Source: an uncultured Gammaproteobacteria bacterium (GTDB taxonomy: Bacteria > Pseudomonadota > Gammaproteobacteria > UBA9214). From it: a DNA stretch of 64,000 nt. Position numbers and translations under genes: made by a program. Positions 1 to 64,000 of the stretch are shown here, one piece after another. The notes under the pieces are model-generated. The model saw only the letters and a list, made by a program, of their open reading frames with translations, made no database searches and was not told where the DNA came from. How positions within the stretch are numbered: the stretch's first letter is position 1; every line of letters begins with the position of its first letter. Where the stretch lies: contig CAVYZN010000021.1 in the NCBI GenBank assembly GCA_963773065.1, forward strand, positions 9,110 through 73,109. Reading direction: 5' to 3'.

Positions 1-108
1 TCGGATTACCACGGTCCGGAAAATCCCTGGGTGCGGCTCGGCGAGCTGGCGGAACTGCCGGCGGGCTGCCGTCCGATCTGGGAGAGCGAGGGCTGGCCGA
101 GCAACTAG
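1..108 (+). CDS. 3' end of PHP-domain phosphoesterase (YciV/TrpH-like), partial
   Basis: Frame 1 reads SDYHGPENPWVRLG...WPSN*; SDxHG is the C-terminal PHP motif; usual neighbour upstream of yciO. Confidence 0.7.
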   Translation, partial: SDYHGPENPWVRLGELAELPAGCRPIWESEGWPSN

Positions 109-230
109 GGTTCGTCCATAAACATCTATTTTCACCGCAAAGACGCAAAGTTCGCGAAGAAACTTATTAACAAAAAACAGTTAAACGGCTTTGCGTTCTT
201 TGCGCCTTTGCGGTGAATAAATCAATTTCG
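109..230 (+). repeat. Palindromic MITE-like repeat, copy 1 (right terminal repeat missing)
   Basis: TTCACCGCAAAGACGCAAAG...CTTTGCGCCTTTGCGGTGAA inverted arms around an AT-rich spacer; near-identical to the reverse complement of 6493-6622. Confidence 0.85.
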
Positions 231-259
231 ACATACATTCCACGTCCCATACTCCAACC

Positions 260-880
260 ATGAGCCAGTTTTTCCAGATACACCCGGTCAATCCCCAGGC
301 GCGGCTGATTAAACAGGCCATCGAGATCATTCGCGCGGACGGTCTCATCGCCTATCCGACGGATTCGAGCTACGCGCTGGGTTGCCGTGTCGGCGACAAG
401 GGCGGCATGGAGCGGATCCGCCGCATCCGCGCGCTGGACCACAAGCATAACTTCACGCTGGTCTGCCGGGATCTCTCGGAGATCGCCGCCTATGCCAAGG
501 TCGATAACAGCGCCTACCGTCTGCTGAAGTCCCTCACCCCGGGACCCTATACCTTCATCCTCAGCGCCACGCACGAGGTGCCGCGGCGCCTGCAAAACCC
601 GAAACGCAAGACCATCGGGATACGCGTGCCCGATCATCCCATCGCCCAGGCGCTGCTCGCCGAGCTGGGCGAACCGCTGATGAGCTCGACCCTGATTCTG
701 CCGGGCAGGGATATGCCCGAGACCGAGGCTGCCGCGATACGCGAACGCCTGGAGCGCGAGGTGGACCTCGTCATCGACGGCGGGCACTGCGGATTTGAAC
801 CGACGACGGTGGTCGATATGAGCGAGGGCGCGCCGCGGGTGCTGCGCCAGGGTTGCGGCGCCGTCGACGGCTTGCCCTGA
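260..880 (+). CDS. yciO: YciO/Sua5/TsaC family protein (threonylcarbamoyl-AMP synthase-like)
   Basis: MSQFFQIHPVNPQARLI, YPTDSSYALGC, PGPYTFIL, RKTIGIRVP motifs. Confidence 0.9.
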   Translation: MSQFFQIHPVNPQARLIKQAIEIIRADGLIAYPTDSSYALGCRVGDKGGMERIRRIRALDHKHNFTLVCRDLSEIAAYAKVDNSAYRLLKSLTPGPYTFILSATHEVPRRLQNPKRKTIGIRVPDHPIAQALLAELGEPLMSSTLILPGRDMPETEAAAIRERLEREVDLVIDGGHCGFEPTTVVDMSEGAPRVLRQGCGAVDGLP

Positions 881-924
881 AGAGGCGCTACGCCGATCGA
901 TCTGTCCTGCCGGGGCAATCCGGG

Positions 925-930
925 TATAAT
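925..930 (+). promoter_or_regulatory. Sigma70 -10 box (TATAAT), probable leaderless promoter of the site-2 protease gene
   Basis: Perfect TATAAT 6 nt before ATG 937; no Shine-Dalgarno. Confidence 0.55.
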
Positions 931-936
931 TCCGCG

Positions 937-1590
937 ATGCAGAATCTCTCGACGGTCCAGTTTGCGGCCATTGCAATCCTGCCCCTCCTGTTTGGCATCA
1001 CCCTGCACGAAGTCGCGCACGGCTGGGTCGCCAAGCACCTGGGCGACAAGACGGCCCTCATGATGGGCAGGCTCACGCTGAATCCGATCAAGCACATCGA
1101 CCCGCTCGGCACCATCATCGTTCCCGGGTTGATGATGCTCGCCGGCGGCGCCATTTTCGGCTGGGCCAAACCGGTGCCGGTGACCTGGCAGAACCTCAAG
1201 GATCCGAAACGGGACATGGCGCTGGTCGCCCTGGCGGGCCCCATGGCCAATCTGGGGATGGCGTTTCTCTGGGCCCTGATTGCCCGGGTGGGCGTCATGC
1301 TGGCCTCCACTTCACAATGGGCGTCAATTCCGATGATTTACATGGGTTACATCGGCATCCAGCTCAATCTGGTGCTGATGGTGCTCAACCTGCTGCCGTT
1401 GCCGCCGCTCGACGGCGGGCGGGTCATGACCAGCCTGTTGCCGGGCCCGCTGGCTTACCGGTTCAGCCGCATCGAGCCTTACGGCTTCTTCATCCTGATC
1501 GCGCTGCTGATGAGCGGCATACTGTGGAAGGTGCTGGGGCCGCCGGTGGCGGTACTGGTGGACCTCTTCAGCCTGGTGGCCGGCATCTAG
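937..1590 (+). CDS. Site-2 protease family (M50) membrane metalloprotease
   Basis: HEVAH zinc motif, NLLPLPPLDGG, several TM helices; start set at ATG 937. Confidence 0.92.
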   Translation: MQNLSTVQFAAIAILPLLFGITLHEVAHGWVAKHLGDKTALMMGRLTLNPIKHIDPLGTIIVPGLMMLAGGAIFGWAKPVPVTWQNLKDPKRDMALVALAGPMANLGMAFLWALIARVGVMLASTSQWASIPMIYMGYIGIQLNLVLMVLNLLPLPPLDGGRVMTSLLPGPLAYRFSRIEPYGFFILIALLMSGILWKVLGPPVAVLVDLFSLVAGI

Positions 1591-1610
1591 GGATAGGGAA
1601 AGGGCGCAGC

Positions 1611-2866
1611 ATGGCGAAAACCCATTCACGGGTGCTATCCGGAATGCGTCCCACCGGGCGCCTGCACCTCGGCCACTATCATGGCGTCCTCAAGAACTGG
1701 GTCAGGTTGCAGCAGGAATTCGACTGTTTCTTCTTCGTGGCCGACTGGCATGCGCTCACCACGCACTACGAGGAATCGCACATCATCGCCGAGAGCGTCT
1801 GGGACATGGTGATCGACTGGCTGGCGGCGGGCGTCGACCCGGAGTCCGCGCAGTTGTTCATCCAGTCGCACGTACCGGAGCACGCCGAGCTGCATCTGCT
1901 GCTTTCCATGGTGACGCCGCTCGGCTGGCTGGAACGGGTGCCGAGCTACAAGGACCAGCAGGAAAAGCTGCGGGAACGGGATCTCGCCACCTACGGCTTT
2001 CTCGGTTATCCGCTGCTGCAGAGCGCCGACATCCTCATCTACGGGGCCGACAAGGTGCCGGTCGGCGAGGACCAGGTGGCCCATGTCGAGCTGACCCGCG
2101 AGGTGGCGCGGCGCTTCAACCATATCTTCGGGCGTGAACCGGGTTTTGAGGAGGCCGCCGAGACCGCCATCAGAAAGATGGGCAAGAAGAACGCGCGCCT
2201 CTACCATGACCTGCGCAAACGCTACCAGGAGCAGGGGGAACGCGAGGCGGTGGCGGTGGCGCAAGCCCTGCTTGAGGAACAGCAGAACCTTTCCCACAGC
2301 GACCGCGAACGCCTGCTCGGGTATCTCGAGGGCAGCGGTCGGCATGATCCTGACCGAGCCGCAGGCCCTGCTCACGCCGGCCTCCCGCATGCCCGGCCTG
2401 GACGGACAGAAGATGTCCAAGTCCTACCACAACACCATCACCCTGCGGGAAAACCCGGAGGATGTCCGGCAAAAATTGCGCACCATGCCGACCGACCCGG
2501 CGCGCATACGCCGCACCGATGCCGGGAACCCCGATGTCTGCCCGGTATGGCAACTGCATGCGGTTTATTCCGATGAGGCCGTGAAGGCGCTGGGTGCGGG
2601 AGGGCTGCACCACGGCCGGGATCGGTTGTCTGGAATGCAAGCAGCCCATCATCGACAGCATACTCGGCGAACTCGCGCCCCTGCAGGAACGGGCGCGGGA
2701 GTACGAACAGGACAGGGATCGGGTGCGCGCCATCATCGCGGAAGGATGCGAGGCCGCCCGCGCCGTCGCCCGCGAAACGCTGGCAGAGGTGCGCGCCGTC
2801 ATGGGGCTGGATTACTCGCCGAAGAACCTGATAGGAAATCGAGACATCCCTTCGAAACTGGGTTAG
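1611..2866 (+). CDS. trpS: Tryptophan-tRNA ligase (two frameshifts near 2340 and 2590, probably sequencing errors)
   Basis: SGMRPTGRLHLGH (HIGH-like), GYPLLQSADIL, VPVGEDQ, KMSKS in the next frame, GCLECKQP in a third frame. Confidence 0.9.
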
Positions 2867-2929
2867 AATCCCGCGGACGGCTGAAGCCGTCCCTCGGTCA
2901 CGTTAACGCCGTAACGTCCAGGGCACTCC

Positions 2930-3784
2930 ATGAGCGAAAACCAGAACCGCGAAGCAAGACCTGATATCCCGACGCAGGAAGAACTTCCCCTCGCCATCAT
3001 ACGGGGCCACGCTCTGGCCTCGTTTCCCAAGGATCTCTACATACCTCCGGACGCGCTGGAGGTGTTTCTGGAGTCATTCGAGGGTCCGCTCGATCTCCTG
3101 CTGTACCTTATCCGCAAGGAGAATCTCGATATCCTGGACATACCGATCGCCGAGATTACACGTCAATACACCGACTATATCGAACTCATCCAGGGCATGC
3201 GGCTTGAGCTGGCCGGTGAATACCTGGTGATGTCGGCCATGCTGGCCGAGATCAAGTCGCGGCTGCTGCTGCCGCGACCGGCGGGCGAGGAGGAGGACGA
3301 GGAGGATCCCCGCGCCGAACTGGTTCGCCGCTTGCAGGAGTACGAACGCTACAAGCAGGCCGCGGAAGATCTCGACGCCCTGCCGCAACTGGGACGCGAT
3401 GTCTACCAGGCCCGGGCGGAGCGGGTGGACGGCAAGCTGCTCAGGTTGCCCCCGGAGGTGAATCTGCAGGACCTGATCGCCGCGTTGCAGGAGGTGATGA
3501 AACGCGTCTCCATGTTTGCTCATCATCACGTGCAGATGGAATCACTGTCCGTGCGCGAGCGCATGTCCTGTGTTCTGGATGCGGTCCAGGCCCATCGCTA
3601 TACCCGTTTCGTCGATCTCTTCACCGTCGAGGAGGGACGCATGGGCGTGGTGGTGACGTTCCTGGCCGTGCTGGAGCTGACCCGGGAATCCCTCATCGAA
3701 CTCACTCAGTCCGAACCGTTCGCGCCGATTCATGTCAGGGCGGCTTCCAGCATTGAACAACTTCCCGAGCAGGCGACGGCATGA
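2930..3784 (+). CDS. scpA: Segregation and condensation protein A
   Basis: FEGPLDLLLYLIRK, VVTFLAVLEL; paired with scpB. Confidence 0.93.
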   Translation: MSENQNREARPDIPTQEELPLAIIRGHALASFPKDLYIPPDALEVFLESFEGPLDLLLYLIRKENLDILDIPIAEITRQYTDYIELIQGMRLELAGEYLVMSAMLAEIKSRLLLPRPAGEEEDEEDPRAELVRRLQEYERYKQAAEDLDALPQLGRDVYQARAERVDGKLLRLPPEVNLQDLIAALQEVMKRVSMFAHHHVQMESLSVRERMSCVLDAVQAHRYTRFVDLFTVEEGRMGVVVTFLAVLELTRESLIELTQSEPFAPIHVRAASSIEQLPEQATA

Positions 3785-4557
3785 CCGACGAGACGCAGGC
3801 CAGCGAACCGCCAGCCGCCGATCCCCAGGCCGGTGAACCGCACATCAGCGAACCGCCAGCCGGCGAAGCGCAATCGGATAGCGAACGGCTGAAACTGATC
3901 GTTGAGGCCATCCTGCTCGCCGCGGGCCGGCCGATGAGCCTGGATCAGTTGCTGGCCCTGTTCACCGAGGAGGAAAGACCGGAGCGCGGCGACCTGCGCG
4001 GCGCCTTGGCGGCGCTCGCGGATGACTTCAGGCACCGCGGCATCGAACTCGCCGAGGTCGGCGGCGGCTACCGCATCCAGATCCGGCGGGAGATGCAGCT
4101 CTGGGTGTCGCGCCTGTGGGAGGAGAAACCCGCGCGTTATTCGCGCGCCTTGCTGGAGACGCTGGCGCTGATTGCCTACCGCCAGCCGATCACGCGCGGT
4201 GAGATCGAGGAAGTGCGCGGCGTCACCGTCAGTACGTCCATCATGAAAACCCTGCTGGAGAGGGAATGGATACGCGCCGTCGGCCATCGCGATGTCCCCG
4301 GCCATCCCGCCATGTATGGCACCACGAAACAGTTCCTCGACTATTTCGGTCTGAAAAGCCTCGATGAGCTGCCGACCCTGGCCGAACTGCGCGATCTGGG
4401 CACGTTCGGTCCCGAACTGGCGCTCGATTTGTCGGAGGTTCTTCCGGAACACCGGCTGATGCCGGCCAATGATGAACCGGACGCGCCGCTTCCCGCGCGG
4501 GAAGAGAATCCCCTGGTCAGCGAGTCCGCGGAAGACACACCCGCCACATTTCACTAG
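3781..4557 (+). CDS. scpB: SMC-Scp complex subunit ScpB
   Basis: YSRALLETLALIAYRQPITRGEIEEVRGV, YGTTKQFLDYFGL; ATGA overlap with scpA. Confidence 0.95.
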   Translation: MTDETQASEPPAADPQAGEPHISEPPAGEAQSDSERLKLIVEAILLAAGRPMSLDQLLALFTEEERPERGDLRGALAALADDFRHRGIELAEVGGGYRIQIRREMQLWVSRLWEEKPARYSRALLETLALIAYRQPITRGEIEEVRGVTVSTSIMKTLLEREWIRAVGHRDVPGHPAMYGTTKQFLDYFGLKSLDELPTLAELRDLGTFGPELALDLSEVLPEHRLMPANDEPDAPLPAREENPLVSESAEDTPATFH

Positions 4558-4572
4558 CCCGCCGTTGCGTTC

Positions 4573-5456
4573 ATGGCGGAGCGTCTGCAAAAAATCCTGG
4601 CCCGTGCCGGTTATGGTTCACGCCGCCAGATCGAGGACTGGATACGCGCCGGCAGGATCAGCGTCAATGGCAGTCCTGCCGTACTGGGTCTTGGCGTTAC
4701 CGGGGCGGACCGCATCGAGATCGACGGCCGGCCGGTGGCGGTGGCCATCGCCCTCGGACAGCCGATCCCACGAACAATCCTCTACCACAAACCCGTGGGT
4801 GAACTCACGACACGCGCGGACCCGGAAGGCCGCCCGACGGTGTTCGACAAGCTGCCGCCGCTGAAGACGGCGCGCTGGATCGCGGTCGGCCGCCTCGATT
4901 TCAACACGGCGGGACTCCTGCTGCTCACGACCGATGGCGAACTGGCCAATCGCCTGATGCATCCTTCCACGGAGATCGAGAGGGAGTATGCCGTGCGCGT
5001 GCTGGGCGAGGTTGCCGCCCCCGTGATCGAGCGCCTGCTCGGCGGCGTTGAACTGGAAGACGGGAGGGCGGCGTTTGGCTCCATCCACGACGCCGGCGGG
5101 AGCGGCGCAAACCACTGGTACCATGTCACCCTGAAGGAAGGGCGCAACCGCGAGGTGCGGCGCATGTGGGAATCGCAGGGCGTGGCGGTAAGCCGCCTCA
5201 TCCGGGTGCGCTTCGGGCCGATCGGCCTGCCGCGGGAACTGCGCCCGGGACGCCACCGGCCGCTGACCCGCCGGAGGTCATGGCGCTCTACCGCGCGACC
5301 GGCCTCAAGCCGCCGCGAGTGTCACCGCAGCGCGACCACCGGCAAGAAATCCGCACCCGGCAAGCGGGCGAAAACGCCGTATTCACCGCAGAGACGCAGA
5401 GGACGCGGAGAAAAAGAATAAAGGGCTCGATCGAAATAGTGGCGTTTCTCCTGTAG
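4573..5456 (+). CDS. rluB: 23S rRNA pseudouridine synthase B (frameshift near 5270; C-terminus uncertain)
   Basis: ERLQKILARAGYGSRR S4 domain, GRLDFNTAGLLL, EGRNREVRR; LTPPEVMALY continues in another frame. Confidence 0.88.
5382..5416 (+). repeat. Half-arm of the TTCACCGCAGAGACGCAGAG repeat family at the rluB 3' end
   Basis: TTCACCGCAGAGACGCAGAGGACGCGGAGAA resembles the left arm of the repeats at 109, 6493 and 13944. Confidence 0.55.
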
Positions 5457-5520
5457 GAGCGGGCTTGCCCGCGAACGGGTATCGAAACCCAACGATTCGC
5501 GGGCAAGCCCGCTCCGTACA
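5452..5520. repeat. GTAG-type REP doublet (REPIN)
   Basis: TGTAGGAGCGGGCTTGCCCGCGA ... TCGCGGGCAAGCCCGCTCCGTACA, an inverted pair of palindromic REPs. Confidence 0.85.
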
Positions 5521-5680
5521 AGTGGTTTCGTTACGATTTCAGCTCCAGGCGCTACTGAACCAATCGTTGGACCTGTCTGATGTGGAGATCGCTGCGCTAC
5601 CGGGCCTGCTTGGGGAACCGCCGTTCGTGTTGTCGGGAGCTGATATGACTCGAAGGGAACTACTGCAATGGCCGGTAAAT

Positions 5681-6445
5681 TCACTCCACGGTGAACTGCC
5701 GGCCGCTGATGCCCCGGCTGTCCGTCGAGAGCAGATACAGGAACGGCCTGAGCACCTCGTCCGCCGTTCTGAGCCGGCTCCGGTCCTCGGCCGGATAGGC
5801 GATCAGGCGCAACGCCGTGCGCACGGCGCCCGGGTCGATGCTGTTGGCGCGCACCGGTGTATTGGCTTCCAGTTCATCGGCCAGGATCTGCATCATGTTC
5901 TCCAGCCCGGCCTTGGCGATGCCATAGGCGCCCCAGTACGCCTTGCCGCGGCGCCCCGCGGCATCGGAGGTGAAGATGATGGAGGCATCGTCTTCGCAGC
6001 GGGTCATCAGTTCCAGACAGGCCCGGGTCAGCAGATAGGGCGCGTTGAGGTTGATCTGCATGACCTGGTGCCAGAGCTCGTCATCGAAATGCGCCAGCGG
6101 GGTCAGCGCGCCGAGCAGGGCCGCATTGTGTACCAGCCCGTGCAGCCGCCCGAATTCCCGTTCGAGGGTATGGGCGAGCGCGGCGTAGTCCTGCGCTGTC
6201 GCGCCCTGCAGGTCCAGCGGGTAGAGCGCGGGTTCCGGGTGCCCCGCCGCCAGGATTTCATCGTAGGTCTGTTCCAGCCCGCGCACGTTGCGGTCCAGCA
6301 TGACGACCGTCGCGCCGTGTCTCGCGCAGGCGCGCGCGAGCGCCCGGCCGATCCCGTCGGCGGCGCCCGTGACCAGTACGATCCTGCCGGCAAGCAAATC
6401 GGCGGCGGGTTCCCAGTCGCGGGGTGGTTGGTGATCAGCGGTCAT
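5681..6445 (-). CDS. yciK: YciK-family short-chain dehydrogenase/reductase
   Basis: TGAADGIG, AYWGAYGIAK (YxxxK), HNAALLG; start at ATG 6445 with TATAAT 10 nt upstream. Confidence 0.88.
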   Translation of the reverse strand: MTADHQPPRDWEPAADLLAGRIVLVTGAADGIGRALARACARHGATVVMLDRNVRGLEQTYDEILAAGHPEPALYPLDLQGATAQDYAALAHTLEREFGRLHGLVHNAALLGALTPLAHFDDELWHQVMQINLNAPYLLTRACLELMTRCEDDASIIFTSDAAGRRGKAYWGAYGIAKAGLENMMQILADELEANTPVRANSIDPGAVRTALRLIAYPAEDRSRLRTADEVLRPFLYLLSTDSRGISGRQFTVE

Positions 6446-6492
6446 GAGGGCGCCGATTATACCGGGGAATATCCCCTTCCCGATAACCCGGA

Positions 6493-6622
6493 TGTCCGTC
6501 CATAAAGAAATAAACTCACCGCAAAGGCGCGAAGAACGCAAAGCCGTTTAATTGTTTTTGTTAATATGTCTTCTTCGCGAACTTTGCGTCTTTGCGGTGA
6601 AAATGGTGTTTATGGATGGACG
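6493..6622 (-). repeat. Palindromic MITE-like repeat, copy 2 (complete, terminal inverted repeats)
   Basis: TGTCCGTCCATAAA ... TTTATGGATGGACG termini plus internal CACCGCAAAG...CTTTGCGGTG arms. Confidence 0.85.
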
Positions 6623-6651
6623 TAGTGACACGATATGGTTGGATTGTGGCG

Positions 6652-7296
6652 ATGCTAGACGATATCCCGCTGTTTTCCGATCTCGATGCGGCCGAGCTCG
6701 CGTTGTTGTCCAGCAAGGCGGTGACCCGGCAGTACCCGCGCAACACGATCATCATCAATGAGGGTGATCGCAGCGATTCCCTGTATATCATCCGCTCGGG
6801 CAGCGTAAAGGTCTTTCTGAGCGATGCCGACGGCAGGGAAGTGATTCTGAACGTTCAGGGACCCGGCGAGTATTTCGGTGAACTGGCGTTGATCGACATC
6901 GGTCCGAGATCGGCCTCCGTCATCACGCAGGATAAAGCCACGCTGTCACTCATTTCGAAGTCGGATTTCGAGGATTTCATGCGACAGCACCCGGCGGCCA
7001 CCGTCAAGATCATGCGCGGCATGGTCAAGCGGCTGCGGGCGCTGACGGAGAGTGTGAGAAGCCTGGCCCTGATGGACGTCTACGGCCGGGTCGCCGGTCT
7101 GCTGCTCAAGCTCTCGAAGCCCGAGGGGGATATCCGGGTGATCAGGGATCCCTTGACCCAGCAGGATATCGCCGACCGGGTGGGCGCCTCCCGCGAGATG
7201 GTGAGCCGCATCCTCAAGGATCTGAAGGCCGGCGGCTATATCGAGATTCACGACCGGCAGATCACCATCCGGGAGCGGCTGCCGCACGGCTGGTAG
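6652..7296 (+). CDS. Crp/Fnr family cNMP-binding transcriptional regulator
   Basis: Phosphate-binding cassette FGELALIDIGPRSA; HTH LTQQDIADRVGASREMVSRIL. Confidence 0.93.
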   Translation: MLDDIPLFSDLDAAELALLSSKAVTRQYPRNTIIINEGDRSDSLYIIRSGSVKVFLSDADGREVILNVQGPGEYFGELALIDIGPRSASVITQDKATLSLISKSDFEDFMRQHPAATVKIMRGMVKRLRALTESVRSLALMDVYGRVAGLLLKLSKPEGDIRVIRDPLTQQDIADRVGASREMVSRILKDLKAGGYIEIHDRQITIRERLPHGW

Positions 7297-7348
7297 TCAG
7301 GACGGCGTCGGCGTCCGCTGCCGGCAGCGGTTTTCCCTCAACCGCCGG

Positions 7349-7552
7349 TTAAGTGCATATCTTGACCCAGCCAGTTCCCGTCCAGACGTAAATGCAGCCG
7401 GGACTCTGCTTGGTGGCGATGATCGCCGAGGCCCAGGCGTGTGGCGGTTGCGGGGCATCCATGCTGTGTTTCCCTAGAGGTGATGTCACCTCGACCACCT
7501 TGCCCTCTTCATCGAGGTGAAACTCGACCGGAATGGTTTCTCTTATTGCCAT
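7349..7552 (-). CDS. 67-aa small protein with C-terminal Cys-x12-Cys aromatic loop
   Basis: Strong RBS AAGGGAGGA before ATG; fills the gap between crp and the receptor gene; ends SPGCIYVWTGTGWVKICT. Confidence 0.7.
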   Translation of the reverse strand: MAIRETIPVEFHLDEEGKVVEVTSPLGKHSMDAPQPPHAWASAIIATKQSPGCIYVWTGTGWVKICT

Positions 7553-7774
7553 GATGATTCCTCCCTTCTGATTTTGCGCCCATGGCGTTCCCGTTGCGCG
7601 GGTCCGCCTGTTACACGGTGGCAGGCAGATACCACCGATTCTGAATCCTCACGTTTATCGTTCAGACGGGCATGGCCGTCATCGAGAATCCGAAACCCGG
7701 CGCCATGACGGCCTGACAATCTCCCCACGAATCATTCACGAGACCGCCATCCGTGTCCCTTTGCTATCCGCCAT

Positions 7775-10700
7775 TCAGAATGACAGGGTCAGGCGTGTGA
7801 AGAAAAACCGTTCCGGATAGATGCGCGGGTTGAAGGGATCGGTATCCACGAACTTGAACTTTCTCATCGAGCAGGTTGCTCACCCCGGCGCTGATGAACC
7901 CGTAGCGCTTCGGCAGCCGGTAACCGACCGTGGCATCCACCAGCCAGAACTGGTCGTTCTTGTCTTCGTCGGCACGTTGGCGAGGAACCCCGGCCCCGCG
8001 GTGGAAAATTCGCCCTGCTGGTCGATGTACGTCGTCCGCAAGTGGGCGAAGTAGCCGAGGGGATGAAAATAGCTGACGGTCAGCGGCACCCGCTGGGTCT
8101 GGATTTGGGTGGCCTGGAATTCGCCGGTGAAGGACTGCTCCCGCTTGAAGTCCTCATACTGGTATTCCGCGCTCGCCGCCACGCGCCGGGTGGGCGTCCA
8201 GTACAGATAGGCGCGCCCGAAGCCCTCGTCCCAGTTGACCTCATCGGGATCGCCGTCGATCAGGGGTACTTGCGTGTCACGCCAGCGGTATTCCACGCCG
8301 CCGGAAACATCGGCGGTAAACACCTGATCGGCCGCCAGTCCATAGACGATGGCCTTGGTGCCGAACGGATCGTCGTAGAACTGGTTGAATCCCGCCACCT
8401 GGGTCGGCTCGATCGTCTGGCTGCTGGAGAGGCTGCGGGTGATGGTCCGAAATGCCGCGGCGCGCAGCGTGGTGTTTCCCTCGCCTGCCAGGTGAGGCCG
8501 AGCTTCGGATTGAGCTTCTGGACGCCGATGTGGGATTGTCTCGGCGGGCAGCGGCACGCCATTGGCCGTGTTCTTGCTGGTTTGATCCTCTCCGAGGTCG
8601 TCATAACTCGCGCCCGCCGTGACCAGCAGCGTATCGCCGTAGGGAATGTTGGCATAGCTATAAACGTTTTTGTGATCCTTGTTCTGATCCCGGTCTGGAA
8701 TCGACGTTTGAGGCGGGAAACACCGGCGGCGTGAAGGTGGTGTCGGCGGTGGAAGGCAGCTTGCCGTCACCGGTGAAATAGCCCGCCCCGCTCACCAGCC
8801 TGAACGAGGCGCCATGGTAGAGGTGCTGGATCTCCGTGGTATTGCCGTTCTGGTGTTGTTCGAGATTGACGTTGGTATTCGCGGTCACTGGCGGCAGACC
8901 GGGGATCGGAGGCAGGTCCTGGGGTACGGAGGTGTCGAGGTTGAAGTCCCAGTCATGCAGGGTGATGAACGAGGCGATGATTTCCGAGCGCGGCGTGAAT
9001 TCATGGTGCAGGCCGAGCCGCATGGTCTCGGCCGTGGTCTTCTCGCGCTGGGTAGGCAGGAAATCATCCGGCTCGAAGCGCTGTACCAGATCGCCGTTCT
9101 TGATCCGCCGGTCGCGGTATTCGGCCTGTACGCTGGTCTGGTAGCTGAGCGCGCCCTGAACGAAGAGATCGTAGATGTCCTGGTCCTGGTCGTTGTTGTC
9201 GCGGAAGCCGTCGCTCTGGTAGTGGAACTGGCCGGCGCTCCAGGACCAGTTGTTGTACACGCCGTTTTGCACCACGTCATCGCCCCAGGTGCTGTTGCTG
9301 CCGGCGAGGCCGTCGGCCTGCAGGGCGAGGCGGTTGCGCGTGAACAGCGGATTGAACTCCAGGTAGGCGGGATCGGCCGGACCGGCGCCTTCCAGGATGA
9401 ACAGGTTCTCCTCCGCGAGCTGCGGCGGCACCGGGGTCAGGTTGATCGGCTGCAGGAGCTGGGACTGCAGCAGTTCGCTCACGCGGGCGATCTCGTGGCG
9501 GGGCAGGACGGAATAGCTGTCCGCGAGCAGCCGGTGGGCCGAGTAATTGGCGGGGTCGGTGTTGACCGACTGCCAGCCCTTCACCAGCGCCAGCTGCTCG
9601 AAACCGAGGTCGCTGTAGATGCGCGCCTGGCTGGCGCTGCGGGTGGCCAGATCCTCGTCGAGCTGCAGGCGCGAGCGGTACACGGCGCGGTTGTCGTTGA
9701 GCGCGATGGAGGTCTGCATGTCGTGCAGCGCCTCGACCGGGCGGTTTTCGGTCTGCTTGCGGATGGCGTCATAGAACCACGGCGTCGGGTCCTTGGGGTC
9801 GAGCGTCTTGGCCATCTCGTACTGGGTCCCCGCCAGCCGGTCGCGCTTCTCCTCGTAGTAGGCCTTGCCCATGTAGCTGCGGATCAGGGAACTGGCGGGA
9901 TCGAGCGCCACCGCGATTTCGATGGCTTCCCGGCCCGCCGCCAGCTCGCCTTTGCGGATCTGCGCCAGACCCAGCCCCAGGCGGGGCAGGGGCGCCGCCT
10001 GATCGAGAGCGATGGCTTCATCGAAGGCGCTCAGGGCCTGCGGTATTTTGATCTGAGTGAGGTAGGCGTAACCGCGCACGGTCTGGGTCAGAGCCAGTCG
10101 CGGCTCGATGCTGCTGGCCCGTTCCGCCGCCGCCAGTCCCTCATCCAGATAGCCCAGCGAAAGCCGCAGCTCCGCGAGACGCGCCCAGGCGAGGGCATCG
10201 TCGGGATTGTCGCGCACGGCGCTCTGCAGGCTCTCCAGCGCGCCGGCGAGATCGAAGGATCGCCTGCTGGACATAGGACATCGCGATCCGCGCCGCGGCG
10301 GAGGCGGGCCGGGCGGTGACGGCGCGCTGCGCCAGTTCCCGTGCGGATGCCGTGTCGTTCTGGGTCAGGGCGATGATGGACTGCAGCGCCAGCGCCTCGC
10401 TGTTGTCGGGGTCCTGCGCGAGCACCTGGGCCAGATACGCCCGCGCCTCATCGACCCGGCCCACGGCCAGGGCCTGCGCGGCCTGTTGCAGCGGAGCGTT
10501 GAGGCTTTCGGTGGCGGAGAGCACCGGCGGATAATACAGGGTCCATTGCACGGCATCGCGCGGGCGGACCACGGCTTCGGTGATCGGGGCCTGGCCGGCC
10601 TGGGCCACGGCGCGCTGATTGGCGCCGACCTGCACGCTGCCCGCCGGGTTGCTGACCTGCACCTGGCCTTCGTAGACGATGACGCCGGTTTCGCCCTCAT

Positions 10701-11175
10701 CGACTTGCACCAGGAACTCCGTGCCGGTGATGGCGGCGTTGGCGAGCGGGGTGATGATCTGCAGTGACCGCGGATCGCGGCTGATGAAGTGCGCGGCTCC
10801 CTTGAGCAGTTCGAGCCAGGAGGGCGCGGTGTCGGTTTCCGCCGCGGTGAAGACCAGCGAACTGTACTGATCGAGACGGATCACGGTTTCCGGATAGAAC
10901 AATATGGCCGCACGGCTGTTCCCGCCGGTGCGCACGGCATCACCCGGACAGAAGCGTTCATCCCGGCCGGCGGTCTGCCATTGCTGATCCCGGGCGCGTT
11001 TGACCTCCAGCGTACCCTGCACGGAGATGGCGCGCGCCAGCGCCGGATCACACGGTTGCGCCGCGGCCAGGAGCTGCGAGGGGATGGTCAGCGCATAAAG
11101 GATAAAGAGGTGAAGCAGACGGGCTTTGAGCGGAAATACCGCGTGTGAAAAAAATATGTTGTTCCCGATTGGCAT
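7775..11175 (-). CDS. FecR-domain/TPR/TonB-type beta-barrel outer-membrane receptor (NsrA-like); split by several frameshifts
   Basis: Signal peptide, FecR (GDAVRTGGNSRA, TPLANAAITGTEF), TPRs, DNRAVYRSRLQLDEDLA, barrel strands, C-terminal ...TRLTLSF*; pieces at 10141-11226, 8658-10274, 7880-8770. Confidence 0.82.
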
Positions 11176-11435
11176 CTTCTTGGTTGGCAATGACGTGCCC
11201 GGTGGCTGACGTGCGCCGGTCCGCACATGGCTTGATCGATCAGGACCGCGATGTAATCACACGCGTCGCGTTACGGTCCAGCATTTTATCCTGCCACGGC
11301 ATCGAGGGTCGATTTTCTCGGCCTCCTGTATACGTATTTGTACGTAGTCAGACCGGATTGCTACCGAGGCGAGTTCCGGGATGGGCATGCCGGCTAACGA
11401 GTGTGCCGTTAGGCCGCTTGCACATGGATGGGCAA

Positions 11436-11535
11436 GCGGTCCGGGATGGGCAGGACTGCCCGAAGCGACGTGCGGCACCCGTAGCCTACAGGGCCGGTAT
11501 TCACGGCGTGTTCCGGCAAGCCCATCCCGGACCGC
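11436..11535. repeat. Perfect 16-bp inverted repeat between the cyclase and receptor genes
   Basis: GCGGTCCGGGATGGGC (11436-11451) and GCCCATCCCGGACCGC (11520-11535). Confidence 0.75.
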
Positions 11536-11556
11536 GTGGCATGACTCGTGATGCTC

Positions 11557-13812
11557 TTAGTCTGTGCCGTCAAGCCGTATGACGCCGTTCCAGTCATCGG
11601 CAGGCGGGTCCTGCCGATGGCGCAGGGAGAGATCCAGATAAAAGCGTGATACGCCATCGCCCTCACGGGTATTCACCAGTTGCGTGAACCGCTCGATGGC
11701 GGTTTTCCAGTCCGCCTGCCGGAACGCCGTGAGACCCTCGGCGAACAGTCCGTGCCGTTGCGTGATGGCCTGTTCCTCGATGGATTCACGCCGTCCGGCA
11801 AGCTCGTGTATCACCAGCGGGCGGGTTTTGCCACGCAGCAGAAACGTCCCGACCTCACGGGTCAGAAAGCCATCGATGCCCTCCAGGACTTCCTGTGACA
11901 GGAGCACCCGCGTTCCGAGCACCTTGTTCAGTCCCTGTATCCGGCTGGCGGAATTCACGATGTCGCCCACGGCGCGGTATTCATAATGATCGATCGCGCC
12001 GATGCTTCCCAGCAGGATTTCGCCGCTGTGCAGACCGAGCCGTGTGGCATGAACCCGCGGTGTATCCCGTTGACTCGACCGATTGAGGGTCTCGTCGATC
12101 TGCCGGGCCGCCTCGATGGCATGCCGGCGCATGGCGTGCTCCGGTGTGTGGGACGCCCAGATGGCCAGCATGGCGTCGCCGACGATATCCGAGATGATGC
12201 CCTCCTGCTCCCTGACCGGCTGGAACAGCGACTCGTAGTAGTTGTTCATCAGTCCGGCCAGCGCTTCCGGCGCCAGGCCTTCCGAGAGCCGGGTGTAATG
12301 CTCGGCATCCGAATACAGACAGGTGCCGTACATCAACTGGCCTTCCGCCCGGCCATCGGCCAGATCACCGGCCAGCCGGTCGACGACTGGGGAGGGCAGG
12401 TAATAGCCGAAGGCGGTGCGGATGTTTTCCCGTTCCCGGCGCACCTCCAGGTAATGCCAAAGCGTCGCGCTGAACAGGGCGAACGGCGCCTGCAGGAACA
12501 GCGGCACCATCAGGGGCGGCCAGAGGGCGGAATGACTGAAGGCGACATGGCCTGCGCCGAGATAGAGACCGGCGAGACCAAGCGTAGCGGCCACGGCGGG
12601 AAATACCGGCAACAGGCGGGCGACGGCGCCGATGAGCAGACCCCAGGCGAATAACAGGAGGAAACCGGCCGGTCTGGGCAGCGGCGTGACCGGCAGGTTC
12701 TCCAGCAGGTTGGCGAACGCCGTGGCGGCGATTTCAACGCCGCTCAGATGCACGCCGTTTTTTTGTGAGTAGACCGTATAGAATTCATCCAGCCGCTCCG
12801 GCTGCAGGCGCTCCGAATAGCCCACGAAAACCGCCTTGCCGCGCAGGTCGAGGGCCTCCTGAGCGTGCGATGACTTCGCCTCCGGGCGCAATACCCGGAC
12901 ATAGGAGAGTGTGGTTATCGACTGCGGCGGGCCGTAATAGTTGAGGTAGCGGCTGTCGCCGCCGCCGTACATGCCGATGAGCGCGCGCAGCAGGCGAAGC
13001 TTTCGTGCGCTGATGCGCTGCTGCGCTTCATCGGCCAGCGTCTCCGTCAGGCGCTGCGCCAGCGCCGGCTCTTCCCTGAAAACGGCCCGCAATGCCTGCA
13101 TGGAGGTGATGGCCTCGTGTCCGGCGAATGGGTCGCGCACGGCGCCGGCCGGCGGTGTGTTGCCTGAGCGTGCGTTTTGCTTGATCAGATCCAGCAGATC
13201 GGGATACGCCGTCGCCGCATGGAGCTGCAGGGCGACCAGCGGCAGGGTCGGCAGGTCACCGGTGCCCGGGGTGAAGGTCCAGAACTGACTGACCTTGACC
13301 GGGAAAACCGGTAACGGGAACGGGGCAATCGCCCGCGCCGATGGAGCGATCGACGCGACGGGGAGCACGAGGCGCTGGGCAATCAGTTCACCGGCGGAAT
13401 TTCCGGCCAGCGTGGAGAGCTCCTTTTTGGTGTAGGCAAACAGCACGACATTGCCGGCCTTCCCGATGGCCGACGCGAGCGCCGCGTCATCCCGGGGGTC
13501 ACGCGGTTCCTCGAAGAAGATATCGAGTACGATCACCGACGCGCCGGCCTCGACGAGCCTGTCGATCAACCGTGCGTGATAGGCGCGCGGCCACTTGACC
13601 GGTTCAACGGGCAGGCCAAGCGTGTCGGCGGACGGCTTATCGATGGCGACCACGACCACCTCGGACGGTGGAGTGCGCGGCCCGCGCAGGGTGAAGAGCC
13701 AATCGAGTCCGGCATGTTCCTCGATATCGAGAACGAACGGGATGAGGCTCGTCAGAATTCCCAGGATCCCCGTGAATAATCCCAGCAGGATGGCCTTCGC
13801 CGGTTTGTTCAT
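11557..13812 (-). CDS. CHASE2-domain class III nucleotidyl (adenylate/guanylate-type) cyclase
   Basis: N-terminal TM, CHASE2 (VVVAIDK, WPRAYHA, SGVEIAATAFANLL), three TMs, cyclase YSDAEHYT / VGDA / GDIVNSASRIQG, C-terminal TPR-like tail. Confidence 0.92.
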   Translation of the reverse strand: MNKPAKAILLGLFTGILGILTSLIPFVLDIEEHAGLDWLFTLRGPRTPPSEVVVVAIDKPSADTLGLPVEPVKWPRAYHARLIDRLVEAGASVIVLDIFFEEPRDPRDDAALASAIGKAGNVVLFAYTKKELSTLAGNSAGELIAQRLVLPVASIAPSARAIAPFPLPVFPVKVSQFWTFTPGTGDLPTLPLVALQLHAATAYPDLLDLIKQNARSGNTPPAGAVRDPFAGHEAITSMQALRAVFREEPALAQRLTETLADEAQQRISARKLRLLRALIGMYGGGDSRYLNYYGPPQSITTLSYVRVLRPEAKSSHAQEALDLRGKAVFVGYSERLQPERLDEFYTVYSQKNGVHLSGVEIAATAFANLLENLPVTPLPRPAGFLLLFAWGLLIGAVARLLPVFPAVAATLGLAGLYLGAGHVAFSHSALWPPLMVPLFLQAPFALFSATLWHYLEVRRERENIRTAFGYYLPSPVVDRLAGDLADGRAEGQLMYGTCLYSDAEHYTRLSEGLAPEALAGLMNNYYESLFQPVREQEGIISDIVGDAMLAIWASHTPEHAMRRHAIEAARQIDETLNRSSQRDTPRVHATRLGLHSGEILLGSIGAIDHYEYRAVGDIVNSASRIQGLNKVLGTRVLLSQEVLEGIDGFLTREVGTFLLRGKTRPLVIHELAGRRESIEEQAITQRHGLFAEGLTAFRQADWKTAIERFTQLVNTREGDGVSRFYLDLSLRHRQDPPADDWNGVIRLDGTD

Positions 13813-13943
13813 GGAGGCGGTGGTCGGTATCCTGGCTGAAGGGGAGGTGACTATTCTATGCCATGGAGTTCACCGGCGAACAGCGGCGCGGTGAGGGGCC
13901 GCCGGCGGGGATGGTCAGATAGAATCGCCGGTCGGCTACTTAG

Positions 13944-14230
13944 TATCCATCCATTATCACCGCAAAGACGCGAAGTTCGCGAAGAAACTTATTAACGAAA
14001 ACAATTAAACAGCTTTGCGTTCTTTCGGTAACTGCTCCTGCGTTACCCTACCTCCGGCATCCCTGCAGTCGTCGGCAACTGCTCCATGCGTCGCTTAAAG
14101 CGCCTATTTTTGGTGCTCTAACTCCTGCAGTCGCTACGGGCATCCTGCCCTCTCGCGACACTTGCACGTCGTGTACATCGTCCATGCAGTCGTGCGCCTT
14201 TGCGATGAGTCTATTTCTTTATGAATGGAC
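13944..14230 (+). repeat. Palindromic MITE-like repeat, copy 3, interrupted by nested small repeats (14026-14192)
   Basis: Left arm matches copy 1 up to ...TTGCGTTCTTT and resumes at TGCGCCTTTGCGATGAG...TTTATGAATGGAC after a ~167-bp insert. Confidence 0.8.
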
Positions 14231-14265
14231 ATTACCTCGCCGGATGATGATGCGATCCTTGAATA

Positions 14266-15090
14266 TCAGTCGGATTGATCTTCTTGGAGATGCAGGGACT
14301 GACTGATATCAATCAGAACCTCTTCCGGCCGGTTGTTATTGCACGCATACACCATGCGCACCAGGTCCGGCAGGGAGGTCACCCCCATCTTTCGCATTAT
14401 CTTCGATCGATGGATTTCGACGGTTCGGCTGCTCAATCCCAATTGTTCCGCAAGATTTTTGTTCGAGACGCCGCTTATGAGGTATGTCATCACTTCCCGT
14501 TCGCGGGGTGTCAACCGCTCATATTTCTTCTCCAGTGTCTGGCGACGCCTGCGTTCCTCTTGCTCGGCGCTCGCCAGCAACATGGCATTCCCGACGCTGT
14601 TCTGAAGCTGCTTGTTCGTGAACGGTTTCTCGATGAAATCAAGCGCCCCCCCTTTGATCGCCAGCACGGATTTTTCCACATTCCCATAGCCGCTGATGAA
14701 AATGGTCTTCAGTCCGATGCCGCGTTTCCTCAGCTCAGCCTGCAACTCCAGACCGGATATGTCTCCCATGTTCAGGTCCAGGATGAGAACGCCTGTGGTC
14801 GCTTCGCTGACTGAGGCAAGCAGGGATTCGGCGGAGGCAAATGGCATGACCGTGTAATCCGCGTTTTCAAACAAGAGGGTTAATGCATGGCACACCGCCG
14901 AGTCATCATCGACGATGTAGATGGTTCGACACCCCTCTCCCACAGGGGGAGGCTGGCTGGAAGCGGATGGTATATCCCCTTTTGTTTGGTTAGTCATGCG
15001 GCGATTCCACCCTCTGCTTGCCGGTAATGAAGGGCCATCCCTGGCAGTCATCCATGACGCATCCCTCAACCTTGAAATTAGCTGAAACAC
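14266..15090 (-). CDS. FixJ/NarL-type response regulator (REC + LuxR HTH)
   Basis: IVDDD, LILDLNM, DFIEKP, LTPREREVM...SSRTVEIHRSKIMRKM; GTG start with AAGGAGG RBS (alternative start 14997). Confidence 0.9.
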   Translation of the reverse strand: MFQLISRLRDASWMTARDGPSLPASRGWNRRMTNQTKGDIPSASSQPPPVGEGCRTIYIVDDDSAVCHALTLLFENADYTVMPFASAESLLASVSEATTGVLILDLNMGDISGLELQAELRKRGIGLKTIFISGYGNVEKSVLAIKGGALDFIEKPFTNKQLQNSVGNAMLLASAEQEERRRRQTLEKKYERLTPREREVMTYLISGVSNKNLAEQLGLSSRTVEIHRSKIMRKMGVTSLPDLVRMVYACNNNRPEEVLIDISQSLHLQEDQSD

Positions 15091-15261
15091 ATATTCCTCC
15101 TTAAAAGCAGGATAGGATTACCTGACCGGCCGTTCTATGAAGAATTCACGGACAGTTTGTGAAATATTCACGTATCGGCGAGGGAATATTTCCTTCATGC
15201 GTTTGATACTGGCGCCGGTGCCACATCCAGCGGGATGACATGGCCGCACCGGATCCGCGCT

Positions 15262-15936
15262 TCATCTCCATCCATTGACGCGGGCGAGCCAGTCGAGCAG
15301 TTCCTGCGGCGTGCGGATCATGCCGTCGGCATGCCATTCATGCGGCCGATCCTGCTCCTGGAAATAGCCGAACAGCGCCACCAGGGTGTGCATCCCGGCG
15401 TTCCTGCCGGCTTCGATATCGCGCTGCGCGTCGCCGACATAGACGCATTGTTCCGGTTTGCTGCCGGCCTGCTCGCAGGCATGGAGCATCGGAGCCGGGT
15501 GCGGCTTGCGATTTGCCAGGGTATCGCCGCTGACGATAGAGGCGGCGCGTTCGAAAAGGCCGAGGTTCTTCAGCAGGGGTTCGGTCAGCCAGCCTGGCTT
15601 GTTGGTGACCACGCCCCAGTTGAGGCCGCGGCGTTCCAGTTGGTCGAGCAATTCACCCATGCCGGGGAAGGGCCGCGTCTTGCTGGATATATTCTCGCGG
15701 TATAGCGCCAGCAGACGCAGGCGCAGCGGATTGAAATCCGGGTGGGATTCATCCAGCGCGAAACCGAGCCGGATCAGCGCCATTCCGCCGTGGGAGACGA
15801 CCCCCCGGATTTCCTGAAAGGAGAGCGGCGGGCGGTGATTTTCGGCCAGCACGGCATTGAGCGCGTCGGCGAGGTCCGGGGCGGTATCGAGCAGCGTGCC
15901 ATCCAGGTCAAACAGCACGGTGCGTACGGTGTGCAT
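15262..15936 (-). CDS. gph: Phosphoglycolate phosphatase (HAD family, Gph/MupP-like)
   Basis: FDLDGTLLDTAPD, VVTNKP, KPHPAP, VGDAQRDIEAG; downstream of ubiG. Confidence 0.88.
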   Translation of the reverse strand: MHTVRTVLFDLDGTLLDTAPDLADALNAVLAENHRPPLSFQEIRGVVSHGGMALIRLGFALDESHPDFNPLRLRLLALYRENISSKTRPFPGMGELLDQLERRGLNWGVVTNKPGWLTEPLLKNLGLFERAASIVSGDTLANRKPHPAPMLHACEQAGSKPEQCVYVGDAQRDIEAGRNAGMHTLVALFGYFQEQDRPHEWHADGMIRTPQELLDWLARVNGWR

Positions 15937-15955
15937 CGCTTGCTTTGCCGCCCGG

Positions 15956-16666
15956 TCAGTTCTGCTCGAAGCAGGCGAGATAATTGACGGAGACATCCGT
16001 ACCGAGACGGTACTCGCGGGTCAGGGGATTGTAGCTCATGCCCGTCAGGTCGATGATCCGCAGCCCGGCGTGGCGTGCCCAGCCTTCCATTTCCGAGGGC
16101 CGGATGAACTTGCCGTATTCGTGGGTGCCCCTGGGCAGGAGTTTCAGCAGATATTCCGCGCCGACCACCGCGAAGAGATAGGCTTTGGGGTTGCGATTGA
16201 TGGTTGACAGGAATACCCGCCCGTCGTCCCTGATCAGCCTGGCGCAGGCCGCGATGACCGCCGCGGGGTCGGGAACGTGTTCCAGCATTTCGAGACAGGT
16301 GACGATATCGAAGCCGCCGGGCTCCTCCTCGGCCAGTTGTTCCGGGGTGGCCTGCCGGTAGTCGATCTCCAGATTCGATTCGAGCCGGTGCAGCCGGGCC
16401 ACGTTGAGCGGCGCCCGTCCCATGTCGATGCCGATAACCTCGGCGCCGCACTGCGCCATGGCCTCGCTCAGCAAACCGCCGCCGCAGCCGACATCGAGAA
16501 CGCGTTTCCCCCGTAGGTTCGCCAGTCTGTCGATATAGCCCAGGCGCAGGGGATTGATGTCATGCAGCGGTTTGAATTCGCTATTCGGGTCCCACCAGCG
16601 CGCGGCCAGTTTCTCGAACTTGGCGATTTCTTCCTGATCGACGTTGGCAATCTTCCCGGTCATCAT
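15956..16666 (-). CDS. ubiG: Ubiquinone biosynthesis O-methyltransferase
   Basis: EIAKFEKLAARWWD, LHDINPLR, LDVGCGGG, EMLEHVPDP. Confidence 0.96.
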   Translation of the reverse strand: MMTGKIANVDQEEIAKFEKLAARWWDPNSEFKPLHDINPLRLGYIDRLANLRGKRVLDVGCGGGLLSEAMAQCGAEVIGIDMGRAPLNVARLHRLESNLEIDYRQATPEQLAEEEPGGFDIVTCLEMLEHVPDPAAVIAACARLIRDDGRVFLSTINRNPKAYLFAVVGAEYLLKLLPRGTHEYGKFIRPSEMEGWARHAGLRIIDLTGMSYNPLTREYRLGTDVSVNYLACFEQN

Positions 16667-16711
16667 AGTGCTTGTATCCGGTGGTGTGACGCGCCGATGC
16701 GAGCTTGCCAG

Positions 16712-18001
16712 TCATCGCGCCCGGTAGAGGATCTCATGAATGTCCAGCGTGGTCAGTTGGCGCTCCTTCAGCAGGTGTTGACCCGCGACCCACACATCGG
16801 TCACCTGATTGCGTCCGCAGGCATAGACCAGTTGTGAAACCGGATCATACAGGGGCTGTGTTTCGATGGTATCGAGACATATGGCGGCCATGTCCGCCCA
16901 TTTGCCGGGCGTGAGGGAGCCGGTTTCCTCACCGAGTCCCAGGGCCACGGCGCCATTCAGCGTCGCCATTTTCAGCACCGCGTGCGCGGGCAGGGCACTG
17001 GCATCCCCGCCGACGACCTTGGCGAGCAAGGCGGCCGAGCGCATCTCTCCGATCATATCCAGATCATTGTTGCTGGCGGGACCATCCGTACCGAGCGCGA
17101 TGTTTACCCCGGACCCGGCCAGTTCCGCCACCGCGCAGAATCCGCTGGCCAGCTTCATGTTGGATTCCGGACAGTGGACGATGTGGCCGCCGCCGCCGGC
17201 AAAATCGAGGATTTCCTCCCGCGTAAGCTGGGTCATGTGTACGGCCATCAGAGCCGGCGATACCAGGCCGAGGTCCCGCAGCCGCGCGAGCGGTCGCTCG
17301 CCGGTCGATTCCACGGCCTTGCGGATCTCTTCCACGGTTTCGTGCACATGCATGTGGATGCCGATGTCCAGTTCATCGGCCAGCACGCGGATGCGTTGCA
17401 GCGGACCGTCGGATACCGTATAGGGCGCGTGCGGAGCGAACGCGGTGCGGATTAACGGGTCGCCGCGGTAATGATCGTGCACCGCCAGGCCCTTGGAAAG
17501 GTATTCATCGGCATCCTGCGCCCAGACCGTCGGGAAATCGATCACGATGAGTCCGACGCAGGCGCGCATGCCGCAGTGGGCGGCGACACGGGCCGTTACA
17601 TCCGGGAAATAATACATGTCGTTGAAACAGGTCGTGCCGCCGCGCAGCATCTCGGCGATGGCGAGACGGCTGCCGTCGTGTACGAATTCCTCGTTGACCC
17701 AGCGCGATTCCGCGGGCCAGATATGGTTGTTCAGCCATTCATTCAGCGGCAGATCATCCGCGAGTCCGCGCAGCAGGGACATGGCGGCGTGGGTATGGGC
17801 GTTGACCAGGCCCGGGATCAGGAGATGCCGGTCGAGGTCATGCTCGATGGCGGCGTTGTAGGCCGCGCGCGCCTGATCCGTTGGCAGGATAGCCAGCACC
17901 CGTCCTTCATGGACGGCGAGGCTGTGGTAGTCGTAGACGCAGTTGTCCGGTTCTACCGGAACGATCCAGCGTGCATGGATAAGGGTGTCGATGGTCTGCA
18001 T
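16712..18001 (-). CDS. mtaD: MTA/SAH deaminase (TRZ/ATZ amidohydrolase); last residues likely cut by an indel
   Basis: PGLVNAHTH, HMHVHET, HCPESNMKLASG, LGTDGPASNN; DWQARI continues in another frame. Confidence 0.85.
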   Translation of the reverse strand: MQTIDTLIHARWIVPVEPDNCVYDYHSLAVHEGRVLAILPTDQARAAYNAAIEHDLDRHLLIPGLVNAHTHAAMSLLRGLADDLPLNEWLNNHIWPAESRWVNEEFVHDGSRLAIAEMLRGGTTCFNDMYYFPDVTARVAAHCGMRACVGLIVIDFPTVWAQDADEYLSKGLAVHDHYRGDPLIRTAFAPHAPYTVSDGPLQRIRVLADELDIGIHMHVHETVEEIRKAVESTGERPLARLRDLGLVSPALMAVHMTQLTREEILDFAGGGGHIVHCPESNMKLASGFCAVAELAGSGVNIALGTDGPASNNDLDMIGEMRSAALLAKVVGGDASALPAHAVLKMATLNGAVALGLGEETGSLTPGKWADMAAICLDTIETQPLYDPVSQLVYACGRNQVTDVWVAGQHLLKERQLTTLDIHEILYRAR

Positions 18002-18144
18002 GCAACGGTTCCGCGAGATTCATGCAAGCGGGAAGTATAGCGGGGGCGGTCAGCCGGCGGGAGGACTCGGATCGGAGGCATACCGTCCATGCCGCCGGCC
18101 TCATGCCTGTGGTTCACGTTTCTCCCTCCTGTCCCGGCGTCAAT

Positions 18145-18178
18145 AAAAAACCCACCACCCTTGCGGGCTGGTGGGTTT
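18145..18178 (-). terminator. Rho-independent terminator after ompA
   Basis: AAACCCACCA...TGGTGGGTTT hairpin with T-tract on the minus strand. Confidence 0.8.
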
Positions 18179-18197
18179 ATGGGTCGATGCCGGTTTG

Positions 18198-18825
18198 TTA
18201 CTTCGGCTGTTCTACGCCGACGCTGATTTCCACGCGGCGGTTCTCGGCGCGGCCTGCGGCGGTCTTGTTGGAGGCGACCGGATCGGCTTCACCCATGCCC
18301 TTGGCGTCAATGATGCCCGGGTCTACGCCTTCGCTGACCATGTAGTCCTTGACGGCATTGGCGCGACGGATGGACAACTGCTGATTGTATGCATCCGTGC
18401 CGACGCTGTCCGTGTAGCCGACGACTTTGATATCGATCACCTTGGCCTTGCTGGCCTTGATTTCCGCATCGATGATCATGAATGGCCTGCTTGCCTGCGG
18501 GCTTGAGTACCGACTTGTCGAAATCAAACAGGGCGGTAGCCGATAAGGTGTGCTTTGTGTAGGCAGGAACGGGCGGTGGCGGCGGCGCGGGCGGCGCTTC
18601 CGTCACTTCCGGGAACAGTTCCGGGTTGCATTCCTTGGTCGCCAGTTCCTTGGTCCATTCCGAGGTCATGACGCAGCGACCCTGACTGTCGATGACGTAA
18701 TGCTTGTTGCTGTCACCGACATAGGCATCATTCGCCGTGCCACCTTCGTGGGCCATCGCGATGCCGGCCATCAGTACCGACGAGGCGGCTACACCCAGCA
18801 TAGTTGTAAGACAGATTTTGTTCAT
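18198..18825 (-). CDS. ompA: OmpA/RmpM family peptidoglycan-binding outer-membrane protein (frameshift near 18480)
   Basis: Signal peptide, Cys pair, Pro-rich linker, LFDFDKSVLK, VGYTDSVGTDAYNQQLSIRRA, NRRVEI. Confidence 0.85.
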
Positions 18826-18955
18826 TGAATACCGCTCCTGTGATTTGTGAACGATTAACCCGAACTCCGGTGGCGGTATTTTAGACACATCTCTTTTATA
18901 AGGCTAGTGGTTTTGCGGTGTTTTTGTGTAACAAAATTCGCGTAGAATCACCCGC

Positions 18956-20048
18956 ATGGACCATGCAAATAGAGAAGCGGCAATTTCACCGGATATTTCC
19001 GTCACCGCCCATGATTCCATCCGTGCGATCCAATGGCTGGATGAACCGCTTATGCCTGCTGGACCAGCGTCGGCTGCCCTTCGAGGAACACTACCAGTTT
19101 CCGGCCGATGCCGAGGCGGTGGCCGGGGCGATCCGTGACATGGTGGTGCGCGGCGCGCCGGCCATCGGCATCACCGCGGCCTACGGCGTGGTGCTGGCCG
19201 CGCGCCATCGCTATGCGGAATCCCCCGGCGGGTGGCATGACCTGCTGGCGAAGGATATCCGGGTGCTGGCGGGTGCACGCCCGACAGCCGTGAATCTGTC
19301 CTGGGCCTTGCGGCGCATGGAGCGGCGCATCGCCACCATTACGGGTGAACCGGCCGGGGAACTGCTGGATGAAGCGCACCGCATCCATGCGGAAGATATC
19401 GCGGCGAACCACCGCATGGGCGAACACGGCGCCGCACTCATCCGTGCCGGGGATTCCGTGCTGACCTATTGCAATACCGGTGCGCTGGCAACCGGCGGTT
19501 ATGGAACGGCGCTAGGCGTCATCCGCAGTGCCTGGTGTGAGCACAAGCTCAACCGGGTCTACGCCGGTGAAACACGGCCCTGGCTCCAAGGTGCCCGCCT
19601 GACGGCATGGGAACTGACGCGCGAGCGGATCCCCGTCACCCTCATAACGGACAATTCGGCCGCCTTCCTGATGCAGCAAGGCCAGGTGCAATGGGTCATC
19701 GTCGGCGCCGACCGGATAACGGCCAACGGGGATGTGATCAACAAGATCGGCACCTATAACCTCGCGCTCAGCGCCCGCCACCACGGGGTCGGGTTTATGG
19801 TGGTTGCTCCCCGTTCCACACTGGATTTCACGCGGGACAATGGTCAGGCGGTCGAGATCGAGCAGCGCGCCGCCGATGAAGTACTGAACCTGGCGGGGCG
19901 GCGCATCGCCGCCGAAGGCGCCCTGGCATGGAATCCCGCCTTTGATGTCACTCCCGCCGGCCTGGTCGATTTCCTGGTCACCGAGAACGGTGTTATTCAG
20001 GCTCCCGATACACAAAAGCTGGCCAGACTTGATCCCTCATCAACTTGA
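18956..20048 (+). CDS. mtnA: S-methyl-5-thioribose-1-phosphate isomerase (frameshift near 19045)
   Basis: SIRAIQWLD then LLDQRRLP, MVVRGAPAIG, RPTAVNL, CNTGALAT, ETRPWLQGARLT, NKIGTY. Confidence 0.92.
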
Positions 20049-20236
20049 AACAACTTTCGACGGTCTGCCGCACGGTGACCGGCAAGGATCCTGAGCGCAC
20101 CCGGGTTGAGCCGGTTTTTCGGATGTAGCGGGGAAGGCGATTATGCTAATATTCTCCGCCTTGCCTGTCGTTGGTGCAGCCAGGCAACTCGAATTACCCT
20201 GCGCATGAAAACCAAGGACATTCCAGTTCCTTTCAA

Positions 20237-22837
20237 ATGACCGAGTTCGCGAAAGAAATTCTTACCGTCAATCTCGAAGACGAGATGAAGCAGTCCTATC
20301 TCGATTACGCCATGAGCGTGATCGTAGGGCGCGCCTTGCCGGATGTGCGTGATGGTCTCAAGCCGGTACACCGGCGGGCCCTCTACGCCATGTATGAGCA
20401 GAACAACGACTGGAACAAGCCGTACAAGAAGTCGGCGCGTCTGGTCGGCGACATTATGGGTAAGTACCACCCGCACGGTGATAGCGCCATCTACGACACC
20501 ATCGTGCGCATGGCCCAACCCTTCTCCCTGCGCTACATGCTGGTGGACGGCCAGGGCAATTTCGGTTCCGTCGACGGCGATGCCCCGGCGGCGATGCGTT
20601 ATACCGAGATCCGCATGGCCCGCATCGCGCATGAACTGCTGGCGGACATCGACAAGGAGACGGTCAATTTCGTTCCCAACTACGACGAGAACGAGAAAGA
20701 ACCCACTGTCCTGCCGACCAAGGTCCCCAACCTGCTGATCAACGGTTCGGCCGGTATCGCCGTGGGCATGGCGACCAATATCCCGCCGCACAATCTGACG
20801 GAAATCATCAACGCCTGCCTGGCCCTGATTGAAAACCCGGCTATCGACGTCGCCGGGCTGATGCAGCACGTGCCGGGGCCGGACTTCCCCACGGCCGCCA
20901 TCATCAACGGCGTGCGCGGCATCCATGAGGCCTATCACACCGGGCGTGGCCGCATCTACATACGGGCGCGCAACCACATCGAGGGTGACGAGTACAAGGG
21001 GCGCCAGTCGATCGTCTTTACCGAACTGCCCTACCAGGTCAACAAGGCGCGCCTGCTGGAGAAGATCGCCGAACTGGTCAAGGACAAGAAGGTCGATGGC
21101 ATCTCGGGCCTGCGGGATGAGTCGGACAAGGATGGCATGCGCATGGTCATCGACCTCAAGCGGGGCGAGGTCGCCGAGGTCGTGCTGAACAATCTCTACC
21201 AGCACACGCAACTGCAGAGCGTGTTCGGCATCAACATGGTTGCCCTGGTCGATGGCCGGCCGCGATTGCTGAATCTGAAGGAGTGCCTGGAGGCTTTCAT
21301 CCGTCACCGCCGCGATGTGGTGACGCGGCGCACGGTCTTCGAGCTGCGCAAGGCGCGCCAGCGCGCGCACGTGTTGGAAGGACTGGCGGTGGCGCTGGCC
21401 AATATCGACGCCGTGATTGCCCTCATCAAGGGTTCCGCGAACCGCGTCGCGGCACGGCAGGCATTGATGGAGAGGATTTGGGAGCCGGGCATCGTGACGG
21501 CCATGGTTGAGCGTGCCGGGGCGAATGCCTCGCGTCCGGATGACCTGGGGGATCAATATGGTCTGATCGAGGACGGGTACCGGCTTTCCGATGCCCAGAC
21601 ACAGGCCATCCTGGATCTGCGCCTGCACCAGTTGACCGGCCTCGAGCAGGATAAAATCGTCGGTGAATACCAGGAATTGCTGGCAGAGATACAGAAACTG
21701 CTGGCTATCCTCAGCAAGCCGGAGCGGCTGATGGAGGTTATCCGCGGGGAACTGACGGGATTGCGTGAGCAGTTCGGCGATGCGCGTCGAACCGAAATCC
21801 TGACGGATCATCGGGATCTTACGCTCGAGGATCTGATCACCGAGGAGGATGTCGTCGTCACCCTCTCGCATGCCGGTTATGCAAAGTCGCAGCCATTGAG
21901 CGATTACCGCGCCCAGCGCCGCGGCGGCCGCGGCAAGAGCGCGACCGATATCCGGGAAGAGGACTTCATCGACAAGCTGTTTATCGCCAGCACGCATGAC
22001 ACCATCCTGTGTTTCTCGAGTCGCGGCAAGGTGTACTGGCTCAAGGTATACGAGTTGCCGCAGGCGGGGCGCGGCGCGCGCGGCAAACCCATCGTGAACC
22101 TGCTGCCGCTCGAGGCCGGTGAACGGATCAACGCCATCCTGCCGATCCGTGAGTTCACGCAGGATCATTACATCTTCATGGCCACGGCCCTGGGCACGGT
22201 AAAAAAGACCGCGTTGCCGGAATTCTCCCGGCAACGCACGAGCGGCATCATCGCCGTAGGCTTGAATGAAGGTGATTACCTCGTCAATGTCGCGATTACC
22301 GACGGCTCACGTGACATTATGCTGTTCAGTGATGCCGGCAAGGTGACCCGTTTCGCCGAGAAGGATGTCCGGCCCATGGGGCGGACCGCCTGCGGCGTGC
22401 GCGGCATCCGGCTGGGGCCGGGACAGCGCGTGATCTCCATGATCATCGCCGGCGAGAGTCCGGTACTGACCGTGACCGGAAACGGCTACGGCAAGCGCAC
22501 GCTGGCCGACGACTATCCGGTGTATGGCCGCGGCGGCCAGGGGGTGATCGCGATCCAGGTCAACGAACGCAATGGCCCGGTGGTCGGCGCCGTACCCGCC
22601 GATGACGCCGATGAAGTCATGCTGATCAGCAGCGGCGGTACGCTGGTGCGCATGCGGGTGAATGAGATTTCCATCATGGGCAGGAATACCCAGGGTGTGC
22701 GTCTGATTTCCCTGACGGACGGGGAAACGCTGGTTGGCATCGAGCGCATCGTCGAAGAGCGGGTCGAGACGCAAGACACGGATGATGTCGCGGATGATGT
22801 CGCGGATGACGCCGCGGATAACACCGCGGGTGAATAG
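20237..22837 (+). CDS. gyrA: DNA gyrase subunit A
   Basis: [18 protein letters not shown], GyrA box QRRGGRG, acidic tail. Confidence 0.98.
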
Positions 22838-22897
22838 GCCGGTAGCGGAATCACCCCGGTATGACAGGTTCAAAAACACTATCTGGTGAGGTTGTGA

Positions 22898-23980
22898 ATG
22901 GCTGATATCTACAATTTCAGCGCCGGGCCGGCGGTTCTGCCGCAACCGGTGCTGGCGCGCGCGCGCGATGAACTCCTCGACTGGCATGGTTCGGGGATGT
23001 CGGTGATGGAGATGAGCCACCGGGGCAAGGAGTTCGTCTCGATAGCGGAATTGGCCGAGGCGGATCTGCGCGAGCTGCTGGGGATTTCATCCGACTATCA
23101 CGTGCTGTTCCTGCAGGGCGGCGCCACCAGCCAGTTTGCCATGGTGCCCATGAACCTGCTGCGCGGGCGCCAGAAGGCTGACTATGTCAACACCGGCGCC
23201 TGGTCCAAAAAGGCGATCAGCGAGGCCAGACGCTATTGCCTGGTGAATGTGGCGGCATCCTCCGAAGCCGCCCGGTTCACCACGATTCCGGCGCAGGACA
23301 CCTGGAATCTGGACCCGGCGGCCGCCTATGTCCACTACACCCCCAATGAGACCATTGGCGGTGTGGAGTTCGACTGGATACCCGCCACCGGGGATGTGCC
23401 GCTGGTTGCCGATATGTCATCGACGCTCCTGTCCCGGCCCGTGGATGTTTCAAGGTTCGGCCTGATCTATGCCGGTGCGCAGAAGAATATCGGCCCGGCC
23501 GGCCTGACGGTGGTCATCGTTCGCAAGGACCTGGTCGGCACCACCCTCGCCAGCGCTCCCTCGATGTTCGACTACAAGGCCCATGCGGACAACGGCTCCA
23601 TGCTCAATACCCCGCCGACCTTTGGCTGGTATCTGGCCGGTCTCGTGTTCCAGTGGCTCAAGGAGCAGGGGGGGCTCAAGGCCATGGCGGTCATCAATCA
23701 ACGCAAGGCCGGCAAGCTCTATGCGGCCATCGACGCCAGCGGCTTTTATCATTGCCCCGTCGATGTCCGTTGCCGTTCCTGGATGAATGTGCCGTTCACG
23801 CTAGCCGATGACGCGCTCGACGGCGATTTTCTCGCCGAGGCAAAAGCGGCCGGGCTGCTCAGTCTCAAGGGACACCGGTCCGTCGGCGGTATGCGCGCCA
23901 GTCTGTATAACGCCATGCCGGAGGCGGGCGTCAGCGCGCTGATCGGGTTCATGCAGGAATTCGAACGCACCCGCGGGTGA
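22898..23980 (+). CDS. serC: Phosphoserine aminotransferase
   Basis: YNFSAGPA, EMSHR, GAQKNIGP, GHRSVGGMRAS. Confidence 0.97.
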   Translation: MADIYNFSAGPAVLPQPVLARARDELLDWHGSGMSVMEMSHRGKEFVSIAELAEADLRELLGISSDYHVLFLQGGATSQFAMVPMNLLRGRQKADYVNTGAWSKKAISEARRYCLVNVAASSEAARFTTIPAQDTWNLDPAAAYVHYTPNETIGGVEFDWIPATGDVPLVADMSSTLLSRPVDVSRFGLIYAGAQKNIGPAGLTVVIVRKDLVGTTLASAPSMFDYKAHADNGSMLNTPPTFGWYLAGLVFQWLKEQGGLKAMAVINQRKAGKLYAAIDASGFYHCPVDVRCRSWMNVPFTLADDALDGDFLAEAKAAGLLSLKGHRSVGGMRASLYNAMPEAGVSALIGFMQEFERTRG

Positions 23981-24041
23981 GGCAAGCTTGAGCGCGCCAC
24001 CCGCTAACTCACCAGGCTTATCGATCAACGGCAGCAGGCGT

Positions 24042-25205
24042 ATGCACAAGATCCTGACACTGAACAATATCTCTCCGAGCGGACTGGAACACATGCCACG
24101 GGAGAGCTACGAGATTGCCTCCGAAATACAGCATCCCGATGCGATCCTGTTGCGTTCCTTCAACATGCATGAAATGGATGTCGCGCCGACGGTGAAGGCC
24201 ATCGGACGCGCCGGCGCCGGCGTCAACAATATTCCCGTCGACCGGATGAGCAAGGCCGGCATACCGGTGTTCAACGCCCCGGGAGCGAATGCCAACGCGG
24301 TCAAGGAACTGGTGATTGCCGGCATGCTGATGGGCGCGCGCAACCTGTGCCAGGGCTGGCTGTTTGCCCGAAACCTGGAAGGCGATGATGCTGAAATACA
24401 CCGCCAAGTCGAGGCCGGCAAGAAGCGGTTTGTCGGTTTTGAACTGCCGGGCAAGACACTGGGGGTGGTCGGGCTGGGCGCCATCGGTGTCCAGGTGGCC
24501 AATGGCGCGCTCTCGCTCGGCATGAATGTCATCGGCCTGGATCCGGGGATCACGGTCCAGCGCGCCTGGGAAGTGTCGTCGCAGGTACGCAAGGCGGCCA
24601 GCATCGAGGAGGTGCTGATCAATTCGGATTTCGTGACCTTCCATGTGCCGCTGGTCGATGCCACCCGCAGGATGATCAACGAGGACAGGCTGAAACTGGT
24701 CAGGAACAACGCCGTCATTCTCAATTTCTCGCGCCACGGCGTGGTCGATGACGCCGCCGTGGTGGCGGCGATCAATGCGGGCAAGGTGTATGCCTATGTG
24801 TGCGATTTTCCCGACAACTTGCTGAAGAACCATCCCCGCGTGATTGTCCTGCCCCACCTCGGGGCTTCCACACGGGAGGCCGAGGAGAACTGCGCCGTGA
24901 TGGTCGTCGAACAGGTCAGGGATTTCCTCGAAAACGGCAACATCCGCAATTCGGTCAACTTCCCGGAATTGTTCATGCCGCGCAATGGCGCATTCCGGGT
25001 GGCGATTGCCAATGAGAATGTGCCGAACATGCTCGGCCAGATCTCGACCTGCATGGCCGATGCCGGCCTGAACATACTCGACATGCTCAACAAGTCGCGC
25101 GGTGAACTGGCCTATACGCTGGTTGATGTGGATACTCCGCTGCCACCGGAATGCCTCAGTCGCATCGCGGCCATCAAGGGCGTGCTCAACGTGAGAACCC
25201 TGTGA
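24042..25205 (+). CDS. serA: D-3-phosphoglycerate dehydrogenase with ACT domain
   Basis: RAGAGVNNIP, GLGAIG, PHLGAST, C-terminal ACT; follows serC. Confidence 0.88.
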   Translation: MHKILTLNNISPSGLEHMPRESYEIASEIQHPDAILLRSFNMHEMDVAPTVKAIGRAGAGVNNIPVDRMSKAGIPVFNAPGANANAVKELVIAGMLMGARNLCQGWLFARNLEGDDAEIHRQVEAGKKRFVGFELPGKTLGVVGLGAIGVQVANGALSLGMNVIGLDPGITVQRAWEVSSQVRKAASIEEVLINSDFVTFHVPLVDATRRMINEDRLKLVRNNAVILNFSRHGVVDDAAVVAAINAGKVYAYVCDFPDNLLKNHPRVIVLPHLGASTREAEENCAVMVVEQVRDFLENGNIRNSVNFPELFMPRNGAFRVAIANENVPNMLGQISTCMADAGLNILDMLNKSRGELAYTLVDVDTPLPPECLSRIAAIKGVLNVRTL

Positions 25206-25285
25206 CCGGTCGCGTCCCTGTACACGCCGGTCAGGGAACCGCGCTCACCCTCGTCAGGGACCGGCTTTTTCCCCGTTGCTGAAAC

Positions 25286-26371
25286 ATGTCGACCGACCAG
25301 AGACTCGAAGCCTTGCGCCACCGCATCGATGCCCTGGATGAACAGATCCAGCGGTTTATCACCGAGCGCGCCGAATGCGCCAAGGAAGTCGCGGAGGTGA
25401 AGTCAGAGCAGGGCGGAAATACGGATTTCTACCGCCCGGAGAGGGAGGCCGGAATACTGCGGCGCGTCAGCGAAAGGAATACCGGCCCGCTTCCCGCCGA
25501 GGAAATGGTACGCCTGTTCCGGGAAATCATGTCGGCCTGCCTGGCGCTGGAAAAACCCCTGTCGATCGCCTTCCTCGGACCGGAAGGAACCTTCACCCAG
25601 GCCGCGGCCCTGAAACACTTCGGCCACTCCGTGAAGACCTTGGCGCTGGATGGCATAGACGATGTCTTCAGGGAGGTGGAGGCCGGCGCCGCCGATTACG
25701 GCGTGGTGCCGGTCGAGAATTCAACCGAAGGTGTCATCAACCATACCCTGGATATGTTCCAGCGCTCGCCACTTAGCATCTGCGGGGAAGTCGAATTGCG
25801 CATCCATCATCACCTGCTGGCCGCTGACGCGGACCGCAACAAGGTCAAGCGCGTGCTCGCTCACCAGCAGGCGCTGGCGCAATGCCGCGGCTGGCTCGAT
25901 GCCAACCTGTCGCAGGCCGAGCGCATTGCGGTTGCCAGCAATGCCGAAGCCGCGCGCTTGGTCCGGGATCAGCCAGGCAGCGCCGCCATCGCCGGAGAGA
26001 TGGCCGCCGAGTTGTACGATGTCGTTATCGTGGCCCGCAATATCGAGGATCAGCCGGACAATACCACCCGGTTTCTCATCATCGGTCACCAGCATGCCTT
26101 GCCCAGCGGACTCGACAAGACCTCGATACTAGTTTCCGTGCAAAACCAGCCGGGCGCGCTGTACAGCCTGCTTCAGCCAATCGCCCGGAATGGCATCAGC
26201 ATGAGCCGTATCGAATCGCGTCCGTCCCGCCAGGGTATGTGGCAATATGTCTTCTACATCGATCTGGAGGGACACCACAATGATGCGTCTGTGGCGGCGG
26301 CATTGGACGAGCTGAAGAAGAAGGCATCTGTCGTCCGGGTGCTCGGCTCCTATCCCAGGGCCGTACTGTAG
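25286..26371 (+). CDS. pheA: Chorismate mutase/prephenate dehydratase
   Basis: FYRPERE, LGPEGTFT, PVENSTEG, NTTRF, IESRPS. Confidence 0.96.
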   Translation: MSTDQRLEALRHRIDALDEQIQRFITERAECAKEVAEVKSEQGGNTDFYRPEREAGILRRVSERNTGPLPAEEMVRLFREIMSACLALEKPLSIAFLGPEGTFTQAAALKHFGHSVKTLALDGIDDVFREVEAGAADYGVVPVENSTEGVINHTLDMFQRSPLSICGEVELRIHHHLLAADADRNKVKRVLAHQQALAQCRGWLDANLSQAERIAVASNAEAARLVRDQPGSAAIAGEMAAELYDVVIVARNIEDQPDNTTRFLIIGHQHALPSGLDKTSILVSVQNQPGALYSLLQPIARNGISMSRIESRPSRQGMWQYVFYIDLEGHHNDASVAAALDELKKKASVVRVLGSYPRAVL

Positions 26372-26383
26372 CCCGCGGGCTAG

Positions 26384-28133
26384 CCCGCATCCGTCACCGA
26401 TTCAGCGAATGGGTGGGACGCGGGTTGATCTTCGACGATGGTGAGGGGCTGAAGCGCGCAGTGGACGCTGTTTCGGAGTGAGCGTGAACCATTTTCTCAA
26501 CCCCTGCGAAGGATCGTCGTCCTTGGCAGGGGTTTTTGGTGTTTGGCCAGTCTCAGGACGTGGCTTGCCCTCAGCGCGTGCTGATCAGATCGACGCTGCG
26601 CTCAGCGAGGTTTGGTGGGTCTATCCAGAGGCCGCCCACAGGGGATGGCAACGCAGATTCGCCAGGATCTGCGCAAAGGCATTCGCATACGGATACGCTT
26701 CAGAGAACGACAACCAGAGCTTGCGCACCGTGATTTTCAGGCGAGCACCGATCTTCAGCAGCTTCAGCCGGATCGTGGTCGACTGCGCGCGAGCGAGCTC
26801 GGTGCCTTGCAACCCGAGCCGACGCAGACCGTGCATCAGCACATAGGCAAACGATGCAAAATACAGCCGCAGCTGATTCGCCCGCAGCGTCGCGGCACTG
26901 GTGCGGTCGGCGAACAGCCCCAACTGCTGCTCCTTGATCCGGTTCTCCATTTCCCCGCGCGCGCAGTAGAGCTGCTCGTACAGGCGCTGGGCGCCAGCGC
27001 GCTGGACCGGCAGATTCGTTACCACGAAGCGCGGATTGGTACCCTTGGGCAGATACTCGGCCTTGCCGATCACCCGCCGCCGGCGCGACCAGGATTTGCG
27101 CGTGCGATAGCGGAAGTCGCGGTAGCGGCGCGCGGGCTCGCCGTGCGCTGATACGCGGCACGGGCCTCTCGCATCTGCCCGCCACGGCCCGCACCAGCCG
27201 CGCATTGCGCGCTAAGCCCACGACATAGCCGATCGCGTGCTGCTCACACCAGCGCAGGATCGACTCGCGGCAGAACCCCGCGTCGCCGCGGATGATGATG
27301 CGTGTCTTCGGCCAATGGCGACGGATCTGCGCCACGATCCGGCTCAACTCTTCCACGCTGCCGGCTGCGGCATCGATGTTCGATGGACGCAACCGGGCGC
27401 ACAGCAGGTGCTCGCGCAGAAGATATACAGCGGTAGGTAACAATAGCCGCCGTAGTACCCGTGGAAGAACCGCCCTTCCTGGTGACCGTGCAGCGGATCA
27501 TCGGTGGCATCCAGGTCCAGCCAGATCTCCCGGGCGGCTTCGCATGCGACTCGATGAACACATCGACCAGCAGGCGGTCCAGGGCTTCGGGATCGGCGGC
27601 AATCTTTTGGTAACGGTGCGTGGCGGCGTTCTGCGGCGTACTCAACTCCAGACGGTTGAGCGTGCTCGAACCGGCCAGCGGATAACCCCGGTCGCGCTCG
27701 CGCACCGCGACTCACCGACCAGATCGGACTTGCCGACCAACAGCGCCAGTAGACTGTCCGCGCGCAGCGCATCGTGATCGTTGAGGTCCTCGTAGCCCAA
27801 GGCCAGGCCGTAGACGCGCTGGGCAAGCAGTTTCTGAACATGGTGTTCGACACTCTCCGGATGGCGGTAATCCACAAAGCAGTCGGCCAACCGCCCCATC
27901 AGACCGATGCGCAGGTCCACCTCGCGCAGCAGCACGCCGCCACCATCCGAGGTGATCCGGCCACCATCGAAACGGCCGATCACCTCACGACGGCCAAGGG
28001 CAAGAAATTCCAGTTGCTCTGCAGTACACTCTGTCTTCATAAGGCTGTTTCTCTCCGCGGCAATAATTACTTGATCCCACAAGCGTTATGCCATGAAAAA
28101 CAGCCTTTTTCTATCTTTGGTGAGAAATGCGGG
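26384..28133 (-). mobile_element. IS1380-family insertion sequence
   Basis: TIRs CCCGCATCCGTCACC / CCCGCATTTCTCACC; CTAG duplication at 26380-26383 and 28134-28137. Confidence 0.9.
26621..28040 (-). pseudogene. IS1380 DDE transposase, multiply frameshifted as assembled
   Basis: FDGGRITSDGG, GYEDLNDHD, LDLDATDDPLHGHQEG, RGDAGF, RGEMENRIKE in different frames. Confidence 0.85.
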
Positions 28134-28195
28134 CTAGCCCGTGTGAGCACGCGTCGAGTCGCAACGGCATTTCCCCGCCAGGATGATACTGACGT

Positions 28196-29308
28196 ATGCA
28201 TTGTGAAGAACTGGCGGTAGCGGGCGTACGTGCGTTACAGCCCTATCAGCCGGGCATGCCAATAGCCGAACTGGAACGCCGATACGGGGTTCGCAACGCC
28301 GTCAAACTGGCTTCCAACGAGAACCCGCTGGGGCCGAGCCCGCTGGCCATCGCGGCCGCGCATGGGGCGCTTGCGGACAGCGCGCGCTACCCCGAGGGCG
28401 GCGGCCACCACCTGAGAGCACGACTTGCCGCACGGCACTGCGTCGCCCCGGCAGCCATCACCCTGGGTAACGGTTCGAACGATGTGCTTGACATCATCGC
28501 TCGCGTCTTCCTCGGTCCGGGTGTCGAGGCGGTCTATTCGCGGCATGCCTTCGCCGTCTACCCGATTGCCGTGCAGGCGGTCGGGGCCACGGCCCGGGTC
28601 GCCCTCGCGCATGACGGCAGCCGTGGTCCCGCCTTCGGCCACGATCTCGCGGCCATGCGGACACTGGTCGGATCGGACACCCGTGTCGTGTTCATCGCCA
28701 ACCCCAACAACCCGACCGGTACCTGGCTCGATGAAACGGAGCTGCAGGCATTCGTAACCGGTCTGCCGGATCATGTCATCGTCGTCATCGATGAGGCCTA
28801 CTTCGAATATGTGGAAGAAGCGCGTTACCCCGACGCGACTCGTTGGCTCAGCGCATGCCCCAACCTGATCGTGACGCGGACCTTCTCCAAGGCCTATGGA
28901 CTCGCCGGCCTGCGCGCCGGATATGCCGTGTCACGCCCTGAGATCGCGCAACTGCTTAACCGCGTCCGGCAGCCCTTCAACGTCAATAGCGTCGCCCAAG
29001 CGGCGGCGCTGGCGGCGTTGGATGATGCGGCGCACCTGGAAAAAAGCATCCGCCTCAACCGGGAAGGCATGCGACAACTGGTGTTCGGTCTCAAGCGGCT
29101 GGGTTTGTCCCATAGCGAGTCGGTGGCTAATTTCGTCGTGGTGGATACCGGCGGCCCGGCGGCGGAACTCTATGAGCGATTATTGAGGCATGGCGTGATA
29201 GTGCGCCCGATTGCCAACTACGGCATGCCTAACCACCTGCGGGTGAGCGTCGGCCTGCCCGAGGAGAATGCGCGTTTTCTGAACATACTGGAACAGGTGC
29301 TGGCTTGA
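28196..29308 (+). CDS. hisC: Histidinol-phosphate/aromatic aminotransferase
   Basis: KLASNENPLG, NPNNPTG, DEAY, RTFSKAYGLAGLR. Confidence 0.95.
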   Translation: MHCEELAVAGVRALQPYQPGMPIAELERRYGVRNAVKLASNENPLGPSPLAIAAAHGALADSARYPEGGGHHLRARLAARHCVAPAAITLGNGSNDVLDIIARVFLGPGVEAVYSRHAFAVYPIAVQAVGATARVALAHDGSRGPAFGHDLAAMRTLVGSDTRVVFIANPNNPTGTWLDETELQAFVTGLPDHVIVVIDEAYFEYVEEARYPDATRWLSACPNLIVTRTFSKAYGLAGLRAGYAVSRPEIAQLLNRVRQPFNVNSVAQAAALAALDDAAHLEKSIRLNREGMRQLVFGLKRLGLSHSESVANFVVVDTGGPAAELYERLLRHGVIVRPIANYGMPNHLRVSVGLPEENARFLNILEQVLA

Positions 29309-30165
29309 TCAAACGTTTGTGCATCATCGGTGTGGGGCTGATCGGCGGTTCGCTCGCGCGCGCGTTGCGGGAGGTGGGTTTCTGCCGGGAAGTGGTCGGC
29401 GCCGGGCGCAATCCGGCGCATTTGCAGCAGGCGGTCGATTTGCATGTCATCGACCGTTTCGAGACCGATCCGGCGCAGGCCGTCGCGGGCGCTGACATGG
29501 TGCTGGCAGCGGTCCCGCTGGGCGCGATGGAAGGCGTTTTCAAGGCCATACGCGGCCACCTCGCCGAAGGTGCCGTGCTGACGGACGCGGGCAGCGCCAA
29601 GCGCAGCGTCATCGAAGCGGCCCGCCAGGCATTCGGCCGCGTGCCGGATTTTTTCGTTCCGGGGCATCCCATTGCCGGCACCGAGAACAGCGGTGTCGCG
29701 GCGTCATTATCCAATCTGTATAGGAATCGCCGCGTCATCCTCACGCCCCTGGCGAATACCGACCGGGCGGCCGCGTCACGTGTGCAGGCCATGTGGGAGG
29801 CGGCCGGCGCCCATGTCATCGAGATGGAACCGGCGCATCATGATGCCGTGCTGGCGGCTACCAGCCACTTGCCCCATGTGCTGGCGTTTGCGCTGGTGGA
29901 CAGCCTAGCGCGCCTGGGTGAGCGTGAGGAAATATTCGCCTATGCGGCCGGCGGCTTCCGCGACTTCACCCGTATCGCCTCGAGCGACCCCGTCATGTGG
30001 CGCGATATCTGTCTGGCCAATGGCGACGCCATCGGGCGGATAATCGATCGGTTTATCCATGACCTCGGAGCGATCGGCAAGGCCGTGCATGAACACGACG
30101 GAGTACGCCTGCTGGAAATCTTCACCTCCGCCAAGCAGGCGCGCGACCGTTTCATCGATAAATAA
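29305..30165 (+). CDS. tyrA: Prephenate/cyclohexadienyl dehydrogenase
   Basis: GVGLIGGS, HPIAGTE, SHLPH, GFRDFTRIA. Confidence 0.92.
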   Translation: MIKRLCIIGVGLIGGSLARALREVGFCREVVGAGRNPAHLQQAVDLHVIDRFETDPAQAVAGADMVLAAVPLGAMEGVFKAIRGHLAEGAVLTDAGSAKRSVIEAARQAFGRVPDFFVPGHPIAGTENSGVAASLSNLYRNRRVILTPLANTDRAAASRVQAMWEAAGAHVIEMEPAHHDAVLAATSHLPHVLAFALVDSLARLGEREEIFAYAAGGFRDFTRIASSDPVMWRDICLANGDAIGRIIDRFIHDLGAIGKAVHEHDGVRLLEIFTSAKQARDRFIDK

Positions 30166-30182
30166 TCGTTGGCAGTATCCCC

Positions 30183-31511
30183 ATGACTGACAACAGCGCT
30201 ACGCGGCTCATCCTCAGCCCCGGTGGGAGGCTCACTGGACGGATACGCGTGCCGGGTGATAAATCGATTTCTCACCGCGCGATCATGCTGGGTTCACTGG
30301 CGGAAGGGGCTACCGAGGTGTCCGGTTTTCTCGAAGGCGAGGACAGTCTGGCGACGCTGGCTGCCTTCAGATCGATGGGGGTGCCCATCGAAGGACCCGA
30401 CCGGGGGCGGGTCAGCATCCAGGGCGTCGGCCTGCATGGCCTTAAGGCGCCCCGGCACGAACTTTATCTGGGGAATTCCGGCACCTCCATGCGCCTGATG
30501 GCCGGATTGCTGGCCGGCCAGGCTTTCGACGCCACGCTGACCGGAGATGCCTCGCTCTCGGGCCGGCCCATGAAACGGGTGGTCGACCCGCTCACCCGCA
30601 TGGGAGCGCGCATCACCACGACGGCGGCGGGCACGGCACCGCTGGTCATCAGGGGAGGTCAGCCGTTGCGGGGGATAGACTACGCCATGCCGATGGCAAG
30701 CGCGCAGGTCAAATCCTGCCTCCTGCTGGCCGGGTTATATGCCAACGGCAGGACCTGCGTAACGGAGCCGGCACCGACCCGTGACCACACGGAACGCATG
30801 CTGGGCGGCATGGGGTATCCAGTATGGCTTGAAGCCGGGCGGGTTTGCCTCGAAGGCGGACATGCCTTGCGGGGCATCTCCATTGATATACCAGCGGATA
30901 TTTCCTCGGCGGCTTTTTTCCTGGTGGGGGCAACCCTGGCGCCCGGTTCCGACCTGATCCTCGAGCATGTCGGCATGAACCCGACACGCACTGGCGTGCT
31001 CGATATCCTCACGCGCATGGGGGCATCGATCCGGATTACCAACCGGCGCGATGTCGGGGGTGAACCGGTCGCTGATCTGCATGTCCGCCCGGCGCCGCTG
31101 CACGGTATCGATATCCCGCCCGATCTGGTGCCGTTGGCCATCGATGAATTTCCGGCGTTGTTCGTGGCGGCAGCCTGTGCCAGCGGGCGCACCGTGTTGA
31201 CCGGGGCCGAGGAATTGCGTGTCAAGGAGAGTGACCGTATCCAGGTGATGGCAGACGGGTTGGCGGCGCTGGGCATCAGCGCCACGGCAACCCCCGACGG
31301 CATGATCATCGAGGGAGGCAAGCTCGGGGCGGGCAGCATCGACAGTCACGGCGATCATCGCATCGCCATGGCTTTCGCCATGGCGGCGTTACGCGCGGCG
31401 GGTAGGATTGAAATCCTCGATTGCGATAATGTGAACACCTCCTTCCCCGGTTTCGTGGAACTGGCCGGCGCACATGGGTTGCGGATCGGACCGGCCGGCA
31501 TTGACGAGTGA
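30183..31511 (+). CDS. aroA: EPSP synthase (class II)
   Basis: PGDKSISHR, GNSGT, SAQVKS, KESDRI, DHRIAM. Confidence 0.97.
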   Translation: MTDNSATRLILSPGGRLTGRIRVPGDKSISHRAIMLGSLAEGATEVSGFLEGEDSLATLAAFRSMGVPIEGPDRGRVSIQGVGLHGLKAPRHELYLGNSGTSMRLMAGLLAGQAFDATLTGDASLSGRPMKRVVDPLTRMGARITTTAAGTAPLVIRGGQPLRGIDYAMPMASAQVKSCLLLAGLYANGRTCVTEPAPTRDHTERMLGGMGYPVWLEAGRVCLEGGHALRGISIDIPADISSAAFFLVGATLAPGSDLILEHVGMNPTRTGVLDILTRMGASIRITNRRDVGGEPVADLHVRPAPLHGIDIPPDLVPLAIDEFPALFVAAACASGRTVLTGAEELRVKESDRIQVMADGLAALGISATATPDGMIIEGGKLGAGSIDSHGDHRIAMAFAMAALRAAGRIEILDCDNVNTSFPGFVELAGAHGLRIGPAGIDE

Positions 31512-31564
31512 CTCCGGCGCGGCATCGGCTTGCCTCTGACGCCGGAAAGTGAAAATAATCCCTG

Positions 31565-32263
31565 ATGACATCGAAAACAACACCCTCCGACAGCACCGTG
31601 CCCGTGATCACGATTGATGGCCCCAGCGGCTCCGGCAAAGGAACCATCAGCCAGCAACTGGCGGGGAAACTGGGTTGGCATTACCTCGACAGTGGCGCTC
31701 TTTATCGCCTGCTCGCCTGCGCGGCGTTGCGGGACGGCGTTGCGCTGGATGACGCCTCGGGACTGGTTGCCCTGGTTGATAGGATCAACGGGGAATTTCG
31801 TTATTCAGCGACCGGCAGGGAATGTGTCTTGCTGGATCACGAGGATGTGACGAGGCGCCTGCGTACCGAGGAATGCGGTAATGCGGCCTCGATGCTCGCC
31901 ATCTTGCCGGAAGTGCGGATTGCCCTGCTGGCCTGGCAGCGACGCTATCGCCGGCCACCCGGTCTGGTCGCGGATGGGCGCGATATGGGTACGGTTGTTT
32001 TTCCCGATGCCGGGCTCAAGATATTCCTCACCGCAAGTCCCGAGGAACGTGCCTGGAGAAGATATAAGCAACTGAAAGAAAAGGGCATTAAAGCCACCCT
32101 GGAAGAGATTCTTGAGGATACCAGGGCGCGTGATCAGCGCGATAGGACACGCAAGAGCGCACCGCTCGAGCCGGCTATGGATGCCTTCATACTGGATAAT
32201 GGCGGCCTGGATGTCGCCGCGACCGTTGCCATTATCCTTGATCGACTCTCGATGAATGTTTAG
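31565..32263 (+). CDS. cmk: Cytidylate kinase
   Basis: IDGPSGSGKGT, DSGALYR, DGRDMGTVVFP. Confidence 0.96.
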   Translation: MTSKTTPSDSTVPVITIDGPSGSGKGTISQQLAGKLGWHYLDSGALYRLLACAALRDGVALDDASGLVALVDRINGEFRYSATGRECVLLDHEDVTRRLRTEECGNAASMLAILPEVRIALLAWQRRYRRPPGLVADGRDMGTVVFPDAGLKIFLTASPEERAWRRYKQLKEKGIKATLEEILEDTRARDQRDRTRKSAPLEPAMDAFILDNGGLDVAATVAIILDRLSMNV

Positions 32264-32270
32264 AAAAACC

Positions 32271-32419
32271 TTGTACAATTAGGAGGATAGCGTATAAAAT
32301 CACGCACTGGTGATCGGGTTCATGCCCGATCGTGTTGATAAACTGACCCATCGTATCGTCTGATACGTGGTTTCGCACAAGGACTGCATGCATGCAGTCC
32401 TTAAGGACAAGTTACTCCC
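32271..32419 (+). promoter_or_regulatory. rpsA promoter and three-hairpin leader
   Basis: TTGTAC (32271) and TAAAAT (32295); hairpins near 32311-32332, 32348-32370 and 32379-32402. Confidence 0.6.
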
Positions 32420-34093
32420 ATGACCGAAAGTTTTGCTGAAATGTTTGAACAAAGTCTTGCTAGTCAGGAACTAAGGCGAGGTGCCGTAGTTATCGGCAGA
32501 GTTGTTGATATCCAGATCGATAATGTGGTCATCAATGCCGGCCTGAAGTCCGAAGGCGTCATACCCATCGAGCAGTTCAAGAATGCGCAGGGTGAACTGG
32601 AAGTGGCGCTCGGCGATGAGGTTGAAGTCTCGCTGGAGGCGATCGAAGACGGATTCGGCGAGACCCGCCTGTCTCGTGAGAAAGCGAAACGTGATCAGGT
32701 CTGGCGGCGTCTGGAAAAGGCCTTTGAAAAAGAGGAAATCGTAAAGGGTGTCATCAGCGGCAAGGTCAAGGGCGGATTTACCGTCGACATCGAGGATATT
32801 CGCGCCTTCCTCCCCGGCTCACTGGTCGATGTGCGGCCGGTGCGTGATCCGGTCTACCTTGAAGGCAAGGAACTCGATTTCAAGGTCATCAAGCTGGACA
32901 AGCGCCGTAACAATGTCGTGGTATCGCGCCGCGCCGTCGTGGAGACCGAGTTCAGTGCGGAACGCGAGGCCCTGCTGGAAAACCTGCAGGAAGGGCAGGT
33001 CGTGAAGGGTATCGTTAAGAATCTAACGGATTATGGTGTGTTTGTGGATCTTGGCGGCATTGACGGGTTGCTGCACATCACGGATATGGCCTGGAAGCGT
33101 GTCAAGCATCCCTCCGAGATCGTCAATGTCGGTGACGAGATCGATGTCAAGGTTCTAAAGTTCGATCGCGAGCGCAACCGGGTATCACTGGGAATCAAGC
33201 AGCTCGGTCAGGATCCCTGGGCCGATCTGGCGCGCCGTTACCCCTCCGGTACACGCTTGTTCGGCAAGATTACCAACATTGCCGACTACGGATGTTTCGT
33301 GGAGATCGAGGAGGGCGTTGAGGGACTGGTACACGTCTCCGAAATGGACTGGACCAACAAGAACGTCAATCCTTCCAAGGCCGTTCATGTCGGCCAGGAA
33401 GTCGAAGTGATGGTGCTCGATATCGACGAGGAACGCCGTCGCATCTCGCTGGGTATCAAGCAATGCTACCCGAATCCGTGGGATGAATTTGCCGCCACGC
33501 ACAACAAGGGCGATCACGTCGCCGGCTCCATCAAGTCCATAACCGATTTCGGCATCTTTATCGGTCTGGATGGCGGCATCGATGGCCTGATCCATCTTTC
33601 GGATATTTCCTGGAATGAACCGGGTGAAGAGGCCGTCCGCAAGTATCAGAAGGGTGATGAAATCGAGGCGGTGGTTCTGTCCGTCGATCCGGAGCGCGAA
33701 AGAATCTCGCTGGGCGTCAAGCAGCTCGAGAAGGACCCTTATTCCAATTTTGTGGCCGAACACAGCAAAGGGAGCATCGTCAAGGGCGTAGTCAAGGAGG
33801 TCGATGCCAAGGCTGCCGTCATCGACCTAGGAGACGGTGTTGAAGGTACGCTGCGTGCTTCGGAGCTGTCACGCGACCGGATCGAGGATGCGCGCACCAT
33901 CCTGACTGTTGGCGATGAAGTCGAGGCCAAGTTCATGGGTGTGGACCGCAAGAATAGGACCATCAGCCTGTCTGTCAAGTCCAAGGACAGCGATGATGAA
34001 GCCGCCATGCTGCAGGATTATGGTGTCGACAGCGCCGAGGCAACAACCAATCTGGGGGATGTTCTCAAGCGGCAGCTGGGTGGTGAGGAGTAA
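32420..34093 (+). CDS. rpsA: 30S ribosomal protein S1
   Basis: [12 protein letters not shown], six S1 repeats ([24 protein letters not shown]). Confidence 0.98.
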
Positions 34094-34147
34094 GTACCCG
34101 CTGAGAGAAGCGATAACTGGAACTGTTTAATCCGGGTGGTGGAGCAA

Positions 34148-34450
34148 ATGACAAAGTCTGAACTAATCGAAATTCTCGCGGCCAAGAACAGTCACCTTAA
34201 CAACAAGGATGTCGAACTGGCTGTGAAAAGCCTGCTGGAACAGATGAGTCAGGCACTTGCAACCGGACAACGGATCGAAATCAGGGGTTTTGGAAGTTTC
34301 TCCTTGCACTATCGTCCGCCCCGAATCGGCAGAAATCCCAAGACGGGTGATTCGGTGGCGCTGGCATCGAAACACGTGCCGCATTTCAAACCCGGCAAGG
34401 AACTGCGAGAACGGGTCAACGGTTACTTCCATCGCATTAAGGACATTTAA
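34148..34450 (+). CDS. ihfB: Integration host factor beta
   Basis: [35 protein letters not shown]. Confidence 0.97.
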
Positions 34451-34745
34451 CGTAGGGCGGTGCACGGGCTGAATATCCGTGGTTTAGTCGGCACCGCCGT
34501 GTTTTCCCCCGCGTTACAGCGGATGATCCGGGTTCTGATCGCCCGTGACCTTGTCAGGATCCGGTCCGCACATGCCTTCCGGATCTATCGTGCTGAAAAA
34601 TATTCGGGTGTCCCCGATAGTCACAACGGCCTTCAGCCGCCTGGCGGTTGATGACATGACTTTGACTTCCCCGTAGCCATGGCCTGTCGGTTCTAAGCAC
34701 GGTTAGCTCGCAGATTGGACCTGACCATGATAGGAAACACCTGAG

Positions 34746-35462
34746 ATGAACAAGACAGAGAATCTTGGACCACGCGTTATTGTAGCCCTGGATTATCCCG
34801 ATGCGGAATCCGCGTGGCGACTGGTCAAGCGACTGGAATCCACTCAATGCCGACTCAAGATTGGTAAGGAACTGTTTACCGTTGCCGGTCCCGACTTTGT
34901 CCGCAAGCTGGTTGGAAATGGGTTTGATGTTTTTCTCGACTTGAAATTCCATGACATACCCAGCACGGCTGCCAAGGCCTGCCGTGCCGCTGCGCAGATA
35001 GGGGTGTGGATGATGAACGTCCACGCCCTGGGCGGGGAGAGAATGCTCGCTGCGGCGCGTGAGGCGCTCTCCGAACTGCTCCATCCTCCCTTGTTGGTTG
35101 CCGTCACCATACTTACCAGCATGGACGACAATGACCTGAGGTCAATTGGCCTGGGCGGGACACCGGAAGAACACGTGATCCGTCTGGCGACGCTGGCGCA
35201 CGACCATGGTCTTGATGGTGTCGTTTGCTCGTCCAGGGAAACAAAAGTGCTGAGCGCGCGCTTTGGTGCAGGCTTTCGGCTTGTCACACCCGGCATACGA
35301 CCCTCCGGCAGCCTGATGGACGACCAGCGACGCGTCATGACGCCGGCTGATGCCATCAGGAACGGATCGACCTATCTGGTCATCGGACGACCGATTACCC
35401 AGGCGGACGACCCGCTGGGGATATTGCTTACAATAAATTCGGAATTGGCCGCATTGAATTGA
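34746..35462 (+). CDS. pyrF: Orotidine-5'-phosphate decarboxylase
   Basis: [27 protein letters not shown]. Confidence 0.97.
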
Positions 35463-35575
35463 CCATGCCGCGCAGTATTCTATTTCCGCGCGGTGTATCC
35501 CGATAGTATGACCAGACGGATACACGGCATGTGAATTTACACCAGGGATGATCACAACGGAAAGGAGTCCAGAGT

Positions 35576-35854
35576 ATGTCCATTATCAGATCCATGTTAT
35601 TGCTGTTTGCAATGCTGCTGACAGTCTCTGCAGGGGCCTTAGCGGATCCGGTTGATATCAATTCAGCCGATGCCGAAACACTTGCCAATAGCATTGATGG
35701 CGTCGGCACGCAGAAGGCGCTGGCTATCGTTCAGTACCGGGAGGCGAATGGTCCGTTCTCAAGCGTCGATGACCTTGCCAACGTACAGGGAATCGGGATG
35801 AAAATTGTCGACAACAATCGCAGCAAACTGACTGTCGTGAAGCCATCAGAGTGA
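35576..35854 (+). CDS. comEA: ComEA-family helix-hairpin-helix DNA-binding protein
   Basis: Signal peptide, VDINSADAETL, GVGTQKA, GPFSSVDDL, GIG. Confidence 0.88.
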   Translation: MSIIRSMLLLFAMLLTVSAGALADPVDINSADAETLANSIDGVGTQKALAIVQYREANGPFSSVDDLANVQGIGMKIVDNNRSKLTVVKPSE

Positions 35855-35896
35855 ACCATTGATGTCCGGTCACAATTGACATCAAACGACTACGGC

Positions 35897-35925
35897 AAGG
35901 CGCCCTCCACGAGGGCGCTTTTTTT
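35897..35925 (+). terminator. Rho-independent terminator
   Basis: GCGCCCTC-CAC-GAGGGCGC followed by T7. Confidence 0.85.
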
Positions 35926-36252
35926 ATTTGCTGCTTCGTCATTGTCTGCCGCCTGACGCGGCAAGACCCGGGGAATTTCTGGTAATCAACAATTCCTGAC
36001 ACATTCCTGTAGAATCAAGCCGAGTTATTAAAAACAACAAAAGCAACTGGAAACATGAAGATATTGTCAGTAACCGCGTTATCGTGAGGGCTGTTCCAGC
36101 ATGAATGATGACACGGCGACGGCTATTGACTACCATGGTCACCATTGCCGATAGTCTAACTGGATGATAGTCAATAATTTACAGAAATGGCCGATGGTTG
36201 TGGCAGATTTACTGGCCAGTTTTCATTCTAGAACCCATCACGGACAGATCCT

Positions 36253-37677
36253 ATGAAACTTATTCCGGTGATTCTCTCAGGTGGTTCAGGCTCGCGTCTG
36301 TGGCCGTTGTCGCGTGAGAACTATCCAAAGCCGTTGCTGCCGCTGACCTCGGAGCGCAGCCTGCTGCAGGACACGGCCGCGCGTCTCGACGGCCTGCCGG
36401 AGGTGGGTGATGCGGTGTACGTCTGTAATGAGGAACACCGTTACCTTGTGGCCGAGCAGGTGGCCGCCATGGGCAAGACGCCGGCAACCATCATCCTCGA
36501 ACCCGAGGGGAGAAATACCGCCCCCGCGCTGACCTTGGCGGCATTGTACCTGGCGCGCAACACGCCGGACTCCCTGATGTTGGTGATGCCGGCGGATCAT
36601 GTCATCACGGAGCGTGAGGCGTTTCTTGAAGCGGTTCACAAGGGGTGCGGGCCGGCCGGGGTGGGCAGCCTGGTGACCTTCGGTGTGGTGCCGGATGCGC
36701 CGGAAACCGGATACGGCTACATCAAGCGGGATGCTGAACTCGACGGCGCCCAAGCCTTTACTGTAGCGCGTTTTGTCGAGAAGCCGGACCTGGAAACCGC
36801 CAACCGCTACGTGAGTGAAGGTGATTATTACTGGAATAGTGGAATTTTCCTGATGCGCACCCGGCGCTGGCTGGAGGAGATTGGCCGTTTCCGCCCGGAC
36901 ATACTCGATGCATGTCGCGAGGCCATGGAGCGGGGCACAGAGGACAGTGACTTCTACCGCGTCTCCCGACCGGCCTTTCTAGGTTGTCCAAGTGACTCGA
37001 TCGATTACGCGGTAATGGAAAAAACCGTCAATGCCGTAGTGGTGCCGTTCAGCGCGGGCTGGTCGGATGTCGGGGCCTGGTCGGCGTTATGGAAGGTGTG
37101 TCCCCAGAATGCCGACGGCAATGTCATCCAGGGCGATGTTATCGCCGAGGATACGCACAATGCACTGCTGTTCGCCCAGCATCGCTGTCTGGCGACGGTG
37201 GGAATAGATGACATCATCGTGGTGGAGACGGCCGATGCGGTGCTGGTGGCAAGCAAGGACCGGGCTCAGGACGTCAAGCACATCGTCAACACGCTGAAGG
37301 CGCGCAAGCGCGTGGAATTTAAGGTACACCGGTGTGTCTACCGGCCGTGGGGTTCCTATGAAGGCATTGATGCCGGTCCCCGTTTCCAGGTCAAACGTCT
37401 GACCGTCAAACCCGGTGCGGCGCTGTCGCTGCAGATGCACCACCATCGTGCCGAGCACTGGGTGGTGGTTAAAGGTACCGCACGGGTTACCTGCGGCGAG
37501 AGCGTATTTAACCTGCACGAGAACGAGTCAACCTATATTCCCATCGGTGAAAAACACCGGTTGGAGAACCCAGGCAACATCCCGCTGGAGATTATCGAGA
37601 TTCAGTCCGGTAGTTACCTCGGCGAGGATGATATCGTTCGATTCGAGGACGTGTATGACCGTTGCCAGGCGAAGTGA
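36253..37677 (+). CDS. manC: Mannose-1-phosphate guanylyltransferase/mannose-6-phosphate isomerase
   Basis: [38 protein letters not shown] cupin. Confidence 0.95.
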
Positions 37678-37703
37678 TAACACAACACCAAGGTCAGAAA
37701 TTT

Positions 37704-38615
37704 ATGGATAGAAAAGTTACGAAAGCGGTATTCCCGGTTGCGGGCCTGGGTACACGTTTCCTGCCGGCTACCAAGGCCAACCCCAAGGAAATGCTACCCA
37801 TCGTCGACAAGCCACTGATTCAGTATGCGGCGGAAGAGGCGGTCAAGGCAGGTATCAATGAGTTGATTTTCGTAACGAGCAGCAGCAAGCGTGCCATTGA
37901 AGATCATTTTGACAAGAATTATGAGCTGGAAACGGAACTGGCGCATCGAGGTAAAACCAAATTGCTTTCCATTGTTCAGAATGTCGTTCCGGAACATATC
38001 ACCTGCGTCTATGTACGCCAGCCCGAAGCTCTTGGTCTGGGTCATGCCGTGTTGTGTGCAAGGCCGGTGGTGGGCGATGACCCCTTTGCAGTGATACTGG
38101 CTGACGACCTGATCGAGTGTGCTGATGAGTGCTGTCTAAGCCAGATGGTTGCCGTATATAAGGAGCACGGGTGCAGCATACTCGGTGTGGAAGAGGTGCC
38201 AAGGAATGAAACTGACAGGTACGGAATTGTGGATCCTGCCTCATCCAGCGGTCGCAACAGCTTCGTAAGGAATATCGTGGAAAAACCAGCGCCTGAAGTA
38301 GCCAAATCTAACCTGGCTGTAGTGGGACGTTACATACTCAACCCAAGAATCTTCGCGCATCTGCAAACGATTCCACGCGGTGCCGGTGGAGAGATACAAC
38401 TTACCGACGCCATAGAACAATTGCTGAAGGAAGAACAGGTGCTGGCGTATCGCTTTAAAGGCAAGCGCTATGATTGCGGCAGCAAACTGGGCTATCTGCA
38501 GGCGACAGTTGAGTACGCGCTGAGACACCCAGAACTGCGCGATGCTTTTCGTGAGTATCTGGTGGCTGAATTGGGTATGAAGGCAGACAAGGGCCTACTC
38601 AGAATCAGCAACTAA
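37704..38615 (+). CDS. galU: UTP-glucose-1-phosphate uridylyltransferase
   Basis: [39 protein letters not shown]. Confidence 0.96.
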
Positions 38616-38704
38616 CTGTTACTACGGCAATGGCAATCCTGGCCGGATTGAATGGTTCTCCGGGATGAGACTGAACCGCTGGCCTAGCGATCTGGTGTTT
38701 AGCC

Positions 38705-38739
38705 AAACAAACGGCGACCCGAAGGTCGCCGTTTGTTTT
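38705..38739. terminator. Bidirectional Rho-independent terminator
   Basis: AAACAAACGGCGACC-CGAA-GGTCGCCGTTTGTTTT between convergent genes. Confidence 0.85.
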
Positions 38740-38779
38740 ATGCACAAATGACGATGTCAGGGTCGTCACAGTGCGGAAG

Positions 38780-38935
38780 TCAACCGTCGAGATGTGAGGC
38801 TACCCAGGGCATGGAAACCAGTGTGATGGCAGCGGCGACGACGTAAATCTTCAATGCACCAAGCCACGCGAGATACTGCAAGCTGGGATCACCCAGAAAG
38901 TAAATTACCATCAGAGTAATAATCATCTTGTTCAT
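38780..38935 (-). CDS. Small hydrophobic hypothetical protein (~51 aa)
   Basis: GGGGAG RBS upstream of MNKMIITL; two hydrophobic segments; converges on the terminator. Confidence 0.5.
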   Translation of the reverse strand: MNKMIITLMVIYFLGDPSLQYLAWLGALKIYVVAAAITLVSMPWVASHLDG

Positions 38936-39058
38936 AACCATCTCCCCGTTACTACCTGCTGTTTCGATGGTTATATACTGAACCAGTGATGACATTATTT
39001 CTGTGACTGGCAACACGCCAGATAGAAACGCGTGTCACATATTCATGCAAAAGACAGC

Positions 39059-39457
39059 CTATCCATTGTGTACCTCATGTTTGTCAAGCACTGAAGGGGC
39101 GGGGTTTCTTATGTCTTGTTGGGCAGGTAGCCAACCTTCACCGATATAAGGATCTACCCGCTCTTCCTGCTCTGTGTTCCTGCCACTGGGAGCGTGTTGC
39201 TCATTGGCGAAATCAATAGCCTCCCGGATATCATCAAGCCTTCCCAATAACGCACCAAGAGCGCCGGCTAGCAGCGAAGGCATAAGAAACATCCAGACCC
39301 AAAACCAGCCAGTGACAGCAGCACCATGGATTGCATCACCACTCGATGATGGTATCCCAATCTGCAGGGATCCCATCCCGAATTGCTGTCCTCCGAATAA
39401 TGCCCCTAGTCCTAGGAAGATCCAAACAAAGGAGAATACATACAATAACGTCTTCAT
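39059..39457 (-). CDS. Hypothetical membrane protein (2 TM)
   Basis: 132-aa ORF with two hydrophobic helices. Confidence 0.55.
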   Translation of the reverse strand: MKTLLYVFSFVWIFLGLGALFGGQQFGMGSLQIGIPSSSGDAIHGAAVTGWFWVWMFLMPSLLAGALGALLGRLDDIREAIDFANEQHAPSGRNTEQEERVDPYIGEGWLPAQQDIRNPAPSVLDKHEVHNG

Positions 39458-39925
39458 ATCGGTTCACCCAAAAGCTGTTTTCATCTGATACTACACCCGA
39501 GGGGTATTTCAGGCAGAGAAATGCACCGCGATTTCCATTAACGGGGCATAATATCCCGCTCCGACACGGAATTGATAAAGCGGGGAATGTTGTGTAACTC
39601 TTTGATTGTGGCCCGGGACGGGCTCAAACTGATCATATAACTACATGTAATACAATAAATATATCTTGTGTTGATAATGCGTATGCCCCAAATGTGCCCC
39701 CAATGCATTATTGTACCCTGCTCGTTAGATAATGCTAAATGGCCGGAAACGACCCTAAGTTGCCGTTTAGTCGATGATTATATAAGCAGTGCCTTAACGA
39801 GAAAGAACGGCCTAATGCGAACATGCATGACATGCGGAGCGAGGGTATTTCTGGCTAACATTATTCAATAACAATCACTGCCCGGTAATCCAGCCAGAAC
39901 GACATGCTCAGAATTAAGAGATGAG

Positions 39926-41841
39926 GTGAATAAAGAGATGGATGGGATCAAGGAGAAAATTTATCTGGACTTGCTCCATGGCGAGAGAATACCGCAGGAC
40001 GGGCAGGCTGTTGCACCAGTTCATCCTCTGGAGGCAAATGCGAAAGTGGCTCGCGGACGACGGTCTCAGCTTCTGTCCACTAGACAGAAGCTAGCTTGGT
40101 TGATGCTTGGCGTGGTTTCCGGTGCACTGATCGTTATCGTGGCTTGGTGGCCTGAATTGAACGAATTGGCAGGTGGCGCAGGAGTCAAGGGGATGGTAAG
40201 CAGTTTGACGGAGCATCGACAGTCTGGCGAGCTACCGGCACAATCTTTCACGACAGAAGAAACCAGAGGAGATCTCAAACAGGGTGTCATATCCCGGCTG
40301 GAATTACTGCCACCCACGGCTGCTGGTATGGGGAACGACAGTACTTCGGCGGGCAAGGATAAAGACAAGTCCAGGAATACTACGAGCAGTACACTCCTTG
40401 CAAAATCAGACAACCTTCCTGTTACTACCCAAGTTCAGCCACATGAAACAATAAGTGATACTGACCCAGCAATGAGTGCAGTGCTAGAGGCGGAAGATAC
40501 CTTGGCGCGCTTGCAAAAACTGGCTGAGTTCGGAGATGCCAAGGCACAAAACATCCTTGGGGTGATGTACGCCACCGGCGATGGCGTGCCGAAGAATGCT
40601 GCCAAGGCAGCAGAGTGGTATCAGAAGGCGGCGGGGCAGGGAGATGCCAAGGCACAATACAACCTCGGAATAATGTACGCCACCGGCGATGGCGTGCCGA
40701 TGGACCATGGTAAAGCCATGGAATGGCTTCAGAAGGCAGCCGCGCAGGGAGATGCCAGCGCACAATTCAAACTCGGAGTGATGTACAGAAGCGGCGATGG
40801 CGTGCCGAAAAATGCCGCCAAGGCAGCAGAGTGGTTTGAGAAAGCGGCGGCGCAGGGAAATGCCGATGCACAACTCAACCTGGGGGTGATCGCCACCGAC
40901 GATGGCATGCCGAAGAATGCTACCAAGGCAGCAGAGGGGGATAAGAAGTCGGCGACGCAGGAAGATGCCAAGGCACAGCACAACCCCGGAATAATTATGC
41001 CACCGGTGATGGCGTGCCGTTGAACCCTGGTAAAGCCATGGAACGGCTTCAGACGGCAGCCGCGCAGGACGATGCCAGCGCACAGTTTAAACTCGGGTTG
41101 ATGTACAGAAGCGGCGAAGGCGTGCCGAAGAATGCCGCCAAGGCAGCAGAGTGGTTTGAGCAGGCGGCGGCGCAGGGAAATGTCAATGCACAGTTCAACC
41201 TCGGGGTAATGTACAGAAGCGGCGAAGGCGTGCCGAAGAATGCCGCCAAGGCAGCAGAGTGGTTTGAGCAGGCGGCGGCACAGGGAAATGTCAATGCACA
41301 GTACAACCTCGGGGTGATGTATGACACTGGCGATGGCGTGCCGATGGACTCTGCTAAAGCCATCGAATGGTTTCAGAAGGCAGCGGCGCAGGGAGATGCC
41401 AAGGCACAGAACAAAGTCGGAATAATGTATGCCACTGGCGATGGTGTGCCGATGGACCCTGCTAAAGCCATGGAATGGTTTCAGAGATCGGCGATGCAGG
41501 GATATTCAAACGCACAATTAAACCTCGGGATGATGTACGCCACCGGCGATGGCGTGCCGAAGAATGCTGCCAAGGCAGCAGCGTGGTTTCAGAAAGCGGC
41601 GGCGCAGGGAGATGCCGGCGCACAATTCAACCTCGGGGTGATGTACAGAATCGGCGAAGGCGTGTCGAAGGATTTGATATTAGCCTATGCATGGTTGAAT
41701 CTGGCTGCGATACAGGATATTGAGAATGCATCAAAAACACGTGACATGCTCGAATTGAATTCAGTCCAGCGTATAGAGGCGGAGCGTATGTCATCTAATT
41801 GGAAAACTGGGCAAGTGCTACAGCGGGATGGCGTGCCATAG
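39926..41841 (+). CDS. Membrane-anchored Sel1-repeat protein (11 repeats; frameshift near 40997)
   Basis: TM at about aa 55-75, then 36-aa AQxNLGxMYxxGxGVPK...A.EW..KAA.QG repeats across two ORFs. Confidence 0.88.
40535..41720 (+). repeat. 108-bp coding tandem repeats (Sel1)
   Basis: Repeated GGCGATGGCGTGCCGAAGAATGCYGCCAAGGCAGCAGAGTGG blocks at ~108-bp period. Confidence 0.9.
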
Positions 41842-41858
41842 CTGCCGTTCACTCCGTC

Positions 41859-42137
41859 ATGACGAACCTCTCTGATCTTCAGTCTCGAAATCTGAATGGC
41901 ATCGCCTTCAACCGCGGGGGCTTGTCTCGCGAACTTGACGCTTACGGTGAACCAGAGGCCGCGGAGTTGATGAAAGTAGTCAGCCCGGAGAAGCAAGCCG
42001 AGATCTCAGCCCGGGCAATGACGATCCTGCTGAGAGTCTTGCATTATCGATAAGGCGATTTGCCTTGCGGCCGTGGAGGTTTTCTTCGGCGAGGTCCGTC
42101 CCTTGCGACGCAAGCGACGCGTGTATCCTAAGAGCTG
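41859..42137 (+). pseudogene. Small hypothetical cassette-like ORF, frameshifted
   Basis: MTNLSDLQSRNLNG...ARAMTI continues as IIDKAICLAAVEVFFGEVRPLRRKRRVYPKS* in another frame; directly upstream of an attC-like site. Confidence 0.4.
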
Positions 42138-42158
42138 ACGGCCACGCGTCGGAGGGGC

Positions 42159-42260
42159 AGCTAACTAACCCTTGCACCCGACCAGGGCACGCTGCTCCAC
42201 TCTCGCATTCGTGATACGCTCTCGGGCGTGCCCTGACGGCTGATGGGCAGGGCGTTAAGG
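42159..42260 (+). other. attC-like integron recombination site (isolated)
   Basis: GCTAAC...TTGCACCCGAC, stem AGGGCACGC/GCGTGCCCT, end GGCAGGGCGTTAAGG. Confidence 0.6.
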
Positions 42261-42322
42261 TCCGAATTCAGGAAATTTAGCCAGCTCTTCTATTCGGATC
42301 GGCTAATTGGCGAGAGACGACC

Positions 42323-42462
42323 CAGCCTGTGTGAAAACTCACGCTGAAGGACGCCGCGCAAAATTCAGGCTTCACCAGAGGCGCGTAGCGCCACGATCGG
42401 CGCGTGAGGAGAGGTTTCGGTACCCCCTGTATTTCGATTATTTCGAGTTTTCACACGGCCTG
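42323..42462. mobile_element. 140-bp MITE with IS1182-like ends
   Basis: TIRs CAGCCTGTGTGAAAACTC / GAGTTTTCACACGGCCTG; GACC duplication at 42319-42322 and 42463-42466. Confidence 0.8.
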
Positions 42463-42467
42463 GACCC

Positions 42468-43737
42468 TGAAGTGGTCCCCAAATTATGGACAGGGGGATA
42501 AGCTCTGACTTTCCGAAGAGAGGAAGGACGACGATGAGTCAGAAGCGCAAGCAATACCGAGCGGATTTCAAGGCCAAGGTAGCCTTGGAAGCCTTACGAG
42601 AGGACATGACCGTGGCCCAGCTTTCGCAGAAACACGGCATTCACCCCACCCTGATTAACCAATGGAAGCGGCAATTGCTGGAACACGCCCCTGCGGCCTT
42701 CGCCCGTGGGGAGTATAAGGACGACACGACGGCTGTCGTTGCCGAGCTCTACCGGCAGATCGGGCAGCTCAAGGTGGAATGCGATTTTTTAGCCGGCAGG
42801 CCCGGGATCAATCCCTTGCGAAGAGGCGTGCGATGATCGACCGGGCCTATTCCCCATTGAGCGTCGTGCGCCAGTGTGAACTGCTCGGCGTCAGCCGTGC
42901 GGGGCTGTATTACCAACCGGCGCGCGAGAGCGAAGAGAACCTGGCCCTGATGCGGCTGATTGACGAGCAATACCTCAAGACGCCGTTCTACGGCAGCCGT
43001 CAGATGAGGAACCACCTTGTGCGGCTGGGATATAAGGTCAACCGCAAGCGGGTGCAACGGCTGATGGCGCTCATGGGATTGCAGGCGGTGGCGCCGGGAC
43101 CACACACCAGCCTCCCGCATCCGCAGCACAAGGTTTATCCGTACCGCTTGCGTGGCATGACCATCGACCGCCCCAACCAGGTCTGGGCCACGGACATCAC
43201 CTATATCCCGATGGCCAAGGGCTTCATGTATCTCATTGCGGTGATGGACTGGGCGACCCGCAAAGTGTATGTCCTGGCGGGTCTCCAATACCCAGGACAC
43301 GACCTTCTGCGTCGAGGCGTTGAAGGAAGCCTTGCTCAACTACCGCAAACCGGAGATCTTCAACACCGACCAGGGCAGCCAGTTCACGAGTAGCGAGTTC
43401 ACTGGTCTGCTCATGACCTGGGGTGTTGAGATCAGCATGGACGGTCGCGGGCGCTGCCACGATAACATTTTCGTGGAGCGTCTTTGGCGCACGGTGAAGT
43501 ACGAGTGTATCCACCTCAACGCCTTTGAAGACGGTCGCTGCCTGCGGGAGGTGCTGGGGTAGCTACTTCGACTGGTATAACCAGGAGAGACCCCACACGG
43601 CGCTAGGAGGCGAAAGCCCGGATACCCTATACTTTGGCAAACAGGAAAACCAACCCCTGGCAGCCTGAGCCAGACAACAACCATGAGTCAGAGCTTATTC
43701 CACCTCCCAGGCTGTCCAAAGGATGGGGTCCACTTCA
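42468..43737 (+). mobile_element. IS3-family insertion sequence (orfA 42534-42836; orfB frameshifted)
   Basis: TG...CA ends TGAAGTGGTCCCC / GGGGTCCACTTCA, CCC duplication; orfA HTH, orfB WATDITYIP, NTDQGSQF, DNIFVERLWRTVKYE. Confidence 0.93.
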
Positions 43738-44037
43738 CCCATTAGCATCATCGCGCGATTACGGTTGTGCCTTTCGTTGTGATTACCCGCTTTGCCGCGA
43801 CACGGGCGAGCGCTGCCTCCCGAGCCACCCCGGCAGGCACCACTGCGTTTTCCCTATCGCTGTGCTCTGAACTTTCCACCGTTGCGCTTCACCAAACAGT
43901 GTGACTGGGTTGTGTTCGCAGAGCGCGAACATCCGCTGATCGAATCGCGATCGCAGTCACTGCCCCGGTTGGCAGGACAAGTTTTAATTTATTTAATTTC
44001 AGTTGGTTGAAATTTCTTCAGGCGGAACGGACCGGAT

Positions 44038-44053
44038 TGGCACGGCTTCTGCT
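44038..44053 (+). promoter_or_regulatory. Sigma54 -24/-12 promoter of peptide gene 1
   Basis: TGGCACGGCTTCTGCT (GG-N10-GC); AT-rich IHF-like tract at ~43981-44010. Confidence 0.8.
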
Positions 44054-44131
44054 CTTTACCAGTCATGAGTGCCGAGGCGCTCATGACCCAAACCCACAAC
44101 CTTTGACAACGTTAGACTTAGGAGAACTACC

Positions 44132-44377
44132 ATGATGACGATTAAAGATCTTTCCGTAAGCAAGGAACTCGACCGTAAGGCCATGACCGAAGTGCGTGGC
44201 GGTGGCGATGTCTTCTCGACCAATGCCCAGGGTTCATCCCAGAGCGCAGTCGGTGGCCTGGTGGCAGTCAACGAGAGCACCCAGAACCTGTTCTCTGCCA
44301 ACAGCGCCGTCGACTATACGGATATCCAGAAGACGCTGGTTGCGATCGGCCAGAACAACGGCCTCGGGATATTCTAA
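44132..44377 (+). CDS. Double-glycine leader peptide precursor 1 (81 aa)
   Basis: AGGAG RBS; leader IKDLSVSKELDRKAMTEVRGG; N/Q/S/G-rich core; own terminator. Confidence 0.85.
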   Translation: MMTIKDLSVSKELDRKAMTEVRGGGDVFSTNAQGSSQSAVGGLVAVNESTQNLFSANSAVDYTDIQKTLVAIGQNNGLGIF

Positions 44378-44434
44378 CCGAAGAGAGGCAGCGATCCGCA
44401 GCGATTCGCGGATCCTTACCTCGCAGCACGCCAG

Positions 44435-44464
44435 AGCGGAGGTCTTCGGACCTCCGCTTTTTTT
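44435..44464 (+). terminator. Rho-independent terminator
   Basis: AGCGGAGGTC-TTCG-GACCTCCGCT plus T-tract. Confidence 0.9.
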
Positions 44465-44759
44465 GTTGTCGGTCGCGAACGTCGGGGTCTCAGGACCGGG
44501 ATCAGCAGTAGTCTCGCCGGCGCTGAGTACGACGACTGGCCGGTGGTCTCCTCGGCGCAGGCGCTCGGGTCATCCCCGTCCAAGAGCTTGTCCTCCCGGC
44601 TGTCGCATGAGGACGAACTCCTCCTCCCGCGCTGTTGGCTACGGAACGACTCGAAGACCGGGGACGGCCGCCCATGGCATGGATGCGCGACGGGCAGAAC
44701 AATAAAATAGTATTTTTATTCAGCACCCTGTGTCGCACGACTCTGCACCGCGTGCGACT

Positions 44760-44775
44760 TGGCACGGCGCCTGCA
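44760..44775 (+). promoter_or_regulatory. Sigma54 -24/-12 promoter of peptide gene 2
   Basis: TGGCACGGCGCCTGCA (GG-N10-GC); AT-rich tract at 44699-44722. Confidence 0.8.
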
Positions 44776-44874
44776 CTCATCCCAGCGAGTCCTGACACGC
44801 TCAGCGACCGGGTGCAACCAACCCAACCGTTACCGACACCTGTTCCATTTATCATTGACTAAAGGAGATTCGAT

Positions 44875-45111
44875 ATGACCAATCTGTTGATTAATGACCT
44901 CATAGTGAGCCAAGAGCTGGATCACGGCGCCATGCTGGCCGTGCGCGGCGGCACTGATCTGACCTCGTTCAACGCCCAGGCGCTGGCCGCCGAGGCCAAG
45001 GGGGGGATTGCGGCCATCACCGCCGCGACCCAAACCCTGGTGAGCCTGAATACCTCGCTCAACCTGGAAATTTCCCCGCAGACCAATGTCGTTCTGGGGG
45101 GCGTTGCCTAA
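44875..45111 (+). CDS. Double-glycine leader peptide precursor 2 (78 aa)
   Basis: AAGGAG RBS; leader INDLIVSQELDHGAMLAVRGG; core aligns with precursor 1. Confidence 0.85.
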   Translation: MTNLLINDLIVSQELDHGAMLAVRGGTDLTSFNAQALAAEAKGGIAAITAATQTLVSLNTSLNLEISPQTNVVLGGVA

Positions 45112-45163
45112 GGGATACGTCCACGCGCCGGGTGGACCGGAGCGTCACCGTGCGCTAACCACC

Positions 45164-45193
45164 AGCGGAGGTCTTCGAACCTCCGCTTTTTTT
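45164..45193 (+). terminator. Rho-independent terminator, near-identical to 44435
   Basis: AGCGGAGGTCTTCGAACCTCCGCT plus T-tract. Confidence 0.88.
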
Positions 45194-45447
45194 GGGCATC
45201 CGCAGGGCATGGGGTGGGGGGCCGGTCGGCCGAGCCGGCGGCCAACCGGGGATGAGTTGCTAGTGTTTTCCCGATAGTTGTGCGCTAGCCGTAGCTACCC
45301 CTTGAGTGCTCCTATGCTTTCCGATGATCCAGTCGTAAAGGATATCTTACGGTTATGACCTGCCGGTCGCCGCGCTGATAATCAGATATCAAAAATCGGC
45401 TCGCGTTTATTGCTGCCCCTAAGCTCCGGCGTTATAAACGACAACTC

Positions 45448-46178
45448 TTGGCCGAAACTTGCCGTTCGGACACTGTAGCTGAAAGTAAAACGATAAAAAG
45501 CTGGTTCGACTCGTTTGAACAAGGAAAGCCAGTTTCCCTAAAAAGTATTGTGCAAACTCCTGCACGCATAAATAGCCGGTTGGGTCGTGCTAAAGGAAAA
45601 ATTGATGCGATCTACTCGCACCTTGGGCTCATCAATGTGGACCTAGAGTTGGCGACAAATTTAGGGGGCGCTACGCTTGCTCAGGCGAAGAAAAATTTCA
45701 CTACAGTGCATCGCCGCTTGGTAAATGGACTCTCAGAGTTTGCGGAGAACGAATATGACCTCGTCCTGATTGACTGTCCGCCGAATTTCAATATCGTGAC
45801 GAAGACAGCGATCACTGCCAGCGATTTCTTGCTGGTCCCTGCTAGGCCCGACTACCTCTCGACGTTGGGCATTGAATACCTGATTAGGAACGTGAAGGCA
45901 TTGGTAAAGGACTACAACGATTTTACGGAACTCGGTCAAGGAGAGAAGGTTGATCCCATAAGACCGAAGCTGCTTGGCGTTGTATTCACAATGATTCAGG
46001 AATACGGCGGTGGCCCAATGGCGGCACAGAGAGCTTTTATGGGCCAGCATCAAACTGCGGGCCTTTCCATATTTGACGCCTACATCAAACGAAACGACAC
46101 GTTGTTTGCCGACGCGCCCCAATACGGGGTGCCAGTAGTGCTCAACAGATATGCCTCAGACACTCATCAAAGTGTTGA
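45448..46178 (+). pseudogene. ParA/Soj-family ATPase fragment (no Walker A, C-terminus cut)
   Basis: SHLGLINVDLELA, YDLVLIDCPPNFN, PDYLSTLG; KGGVGKT absent; lower GC. Confidence 0.75.
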
Positions 46179-47657
46179 CCCGATCAATTGCGACAGATGA
46201 GGGAATGGTGCCAGACAAATGGCCATGTCGTGGCCGTGGACTACGTGGAAGCCGGCGCGTCCGCCACCGATGACCGGCGACCCGTATTTCAGCAGATGAT
46301 CGCCGAGGCGACGGGCAAGCCCTCGCCCTTCGAAGCTGTCATCGTGCACAGTCTTTCCCGCTTTTTCCGCGACTCCCTGGAATTTGGCCTCTACGAGCGC
46401 AAGCTCAACAAGTCCGGGGGCAAGCTCATCTCCATCACCCAGCAGACCAGCGATGATTCGGCCGGGGAGATGGCGCGCAAAATCTTCAGCGTGTTCGATG
46501 AATACCAGAGTAAGGAAAACGGTAAGCACACCCTGCGGGCCATGAAGGAAAACGCACGGCGGGGCTTCTTCAACGGCTCACGTCCTCCCTTTGGTTATCG
46601 CGTTCAGGAAACCGAGGCCCTGGGCAATCGTGGCAAGCGCAAGAAACACCTGGCGATTGACGCGGGCGAGGCGGCGACCGTGCAGCGGGTCTTCGATCTC
46701 TATCTCAACAGTTACCTGGGCGCGAAAGCCATCACGAGCAAACTAAATGACCAAGGCACTACCTACCGGGGCACCAAATGGACCCGCACCAAGGTGCATG
46801 AGGTGCTTTCCAACCGTGCCTACATTGGCGAGTTACCCTTCAATCGCAGGGACCACAAGACCGGCAAGGTGAAGCCGGAGTCCGAGTGGATCACAATCGC
46901 GGTGCCGCCTATCGTGGATGCGGCTGTGTTTGACGCGGTATCGGCGCGCAAACACAGCTGCGCCCCAGCGGTTATCCCGCCTCGTGTCGTGGGCTCACCG
47001 ACCCTGTTGACCGGCCTGCTTAAATGCGGTCACTGTGGGTCAGGCATGACGCTCGCCACCGGCAAGGGCTGACGCTATCGCTACTACAAGTGCAATACCC
47101 GAATAGGCAAAGGGAATCATCTGTGCGACTGTCCGACCGTCCCCATGGAGAAGCTCGACCAACTGGTTCTTGACGCCTTAGCCGAGAAAGTCTTCACGCC
47201 GGAACGGCTGCGCGTGCTGCTTCGAGAACTCAAGGCAAGGGTCAAGGCAGCGCAGAACGAAAATGCCGGTCAGCTCGGTGCCCTGAAAAAAGAGCTTGAA
47301 GCACTACAGACAACCACAGAGCGGCTTTATGATGCGGTGGAGAAGGGCATCCTTCCCCTGAATGCCTCACTGCAAGATCGCGCCCACAAATTACAGGCAA
47401 GGCGACAGGACATTCTGACGGAGATGGCGGGCTACAAACGTCAGCAAGCCATGCCCTTGAGCAACCTGACACCCAAACAGGTGAGCGCCTTCAGTGCCGC
47501 CATGCGTTCCAGGCTGCACGACCGGGGAAGCAACTTCGGGAAAGAGTACCTGCGCCTGTTCGTCAACCGGATCAAGCTGACTGGCCATCAGGTTGAAATC
47601 AATGGCAGCTATGGCCCATTGGCGCAGGGGATAGCCCAAATGAAACGGGCGCCCTAG
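46179..47657 (+). pseudogene. Large serine recombinase, N-terminally truncated, with in-frame TGA at 47070
   Basis: PDQLRQ, GASATDDRRP, HSLSRFFR, PPFGY, CGHC...YYKC zinc ribbon, coiled coil; catalytic YxRVS motif missing. Confidence 0.85.
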
Positions 47658-47683
47658 GGAGAGTGCCCGTTTTTGTACCGGAT

Positions 47684-47759
47684 TGGCTCCCCGGGACGGG
47701 CTCGAACCGCCGACCTAGTGATTAACAGTCACCCGCTCTACCGACTGAGCTACCGGGGA
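47684..47759 (-). tRNA. tRNA-Asn (GTT)
   Basis: TCCCCGGTAGCTCAGTCGGTAGAGCGGGTGACTGTTAATCACTAGGTCGGCGGTTCGAGCCCGTCCCGGGGAGCCA. Confidence 0.97.
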
Positions 47760-47773
47760 ATAACAGACCGGAA

Positions 47774-47803
47774 ATCATACTGGATGAGGAGGTTTTCGGT
47801 CAA
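47774..47803 (-). promoter_or_regulatory. Sigma70 promoter for tRNA-Asn
   Basis: TTGACC-18 nt-TATGAT on the minus strand. Confidence 0.7.
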
Positions 47804-47830
47804 TGTGAAGCTTGCCGGCGTTATCAACCC

Positions 47831-48400
47831 TCAGGGACATTTAATCGGACTGCCATCACAGCGGGTGAGCATCGTGCGGGGTCTGCCGGTATTTGACAGA
47901 CAGATCACCCGCGGTTTGGCGAGTCCCCGTCTGTCGCAGAAGGTAAACGAGCTGTTTGTCCCGCCGCTGCTGCCATCCGCCTGGTAAACGATCCGCTTGC
48001 GCTGGTTGCCGGAGCGCATATTGATAAATTCGGCCAGGGGAGGATCCGCCAGGATCAGGGGTTCATCCGCCGCCCGCTCACGGTTCTCGCTGGCAAACAA
48101 CAGCCAGCCGTTTTCCCAGTCCGCGTCGTCCGCACAGACCCCGTGATCCGTTTGTGGGCAGAGTACGAGCCGGCGTCCCTGCTTGACCGCTTCACTGCGT
48201 GCCAGTTGCAACACACCCAGAAACCGGTTGACCTCACCGGCCATCCGGTTGGACTGGATGAACTGAGGCAGGCAATTCAGTGCCGTGAGAGTCATGATCG
48301 AGGTCACCGCGAGGGTGACGAGAAGTTCGGGAAGTGTCAATCCCATGCTGCGTACAGGGAGGTATGCGGTGTTTTTTATACCTGCACAAGACTGCGTCAT
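47831..48400 (-). CDS. FimT/GspH-family minor pilin
   Basis: Prepilin GLTLPELLVTL, LARSEAVK, Cys pair, W..GW, TGRPR; GGAGG RBS. Confidence 0.85.
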   Translation of the reverse strand: MTQSCAGIKNTAYLPVRSMGLTLPELLVTLAVTSIMTLTALNCLPQFIQSNRMAGEVNRFLGVLQLARSEAVKQGRRLVLCPQTDHGVCADDADWENGWLLFASENRERAADEPLILADPPLAEFINMRSGNQRKRIVYQADGSSGGTNSSFTFCDRRGLAKPRVICLSNTGRPRTMLTRCDGSPIKCP

Positions 48401-48564
48401 TCTGACATCCTCCATCCCTGGAAAATATCCCATCAATTGGTGAATGAATTTTCATACACCATCCATGGTGCCGCGCAGGAACCCGTGGCGCTCTGCGCGA
48501 TTATAAGCGGGCGGGCTGGGTACGATGTCAGGCGGGATCGGTAAATCCTGTAGGAAACTGCCGA

Positions 48565-49756
48565 TCAGGTGGACAATGCTTTGGTTAACCGGTTCAATGC
48601 CGCTTTCAAGGTATCCAGGTCTGTGGCGAAGGAAAGTCGCAGATAACCCGGCGCACCAAAGGCGGTACCGGGAACCAGGGCAACGCCCGCCTTGTCCAGC
48701 AGGTATTCCGCGAGTTCAACGTCATCAGCTATCCCGTCAAGTTTGTCAATGATCGCCTGGAAATATGGGAAACAGTAGAAGGTGCCATCCGCGGGCAGGC
48801 AGACAACGCCGGGTATCCTGTTTAGTGCCTCCACCACGAAATCATGGCGCTGCTTGAAAGCCTTCACCATGGGTTGAACGCAGGACTGGTCGCCATCCAG
48901 CGCGGCCTGTGCGGCCACCTGCGAAATCGAGGTCGGGTTCGAAGTGCTTTGTGACTGAACCTTCTTCATGGCCTTGATCAGTTCGGCCGGGCCACCGGCA
49001 TAGCCGATGCGCCAGCCGGTCATGGCATAGACCTTCGATACCCCGTTCAACACGATCGTGCGCCCGTAGAGTTCCGGGCAGGGGTTGAGGATATTGCAGA
49101 ACGGCTCCTTGCTCCACAGGATGTGTTCATACATGTCATCGGTGGCGATCAGCAGCTGCGGGTGGTGTTTCAGTACGGCACCCAGCGCCTTGAGTTCCGT
49201 CCGTGTGTAGGCAACGCCGGTCGGGTTGGACGGGCTGTTGATGACAAACAGGCGGGTCTTTGGGGTAATGGCCGCATCCAGTTGCTCCGGTAGGATCTTG
49301 AAACCGGCTTCAACACCCGCGCGGATGATAACCGGTTCCCCGTCAGCCAGGCGGACCATGTCCGGGTAGGATACCCAGTAGGGCGCCGGGATGATGACCT
49401 CATCGCCGGGAGTTGAGCAGCGCCTGAACCAGGTTGAAGAAACTCTGTTTACAGCCACAGGAGACGAGGATTTGCTCTGGCCGGTATTCCAAGCCGTTAT
49501 CGCGCCTGAATTTCGCTATAATCGCCCGCTTGAGATCAGCGGTTCCATCAACGGCCGTATAACGTGTGAATCCGGCATGGATAGCCTCGATGGCCGCGGC
49601 CCTGATGTGTTCGGGTGTATCGAAATCCGGTTCACCGGCCCCGAGCCCGATGATGTCCTTGCCAGCCGCCCGCAGCTCGGCAACGCGTGCCGTCACGGCA
49701 AGGGTAGGGGAGGGTTTGATGCGTTGTACCCGGTTTGCAAGCCTGATCTTGTCCAA
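48565..49756 (-). CDS. aspC: Class I PLP-dependent (aspartate) aminotransferase; frameshift near 49410
   Basis: RIKPSPTL, GAGEPDFDTP, NSPSNPTG, DDMYEH, SKVYAMTGWRIGY. Confidence 0.88.
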
Positions 49757-49828
49757 AATTGCTATCCTGTCTTCTGAGGGTGCGCGAGCGCCAATCATAC
49801 TTAAACTCAACTGATCCGATAATAGTCC

Positions 49829-51841
49829 ATGGCCGGGGAATTCCAACTGACATCCGCGATGCAGCCCTCCGGCGACCAGCCCCAGGCCATTGCGGCGCTG
49901 GTCGAGGGTTTGAATGACGGCCTGGCGCACCAGACTCTGCTCGGTGTGACCGGTTCGGGCAAGACCTTTACCATCGCCAACGTCATTCAGGCGGTACAGA
50001 GACCGGCCATCATACTCGCGCCCAACAAGACGCTGGCCGCCCAGTTGTACGGGGAAATGCGCGTGCTGTTTCCGCACAATGCCGTTGAATACTTCGTCTC
50101 CTACTACGACTACTACCAGCCCGAGGCCTACGTGCCGGCCTCGGATACCTACATCGAGAAGGACGCCTCGATCAACGAACATATCGAGCAGATGCGCCTC
50201 TCGGCGACCAAGGCGCTGCTGGAGCGGTCCGATACGATCATCGTCGCCACCGTGTCTTCCATCTATGGACTCGGTGACCCGCGCTCCTATCTGAGCATGG
50301 TGCTGCACCTGGTGCGCGGGGAGATGGCGGACCAGCGTGCCATACTGCGGCGTCTGGCTGAGTTGCAGTACACGCGCAACGACGTCGAACTGCACCGCGC
50401 CACCTACCGGGTGCGGGGAGAGATTATCGATATCTTTCCGGCGGAGTCCGACGGCGAGGCCATACGCGTGGAACTCTTCGACGACCAGATCGATTCCCTC
50501 GCCTGGTTCGATCCACTGACCGGCGCGCTGCTGCGGCAGGCGCCACGGCTGACGATCTATCCCAAAACCCACTACGCCACTCCGCGCCAGGTGGTCCTTA
50601 ACGCCATCGACCAGATCAAGGTGGATCTGAAACAGCGCCTTGAAGAACTGCGCCAATCCAACAAGCTGGTGGAAGCGCAGCGGCTGGAGCAGCGCACCCT
50701 GTTCGATCTCGAAATGATGTCGGAACTGGGCTACTGCACGGGGATCGAGAACTACTCACGCTATCTGTCGGGTCGCCAGGCTGGCGAGCCGCCCCCAACG
50801 CTGTTTGATTACCTCCCTGCCAATGCGCTGCTGGTCATCGATGAGTCCCACGTCACCATCCCCCAACTGGGCGGGATGTACCGGGGTGACCGCTCGCGCA
50901 AGGAAAACCTGGTGGAATATGGGTTTCGTCTGCCCTCGGCGCTCGATAACCGGCCGCTGCGCTTTGATGAATTCGAACGCCTGGCGCCGCAGACCCTGTT
51001 CACCTCGGCCACGCCCGGGCACTACGAGGAAGAACACGCGGATGCCGTGGTGGAACTGCTGGTGCGCCCGACCGGCCTGGTGGACCCGGAACTCGAGGTG
51101 CGTCCGGCCGCGGCCCAGGTCGATGACCTGCTGTCGGAGATACGACTGCGGGTAGCGGAGGGTGACCGCGTACTGGTAACGACACTGACGAAACGCATGT
51201 CCGAGGATCTCACCGAATACCTGGCCGAACACGGCGTACGGGTGCGTTATCTGCACTCCGACATCGATACGGTGGAACGGATGGAGATCATTCGCGACCT
51301 GCGCTTGGGGAAATTTGATGTGCTGGTCGGCATCAACCTGTTGCGCGAAGGGTTGGATATCCCGGAGGTCTCGCTGGTCGCTATCCTGGATGCCGACAAG
51401 GAGGGATTCCTGCGTTCCGAGCGGTCACTGATACAGACCATCGGGCGCGCGGCCCGCAACCTGCATGGCAAGGCCATCCTCTATGCAGACCAGATCACCG
51501 GATCGATGCACCGCGCCATCGACGAAACCGAACGCCGGCGCGAGAAGCAGCAAGCCTATAACCGTGCTCACGGGATCACGCCACGGGGCATCGAAAAGGC
51601 GGTTACCGACGTGATGGAAGGTGCCATCGGCAAGGAACACGCCAGCGCGCGGGAATATGCCCAGGTGGCCGAGGAGGTCGCCCGTTACGGCCGACTCAAC
51701 CCGGAGCAACTGGCCAGGGAGGTTGGCAGGCTGGAACGGCAGATGTACGAGCACGCCCGCAACCTTGAATTCGAAGAGGCAGCGCGGCTGCGTGATGAAA
51801 TCCGTCGCATGGAGGAGCGAAATCTTGGCCTGACCGCCTAA
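49829..51841 (+). CDS. uvrB: Excinuclease ABC subunit B
   Basis: [29 protein letters not shown]-terminal UVR domain. Confidence 0.98.
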
Positions 51842-51991
51842 TGCCTACACGGACGTAGGGATGCCGCGTGAGGCACGGATGCCGGGAGCGGCGCATCGAC
51901 TCGGATGAAAAATACATCGCGACGCCGAGGAGGCAGAGAGCGATGCGCTGGTGAAATGCAGCGACTCCGGGCCGGTGGCGCCTCCTCGACC

Positions 51992-52020
51992 TTGCAAGAT
52001 CTGGCCTCTCGCGGTATTGT
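51992..52020 (+). promoter_or_regulatory. Sigma70 promoter for tRNA-Val
   Basis: TTGCAA-17 nt-TATTGT followed by a GC-rich discriminator. Confidence 0.72.
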
Positions 52021-52032
52021 TCACGGCCTTGC

Positions 52033-52109
52033 AGGCGCGTAGCTCAGATGGTTAGAGCACCACCTTGACATGGTGGGGGTCGTTGGTTCGAGTCCAATCG
52101 CGCCTACCA
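52033..52109 (+). tRNA. tRNA-Val (GAC)
   Basis: AGGCGCGTAGCTCAGATGGTTAGAGCACCACCTTGACATGGTGGGGGTCGTTGGTTCGAGTCCAATCGCGCCTACCA. Confidence 0.97.
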
Positions 52110-52284
52110 TTAATAAACAAGCACTTATGGTAATTCCTAAGTGCTTTTTTTACGTCTGTAGTAGGTTCAGGTGAAGGCTCAGGTGAAAAGTTCATTGTTA
52201 TGTATCAGGATATGTGCAGTTTGTTGTTTTATATGAGATATTCGTAATTGCATCAAGATTTCCTGCGCTATACTGCTAGTATGG

Positions 52285-52302
52285 TATACCTAATTAGGTA
52301 TA
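52285..52302. promoter_or_regulatory. Perfect 18-bp palindromic operator upstream of the toxin-like gene
   Basis: TATACCTAATTAGGTATA ending 1 nt before ATG 52304. Confidence 0.75.
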
Positions 52303-52303
52303 A

Positions 52304-52714
52304 ATGAGATATTCTCTCTGTATACACGACGATGCTAAAGAGGACTTGGAGAATCTTTGGCTCAAAGACGCAACTACTGCGGCTTTAATTTCTGTATTCC
52401 TGGAGCAATTGGAAGAAGACCAGACATTGCTAGATGCGTTAACCATCCAGGATTATGGTCGTCGAACTGGAGAAAACTTCAATGTAAGCAAATGGTATGA
52501 ATACTGGCGAAAGGGCTATGGATTATGGAGATTAAAAATCCTGGAGCTTGAAGCTAGGGGAGTTTATTACAGGATCATATATGCCTTTGAGCCACTCATA
52601 TCGCGTTATCACGTATTAGGAATTATTGATCGAGATTTTAACTATGACTCAAATGATCATAGGACAAAACGAATCCTTGCTGCGTACGATAGCCTCTGTA
52701 TCCAGAAATATTGA
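52304..52714 (+). CDS. RelE/ParE/HigB-like toxin (putative)
   Basis: IHDDAKEDLENL N-terminal helix, LWRLK, YRIIYAF, VLGIIDRDFNY; precedes an HTH gene. Confidence 0.65.
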   Translation: MRYSLCIHDDAKEDLENLWLKDATTAALISVFLEQLEEDQTLLDALTIQDYGRRTGENFNVSKWYEYWRKGYGLWRLKILELEARGVYYRIIYAFEPLISRYHVLGIIDRDFNYDSNDHRTKRILAAYDSLCIQKY

Positions 52715-52791
52715 GGTTAAGCAGCATACTACAGTTGAGCCGGCCTCTCTAAAGAAACGTCATATTTAAGGATTTCAGTGTTACTGAAGGA

Positions 52792-53118
52792 GTGCCGTTG
52801 TCTCCAAGTTACACTAGCATTGGTAAGTATATTGAAACGCAAGAAAAGGATAATGCGCGACGGATAGCACTAGAAAATGCCCGGAGAGAAATAGCGGAAA
52901 GATTTTATTCAAAGACTCCTGCCTCCATCGCAACTCTGCGTTTAAAGAAAGGCTGGTCCCAGAAAAGGCTTGCAGATGAGATTGGCACAAGTCAACCACA
53001 CATTGCCAGAATCGAAGCTGGTCGTGAAGATATTAGACTTAGCACGATTAAAAAGCTTGCGGTCGCTTTCGATATTCCAGCAAGCGAGTTCATTACCATT
53101 TTTGAAAACCAATCATAA
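52792..53118 (+). CDS. XRE/HigA-like HTH antitoxin (true start may be ~52644 with an indel)
   Basis: LRLKKGWSQKRLADEIGTSQPHIARIEAG...LSTIKKLA. Confidence 0.85.
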   Translation: MPLSPSYTSIGKYIETQEKDNARRIALENARREIAERFYSKTPASIATLRLKKGWSQKRLADEIGTSQPHIARIEAGREDIRLSTIKKLAVAFDIPASEFITIFENQS

Positions 53119-53124
53119 ATTACT

Positions 53125-53595
53125 ATGTCAATAACACGTACAGTTCATTGCATATATTGCGATGACGTTAGAGAAGAAATAACTAACAAATTGTCACTAA
53201 TCGGTGTTTACCAAAGTGTAATGTTTGTTCGAGAATTCCCAATTCTTTTAAGTAAACTATGTATAGTCGTGAATATACATACTCCGGTTAGTCAGCCATT
53301 TGAGGATCTCAAAGTTAGAGTGTTATTAAACGATGATGTAATCGCAGAGATTGACTTAGATCAGGCATTACTTCAATCACAAGTAAATTTGCAAAATGAG
53401 AATCAAGATGATGACAATACGTTCATTAGTTTCAACACTGTATTTAGGTTAATGCCTCTTGTTATTCCTGAGCCATCATTTATAAGGGTTCGGGCGATTA
53501 CAGAAAACAAAGAGATAAAAGGTACTGCGTTAAAGGTCATGCAATTACCCAAGCCACCTGAGCAGGTAAATAGCAATAAACATACAGACGTGTAG
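53125..53595 (+). CDS. Hypothetical beta-rich protein (DUF6941-like from memory)
   Basis: CDDVREEITNKLSLIGVY...FP..L.KLC motif; 6 bp after the HTH gene. Confidence 0.65.
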   Translation: MSITRTVHCIYCDDVREEITNKLSLIGVYQSVMFVREFPILLSKLCIVVNIHTPVSQPFEDLKVRVLLNDDVIAEIDLDQALLQSQVNLQNENQDDDNTFISFNTVFRLMPLVIPEPSFIRVRAITENKEIKGTALKVMQLPKPPEQVNSNKHTDV

Positions 53596-53810
53596 CGTGA
53601 ATTGGATCAATCTTCGAGCGCATTACCGAACCAGCGAAAGAACCGCAGCAGGGTCTTGATGGTGCGCCGCTCACCGATCCACAGCAAGAGTCCTTCCTCC
53701 GTCTGGTAATTCCATCTTTCAGGCAAAGTGAAACGTGAAGATGTCGCGCCGGCAGTGCGTGTAATACCGCAAGCGGTTTCAACAAGACATCGGTTTGGTT
53801 GTGATAGGAA

Positions 53811-55024
53811 TCAGGCGCCGCGCCCTGTGGTCGTGCCCAGATCGCTGGCGCAGTACTCCTCCCAGTCCTTCTCGACGGTCTCGGCCGTCTCGATGGCCAG
53901 ATTCAGCAGCGTCTTTTTCCACTTCCTTTCCTTCGCAAAGGCGATGAGTACATCCTCATTCGCCGAACCCTGGCGCCCGCTGCTGCGCAGTTGCGCCCAG
54001 GCGAGAATCTGGCCCATGGTAGCAATGGCGGTTTCCAGCCGGCGCAGTTTGCCCTGCCACGCCGCCAGGTCAACGCGGTCCGCCGAGGGCTGCAGATCCC
54101 TGAGCACGCAGGCGCGCGCATCGAGCGTCACCGGCGCGAGGAAAGCCTGGGATACCGCCTGCATGCGCTGCTGCAGGCAGACAACACGTTCCGCCTCGTT
54201 TAGCCAATCCGGTTGTGGCACTTTGAGATGGTCGATCAGTGAAGACGGCAGAGACTGCTTGAGATCCAGCACATAGTTGCCGTCCGGTGAGCCCTTGCCC
54301 TCCACCAGCAACGCGTAACGCTCGACGCCCAGACTGCCCGTGCCGGTGATGCGCCGCGCGACGTCCAGCAAGCGGTAGAAGTTCGGTTCGGCCTGCTGTG
54401 TCGCGAACGCTTCCATGAAGTCTTCGATCTGCGCGCGTTGCTCGTCGCCGACAGCCAGCGTTTTCTTGCAGTCGAGGCGGATATGGCGCCGCTCCCCTTT
54501 CAGTTCGGTGCGGGAATCGAGAAAATCCTTGCGGCTCCTCTTCTTCAACGCGTCGAGCTGATCCTGGATCAAACCTTCCGCCGACTCGCGCTCCACCCAG
54601 CGCGCCTTGCCATCGACCAGGGCCGCGGCGTAGGCATCGAGAAAACGCAGGCACAGCGCCGTCACTTCCGCCGCGTTTACGCGCAGGCTGTGCGCACCGA
54701 CGCGCACGCTGGCCAGGAAGCGCAGCGCATCCCATGTGCAGGGCGCGAGCGCCGCTTCGTCGAAATCGTTGATGTCGAAATAGACCAACCGGTTATCGCC
54801 CTTGTAGCTGCCGAAATTCTGAAAGTGCAGGTCGCCGCAGGCCCAGGCCGCCGGCGCGCGGCTCAGCACTTCGTCACCAGGAAGACGCTCCCAGAAAAGA
54901 TGGCAGGTGCCGCGCAGAAAGACGAACGCATCCGTGCGCAGGCCTGGAGTTTGAGGGCCAGTCGTTCCGGGTCGCGCCCGGCGTTGAAATCGAGGATGCG
55001 CTGGGGTACGGAGATCTTTGCCAT
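53811..55024 (-). CDS. DUF2252 family kinase-like protein (frameshifted near 54870-54950)
   Basis: NAGRDPERLALK, CGDLHFQNFG, FDINDFDEA, GTGSLGVERY, LDLKQS. Confidence 0.8.
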
Positions 55025-55203
55025 TCCGAGGTCTCCCACGGTTAAATGGAACGTCTTTGCCGACGATATCAAGGCGGTGAAAGAGGTGGTGCGCGCCGCC
55101 AAGGGTCTAACATCACCCTGGGTCATGCCCTGCTGACCATTGTCGAGAGCGCCGTTCTGGTTTGATCTGATCAACCGCGTCATCAGCCTCCACAGTAGCG
55201 GAA

Positions 55204-57618
55204 CTAAACCAAAGGCCGGTAGGGCATGATGGGTGGTCCGGAAATCCAAGCGGCGTCTCCCAACCACGGATCCGGCTTCAGATCCTCGTCGTAAGCCCGC
55301 AGGGGATGCCGGCTCGGGTCGAGGCGTTCGTCCGTATCCCAGGGTTCGAAGGCGTTGCTGACGTTGGCCAGACCGGTCTGGCCGAGTTCCGGATAATTGC
55401 GCAACAACACGGTTTTGAAAGTGGCGGTGTCGATCCAGTCTAGGCCCTCGCGGGTGTAAGTTTCCGCATTGTAATTATCCGTGTAAAAACGGTCCGCTTG
55501 CAGGCGGCGGGTCGCGTTCATGATGAAGATTTGAAACATGGTTTCGCCAAACCCGAAGTGCGTGGGTCGATGCCCCTCGGAAAGCGTGCCGATCATGAGG
55601 TCCAGGTTCTCGACGTCCCCGGGTTGATCGCCGTAAACTTCTTTGAGCTTTTGCACCTGAGCCGGGTCGTCGGTCAGGTCGTCGAAGGAGCGGATCGGGT
55701 TCAAGCCCAGTTGCCGTCGAAACTCGTTATAACGGGGCACGCCGCGCTCGCGCGCCCGCAGGATGTCCACCGCCCCCATGTCAAAGAGAGGATTGCCCGG
55801 GATGCTCAACTCCTGCATAAACCGCGGGAAATTGTTGAGGACAAGTTGCCCCGGGTGCTGCCGACCGAAGGACGAGAGGAGGTCCGCGATGCCGAACTTG
55901 GCGGTGACCTTGGCCGAGCCGGCCTGGCGGGTGGCGGGGAGCGGAATTTCCTCGCTCGTCTCAGTCCCAATTTTCCTGAGGATGAGCGTTTCCGGGAGCA
56001 GGGAGTGGAGCCGGTAAACTTCGGTGAACTCCTCGGTCAATCCAAAGGGCTGACGGTGTTTATCGATGGGATTGCCGACCACACCTCCCATCTCCGGGTT
56101 CTTGATGTTGATGGTCGCGAGCGTCTTCCGGTCTTTGCCGTAATCGAAGAGGTTGGTCAAGATGCCGAACCAATTGGCGTTCAACGCGGCGTTGAGCCCC
56201 GGGTTGGGAAGAATGGCCGGCGTCCATTCCACCGTGTGGATCTTGGCCATGACGGCGGCGTTGATCAGGCGGGCGACATTAAACAGCCGATTGTCGTCCC
56301 ATTGGGGGTAAGACATCATGAGGCGATCGCAAATGGAATTGTGTTCCCGGACGAACAGCGTGTGCAGAATGGTCAGTCCCACCCACCAGTTCCGATTGAA
56401 CCCGGTCTCCTCGATGCCTTGCTTGTCGAGGGGCAAGGTTCCGTCCGGGTTCAGGCGCAGTTTCCCAGCGACGAAGCGGCGCAAGCGGTGTTGGGTTTTG
56501 AGATCGCTACCATAAATCTGGGATCCATCCCACCAGTGCGTGACCTCGTTAATGAAGGTGATAGGAGTGTTTTCCTGGCCGGCCAGGTAAGTCGGATCCG
56601 GCTGGGTCTTACCCACGAACATGCTGGACTGGCGGTAGATGGCCCGGGCCGGATCGTCGGGGGCCAGCGGGATTTCATGCACGTCCCGATAGAGGATTTC
56701 CCCGTGGTTGATCCAGTCGTGGGTCTCGAATTGAATCCAGGCCGCGGCCAGTAAATTGAGAAACGGGACCTCCTTCATGGGCCCTTCCCGACTCAACAGT
56801 TTCCGGCTGATCTCCCGGGGGTTGGGCGTCATCAGTTTCTCGCCGGTCTCGGGCCGGATCGCCTCGATCTCGACGTTGCGCAGGAAACGCGTGCCGGCGG
56901 CGCCTTCCTTCGGGTTGGCCAGGTTGTTCCAACTCCCGTCCGCCGTTCGAAAATGGGTCACTCCTGGCGGCGCTTTTTGGCCGGGTTCCTGGAAGCCGGT
57001 CAAGGTTCCGGGCGGGTAGGTGTTCATGAGGTTCATCTTGTTGAGCCGCTCGCGCATATAAGCCAGGGTCAGAATGCTCAAGGTCAAGGATCGCCGATAC
57101 CAATTGGTCCAGACCCGGTCCTTGTATCCGGCCACCGCGCCCAAGACGGACGTGGCCACGTTGACGAATAAGGTAATGACCGCTCCGATGGCGTTCCCGA
57201 TGGCTTGGCGCGCCCGTTCCGGCCAAAGCTTGCGCCGGGGACGCGGAGGGACGGGCAAGACGTCAGGAATCCGCGCGGCGGATTGGATCAAGGTTTGGCG
57301 GTCGAAGTAATAAACAGGCGGGACCGGCACCTGGATTTCGGCGCTGGCGTTGGCTTGTGCCCTGGCCAACATCTCGCGCCACTCGGCTCGATCCGGATGC
57401 AGCGCCAGCGCCGCCGCGTAACTCCGGACGGCGCCCTCGTAATCCTCCCGTTGAAAACAGGCCAACCCCATCAATGCCTGGCTTTGGCCGCTCGGATCGC
57501 ATCGGACGGGTTCGTGGAGGATCTCGATGGCGGCCTCGAAGTTTCTTTGCTCGAGAAGACGGGAACCTTCATCACGCGCGGATTCCCATCCATTGGCCTG
57601 AGGTGAGTTGGGGTGCAT
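55204..57618 (-). CDS. TPR-fused animal heme peroxidase family enzyme, alpha-dioxygenase-like
   Basis: RTADGSWN, QFETHDW, THWWDGSQIYG, AKIHTVEWTPA, EEFTEVYRLHSLLP, RERGVPRYNEFRR, RRLQADRF. Confidence 0.9.
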   Translation of the reverse strand: MHPNSPQANGWESARDEGSRLLEQRNFEAAIEILHEPVRCDPSGQSQALMGLACFQREDYEGAVRSYAAALALHPDRAEWREMLARAQANASAEIQVPVPPVYYFDRQTLIQSAARIPDVLPVPPRPRRKLWPERARQAIGNAIGAVITLFVNVATSVLGAVAGYKDRVWTNWYRRSLTLSILTLAYMRERLNKMNLMNTYPPGTLTGFQEPGQKAPPGVTHFRTADGSWNNLANPKEGAAGTRFLRNVEIEAIRPETGEKLMTPNPREISRKLLSREGPMKEVPFLNLLAAAWIQFETHDWINHGEILYRDVHEIPLAPDDPARAIYRQSSMFVGKTQPDPTYLAGQENTPITFINEVTHWWDGSQIYGSDLKTQHRLRRFVAGKLRLNPDGTLPLDKQGIEETGFNRNWWVGLTILHTLFVREHNSICDRLMMSYPQWDDNRLFNVARLINAAVMAKIHTVEWTPAILPNPGLNAALNANWFGILTNLFDYGKDRKTLATINIKNPEMGGVVGNPIDKHRQPFGLTEEFTEVYRLHSLLPETLILRKIGTETSEEIPLPATRQAGSAKVTAKFGIADLLSSFGRQHPGQLVLNNFPRFMQELSIPGNPLFDMGAVDILRARERGVPRYNEFRRQLGLNPIRSFDDLTDDPAQVQKLKEVYGDQPGDVENLDLMIGTLSEGHRPTHFGFGETMFQIFIMNATRRLQADRFYTDNYNAETYTREGLDWIDTATFKTVLLRNYPELGQTGLANVSNAFEPWDTDERLDPSRHPLRAYDEDLKPDPWLGDAAWISGPPIMPYRPLV

Positions 57619-57928
57619 GGTAAAGTGCCTTTCTTGCTTGGGTTATCCAAGGCGGAGTGGTTGGGGGAGATAGTATTCGGCAAAGACAATGCAAATCAAT
57701 TCTGGCGTCTCCACTACCGGTCCGGTCGATTCCAAACGACCGGTTACCTTGTATCCTTGCACCGCGGAAGCTCTTAATCAGTCAGAGCCTTACTAGGAAG
57801 CCCGCCGGCGGTATACCCTCTTGCCTGCGCCAGTCATTTGCTCATGATTGGCGCAGGGCAGGTCGGCGCGGCTCATTCGGGATGTTGATCACGATACCCA
57901 CGGACATCAGACATCAGAGGAAAAGTCG

Positions 57929-59944
57929 ATGAATGACGCAGGAGATGGCATCACCCGGCGCGGTTTCGCCAAGTTGTGCTTGAACGCCGCTATCACCCTG
58001 ACTGCCTTTCTGGGCGGTTGTGCGAGCTATCTACGGTCTCGACCGCCAGTGACCTGTGAATCCGAGCAACCAGGCGCGACCGAAGAATACGACTATATCG
58101 TGGTGGGATCCGGTGCCGGTGGTGGACCTTTGGCCGCCAACTTGGCCCGCAAGGGCCATAAGGTCTTGCTGGTGGAGGCGGGCGGCGCTGAGGAAAACGC
58201 GAATTATCGCATTCCGCTGTTTCATCCCTTGGCGTCGGAAGACCCGGCGTTTCGCTGGGATTTTTTCGTCAGGCATTTCAAGGACTATGCCCTTTCCCGC
58301 AAGGACGACAAATTCTGCCCGGAATACGACGGGGTGTTTTACCCGAGATGCAGCACCCTGGGCGGTTGCACGGCGCACAATGCGATGATCCTGATTTATC
58401 CCCACAACGAAGACTGGGATTATATTGCCGAACTCACCGGGGACCCCTCATGGCGCAGTGAGCGCATGCGGGAATACTTCGAGCGCCTGGAAAACTGCCA
58501 GTACGCTAACGCTAGCGGCGATAGCGGGGCTCGCCACGGCTTCGCCGGCTGGCTGCCAACCAGTTTGCCGCCGCTGGATACCGTGCTCGGCGCCATCCGC
58601 GACCGGCAGTTGCGCGACGTGCTGCAGGGTAGCGTGCTGACGGCGCTGCAGCAGCATATTGGAAAACCGCTGGAACTCCTGAAAACCCGCTTCGACCCCA
58701 ACGATTGGCGCAGCGTTAAATCGCGCAGCGAGGGCTTATGTAAAATGCCGTTGACCACTTATCGGGGCAAACGGGCGGGCGCCCGGGAATACATACTGGA
58801 GGTGGAGCGCCGATGTGGGGGACGGCTGACGGTGAAACTGAACACCTTGGTCACGCGGGTCATTCTGGCGGATGCAGAGCCGTCCGGCGACCGGCCCTCG
58901 CGCAAGATCGCCGTCGGCATCGAATATCGAGAGGGTAAACGGCTCTATCGGGCGGATCGCCAACCCTCGCATGCGCTCGCCTCGAGTGAGGGTTCTATCC
59001 GGGCGCGCCGCGAAGTGATCCTCTCCGGCGGCGCATTCAATACACCTCAACTGTTGATGTTGTCGGGGATAGGGCCGAAACAGCATCTGCAGGATCTGGG
59101 CATTCCCGTCCAGGTGGATCTGCCCGGAGTCGGTGAGAACCTGCAGGATCGCTATGAAGTCGCCGTGGTCACGGAGATGAAAAAAGAGTTCTCCGTGCTC
59201 CAGGGCATGAGTTTCACGATTCCGCAGCCGTGGGAAGCGCCCAATCCGTTTTACCAGCAATGGCTGAAAGGCGAGGGCGTGTTCACGACCAACGGTACGG
59301 TCATATCGTTCATCAAGAAATCGACGCCGCAGCAGCCGAATCCCGATCTGTTCGTTTTCGGCATGCCCGGGTATTTCGCCGGCTATGTTCCGGGTTACTC
59401 GAAGCGGATCGCGGAGGATCATAAACATTTCACCTGGGCGATACTCAAGGCCCACACCAACAATGCGGCCGGGGTGGTGCGGCTCAAATCCACCGATCCC
59501 TGTGAAAGGCCGTATATCAATTTTCATTATTTCGACGAAGGCAACGACTATCGGGGAGAAGACTTGGACGGTTTGGTGCACGGCATAGAGTTCGTGCGCG
59601 CTATCACCGCAAGCGAAGGCATGCGCGAGCATATCGCACGCGAGGTGATACCGGGCGCGGCGGTGCGCAGTCCTACGCAGATCGAGGCGTTCGCCAAGTT
59701 CAACGCCTGGGGCCATCACGCGTCCTGCAGTTGCAGGATGGGGGCTCAGGATGATGCGATGGCGGTGGTGGACAGCCGCTTCCGGGTACGCCATGTCGAC
59801 AATCTTCGCATTGTCGACGCGTCGATTTTTCCGCGTATTCCGGGATTTTTCATCGTCAGCGCCGTTTACATGGTCAGCGAGAAGGCCACCGATACCATTC
59901 ATGAAGACTCCTCCGCATCAGCGCGCCGTATTAGCGCTGGCTGA
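57929..59944 (+). CDS. GMC-family FAD oxidoreductase with Tat/lipoprotein signal
   Basis: TRRGF...LGGC; [48 protein letters not shown]. Confidence 0.92.
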
Positions 59945-60002
59945 ACGCCGAGCGAGCGGGCAGACCGGTTGATCGATTAACAGGAGATGGAAATATTTAT
60001 CA

Positions 60003-60031
60003 TTGACATGCGAAAAACCCGAGAGTAGCGT
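60003..60031 (+). promoter_or_regulatory. Sigma70 promoter candidate for the cytochrome c gene
   Basis: TTGACA-17 nt-TAGCGT. Confidence 0.55.
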
Positions 60032-60129
60032 CACGTTCGTCACGATAGGCGCTCTTCGTGTCGATCCGCTTTTTATTCCGCTTCAGCGTTTCGATTTCGG
60101 GCTGGTGGCTTAAGGATAGGAGTAGCCGC

Positions 60130-62685
60130 ATGAAAGCAAGAAACCTGCTGATCGCCGCGTCGTTTTCATCCGCATTTTTGTTGGCGGTGACGGGATGTCA
60201 CTTCGAACGCAAACTCGACGAGAAGGTCGTCGACATCATCAACCCGATCCGACCCGGTTGCGGTCACGGAGCGGGCACGGTCATGGACGAGGCCCTATGC
60301 GCCGGCCGAACGGCGGACAGTCTTCCCGCCGCCGACGAGGATTACTTCCGTGACATGGATTACGGTGCGACGAAGAATCCGGCGGCCATTGCCGCCGCGC
60401 TCGACCCCTATATTCCGGGCATAACGCCGGAACAGGCGGTAGCCGCCGCGGTGAAGGGGCGAAACAATTGGATCGTTTGGACGGGCGGGAACGATCGCTT
60501 TTGGGATCTGTTATCGCGCGATAGCGTTGGCAACCTGGATTTCCTGAAGACCCTGTCCAACCATCCCAGCCTGAAATACAGTCGAGACAACCGCTGGCAA
60601 TACCTCGGCCTGGTCAACGAACCCTGCTTCGACAAAGCGACCGGACCGCGTGCTGACCGCTTCGGCTTGTGGCTGGACGTGCGCAATGCCGACTGCCCGC
60701 CCGACCCGTTCGAAAATGAGCGGAAATACCCCGGCGTGAGGATCGGATCACGCGGCAAAACCATGCCGGAGGGTTCCTATTATGGCTATGCCACGGGCAT
60801 CGTCGGCCTGCGTCTGTTCCCGAATCCCGATTTCGACGACGCGGCCGCCAAGCGGTGGGATCCGGTGCGCTATTACACCGAACCCGGCTATTACAACGAC
60901 AAGAAGCTAGTCAAGCCGTACCGGGTCGGCATGAGCTGCGGATTCTGTCATGTCGGTCCCAATCCCGCCAACCCGCCGAAGGATCCTGAACATCCCAAAT
61001 GGGAAAATCTGAACTCCAATCCGGGGGCGCAATATTTCTGGGTGGACCGCATTTTCATGGCGGATATCGATTCAAGCAGTTTCGCATACCAACTGTTTCA
61101 CACGTCTCATCCCGGCGCATTGGATACCTCCTTCGTGTCCAGTGACTACATCAACAACCCCAGAACCATGAATGCGGTCTACAACCTGGGGGCTCGCATG
61201 AGCATGGCGTTGAAGCTGGGTCGCGAGACGCTGGGCGGGGGCGAATTGGACAACGCCCAGTTGAACCAGTTCGTACCGCCCAATTCTCCGCTGAATAAGT
61301 TTTTCAAGGCGCCGGATACCACCTGGACGCCCCGCGTGTTGAAAGACGGCTCAGACTCGGTAGGTGCTCTGGGAGCGCTCAACCGGGTGTACGTCAATAT
61401 CGGACTGTTTAGCGAAGAGTGGCTACAGCATTTCATCCCGCTGGTCGGCGGCAAGGAAATCACGCCGTTTCCGATTGCCGCTGCCGACAGGAACTCCGCC
61501 TACTGGAACGCCACCAAGGCGCAAACACCGGACCTCGCACTGTTCTTTCTCGCCACCGGCAAGCCGGATTATCTGAAGAACGCGCCGGGCGGTGAACGCT
61601 ATCTCAGCAAGGACGAGAAAACGCTGAACCGCGGCAAGGTGGTATTCGCAGAAAACTGCGCCCGCTGCCATTCCAGCAAACTCCCGGAAAAAGCGTTCTC
61701 GTTCTTTCCCAACGACGGCTGCGTCGGCCCGGACTATCTCGGTTGCTGGAATCGGTATTGGGTCTGGACCAAGACCGCCGAGTTCAAGAACGCAGCCAAG
61801 CAGATCGTCTTGGCCAAGGATTTTCTCGCCAACAATTTCCTGTCCACCGATCTGCGGGTACCGGTCACGCTGCTGGAAACCAACGCGTGCAGCGCGCTGG
61901 CCACCAATGCGTTGCAGGGTAACATTTGGGATAACTTCTCGTCCCAGTCCTACAAGGACTTGCCGTCCGTTGGCAAGGTGATCGTTCACCACCCGCTCAC
62001 CGGCGAACCTCGCGAATACGAAATGCCGGCAGGCGGACGCGGTTATACGCGGCCAGCGTCTCTGATCAGCCTCTGGTCCAGCGCGCCGTTTCTGCAGAAT
62101 AACCGTCTCGGAAGCTTTTACTGGAGCGGCTCCGTCGAGGATCGCATGAGATCTTTCGACGATTCCATCGAGCAATTGCTGTGGCCGGAAAGAAGGCAGG
62201 GCGAACGGCGGTTCACGACGCGTTCCGGCAAGTCAGTACCCGGCCATATCGATCTGACCACGGCGACCAGTTATCTGAAGGTACCGAAAGGCTTTTTACC
62301 GGATTATCTGCAACGGGAACCCTTGTTCGGAATGATGACGATCGCCGCATCAGGGGCTGTGGGCGAGACCGGTATCGAGATCGGTCCGATACCGGAAGGC
62401 ACACCGATCAATCTCATTTCCAATATCGACCTGGAACAGCGGGGCAAGGTTTTCGATGTGTTGCTGAAGGCCAAGCGCGACTTTAAGTCGCTGCCGCAGA
62501 ATGCCGGCGATGCAGAGGCAAGATGGGTGCTTTCGGATCTGGTGGAACCCCTGCTTTCCGTCAGCAAATGTCCGGACTTCGTCGTGAACCGCGGCCATTA
62601 TTTCGGAACCGGTTATGCACAGGACGAGCCGGGTCTGAACGATACGGACAAAAGGGCGCTGATCGAGTTCCTCAAGACCCTGTAG
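60130..62685 (+). CDS. Large di-heme cytochrome c lipoprotein (RoxA/cytochrome c peroxidase-like)
   Basis: Lipobox VTGC; CGFCH and CARCH; RPASLISLWSSAPFLQN; GHYFG; DKRALIEFLKTL. Confidence 0.85.
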   Translation: MKARNLLIAASFSSAFLLAVTGCHFERKLDEKVVDIINPIRPGCGHGAGTVMDEALCAGRTADSLPAADEDYFRDMDYGATKNPAAIAAALDPYIPGITPEQAVAAAVKGRNNWIVWTGGNDRFWDLLSRDSVGNLDFLKTLSNHPSLKYSRDNRWQYLGLVNEPCFDKATGPRADRFGLWLDVRNADCPPDPFENERKYPGVRIGSRGKTMPEGSYYGYATGIVGLRLFPNPDFDDAAAKRWDPVRYYTEPGYYNDKKLVKPYRVGMSCGFCHVGPNPANPPKDPEHPKWENLNSNPGAQYFWVDRIFMADIDSSSFAYQLFHTSHPGALDTSFVSSDYINNPRTMNAVYNLGARMSMALKLGRETLGGGELDNAQLNQFVPPNSPLNKFFKAPDTTWTPRVLKDGSDSVGALGALNRVYVNIGLFSEEWLQHFIPLVGGKEITPFPIAAADRNSAYWNATKAQTPDLALFFLATGKPDYLKNAPGGERYLSKDEKTLNRGKVVFAENCARCHSSKLPEKAFSFFPNDGCVGPDYLGCWNRYWVWTKTAEFKNAAKQIVLAKDFLANNFLSTDLRVPVTLLETNACSALATNALQGNIWDNFSSQSYKDLPSVGKVIVHHPLTGEPREYEMPAGGRGYTRPASLISLWSSAPFLQNNRLGSFYWSGSVEDRMRSFDDSIEQLLWPERRQGERRFTTRSGKSVPGHIDLTTATSYLKVPKGFLPDYLQREPLFGMMTIAASGAVGETGIEIGPIPEGTPINLISNIDLEQRGKVFDVLLKAKRDFKSLPQNAGDAEARWVLSDLVEPLLSVSKCPDFVVNRGHYFGTGYAQDEPGLNDTDKRALIEFLKTL

Positions 62686-62789
62686 CCACGTGTGGTCTTT
62701 GGCAATCACCGCTGGTCATGGACCGAATAGATCTTAGGGCTAGTGAACCGCGCCGAGACGCTCATTTTTGTTTGAACGAGAGGTGGATC

Positions 62790-63390
62790 ATGAATGCAAT
62801 CCCCGAATATTCCCGGCTGGTGATGGCGGCCCCCGACAAGATTCGCGCCGCACAGGACGTGCTGCAGACGAATCGGGCCCAGGGACTTGCGGCGTTGAAC
62901 GGTTTTCCGCAACGGACAGCCGCCAAGTCCGCCATTGGATGGACCCTACGACGGCGAATTGGTCGCACTGGAGAATCTGGGGGTCACCGTGCCATTCGCG
63001 AGGGCGATTCTGGCCAAGTGGCTGCCGTGGAGAGGCAAATACCTGGTGGCGGCCGAGTCCCGCGGCGACAACATCTTTGCCAGCCAATATCACTGGCTGT
63101 TTCGCTTGCTATACCCGTTCTATCGCGGCGTGATCGACGGTGGCGAGACCTTTCGCGCCCTCAAGTTCACTACGTCGATCAAAGCGGGCATGGTCGACAC
63201 CGACCGCCAGGTGTTCAATATCAACTATGACTCTCCCGCTAATCCGGCATTGACGATACGCCCCATCATCGATGAACTGGTGCAGGTGCATGACGGCGTC
63301 TACCTGGGCAAGATTCACTTCCGTTGGTGGTGGGGGCGGTGGCAGATGATCGGTTATTTTGCGCTCCGCGCAAAAGCCAGGACGGCATGA
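62790..63390 (+). CDS. Hypothetical protein (frameshift near 62905)
   Basis: GAGG RBS; LDGPYDG, W.GK, NYDSPANP, IIDELVQVHDGVYLGK, YFAL. Confidence 0.6.
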
Positions 63391-63520
63391 CGGCTTACTT
63401 GGATTCCTTCAGCGCGCGGCGAGTCGATGTAATCGGTAGCCATTTTCGAAAGGGCGATTCCGGGTCGTATCGTCCCTAAACGCGACTGACTAATTGCATC
63501 GTTGGCGGAGGAGTTCACCG

Positions 63521-64000
63521 ATGGATGAGCCATCACCGAAGACACGGTCAGCCCGGCAATGCGAAACGCTTAAGCGTTACCTCAATCCGGCTTGCATTTG
63601 GCGGTTCGTGTCGACTCTGGTCACGGTCGTTGTCCTGCTCGTGGGCGCCTATGCCGCGCTGGCTTTCTGCCGCAGTATGCGAAGACCTACGACACCATGG
63701 AAGATCATTTCAAGTACGGCTCCGATCGCGGCGATCTCGTCCTCGGACTACCCTATTGGGCATGGCAGGCGCTTCCTCTGACCTGCCCAGAGACCTTGCA
63801 GAAGGTGGCCGGCTATTCAATTCCCGGCGATTATTTGCAACGGGTCCATGCCTATGAATCCGGGAAGGACGGCAAACCGGAGGCAAGACGCCGTGAACTC
63901 TCGCGGGAGGGTTACGAGGCATTCGGTTTCATTTACGAAAAAGACGCGGACGGTCAGGTACGGGACCTGCCCGTGGGAACGGCCCAACGCCATAGCTTCG
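63521..64000 (+). CDS. N-terminus of a second RoxA-like cytochrome c protein (frameshifted, partial)
   Basis: GGAGGAG RBS; TM anchor; EDHFKYGS, GLPYWAWQALP, GYEAFGFIYE, DLPVG. Confidence 0.65.

Follow-up and report, generated by a model that had tools for sequence, protein, structure and literature searches.

The window, i.e., the whole stretch of 64,000 nucleotides that was analysed, contains a gene block that probably encodes a module for signalling across the cell envelope, of the NsrA-CyaK-Clr type known from Sinorhizobium meliloti. The analysis shows the domain make-up of the encoded proteins, the homology of the receptor to NsrA, a gene linkage that recurs across phyla, and atypical residues at the base-specifying positions of the cyclase.

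Gene Organization and Genomic Context

Four genes lie on the minus strand, encoding a FixJ-like response regulator with a receiver and a LuxR-type HTH (14266-15090; Pfam Response_reg 1.1e-23, GerE 1.6e-21), a CHASE2 class III nucleotidyl cyclase of 751 aa (11557-13812; CHASE2 1.2e-34, Guanylate_cyc 4.8e-10), an NsrA-type outer-membrane protein in three large ORF pieces (7775-11175; FecR 7.2e-17, followed by TPRs and a barrel), and a small, predicted all-beta protein of 67 aa with the C-terminal tail SPGC-x-Y-x-W-x4-W-x2-IC (7349-7552). A gene on the plus strand for a Crp-family cyclic-nucleotide-dependent transcription factor of 226 aa (6616-7296; cNMP_binding 1.6e-26, HTH_Crp_2 4.9e-17) converges on these four. 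The receptor, cyclase, Crp and small-peptide genes reported in the first-pass annotation are thus all present where they had been placed.

The full block order is common to two complete loci of the same genus (G001 and G002) and is kept in two further genomes of that genus (G003 and G004) up to the contig ends; in one other genus (G022) the block sits at the same place. It is flanked by a yciK-like SDR gene (5681-6541) and by gph, ubiG and mtaD (15262-18001). The block had been described as interrupting an mtaD-ubiG-gph-yciK order; the interruption is real, but the true order carries one RmuC-like gene before yciK, as seen in five of five genomes of other genera in the same family that are without the block.

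Several candidate control elements were found in the spacers. A block upstream of the cyclase gene (13853-13883, minus strand; TTCGCC, 16 nt, TAGAAT) has a promoter-like sequence and may serve as the promoter; it is near-invariant across five members of the genus, whose flanking spacers cannot be aligned. The spacer between the cyclase and receptor genes holds the motif TACGTA-N4-TACGTA (11331-11346), a candidate regulator site that has one match in 64 kb versus 0 expected in 100 shuffles, and can be aligned, with its sequence conserved, across G001, G002 and G003. The small gene has GGGAGG 7 nt upstream of its start. Where the small gene and crp converge, their stops are separated by a perfect, GC-rich inverted repeat (7315-7330; CCGCTGCC/GGCAGCGG), read straight from the sequence, which is likely to be a two-way terminator stem.

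The Receptor

The receptor has a hydrophobic N-terminus ending in AAA|Q, i.e., a signal peptide, followed by FecR (PF04773), and its barrel ends in Phe (...RLTLSF). In tblastn, three intact orthologs (P0001, P0004 and P0006) match the window receptor across three frames, with residues 1-1118 covered. FecR occupies residues 66-160 in both P0001 (1118 aa) and NsrA (1200 aa), and is followed in both by TPRs and a C-terminal barrel, which in NsrA is given as residues 600-1200 (PMC7529298). In BLASTP comparisons of the ortholog with NsrA, the FecR part showed 34% identity (E 4e-18) and the TPR part 27% identity (E 1e-11); the barrel gave a single short match of marginal significance (E 0.012). The proposed parallel with the S. 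meliloti system therefore stands, given the same domain order and the significant FecR and TPR homology to the pSymB record.

P0001 matches the Pfam family TonB_dep_Rec_b-barrel at 2.3e-12. Its predicted model comprises a FecR beta region (34-188), helices (211-560) and 22 strands (602-1117), with a moderate confidence (pLDDT 66) and a poorly modelled stretch at about residues 450-600, which is the most conserved one; the best Foldseek matches of the model are FoxA, FecA, FpvA and FhuA (E about 1e-13). No Plug domain was matched by Pfam in P0001 or in the window receptor pieces, and neither a TonB box nor a signalling extension was found in the receptor by Pfam. We considered the receptor as a TonB-dependent transporter proper, with which the 22-strand barrel is compatible, and rejected this assignment, since neither a plug domain nor a TonB box was detected.

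The Cyclase and Its Nucleotide

The cyclase has an N-terminal TM segment, a periplasmic CHASE2 domain, a TM bundle and a cytoplasmic cyclase domain, with hydrophobic segments at residues 5-31 and 380-419, and it is an intact single frame in four genomes of the same genus (76-84% identity). Its residue signature is D502, D542, D546, R613, N620 and R624. The catalytic set, i.e., the metal-binding D502 and D546 together with N620 and R624, is intact, and the spacing of the catalytic residues equals that of the Cya2 row in the residue table of PMC6005667. Asp542 and Arg613 occupy the positions of the adenine-specifying Lys and Asp/Thr, the pair that defines the base-specifying rule for adenylate cyclases (PMC6005667).

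The departure from this rule is shared by the relatives. The ATP-specifying Lys occurs in 0 of 49 receptor-linked cyclases, 39 of the 49 carry Asp or Asn plus Arg, and the first base-specifying position is Asn in 15 of the 49; Glu-Gly pairs were seen only in two cyclases (L088 and L101), neither of which adjoins a receptor gene. CyaK has the pair Lys...Ser. An assignment as adenylate cyclase fits the CHASE2 domain and the catalytic residues, but not the Lys-Asp/Thr pair, and is not supported; nor is an assignment as guanylate cyclase of the Glu-Cys/Ser or the Cya2 Glu-Gly type, the first position being Asp rather than Glu. The presumption that cAMP is the messenger of the circuit is likewise not supported for a cyclase without the adenine-specifying pair. 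The nucleotide product is uncertain, because 39 of the 49 receptor-linked cyclases have Asp or Asn plus Arg and none has Lys; judging from these residues, it is not certainly cAMP and possibly cGMP instead. The analogy with CyaK may fail at the messenger level for the same reason, i.e., because the window cyclase is without the Lys-Asp/Thr pair.

The Crp-Family Regulator

The regulator combines a cNMP-binding domain with a C-terminal HTH, and its translation carries FGELAL...PRSAS and REMVSR, which we take to be the phosphate-binding cassette and the Crp HTH motif, respectively; the intact cassette described earlier is indeed there. Its true start may be the internal Met13 at 6652, the orthologs aligning from residue 11-13. 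G001 and G002 each have an ortholog (84-85% identity) in the corresponding position, and the nearest sequence relatives in the PDB are GlxR, mycobacterial CRP and CAP. The protein does not qualify as an equivalog of E. coli CRP, because it scores 135.3 bits against NCBIfam CRP NF008732, below the cut-off of 266. A search for CRP-type boxes (TGTGA-N6-TCACA, with no more than 2 mismatches) in and beside the block found none, and therefore no Crp target was identified. Since no phosphodiesterase gene was found in the block either, the word “complete”, which had been applied to the circuit, goes too far.

Distribution and Gene Linkage

Confirmed relatives of the receptor occupy no fewer than 556 places in species-representative genomes of many phyla. 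The neighbourhood survey covered 80 loci; 59 loci from many phyla were informative for the upstream gene (at least 2.4 kb upstream), and 70 were used for the small protein. The CHASE2 cyclase gene lies directly upstream of the receptor gene, on the same strand, in 44 of the 59 loci; it is elsewhere in the locus in 8 and has no counterpart nearby in 7. The small Cys/Trp-tailed protein is encoded directly downstream of the receptor in 34/70 loci. A Crp gene (E ≤ 1e-40) adjoins the module in 15/80 loci, in two different arrangements, and is absent from 65/80. The four-gene co-occurrence that the first-pass annotation had proposed as a check is thus borne out for the cyclase and the small protein, and only partly for Crp. 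The module is found in Gammaproteobacteria, Thermodesulfobacteriota, Nitrospirota, Brocadia and others.

The FixJ-like gene, which had been counted with the block, is a lineage-specific neighbour and not a core part. It lies directly upstream of the cyclase in only five of the 80 loci (L035, L036, L037, L039 and L040), all of which are among the closest gammaproteobacterial ones. Its product scores 183.6 bits against NCBIfam FixJ (cut-off 255), and no kinase gene was found beside it.

The Small Cys/Trp-Tailed Protein

Searches among 1.84 billion proteins returned thirteen representatives of the 67-aa protein; ten close clusters show 67-96% identity and two invariant Cys, and no Pfam or NCBIfam family was matched. 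An HMM of the tail motif, run on 7,423 small ORFs of the 80 loci, matched 35 that immediately follow a receptor gene versus 5 that do not. The predicted model of the 67-aa protein has six strands (pLDDT 75.7) and no fold match in the PDB (best E 1.7). Its most likely role is that of an accessory subunit or a modulator of the module.

Alternative Explanations

The window receptor differs from the intact DNA of G001 and G002, where the orthologous receptors are single open frames, by six 1-bp indels, near 10259, 8694, 8538, 8474, 7969 and 7862. These could mean that the receptor is a true pseudogene and the circuit is decaying, with the cyclase, Crp and the small protein persisting without outer-membrane input, a state that the first-pass annotation had named as fatal to its reading. 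Six frame-breaking changes in 3.4 kb, outside long homopolymers and denser than the average of the compared genes, put the receptor near the top of the range even within this assembly, and real decay is conceivable for that reason. However, frame changes affect 24 of 113 genes of the window genome that were compared with G002, including trpS (tryptophanyl-tRNA synthetase) and genes that change frame three times within about 1 kb, in an assembly of 33 contigs with 6.3% contamination. The in-frame segments of the receptor are still 78-86% identical to the orthologs, similar to the intact G002 copy; large deletions are absent, and apart from the shifts no substitution creates a stop. Because frameshifts are so common across the genome and the same-genus orthologs are intact, the six indels are most likely assembly errors, and we regard a receptor pseudogene as improbable.

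The small gene invites two other readings. It had been suggested that the receptor senses its own peptide, i.e., that the 67-aa product is processed, released and recognised as the ligand in an autoinduction loop. The conserved linkage of the small gene to the receptor, the two invariant Cys of the tail, which resemble a disulfide-locked hairpin, and the protein nature of the S. meliloti signal (PMC7529298, PMC13001267) are in line with such a loop. Yet the 67-aa protein has neither a signal peptide nor a hydrophobic segment (highest 19-residue hydropathy 0.66), and neither the block nor the conserved core contains a gene for a peptidase, exporter or modifying enzyme, so that a secreted autoinducer or RiPP-like peptide is not supported. 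Conservation also extends beyond the tail over the whole 60-110 aa, which is predicted to fold as a single six-strand unit, and the gene was not detected at the S. meliloti nsrA-cyaK locus; autoinduction is therefore very improbable. TPR-plus-barrel proteins also act as exporters, as in Slam/type 11 secretion and PgaA/BcsC, and the receptor could instead be mainly a translocon that moves the small protein to the surface, with the cyclase monitoring or regulating the export. The position of the small gene behind the barrel gene and its conserved C-terminal tail are compatible with this, as are a few distant small homologs (L043, L046, L056 and L064) that start with a signal-peptide or lipoprotein-like sequence. 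Against it, the window protein, with its low hydropathy maximum, and most of its relatives are without a hydrophobic N-terminus; the barrel is predicted to be 22-stranded and transporter-like, and not of the 14- or 16-strand kind; FecR has a signalling role in the family that bears its name; and genetic work places the homologous NsrA in signal perception (PMC7529298). Export as the main function is accordingly unlikely, and signal perception remains our preferred reading of the receptor.

Proposed Mechanism

In the signalling module that we propose, the outer-membrane receptor would be a 22-strand, plug-less barrel resembling those of TonB-dependent transporters, with the FecR domain and the TPR solenoid hanging in the periplasm. 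The barrel would perceive an external cue, which the FecR/TPR part may relay to CHASE2, the periplasmic domain of the inner-membrane class III cyclase; both this contact and the inward direction of the signal flow are inferred. The cyclase would then raise the level of a cytoplasmic cyclic nucleotide, not certainly cAMP and possibly cGMP, and the adjacent Crp-family regulator would read it and change transcription. The small Cys/Trp-tailed beta protein, whose gene comes right after that of the receptor, would be the third conserved component. A bolder version, which we offer tentatively, is a three-gene sensor in which the clade of cyclases without the Lys-Asp/Thr pair produces not cAMP but another messenger, with cGMP as the most plausible candidate, that is read by the module's own Crp, while the mini-protein is an obligatory subunit gating or tuning the receptor.

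The window itself is of limited value, since it comes from the genome of an uncultured organism, in which sequencing frameshifts are numerous. The wider significance is that the NsrA-CyaK design is conserved across many phyla, and that the module gives a concrete starting point for asking which product these cyclases form and by what means the barrel talks to CHASE2.

Comparison with Known Systems

The sensor domain CHASE2 is common in bacteria. The cues that it recognises were still called unknown in 2016 (PMC5192318). In S. meliloti, the outer-membrane receptor NsrA, the CHASE2 cyclases CyaK, CyaD1 and CyaD2, and Clr form the autoregulation-of-infection pathway (PMC7529298, PMC13001267). The window module shares with it the three-part receptor, the adjacent gene of a CHASE2 class III cyclase and a Crp-family reader. 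The gene order differs: on pSymB, nsrA precedes cyaK in a head-to-tail fusion, whereas in the window the cyclase precedes the receptor. A crp gene lies beside the window module, in contrast to pSymB, where none is found within the 14.5 kb shown around nsrA-cyaK; clr is chromosomal in S. meliloti. Further differences are the Asp...Arg pair of the window cyclase in place of Lys...Ser in CyaK, the small Cys/Trp-tailed gene, which the rhizobial locus appears not to have, the marginal similarity of the barrels, and the host, a plant symbiont in one case and an uncultured gammaproteobacterium in the other. To our knowledge, the rhizobial NsrA-CyaK pair is the only worked example of outer-membrane input to CHASE2.

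FecA-FecR-FecI surface signalling likewise combines a 22-strand transporter-like barrel with a FecR-family periplasmic domain and sends the signal inward; however, its output is an ECF sigma factor and not a cyclase, and in the window receptor FecR is fused to the barrel via TPRs, with no plug, TonB box or signalling extension detected by Pfam. Synechocystis Cya2, a CHASE2-linked guanylate cyclase (PDB 2W01), resembles the window cyclase in its CHASE2 domain, TM segments and class III domain; both depart from Lys-Asp/Thr and have identically spaced catalytic residues, but Cya2 has Glu-Gly, while the receptor-linked clade has Asp or Asn plus Arg, a combination that matches none of the three pairs listed in PMC6005667. 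An operon of Burkholderia and P. aeruginosa pairs a secreted LysM-FecR protein with a CHASE2 histidine kinase (PMC5192318) and supports a general FecR-CHASE2 partnership; it signals through a kinase and a response regulator, and its FecR protein is without TPRs or a barrel. The NsrA-CyaK-Clr design is thus known, and what goes beyond the rhizobial model is the non-canonical base-specifying pair and the small partner protein.

Gene content and local DNA

The G+C content of the window is about 63%, and five genes are located in it between a yciK-like SDR gene (5681-6541, minus strand) and gph-ubiG-mtaD (15262-18001, minus strand). A Crp-family gene (6616-7296, plus strand; Pfam cNMP_binding, 1.6e-26, and HTH_Crp_2, 4.9e-17) is followed by four genes on the minus strand: a small gene of 67 codons (7349-7552) with GGGAGG 5' of its start; a receptor gene found as three big ORF pieces (7775-11175; Pfam FecR, 7.2e-17, and TPRs in the N-terminal piece, TPRs in the middle piece); a CHASE2 class III cyclase gene of 751 codons (11557-13812; Pfam CHASE2, 1.2e-34, and Guanylate_cyc, 4.8e-10); and a FixJ-like response-regulator gene (14266-15090). 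The last piece of the receptor ends in ...RLTLSF, which we take to be a typical outer-membrane beta-signal, and the hydrophobic segments of the cyclase (residues 5-31 and 380-419) lie on either side of its CHASE2 region. Thus, ORF positions and Pfam domains bear out all parts of the gene block described in the first-pass annotation.

A GC-rich perfect inverted repeat separates the convergent small gene and crp, and a block of approximately 31 nt located 5' of the cyclase gene (TTCGCC, 16 nt, TAGAAT) is nearly invariant in five genomes. The spacer between the cyclase and the receptor contains TACGTA-N4-TACGTA (11331-11346), which has a single occurrence in the window and is kept in three same-genus genomes; the FixJ-like neighbor is a candidate for binding it. 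A 73-aa ORF in this spacer (11257-11478) was dropped, as relatives have no counterpart. We also scanned the window for TGTGA-N6-TCACA, which we assumed to be the consensus of the CRP box, and with at most two mismatches there are 11 matches in 64 kb versus 19 expected, none of them in the 5-16 kb region.

Frameshifts in the receptor gene

Using three full-length relatives in tblastn searches against the window, we found their whole length covered, but spread over three frames, and a DNA alignment with two intact same-genus orthologs contains six 1-bp indels, namely insertions near 10259, 8694, 8538 and 7862 and deletions near 8474 and 7969. Such indels can reflect either decay of the gene or errors of the assembly, and six in one gene is at the high end for this assembly, which consists of 33 contigs (90.9% completeness, 6.3% contamination). 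Two other genes of the window are also split between frames: trpS (1596-2863) among three and an OmpA-like gene (18201-18867) among two. We therefore compared frames of 113 genes of a 249-kb stretch from G002, a genome of the same genus, to the whole genome of the window: 24 of the 113 genes change frame, and in several the frame shifts two or three times over roughly 1 kb. Since no living cell could bear this fraction of frameshifted genes, indel errors must be frequent in the assembly, and the six indels of the receptor are very probably errors of the same kind rather than signs of decay. It should be noted that 1-bp errors at this frequency would mislead any pseudogene call. The receptor ortholog from another genus (G022; locus L017, 8202-11392) is likewise recovered as three abutting tblastn pieces, and may be frameshifted in its own assembly too.

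Receptor family and fold

When longer proteins were searched with the middle piece of the receptor, several thousand full-length relatives, about 1,100-1,150 aa in size, were recovered. Among the matches listed, all have TPR families, nearly all have FecR and most have the TonB-dependent-receptor barrel family; the closest of these matches is 86% identical. The fold was modeled with AlphaFold2 for P0001, the intact same-genus ortholog of 1118 aa from G001 (18-row alignment, mean pLDDT 66.4, pTM 0.45). The model has a signal helix, a beta-rich FecR region (34-188), approximately 18 helices (211-560), a poorly modeled linker and 22 strands (602-1117). In the Foldseek comparison to PDB, TonB-dependent transporters (FoxA, FecA, FpvA, FhuA) were on top with E of about 1e-13 and TM of about 0.5 on the target, and the middle of the model matched TPR superhelices. 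Pfam also detects TonB_dep_Rec_b-barrel in P0001 (2.3e-12) and no plug family. The receptor is thus predicted to be a barrel of the transporter type that lacks a plug, with FecR and TPR located in the periplasm. The stretch at about 447-600 of P0001 (about 9400-9850 of the window), which comes after the TPRs and before the barrel and contains DPTPWFYDAIRKQTENRPVEAL... and ...SELLQSQLLQPINLTP..., is the most conserved in the family and has the lowest confidence in the model; it could serve as a plug or a latch.

Conservation and linkage of the cluster

Two genomes of the same genus, G001 and G002, keep the entire gene order mtaD-ubiG-(gph)-fixJ-cyclase-receptor-small gene-crp (convergent)-yciK, with no match for gph in the G001 locus. 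Two more genomes of the genus agree up to the ends of their contigs, inside the receptor gene (G003) and just past the cyclase gene (G004), and the block is found at the same place in G022. In all five same-family genomes from other genera in which the block is missing, the order is mtaD-ubiG-gph-(RmuC-like gene)-yciK. A 419-aa RmuC-like gene lies between gph and yciK in one of these loci (L123:5435-6694, genome G020), and the corresponding gap of L124-L127 holds such a gene too; there is no ORF of this size between gph and yciK of the window, where the block occupies its place. At the contig end of G004 (C425:7798-8052, locus L016), the C-terminal 85 residues of the cyclase are repeated 3' of the cyclase gene with 87% identity; this copy either arose by duplication or is an artefact of the assembly.

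Scanning species-representative genomes with the receptor alignment, we confirmed at least 556 relatives and kept the best 80 loci, whose record titles assign them to Gammaproteobacteria, Thermodesulfobacteriota, Nitrospirota, Brocadia, Acidobacteriota and others. We ran HMMs built from the sequences of this analysis on all ORFs of these loci. Among the 59 receptor loci with at least 2.4 kb upstream, 44 have the CHASE2 cyclase immediately upstream and in the same orientation, eight have a CHASE2 gene elsewhere in the locus, and in seven none was found among the ORFs. A Crp homolog (E <= 1e-40) is present in 15 of the 80 loci, convergent downstream in gammaproteobacterial relatives and divergent upstream elsewhere, including four Nitrospirota loci. 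A FixJ-like gene directly upstream of the cyclase gene was seen in only five of the closest loci among the 80 surveyed. These counts of linked genes define the cyclase and the receptor as the core, to which Crp is a frequent, movable addition. Of the four-gene unit for which the first-pass annotation suggested a neighborhood survey, linkage to the receptor recurs for the cyclase (44/59) and for the small gene (34/70), and only partly for Crp (15/80).

The small Cys/Trp-tailed protein

The product of the 67-codon gene belongs to a narrow family, of which word-based and exhaustive searches recovered 10 close clusters and, out of 1.84 billion proteins, 13 representatives; the family is also found in G022, and in a longer version in G015, a genome of the same family. 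The tail ...TK-x-SPGC-x-Y-x-W-x4-W-x2-IC and two Cys are invariant in close members. In the 80 loci, receptor genes from many phyla are immediately followed by ORFs of 60-130 aa whose tail is of this kind, and 28 of these ORFs were used to build a tail HMM, which was run on 7,423 small ORFs of these loci (E <= 1). There are 40 matches, including the 28 that match by construction; 35 of the 40 immediately follow the receptor gene in the same orientation, and they account for 34 of the 70 loci in which the sequence extends 450 nt or more past that gene. The remaining five share their locus and strand with a receptor gene, and one of the five immediately precedes the cyclase gene. The small protein is a real third component of the module. 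It was not detected at nsrA-cyaK of Sinorhizobium meliloti.

No Pfam or NCBIfam family was found for this protein, and an ESM Atlas search gave no lead, with all scores below 0.9. Its model (39-row alignment, pLDDT 75.7) is all-beta, with a six-strand unit, and has no PDB fold match in Foldseek (best E 1.7). The suggestion that it is the receptor's own ligand is very unlikely for want of any export route, as the window copy contains no hydrophobic segment; we favor the role of an accessory subunit or modulator. In contrast to the window copy, some distant members (in L043, L046, L056 and L064) have N-termini resembling those of signal peptides or lipoproteins, a hint that the family may be active outside the cytoplasm in some lineages.

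Base-specifying residues of the cyclase and the Crp cassette

In alignment with Pseudomonas aeruginosa CyaB (PDB 3R5G) and CyaK, the window cyclase has the metal-binding D502 and D546, Asn620 and Arg624. Asp542 precedes the second metal Asp motif, at the position where adenylate cyclases have Lys, and Arg613, seven residues before Asn620, replaces Asp/Thr of adenylate cyclases or Cys/Ser/Gly of guanylate cyclases. The pairs listed in the accessible part of PMC6005667 are Lys-Asp/Thr for ATP, Glu-Cys/Ser for GTP and Glu-Gly for the CHASE2-linked Cya2, and the six-residue spacing in the window cyclase is that of the Cya2 table there. By these residues, the enzyme is not a canonical adenylate cyclase. 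Among 49 receptor-adjacent cyclases, Asp and Arg occupy the first and second base-specifying positions in 24, Asn and Arg in 15, and Lys is found at the first position in none. Lys-Thr is kept in three same-family CHASE2 cyclases whose fetched stretch contains no receptor gene, and also in the G015 cyclase, though receptor and Crp genes adjoin it.

Because a carboxylate or amide together with guanidinium would suit guanine, our guess is that the Asp/Asn-Arg cyclases may produce cGMP; some mycobacterial enzymes with non-canonical pairs still make cAMP. The Asp/Asn-Arg pair was not met in the accessible parts of the literature retrieved for bacterial guanylate cyclases, CHASE2 and class III specificity, rather than for the pair itself. 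The Crp cassette is PRSAS where the cyclase has Asp/Asn-Arg and PRAAS in the partner of the G015 enzyme; it was set aside as a sign of nucleotide preference, a single Lys-Thr case being too few.

Proposed mechanism and comparison with NsrA-CyaK

The best-supported reading of the module, and a likely one, is NsrA-type signaling, in which an external, possibly proteinaceous, cue would be sensed by the barrel, FecR/TPR would contact CHASE2, the cyclase would fire after this contact, and the nucleotide would be read by Crp. A Burkholderia operon combines a LysM-FecR protein with a CHASE2 kinase (PMC5192318, in the part available), and the recurrence of this pairing in an unrelated operon supports the FecR-CHASE2 contact as a conserved interface. 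From the circuit proposed in the first-pass annotation, the NsrA-like pairing of receptor and cyclase is retained on the basis of domain order, BLASTP and linkage, whereas the self-ligand is not. The system occurs widely, with two undescribed features; this copy comes from an error-rich assembly of an uncultured organism.

P0001 matches S. meliloti pSymB in tblastn, and the matched gene is nsrA wherever the record is annotated; in the pSymB record, nsrA (1200 codons) runs over the start of cyaK. FecR at 66-160, followed by TPRs, is common to P0001 and NsrA (Pfam). In BLASTP, the FecR regions share 34% identity (E 4e-18) and the TPRs 27% (E 1e-11), and the barrels give a single short match (E 0.012). 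Between the window cyclase and CyaK, identity is 29% in the part with the TM and cyclase regions and 38% where CHASE2 begins. According to the accessible parts of PMC7529298 and PMC13001267, NsrA is an outer-membrane beta-barrel protein required to perceive a protein-type plant signal, its cognate CHASE2 cyclases are CyaK and CyaD1/D2, and the Crp-type reader of the pathway is Clr.

Follow-up and report, generated by a model that had tools for sequence, protein, structure and literature searches.

Sigma-54-type cassettes for double-glycine-leader peptides in an uncultured gammaproteobacterium and related peptide arrays of Proteobacteria

Architecture of the two peptide cassettes

Two short ORFs, designated A and B, lie on the forward strand of the 64,000-nucleotide stretch of DNA that was analysed as a whole in this work (the window). 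ORF A (44132-44377) encodes a protein of 81 aa, consisting of a 24-aa leader that ends in RGG (44132-44203) and a 57-aa core (44204-44374), and ORF B (44875-45111) encodes a protein of 78 aa with a 26-aa leader (44875-44952) and a 52-aa core (44953-45108). Both genes were proposed in an earlier note on this DNA, and the ORFs and the core lengths, as read off the translations, agree with that proposal. The paralogy of the two ORFs claimed there was recovered by BLASTP (31 of 72 residues identical, or 43%, E-value 2e-17). According to the translations, both leaders conform to the pattern I-x-DL-x-VS-x-ELD-x2-AM-x2-VRGG, both cores contain the motif D-x2-S-x-NAQ, and both are free of Cys. The Gly-Gly pair stands in the context RGG followed by G in ORF A and RGG followed by T in ORF B.

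Canonical sigma-54 promoters have the spacing TGGCAC-N5-TTGC, with GG in the -24 and GC in the -12 element. Both ORFs of the window are preceded, on the same strand, by TGGCAC-N5-CTGC with the canonical spacing of these elements: TGGCACGGCTTCTGC at 44038-44052 for A (GG at 44039-44040, GC at 44051-44052) and TGGCACGGCGCCTGC at 44760-44774 for B. The shorter pattern TGGCAC-N6-TGC occurs at three sites in the 64-kb window, compared with 0.96 expected (4 of 100 shuffles get to three), and two of these sites are located 80-100 nt upstream of ORFs A and B. A sigma-54 motif was found 80-125 nt upstream of 58 of the 91 leader ORFs in a first set of related loci and of 40 of the 47 in an independent metagenome set; six of the seven motif-less ORFs in the latter set belong to the peptide type D described below, which is devoid of the motif in every case seen. 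The rpoN gene is present in the same genome (contig C23), and a promoter scan identified no sigma-70-like promoter upstream of either ORF A or ORF B.

Farther upstream of A, an inverted repeat TGTTCGC-N5-GCGAACA at 43913-43931, approximately 125 nt before the -24 element, is a putative activator site. A relaxed form of this motif precedes 37 of 124 sigma-54 motif sites, against a background expectation of 0.011 per segment, and in 36 of the 37 occurrences it is located 120-129 nt before TGGCAC. The conserved repeat belongs to cassette A; the architecture given for this cassette in the earlier note was upheld, and its start was moved upstream of the stated position 43981. Between the activator site and the promoter lies an AT-rich tract (43980-44018), the position of which is conserved in an alignment of A-type cassettes, and its TCA-N5-TTG core (43997-44009) resembles an IHF site. 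In cassette B, sequence and alignment point to a corresponding AT-rich tract at 44697-44722, and the element TGTTGGCTACGGAACGACTCGAA at 44633-44655, conserved in B cassettes of genome G000 and loci L013 and L015, is a putative activator site, which does not form a clean palindrome.

The predicted transcript start of A lies about 12 nt past the GC at 44051-44052, at the base of a hairpin. This hairpin is formed by an 11-bp palindrome (TCATGAG...CTCATGA, forward strand, 44062-44087) with -20.1 kcal/mol (z -3.5; equally stable folds in 2 of 200 shuffles); it is conserved in A-type cassettes and may act either as RNA or as a DNA operator. A structured 5' UTR was rejected for B, where folding is no better than in shuffles (z -0.15). 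The strong ribosome-binding sites described previously are Shine-Dalgarno sequences AGGAG, located 7 nt 5' of each ATG on the forward strand (44120-44124 for A, from sequence and upstream alignment, and 44863-44867 for B, from sequence). Intrinsic terminators follow on the same strand at 44433-44466 (A; folding z -4.7) and 45164-45193 (B; folding z -2.5). Both were found by a terminator scan, both fold strongly and, as claimed, they are nearly identical (97% over 31 nt); the terminator sequence of A is also 97-100% identical to those of cassettes in other genomes. Each cassette is a self-contained unit in which an activator site, an AT-rich tract as bend site and a -24/-12 promoter precede the 5' UTR hairpin (as in A), the ribosome-binding site, the ORF and the terminator.

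The observation of two cassettes is confirmed, and its features are far beyond chance, because the same architecture of promoter, leader and terminator recurs in the leader ORFs of relatives. ORFs A and B are very probably genuine sigma-54-driven genes. Contigs from RNA libraries (metatranscriptomes of two studies) cover ORF A and the start of ORF B; RNA libraries can hold DNA, and these contigs are only a weak hint of expression. The promoter and spacer regions are covered by a DNA run and by no RNA-library contig, the uncovered parts being no evidence in either direction. Each of the sequencing runs matching the stretch holds a small share of its words (at most 0.20), and therefore no claim about habitat or strain is made.

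A four-class peptide family and the genomic setting of the pair

A search for related peptides yielded 46 homologues and 315 representative clusters (E <= 1e-3), and the A-B pair belongs to a larger, uncurated system of Gamma- and Betaproteobacteria, which is conserved across these two proteobacterial classes. Its cultured carriers include Aromatoleum toluolicum T (locus L036), A. diolicum 22Lin (L035), Noviherbaspirillum pedocola DKR-6 (L030) and Pararobbsia silviterrae DHC34 (L031). In the relatives, arrays of 2-8 genes share a near-invariant 24-aa leader, MLTIKDLSASKELDRKAMsEVRGG, followed by cores of four recurrent types in the order D-A(n)-B-C. Bounded arrays contain 2-5 copies of A, which are often near-identical, and no more than one each of B, C and D, as exemplified by D-A-A-B-C in locus L015, D-A-A-A-B'-C in L026 and A-A-A-B in L045. 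The B-type orthologues come after A in L013, L015, L041, L043 and others.

Double-glycine leaders typically carry hydrophobic residues at positions -4, -7, -12 and -15. Gly-Gly occupies -2/-1 in each of the 169 representative leaders that reach the full 24 aa, with Val at -4 in 163, Met or Leu at -7 in 165 and Leu at -12 in 166, in agreement with the earlier assignment to this type; position -15 is not hydrophobic, being Ser in 133 of the 169. The suggestion that the family is undescribed was also borne out, as no curated model matched and every source name seen was 'hypothetical protein'. Neither ORF A nor ORF B matched Pfam or NCBIfam at E <= 10, including PF10439 and the bacteriocin-type signal models, and a search of PDB sequences with the family profile gave no match at E <= 10. 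Among 19 other family peptides, Pfam returned one below-cut-off match to PF10439 (15.3 bits versus 27.1). In a literature search, with supplements outside its range, no account of this peptide system was found.

The pair in the window very probably represents a satellite copy of the A-B part of such a D-A(n)-B-C system, rather than the complete two-peptide or two-subunit system that had been proposed. In the closest metagenome relative, D-A-B-C are found on a single contig, and contig C22 of the own assembly carries two DUF4399 genes, a caspase-SH3-FGE gene, a kinase, a PP2C phosphatase, D and A, the contig breaking off within A. Satellite cassettes located on another contig than the exporter were found in three other genomes (L016/L020, L028/L019 and L014/L015).

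As stated previously, the window contains no C39 peptidase and no sigma-54 activator (54 window ORFs scanned with Pfam). The absence of a C39 exporter, which the earlier note had listed as part of what would refute its reading, extends to the own assembly (90.9% complete, 6.3% contamination) and does not extend to the near homologues, where such exporters were found. Counterparts of the other members of the export arm described below, HlyD, PpiC and FHA proteins, were likewise not found in the own assembly. Together with the position of the pair between an IS3-family transposase and fragments of ParA and recombinase genes, this absence would fit an orphan relic, duplicated into an island by mobile elements and unprocessed since the exporter was lost. 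A third copy, on contig C8, which terminates after B, has a GG-to-CG change in the -24 element, a leader insertion and frame breaks in B, and points the same way. We consider this explanation very improbable. Promoters, reading frames and terminators are all intact in the window copy, and the core of ORF A is under strong purifying selection relative to the C22 copy (dN/dS 0.05); the C8 variant is intact in the metagenome contig L043, and indel errors are possible given that other genes of the assembly also have frame breaks, e.g. a split aminotransferase. An assembly gap would account for the position of the main array, right at the end of a contig, and for the joint absence of four neighbouring export genes, and the lack of a C39 exporter is probably due to an assembly break. 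Among genomes of the same genus, G003 possesses the peptidase-containing ATP-binding cassette transporter (PCAT) and G001 is devoid of it. Given that the export genes are missing from the own assembly and the PCAT from G001, export in this organism is inferred from relatives.

Export and regulatory genes beside the arrays

In the relatives, the arrays belong to a conserved locus of about 20 kb, and both available flanks encode the machinery that the cassettes need. One flank carries genes for a sigma-54 activator, a PCAT exporter, a PpiC-like protein, HlyD and an FHA protein, and the other carries genes for a Ser/Thr kinase, PP2C, an FGE-sulfatase-like protein and DUF4399. In 24 loci analysed by tblastn and Pfam, the trans-encoded partners predicted by the earlier note were found in the form of the activator (13 loci), a cNMP-binding C39 PCAT (10) and HlyD (9); PpiC was found in 9, FHA in 8, PP2C in 12, the kinase in 7 and the FGE-like protein in 7. 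The regulatory set, with the kinase, PP2C, FHA and FGE-like proteins and the cNMP-binding domains of the exporter, is much larger than that noted previously. The N-terminus of the PCAT was strongly matched in 5 of 60 relatives, all five being among the seven with peptides. Two neighbour clusters ('c6' and 'c13') were discarded, as they consist of shadow ORFs antisense to the activator and DUF4399 genes. PADLOC matched generic kinase, caspase, cNMP and AAA+ domains only, and therefore no known defence system was assigned.

The 1015-aa exporter of L015 contains two cNMP_binding domains, Peptidase_C39, ABC_membrane and ABC_tran (Pfam), and an alignment with PCAT1 shows that the Gln, Cys, His and Asp positions of the C39 domain are kept. 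Judged from the genomic context, cleavage of the precursors at Gly-Gly and export of the cores by a PCAT are quite probable. The combination of cNMP-binding, C39 and ABC domains is also that of HetC, and the conserved neighbourhood includes a receptor-type Ser/Thr kinase, PP2C and an FHA protein, which is consistent with cell-cell or developmental signals that would be exported by the gated PCAT and sensed by the kinase arm, as proposed for the substrate of HetC in Nostoc. Such a role is improbable, since amplified, strongly expressed copies and four classes of 50-80 residues exceed the needs of a signal, and the cores vary widely between close lineages in which the kinase is conserved.

The conserved leader and variable core are reminiscent of RiPP precursors, the Ser/Thr-rich cores of which would be altered by the neighbouring kinase or FGE-sulfatase-like protein before export. 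The kinase domain has a weak similarity to the kinase domains of lanthionine synthetases (83 bits versus a cut-off of 650), and, beside the FGE-like domain, the locus encodes a PpiC protein weakly similar to the 'peptide maturation' family TIGR04500 (82 bits versus 180). However, 21 neighbour proteins contain no radical-SAM, YcaO, LanB/C/M, ATP-grasp or cyclase domain (Pfam), Cys accounts for 0.4% of core residues, the NHLP and Nif11 leader models of NCBIfam gave no match, and both the kinase and the FGE-like protein are membrane-anchored and resemble sensors. We regard modification of this kind as quite improbable.

Possible roles of the cores and comparison with known systems

The preferred explanation combines sigma-54-driven precursor genes, a satellite origin of the pair, PCAT export and a structural role of the cores, and as a whole it is tentative, with chances slightly below even. 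A dedicated enhancer-binding protein would bind the upstream repeat and fire sigma-54. The helical leader of 24-26 aa would then dock in the C39 peptidase domain of the PCAT with its two cNMP-binding domains and be cut after Gly-Gly, and the 57- and 52-aa cores would exit through PCAT-HlyD and an outer-membrane channel, with the timing set by the membrane Ser/Thr kinase, PP2C, the FHA protein and the FGE-sulfatase-like sensor protein. Activation, cleavage, export and kinase control are all inferred steps. Outside the cell, the cores may serve as bulk co-operating structural peptides, with A as the amplified major and B and C as the single-copy minor components of a beta-rich extracellular or surface assembly. 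This assembly is the weakest step of the explanation, and we consider it possible but somewhat doubtful.

The structural role is suggested by the amplification of often near-identical A copies next to B, C and D genes that are at most single in bounded arrays, and by the strong promoter and terminator that each gene generally has of its own, D being without the motif. It is further suggested by the polar cores (rich in A/G/S/N/V/T/Q, median charge -2), by the rate of divergence and by the absence of a conserved immunity-like membrane ORF. In genome G000 and locus L015, the A peptides are 53% identical and the kinase, FGE and PP2C proteins 56-68%; A and B diverge at about the rate of the enzymes of the system. 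A crude screen by hydropathy, covering 844 ORFs of 39 arrays, revealed antisense shadows and locus-specific inserts only, and no membrane-like ORF was found in 44378-44874 or 45112-45450 of the window.

The AF2 monomer model of A, also counted in favour, folds the leader into a helix (residues 4-21) and the core into a beta-hairpin (27-40/46-59) with a mean pLDDT of 62.6 and, for the hairpin, a moderate value of about 70. A prediction of a four-copy complex of the A core, made without controls, scored 0.02 against a mark of 0.42 and speaks neither for nor against self-assembly. No fold was obtained for type C (13 sequences, pLDDT 43.8). Weighing against the preferred explanation are the weak AF2 models, Ser at leader position -15, and the lack of an internal repeat and of an amyloid family. 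A pseudo-repeat was rejected for both cores (52 of 300 shuffles for A and 108 of 300 for B score equally well), and Pfam matched no curlin, chaplin, Fap or other amyloid or fibre family in A, B or the 19 other family peptides. The Q-x-G-N-x-A motifs of Chromatiales-type cores were likewise considered as curlin-like, a reading dropped for want of Pfam matches. The term 'amyloid-like', which the earlier note had drawn from composition only, is not supported at present, and the interpretation in that note is, as a whole, partly supported.

The evolution of the cores argues against a structural role. In other lineages, the A and B cores are swapped for unrelated cores, with leader, promoter and terminator conserved at the DNA level, and contigs from RNA libraries share a common leader and then diverge. 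Paralogues within a genome have dN/dS values of 0.3-1.6, based on small counts. This diversifying evolution is bacteriocin-like and would suit a multi-peptide, microcin-like regulon with pheromone-type induction, in which A and B are variable toxic payloads, PCAT-HlyD is the standard exporter and the promoter-less D is an inducer sensed by the kinase arm. A comparable logic is known from the pneumococcal blp and the class II loci of lactic acid bacteria, there without the rebuild on a Ser/Thr kinase and sigma-54. A GG leader, a C39 PCAT and HlyD form the canonical export set of bacteriocins and microcins, and the best NCBIfam matches, all below cut-off, are bacteriocin and type I exporters. 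One leader matches Bacteriocin_IIc below threshold (E 0.02), and the nearest Atlas cluster with a Pfam family, named PF28158 by Atlas, is a cyanobacterial tandem bacteriocin, a lead only, since its score of 0.87 is under the reliability mark of the tool. The patchy distribution of the peptides (carried by seven of the 36 own-family genomes and by one of 400 sampled across the phylum), the IS and recombinase fragments that adjoin satellite copies and the consistent absence of the sigma-54 motif from D are also in line with such a regulon. It is nevertheless somewhat unlikely, because no conserved immunity-like membrane ORF was found in the 39 arrays or the compact A-B module, the often near-identical A copies per array look like dosage and not diversity, the order of the four classes is fixed and their divergence about as rapid as that of the enzymes, and the acidic, polar cores show no segment that is evidently amphipathic and cationic or long and hydrophobic.

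In its most specific form, which is speculative and rather unlikely, the structural explanation would posit a new Gram-negative extracellular material, exported in one step by a nucleotide-gated PCAT with cleavage at Gly-Gly and built from peptides of about 55 aa as a beta-rich fibre or coat with A as major and B and C as minor components. D, made constitutively, would be secreted as an inducer and sensed by the Ser/Thr kinase arm, which would then switch on the sigma-54 cassettes, and the conserved promoter-leader and terminator flanks would let recombination swap the cores.

Among known systems, the cassettes resemble the GG-leader/PCAT peptides, i.e. class II bacteriocins, class II microcins and the pheromones of competence and bacteriocin production, in their short helical GG leader with hydrophobic residues at -4, -7 and -12 and, in relatives, in the intact C39-ABC exporter and HlyD adaptor that adjoin the arrays. 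Class II microcins and bacteriocins have a dedicated immunity gene beside the structural gene. In contrast, no immunity gene was found with the present cassettes, and no curated leader or bacteriocin model matched them above threshold; each gene forms its own sigma-54 unit, the peptides fall into four conserved classes, control appears to lie with a Ser/Thr kinase, PP2C and FHA and not with a two-component system, and the exporter has two cNMP-binding domains. If the peptides are antagonistic, they would represent a new class of bacteriocins for which no immunity gene is evident. Tandem genes, a near-invariant leader and divergent cores are shared with cyanobacterial tandem bacteriocins and prochlorosin-type arrays. 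None of the words cyclic nucleotide, kinase, prolyl, tandem, HetC and sigma occurs in PMC3140520. Unlike in those arrays, no modifying enzyme was found here among the 21 neighbour proteins, and the cores lack Cys. The modular cassette, with its conserved promoter-leader, variable core and conserved terminator, is a ready-made natural unit of expression and secretion.

Curli CsgA/CsgB, Fap and chaplins are functional amyloids of major and minor subunits that form surface fibres. The peptides described here are similar to them in being small polar subunits rich in N/Q/S/T/G/A, in having amplified major and single-copy minor types and in the predicted beta-hairpin, and differ in that they show no sequence relation to them by Pfam and no repeat, and would be exported by the one-step PCAT route instead of Sec and an outer-membrane pore; a structural role would mean a new secretion route to extracellular assembly. 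In the PpkA-PppA-Fha1 pathway, type VI secretion is controlled by threonine phosphorylation. The present loci likewise have a membrane Ser/Thr kinase, a PP2C phosphatase and an FHA protein beside a secretion machine, which is a different secretion system and is linked to them by gene neighbourhood only.

PCAT exporters with GG-leader substrates are textbook knowledge in Gram-positive bacteria and for enterobacterial microcins. To our knowledge, PCAT substrates in environmental Proteobacteria are mostly unknown, and HetC is the one studied cNMP-gated PCAT. HetC of Nostoc PCC 7120 combines a cNMP-binding domain, a C39 peptidase and an ABC transporter; its cNMP domain binds ppGpp and is required for heterocyst differentiation, and neither a substrate of HetC nor a GG-leader gene in its vicinity is known (PMC10986499). 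The exporter of the relatives is like HetC by architecture alone, and it differs in its two cNMP-binding stretches and in its adjacent and numerous candidate substrates. A gated PCAT here adjoins its likely substrates, a sigma-54 activator and a kinase/phosphatase/FHA module, and the gating, the leader recognition and the role of the peptides are directly testable, because cultured strains carry this set, which is conserved in both proteobacterial classes.

The two cassettes and their regulatory sequences

Both peptide genes lie on one strand within the examined stretch (43700-45500): ORF A at 44132-44377 (+; 81 aa, core of 57 aa) and ORF B at 44875-45111 (+; 78 aa, core of 52 aa). Their products are paralogous (31/72 identical residues, E 2e-17 by BLASTP), with the leaders MMTIKDLSVSKELDRKAMTEVRGG in A and MTNLLINDLIVSQELDHGAMLAVRGG in B and with cores devoid of Cys. 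Each ORF has AGGAG 7 nt 5' of the ATG, a TGGCAC-N5-CTGC element further upstream (44038-44052 for A, 44760-44774 for B) and a strong intrinsic terminator (44433-44466 and 45164-45193), the two terminators being 97% identical across 31 nt. Two of the three TGGCAC-N5-CTGC motifs in the 64-kb window precede A and B; the expected count is 0.96, and three were reached in 4 of 100 shuffles. The promoter scan found no sigma-70-like promoter upstream of either gene, and the genome encodes rpoN. The ORFs, their paralogy, the promoters, ribosome sites and terminators bear out the proposal of two sigma-54 cassettes for paralogous leader peptides made in the earlier note. The content of the interval it assigned to them (43981..45193) also stands, but the start does not: cassette A begins further upstream, at a conserved inverted repeat, TGTTCGC-N5-GCGAACA (43913-43931).

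The same anatomy recurs in other genomes. TGGCA[CT]-N5-NTGC occurs within 260 nt upstream of 58/91 leader ORFs in the first set (against only 71 motifs in 772.7 kb, both strands, all loci pooled) and precedes 40/47 in an independent set of metagenome contigs, where six of the seven motif-less ORFs are of type D, a class described below. The upstream alignment of A-type cassettes comprises the inverted repeat, an AT-rich tract, the -24/-12 element, a palindrome, CCAAACCC and AGGAG. A relaxed form of the repeat lies upstream of 37 of the 124 sigma-54 motif sites (0.011 expected per segment), and 120-129 nt before TGGCAC in 36 of these 37. The tract, with its TCAA-N4-TTR-like core, is a putative IHF-like site, judged by the IHF consensus. 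The palindrome, TCATGAG...CTCATGA, is predicted to form a hairpin of 11 bp (z -3.5) at the expected start of the transcript; in the window, the TCATGAG-N9-CTCATGA element of the 5' UTR (44062-44087) is an RNA hairpin and a DNA palindrome alike. Since its arms are invariant and no covariation was seen in them, it could equally well act as a protein-bound DNA operator or as a stabilising stem-loop of the 5' end.

The promoter-to-leader block and the terminator retain 80-100% DNA identity between genomes even around unrelated cores, and paralogues of the same genome have leaders identical down to synonymous sites and cores that differ. The terminator hairpin, AGCGGAGGTCTTCGGACCTCCGC-T7 (44426-44466 and 45164-45194), is 97-100% identical across cassettes of types A, B and C from different genomes, including loci L013, L045, L046, L049, L055, L061, L065 and L066; this exceeds the need of a terminator and could stem from concerted evolution or point to a second role. 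At the edges of another locus, sigma-54 motifs also precede genes for a 192-aa secreted protein without known family and an MlaC-family protein (L015:1126-1893 and L015:13112-14171), and the regulon may be wider than the peptides.

Between the core of A in the window and that of the A copy on contig C22 of the same genome, dN of 0.017 and dS of 0.331 indicate purifying selection. Metatranscriptome-library contigs from two studies map to A (44079-44367; 44163-44314) and to the 5' portion of B (44821-44946), and two RNA-library contigs share the leader and then run into other cores. The promoter and spacer regions are covered by a DNA run and by none of the RNA-library contigs. As such contigs do not prove transcription, they give a weak hint that A and B are transcribed.

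The peptide family, its arrays and its neighbours

Searches of Pfam and NCBIfam at E<=10 left A and B unmatched, barring one meaningless 12-bit match, and the 46 homologues retrieved by a word-indexed search are all unnamed or 'hypothetical protein', in agreement with the earlier suggestion of an undescribed family. A profile search of 1.84 billion representatives yielded 315 clusters at E<=1e-3 and 31 at E<=1e-10. The core is variable and the leader nearly invariant: among 169 representative leaders of 24 aa, Gly occupies positions -1 and -2 in all 169, Val -4 in 163, Met or Leu -7 in 165 and Leu -12 in 166. Apart from Ser at -15, the leader fits the double-glycine pattern. Median values for the cores are 58 aa in length and -2 in net charge; Cys makes up 0.4%, and A, G, S, N, V, T, L and Q abound. 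The AF2 model of A (29-row alignment) combines a leader helix (residues 4-21) with a two-stranded beta-hairpin in the core (27-40, 46-59) and a disordered C-terminus, at a mean pLDDT of 62.6 and about 70 in the hairpin. No confident fold was obtained for type C, no solved structure matched the family profile, and the Atlas returned unnamed clusters only; the nearest that has a Pfam family, a cyanobacterial tandem bacteriocin, scored 0.87 and falls short of the range taken as reliable.

The leader HMM, a check called for earlier, mapped tandem arrays of 2-8 leader-peptide genes in 24 loci, obtained by scanning one genome per species. The gammaproteobacterial loci belong to metagenome-assembled genomes labelled Chromatiales, Chromatiaceae, Sedimenticolaceae, Thiogranum or unclassified, and betaproteobacterial carriers include the isolates Aromatoleum toluolicum T, A. 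diolicum 22Lin, Noviherbaspirillum pedocola DKR-6 and Pararobbsia silviterrae DHC34. Four core classes recur: A and B, the first and second types of the window; C (G-W-I-R-P...N-N-Y...N-Q-x-Q), kept in both bacterial classes; and D, short, basic and Pro-rich, with a VIKDL leader lacking Arg at -3. The gene order of gammaproteobacterial loci is D-A(n)-B-C, as in L015 (D-A-A-B-C) and L026 (D-A-A-A-B'-C); the closest metagenome relative, L041 (A 96% identical), has D-A-B-C within 3.1 kb. The four Aromatoleum genes make up a single operon behind one promoter. The peptides occur in 7/60 relatives of the window's genome, all from its own taxonomic family (7/36), and one of 400 other genomes sampled evenly across the phylum gave a match.

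Neighbouring ORFs were clustered, scanned against Pfam and NCBIfam and traced by tblastn across the 24 loci; the counts are minima, as many loci end at contig ends. One side of the array carries a sigma-54 activator (about 420 aa; 13/24 loci), a peptidase-containing ABC transporter (PCAT; about 1015 aa; 10/24), a PpiC-type protein without signal peptide that weakly resembles TIGR04500 (9/24), an HlyD adaptor (9/24) and an FHA protein of about 744 aa that crosses the membrane once and has a large, helical outer portion (8/24). The other arm comprises PP2C (12/24), a membrane Ser/Thr kinase (7/24), an SH3 plus FGE-sulfatase-like protein (7/24) and DUF4399 proteins (6/24). None of these components passed the NCBIfam cut-offs for a specific system, and PADLOC gave generic domain matches only. 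The PCAT consists of two cNMP-binding stretches, Peptidase_C39, the ABC membrane domain and the ATPase; its C39 domain, which in the alignment to PCAT1 retains the positions of Gln, Cys, His and Asp, is therefore expected to be proteolytically active. Five of the 60 relatives give a strong match (E<1e-190) to the cNMP-C39 N-terminus, all five among the seven peptide carriers. The exporter and activator that had been predicted to act in trans thus adjoin the arrays of relatives. TIR and caspase domains, usual in conflict or cell-suicide systems, were also seen: a TIR-domain protein beside a betaproteobacterial locus (L033:7495-9669) and a caspase domain fused to the SH3-FGE-like protein on contig C22 of the window's genome (L037:13159-15309).

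The pair in its own genome

The window's assembly comprises 33 contigs and is 90.9% complete with 6.3% contamination. The other arm of the locus is present on its contig C22, which carries a GAF-PAS sigma-54 activator, two DUF4399 genes, the caspase-SH3-FGE fusion, the kinase and PP2C genes and one gene each of types D and A, and which ends inside the A gene. The end of contig C8 has a third A-B copy, about 89% identical over about 1.66 kb and in a different upstream context, where the -24 GG has become CG, a leader has an insertion and B has breaks in its frame. The breaks may be true decay or indel errors, as the L043 contig has the same variant intact; a class I/II aminotransferase split into two overlapping ORFs in the window (48565-50656, -), by frameshift or indel error, bears on this reading. 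A weaker leader match on contig C32 (186622-186858, -; LSRELDVSSMAEIRGG, E 0.0013; L039) belongs to a small ORF with an unrelated acidic core, no sigma-54 motif and chromate-resistance genes nearby.

Unique DNA flanks the window copy on either side; an IS3-family transposase ends near 43737, and fragments of ParA-like and serine-recombinase genes begin at 45448. By this context the pair is a true satellite of the main locus. Satellite and exporter occupy separate contigs of one genome in three other cases (L016/L020; L028/L019+L027; L014/L015). The transposase (42779-43737; HTH_21 and rve) lies in two separate frames and at its right end meets position 43737, where homology to the C8 copy starts, and ends of the same element occur on contigs C27 and C9. 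Directly 3' of cassette B, an N-terminally short ParA-like ATPase fragment (AAA_31) overlapping a large serine recombinase, whose resolvase domain begins at profile position 22 (45448-47072), looks like mobile-element remnants. Elsewhere in the window are two adjacent Sel1-repeat proteins (39926-41841) in internally repetitive DNA, with 75-87% identical copies at 108-nt steps (40532-41672), and a trio unusual for a gammaproteobacterium (55204-62685): an animal-haem-peroxidase plus TPR protein (804 aa), a GMC oxidoreductase (698 aa) and an 875-aa protein with a weak cytochrome c match.

The absence of a C39 exporter from the genome and near homologues alike had been named as contrary evidence; the window's own assembly has no C39 domain in its 33 contigs, nor counterparts of the export-arm HlyD, PpiC and FHA genes, whereas relatives carry the C39 PCAT. 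Repeated cassettes break contigs, and most likely the exporter arm is therefore missing from the assembly. Of two genomes of the same genus, G001 has the same exporter gap, and a short contig of G003 encodes the PCAT.

A working scheme, the role of the cores and known systems

Taking the cassette anatomy, the family, the conserved partners and the intact protease residues as established, we infer the following scheme. The activator would bind the repeat, and sigma-54 would then transcribe each cassette; the C39 domain would recognise the leader helix and cleave it behind GG, and the core would exit via PCAT-HlyD and an outer-membrane channel; L030 contains an OEP gene. Timing may be set by the kinase, PP2C, FHA and FGE-like sensor. 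The cNMP-binding domains may gate export in a HetC-like manner, such gating being proposed for HetC (PMC10986499). The window also encodes a Crp-family cNMP-binding regulator (6616-7296) and a CHASE2 adenylate/guanylate cyclase (11557-13812); the latter could be a ligand source for the exporter.

Outside the cell, the cores possibly serve a bulk co-operating or structural function, a reading to which we lean tentatively. It draws on the amplification of A as near-identical copies beside single B, C and D, on a class order fixed across two bacterial classes, on the strong promoter and terminator of every gene, and on a divergence of A and B about as fast as that of the system's enzymes. Within-genome paralogues of other genomes have core dN/dS of 0.3-1.6, from small counts, and these raised values, the patchy distribution, the replaceable cores within conserved flanks, an export machinery canonical for bacteriocins and a promoter-less D peptide that could serve as inducer all lend genuine support to bacteriocins, a reading we hold somewhat less probable. 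No conserved immunity-like ORF was found across 39 arrays, which argues against bacteriocins and for the structural role.

A full-text literature search of open-access articles found no description of this system; what is new here is the substrate family and its regulatory build, the export mechanism being already known. The family falls outside the curated bacteriocin-leader models, and its likeness to amyloid systems with major and minor subunits is confined to composition and gene dosage. Its exporter has the same architecture as HetC, and its predicted mode of working is like that of GG-leader/PCAT export.
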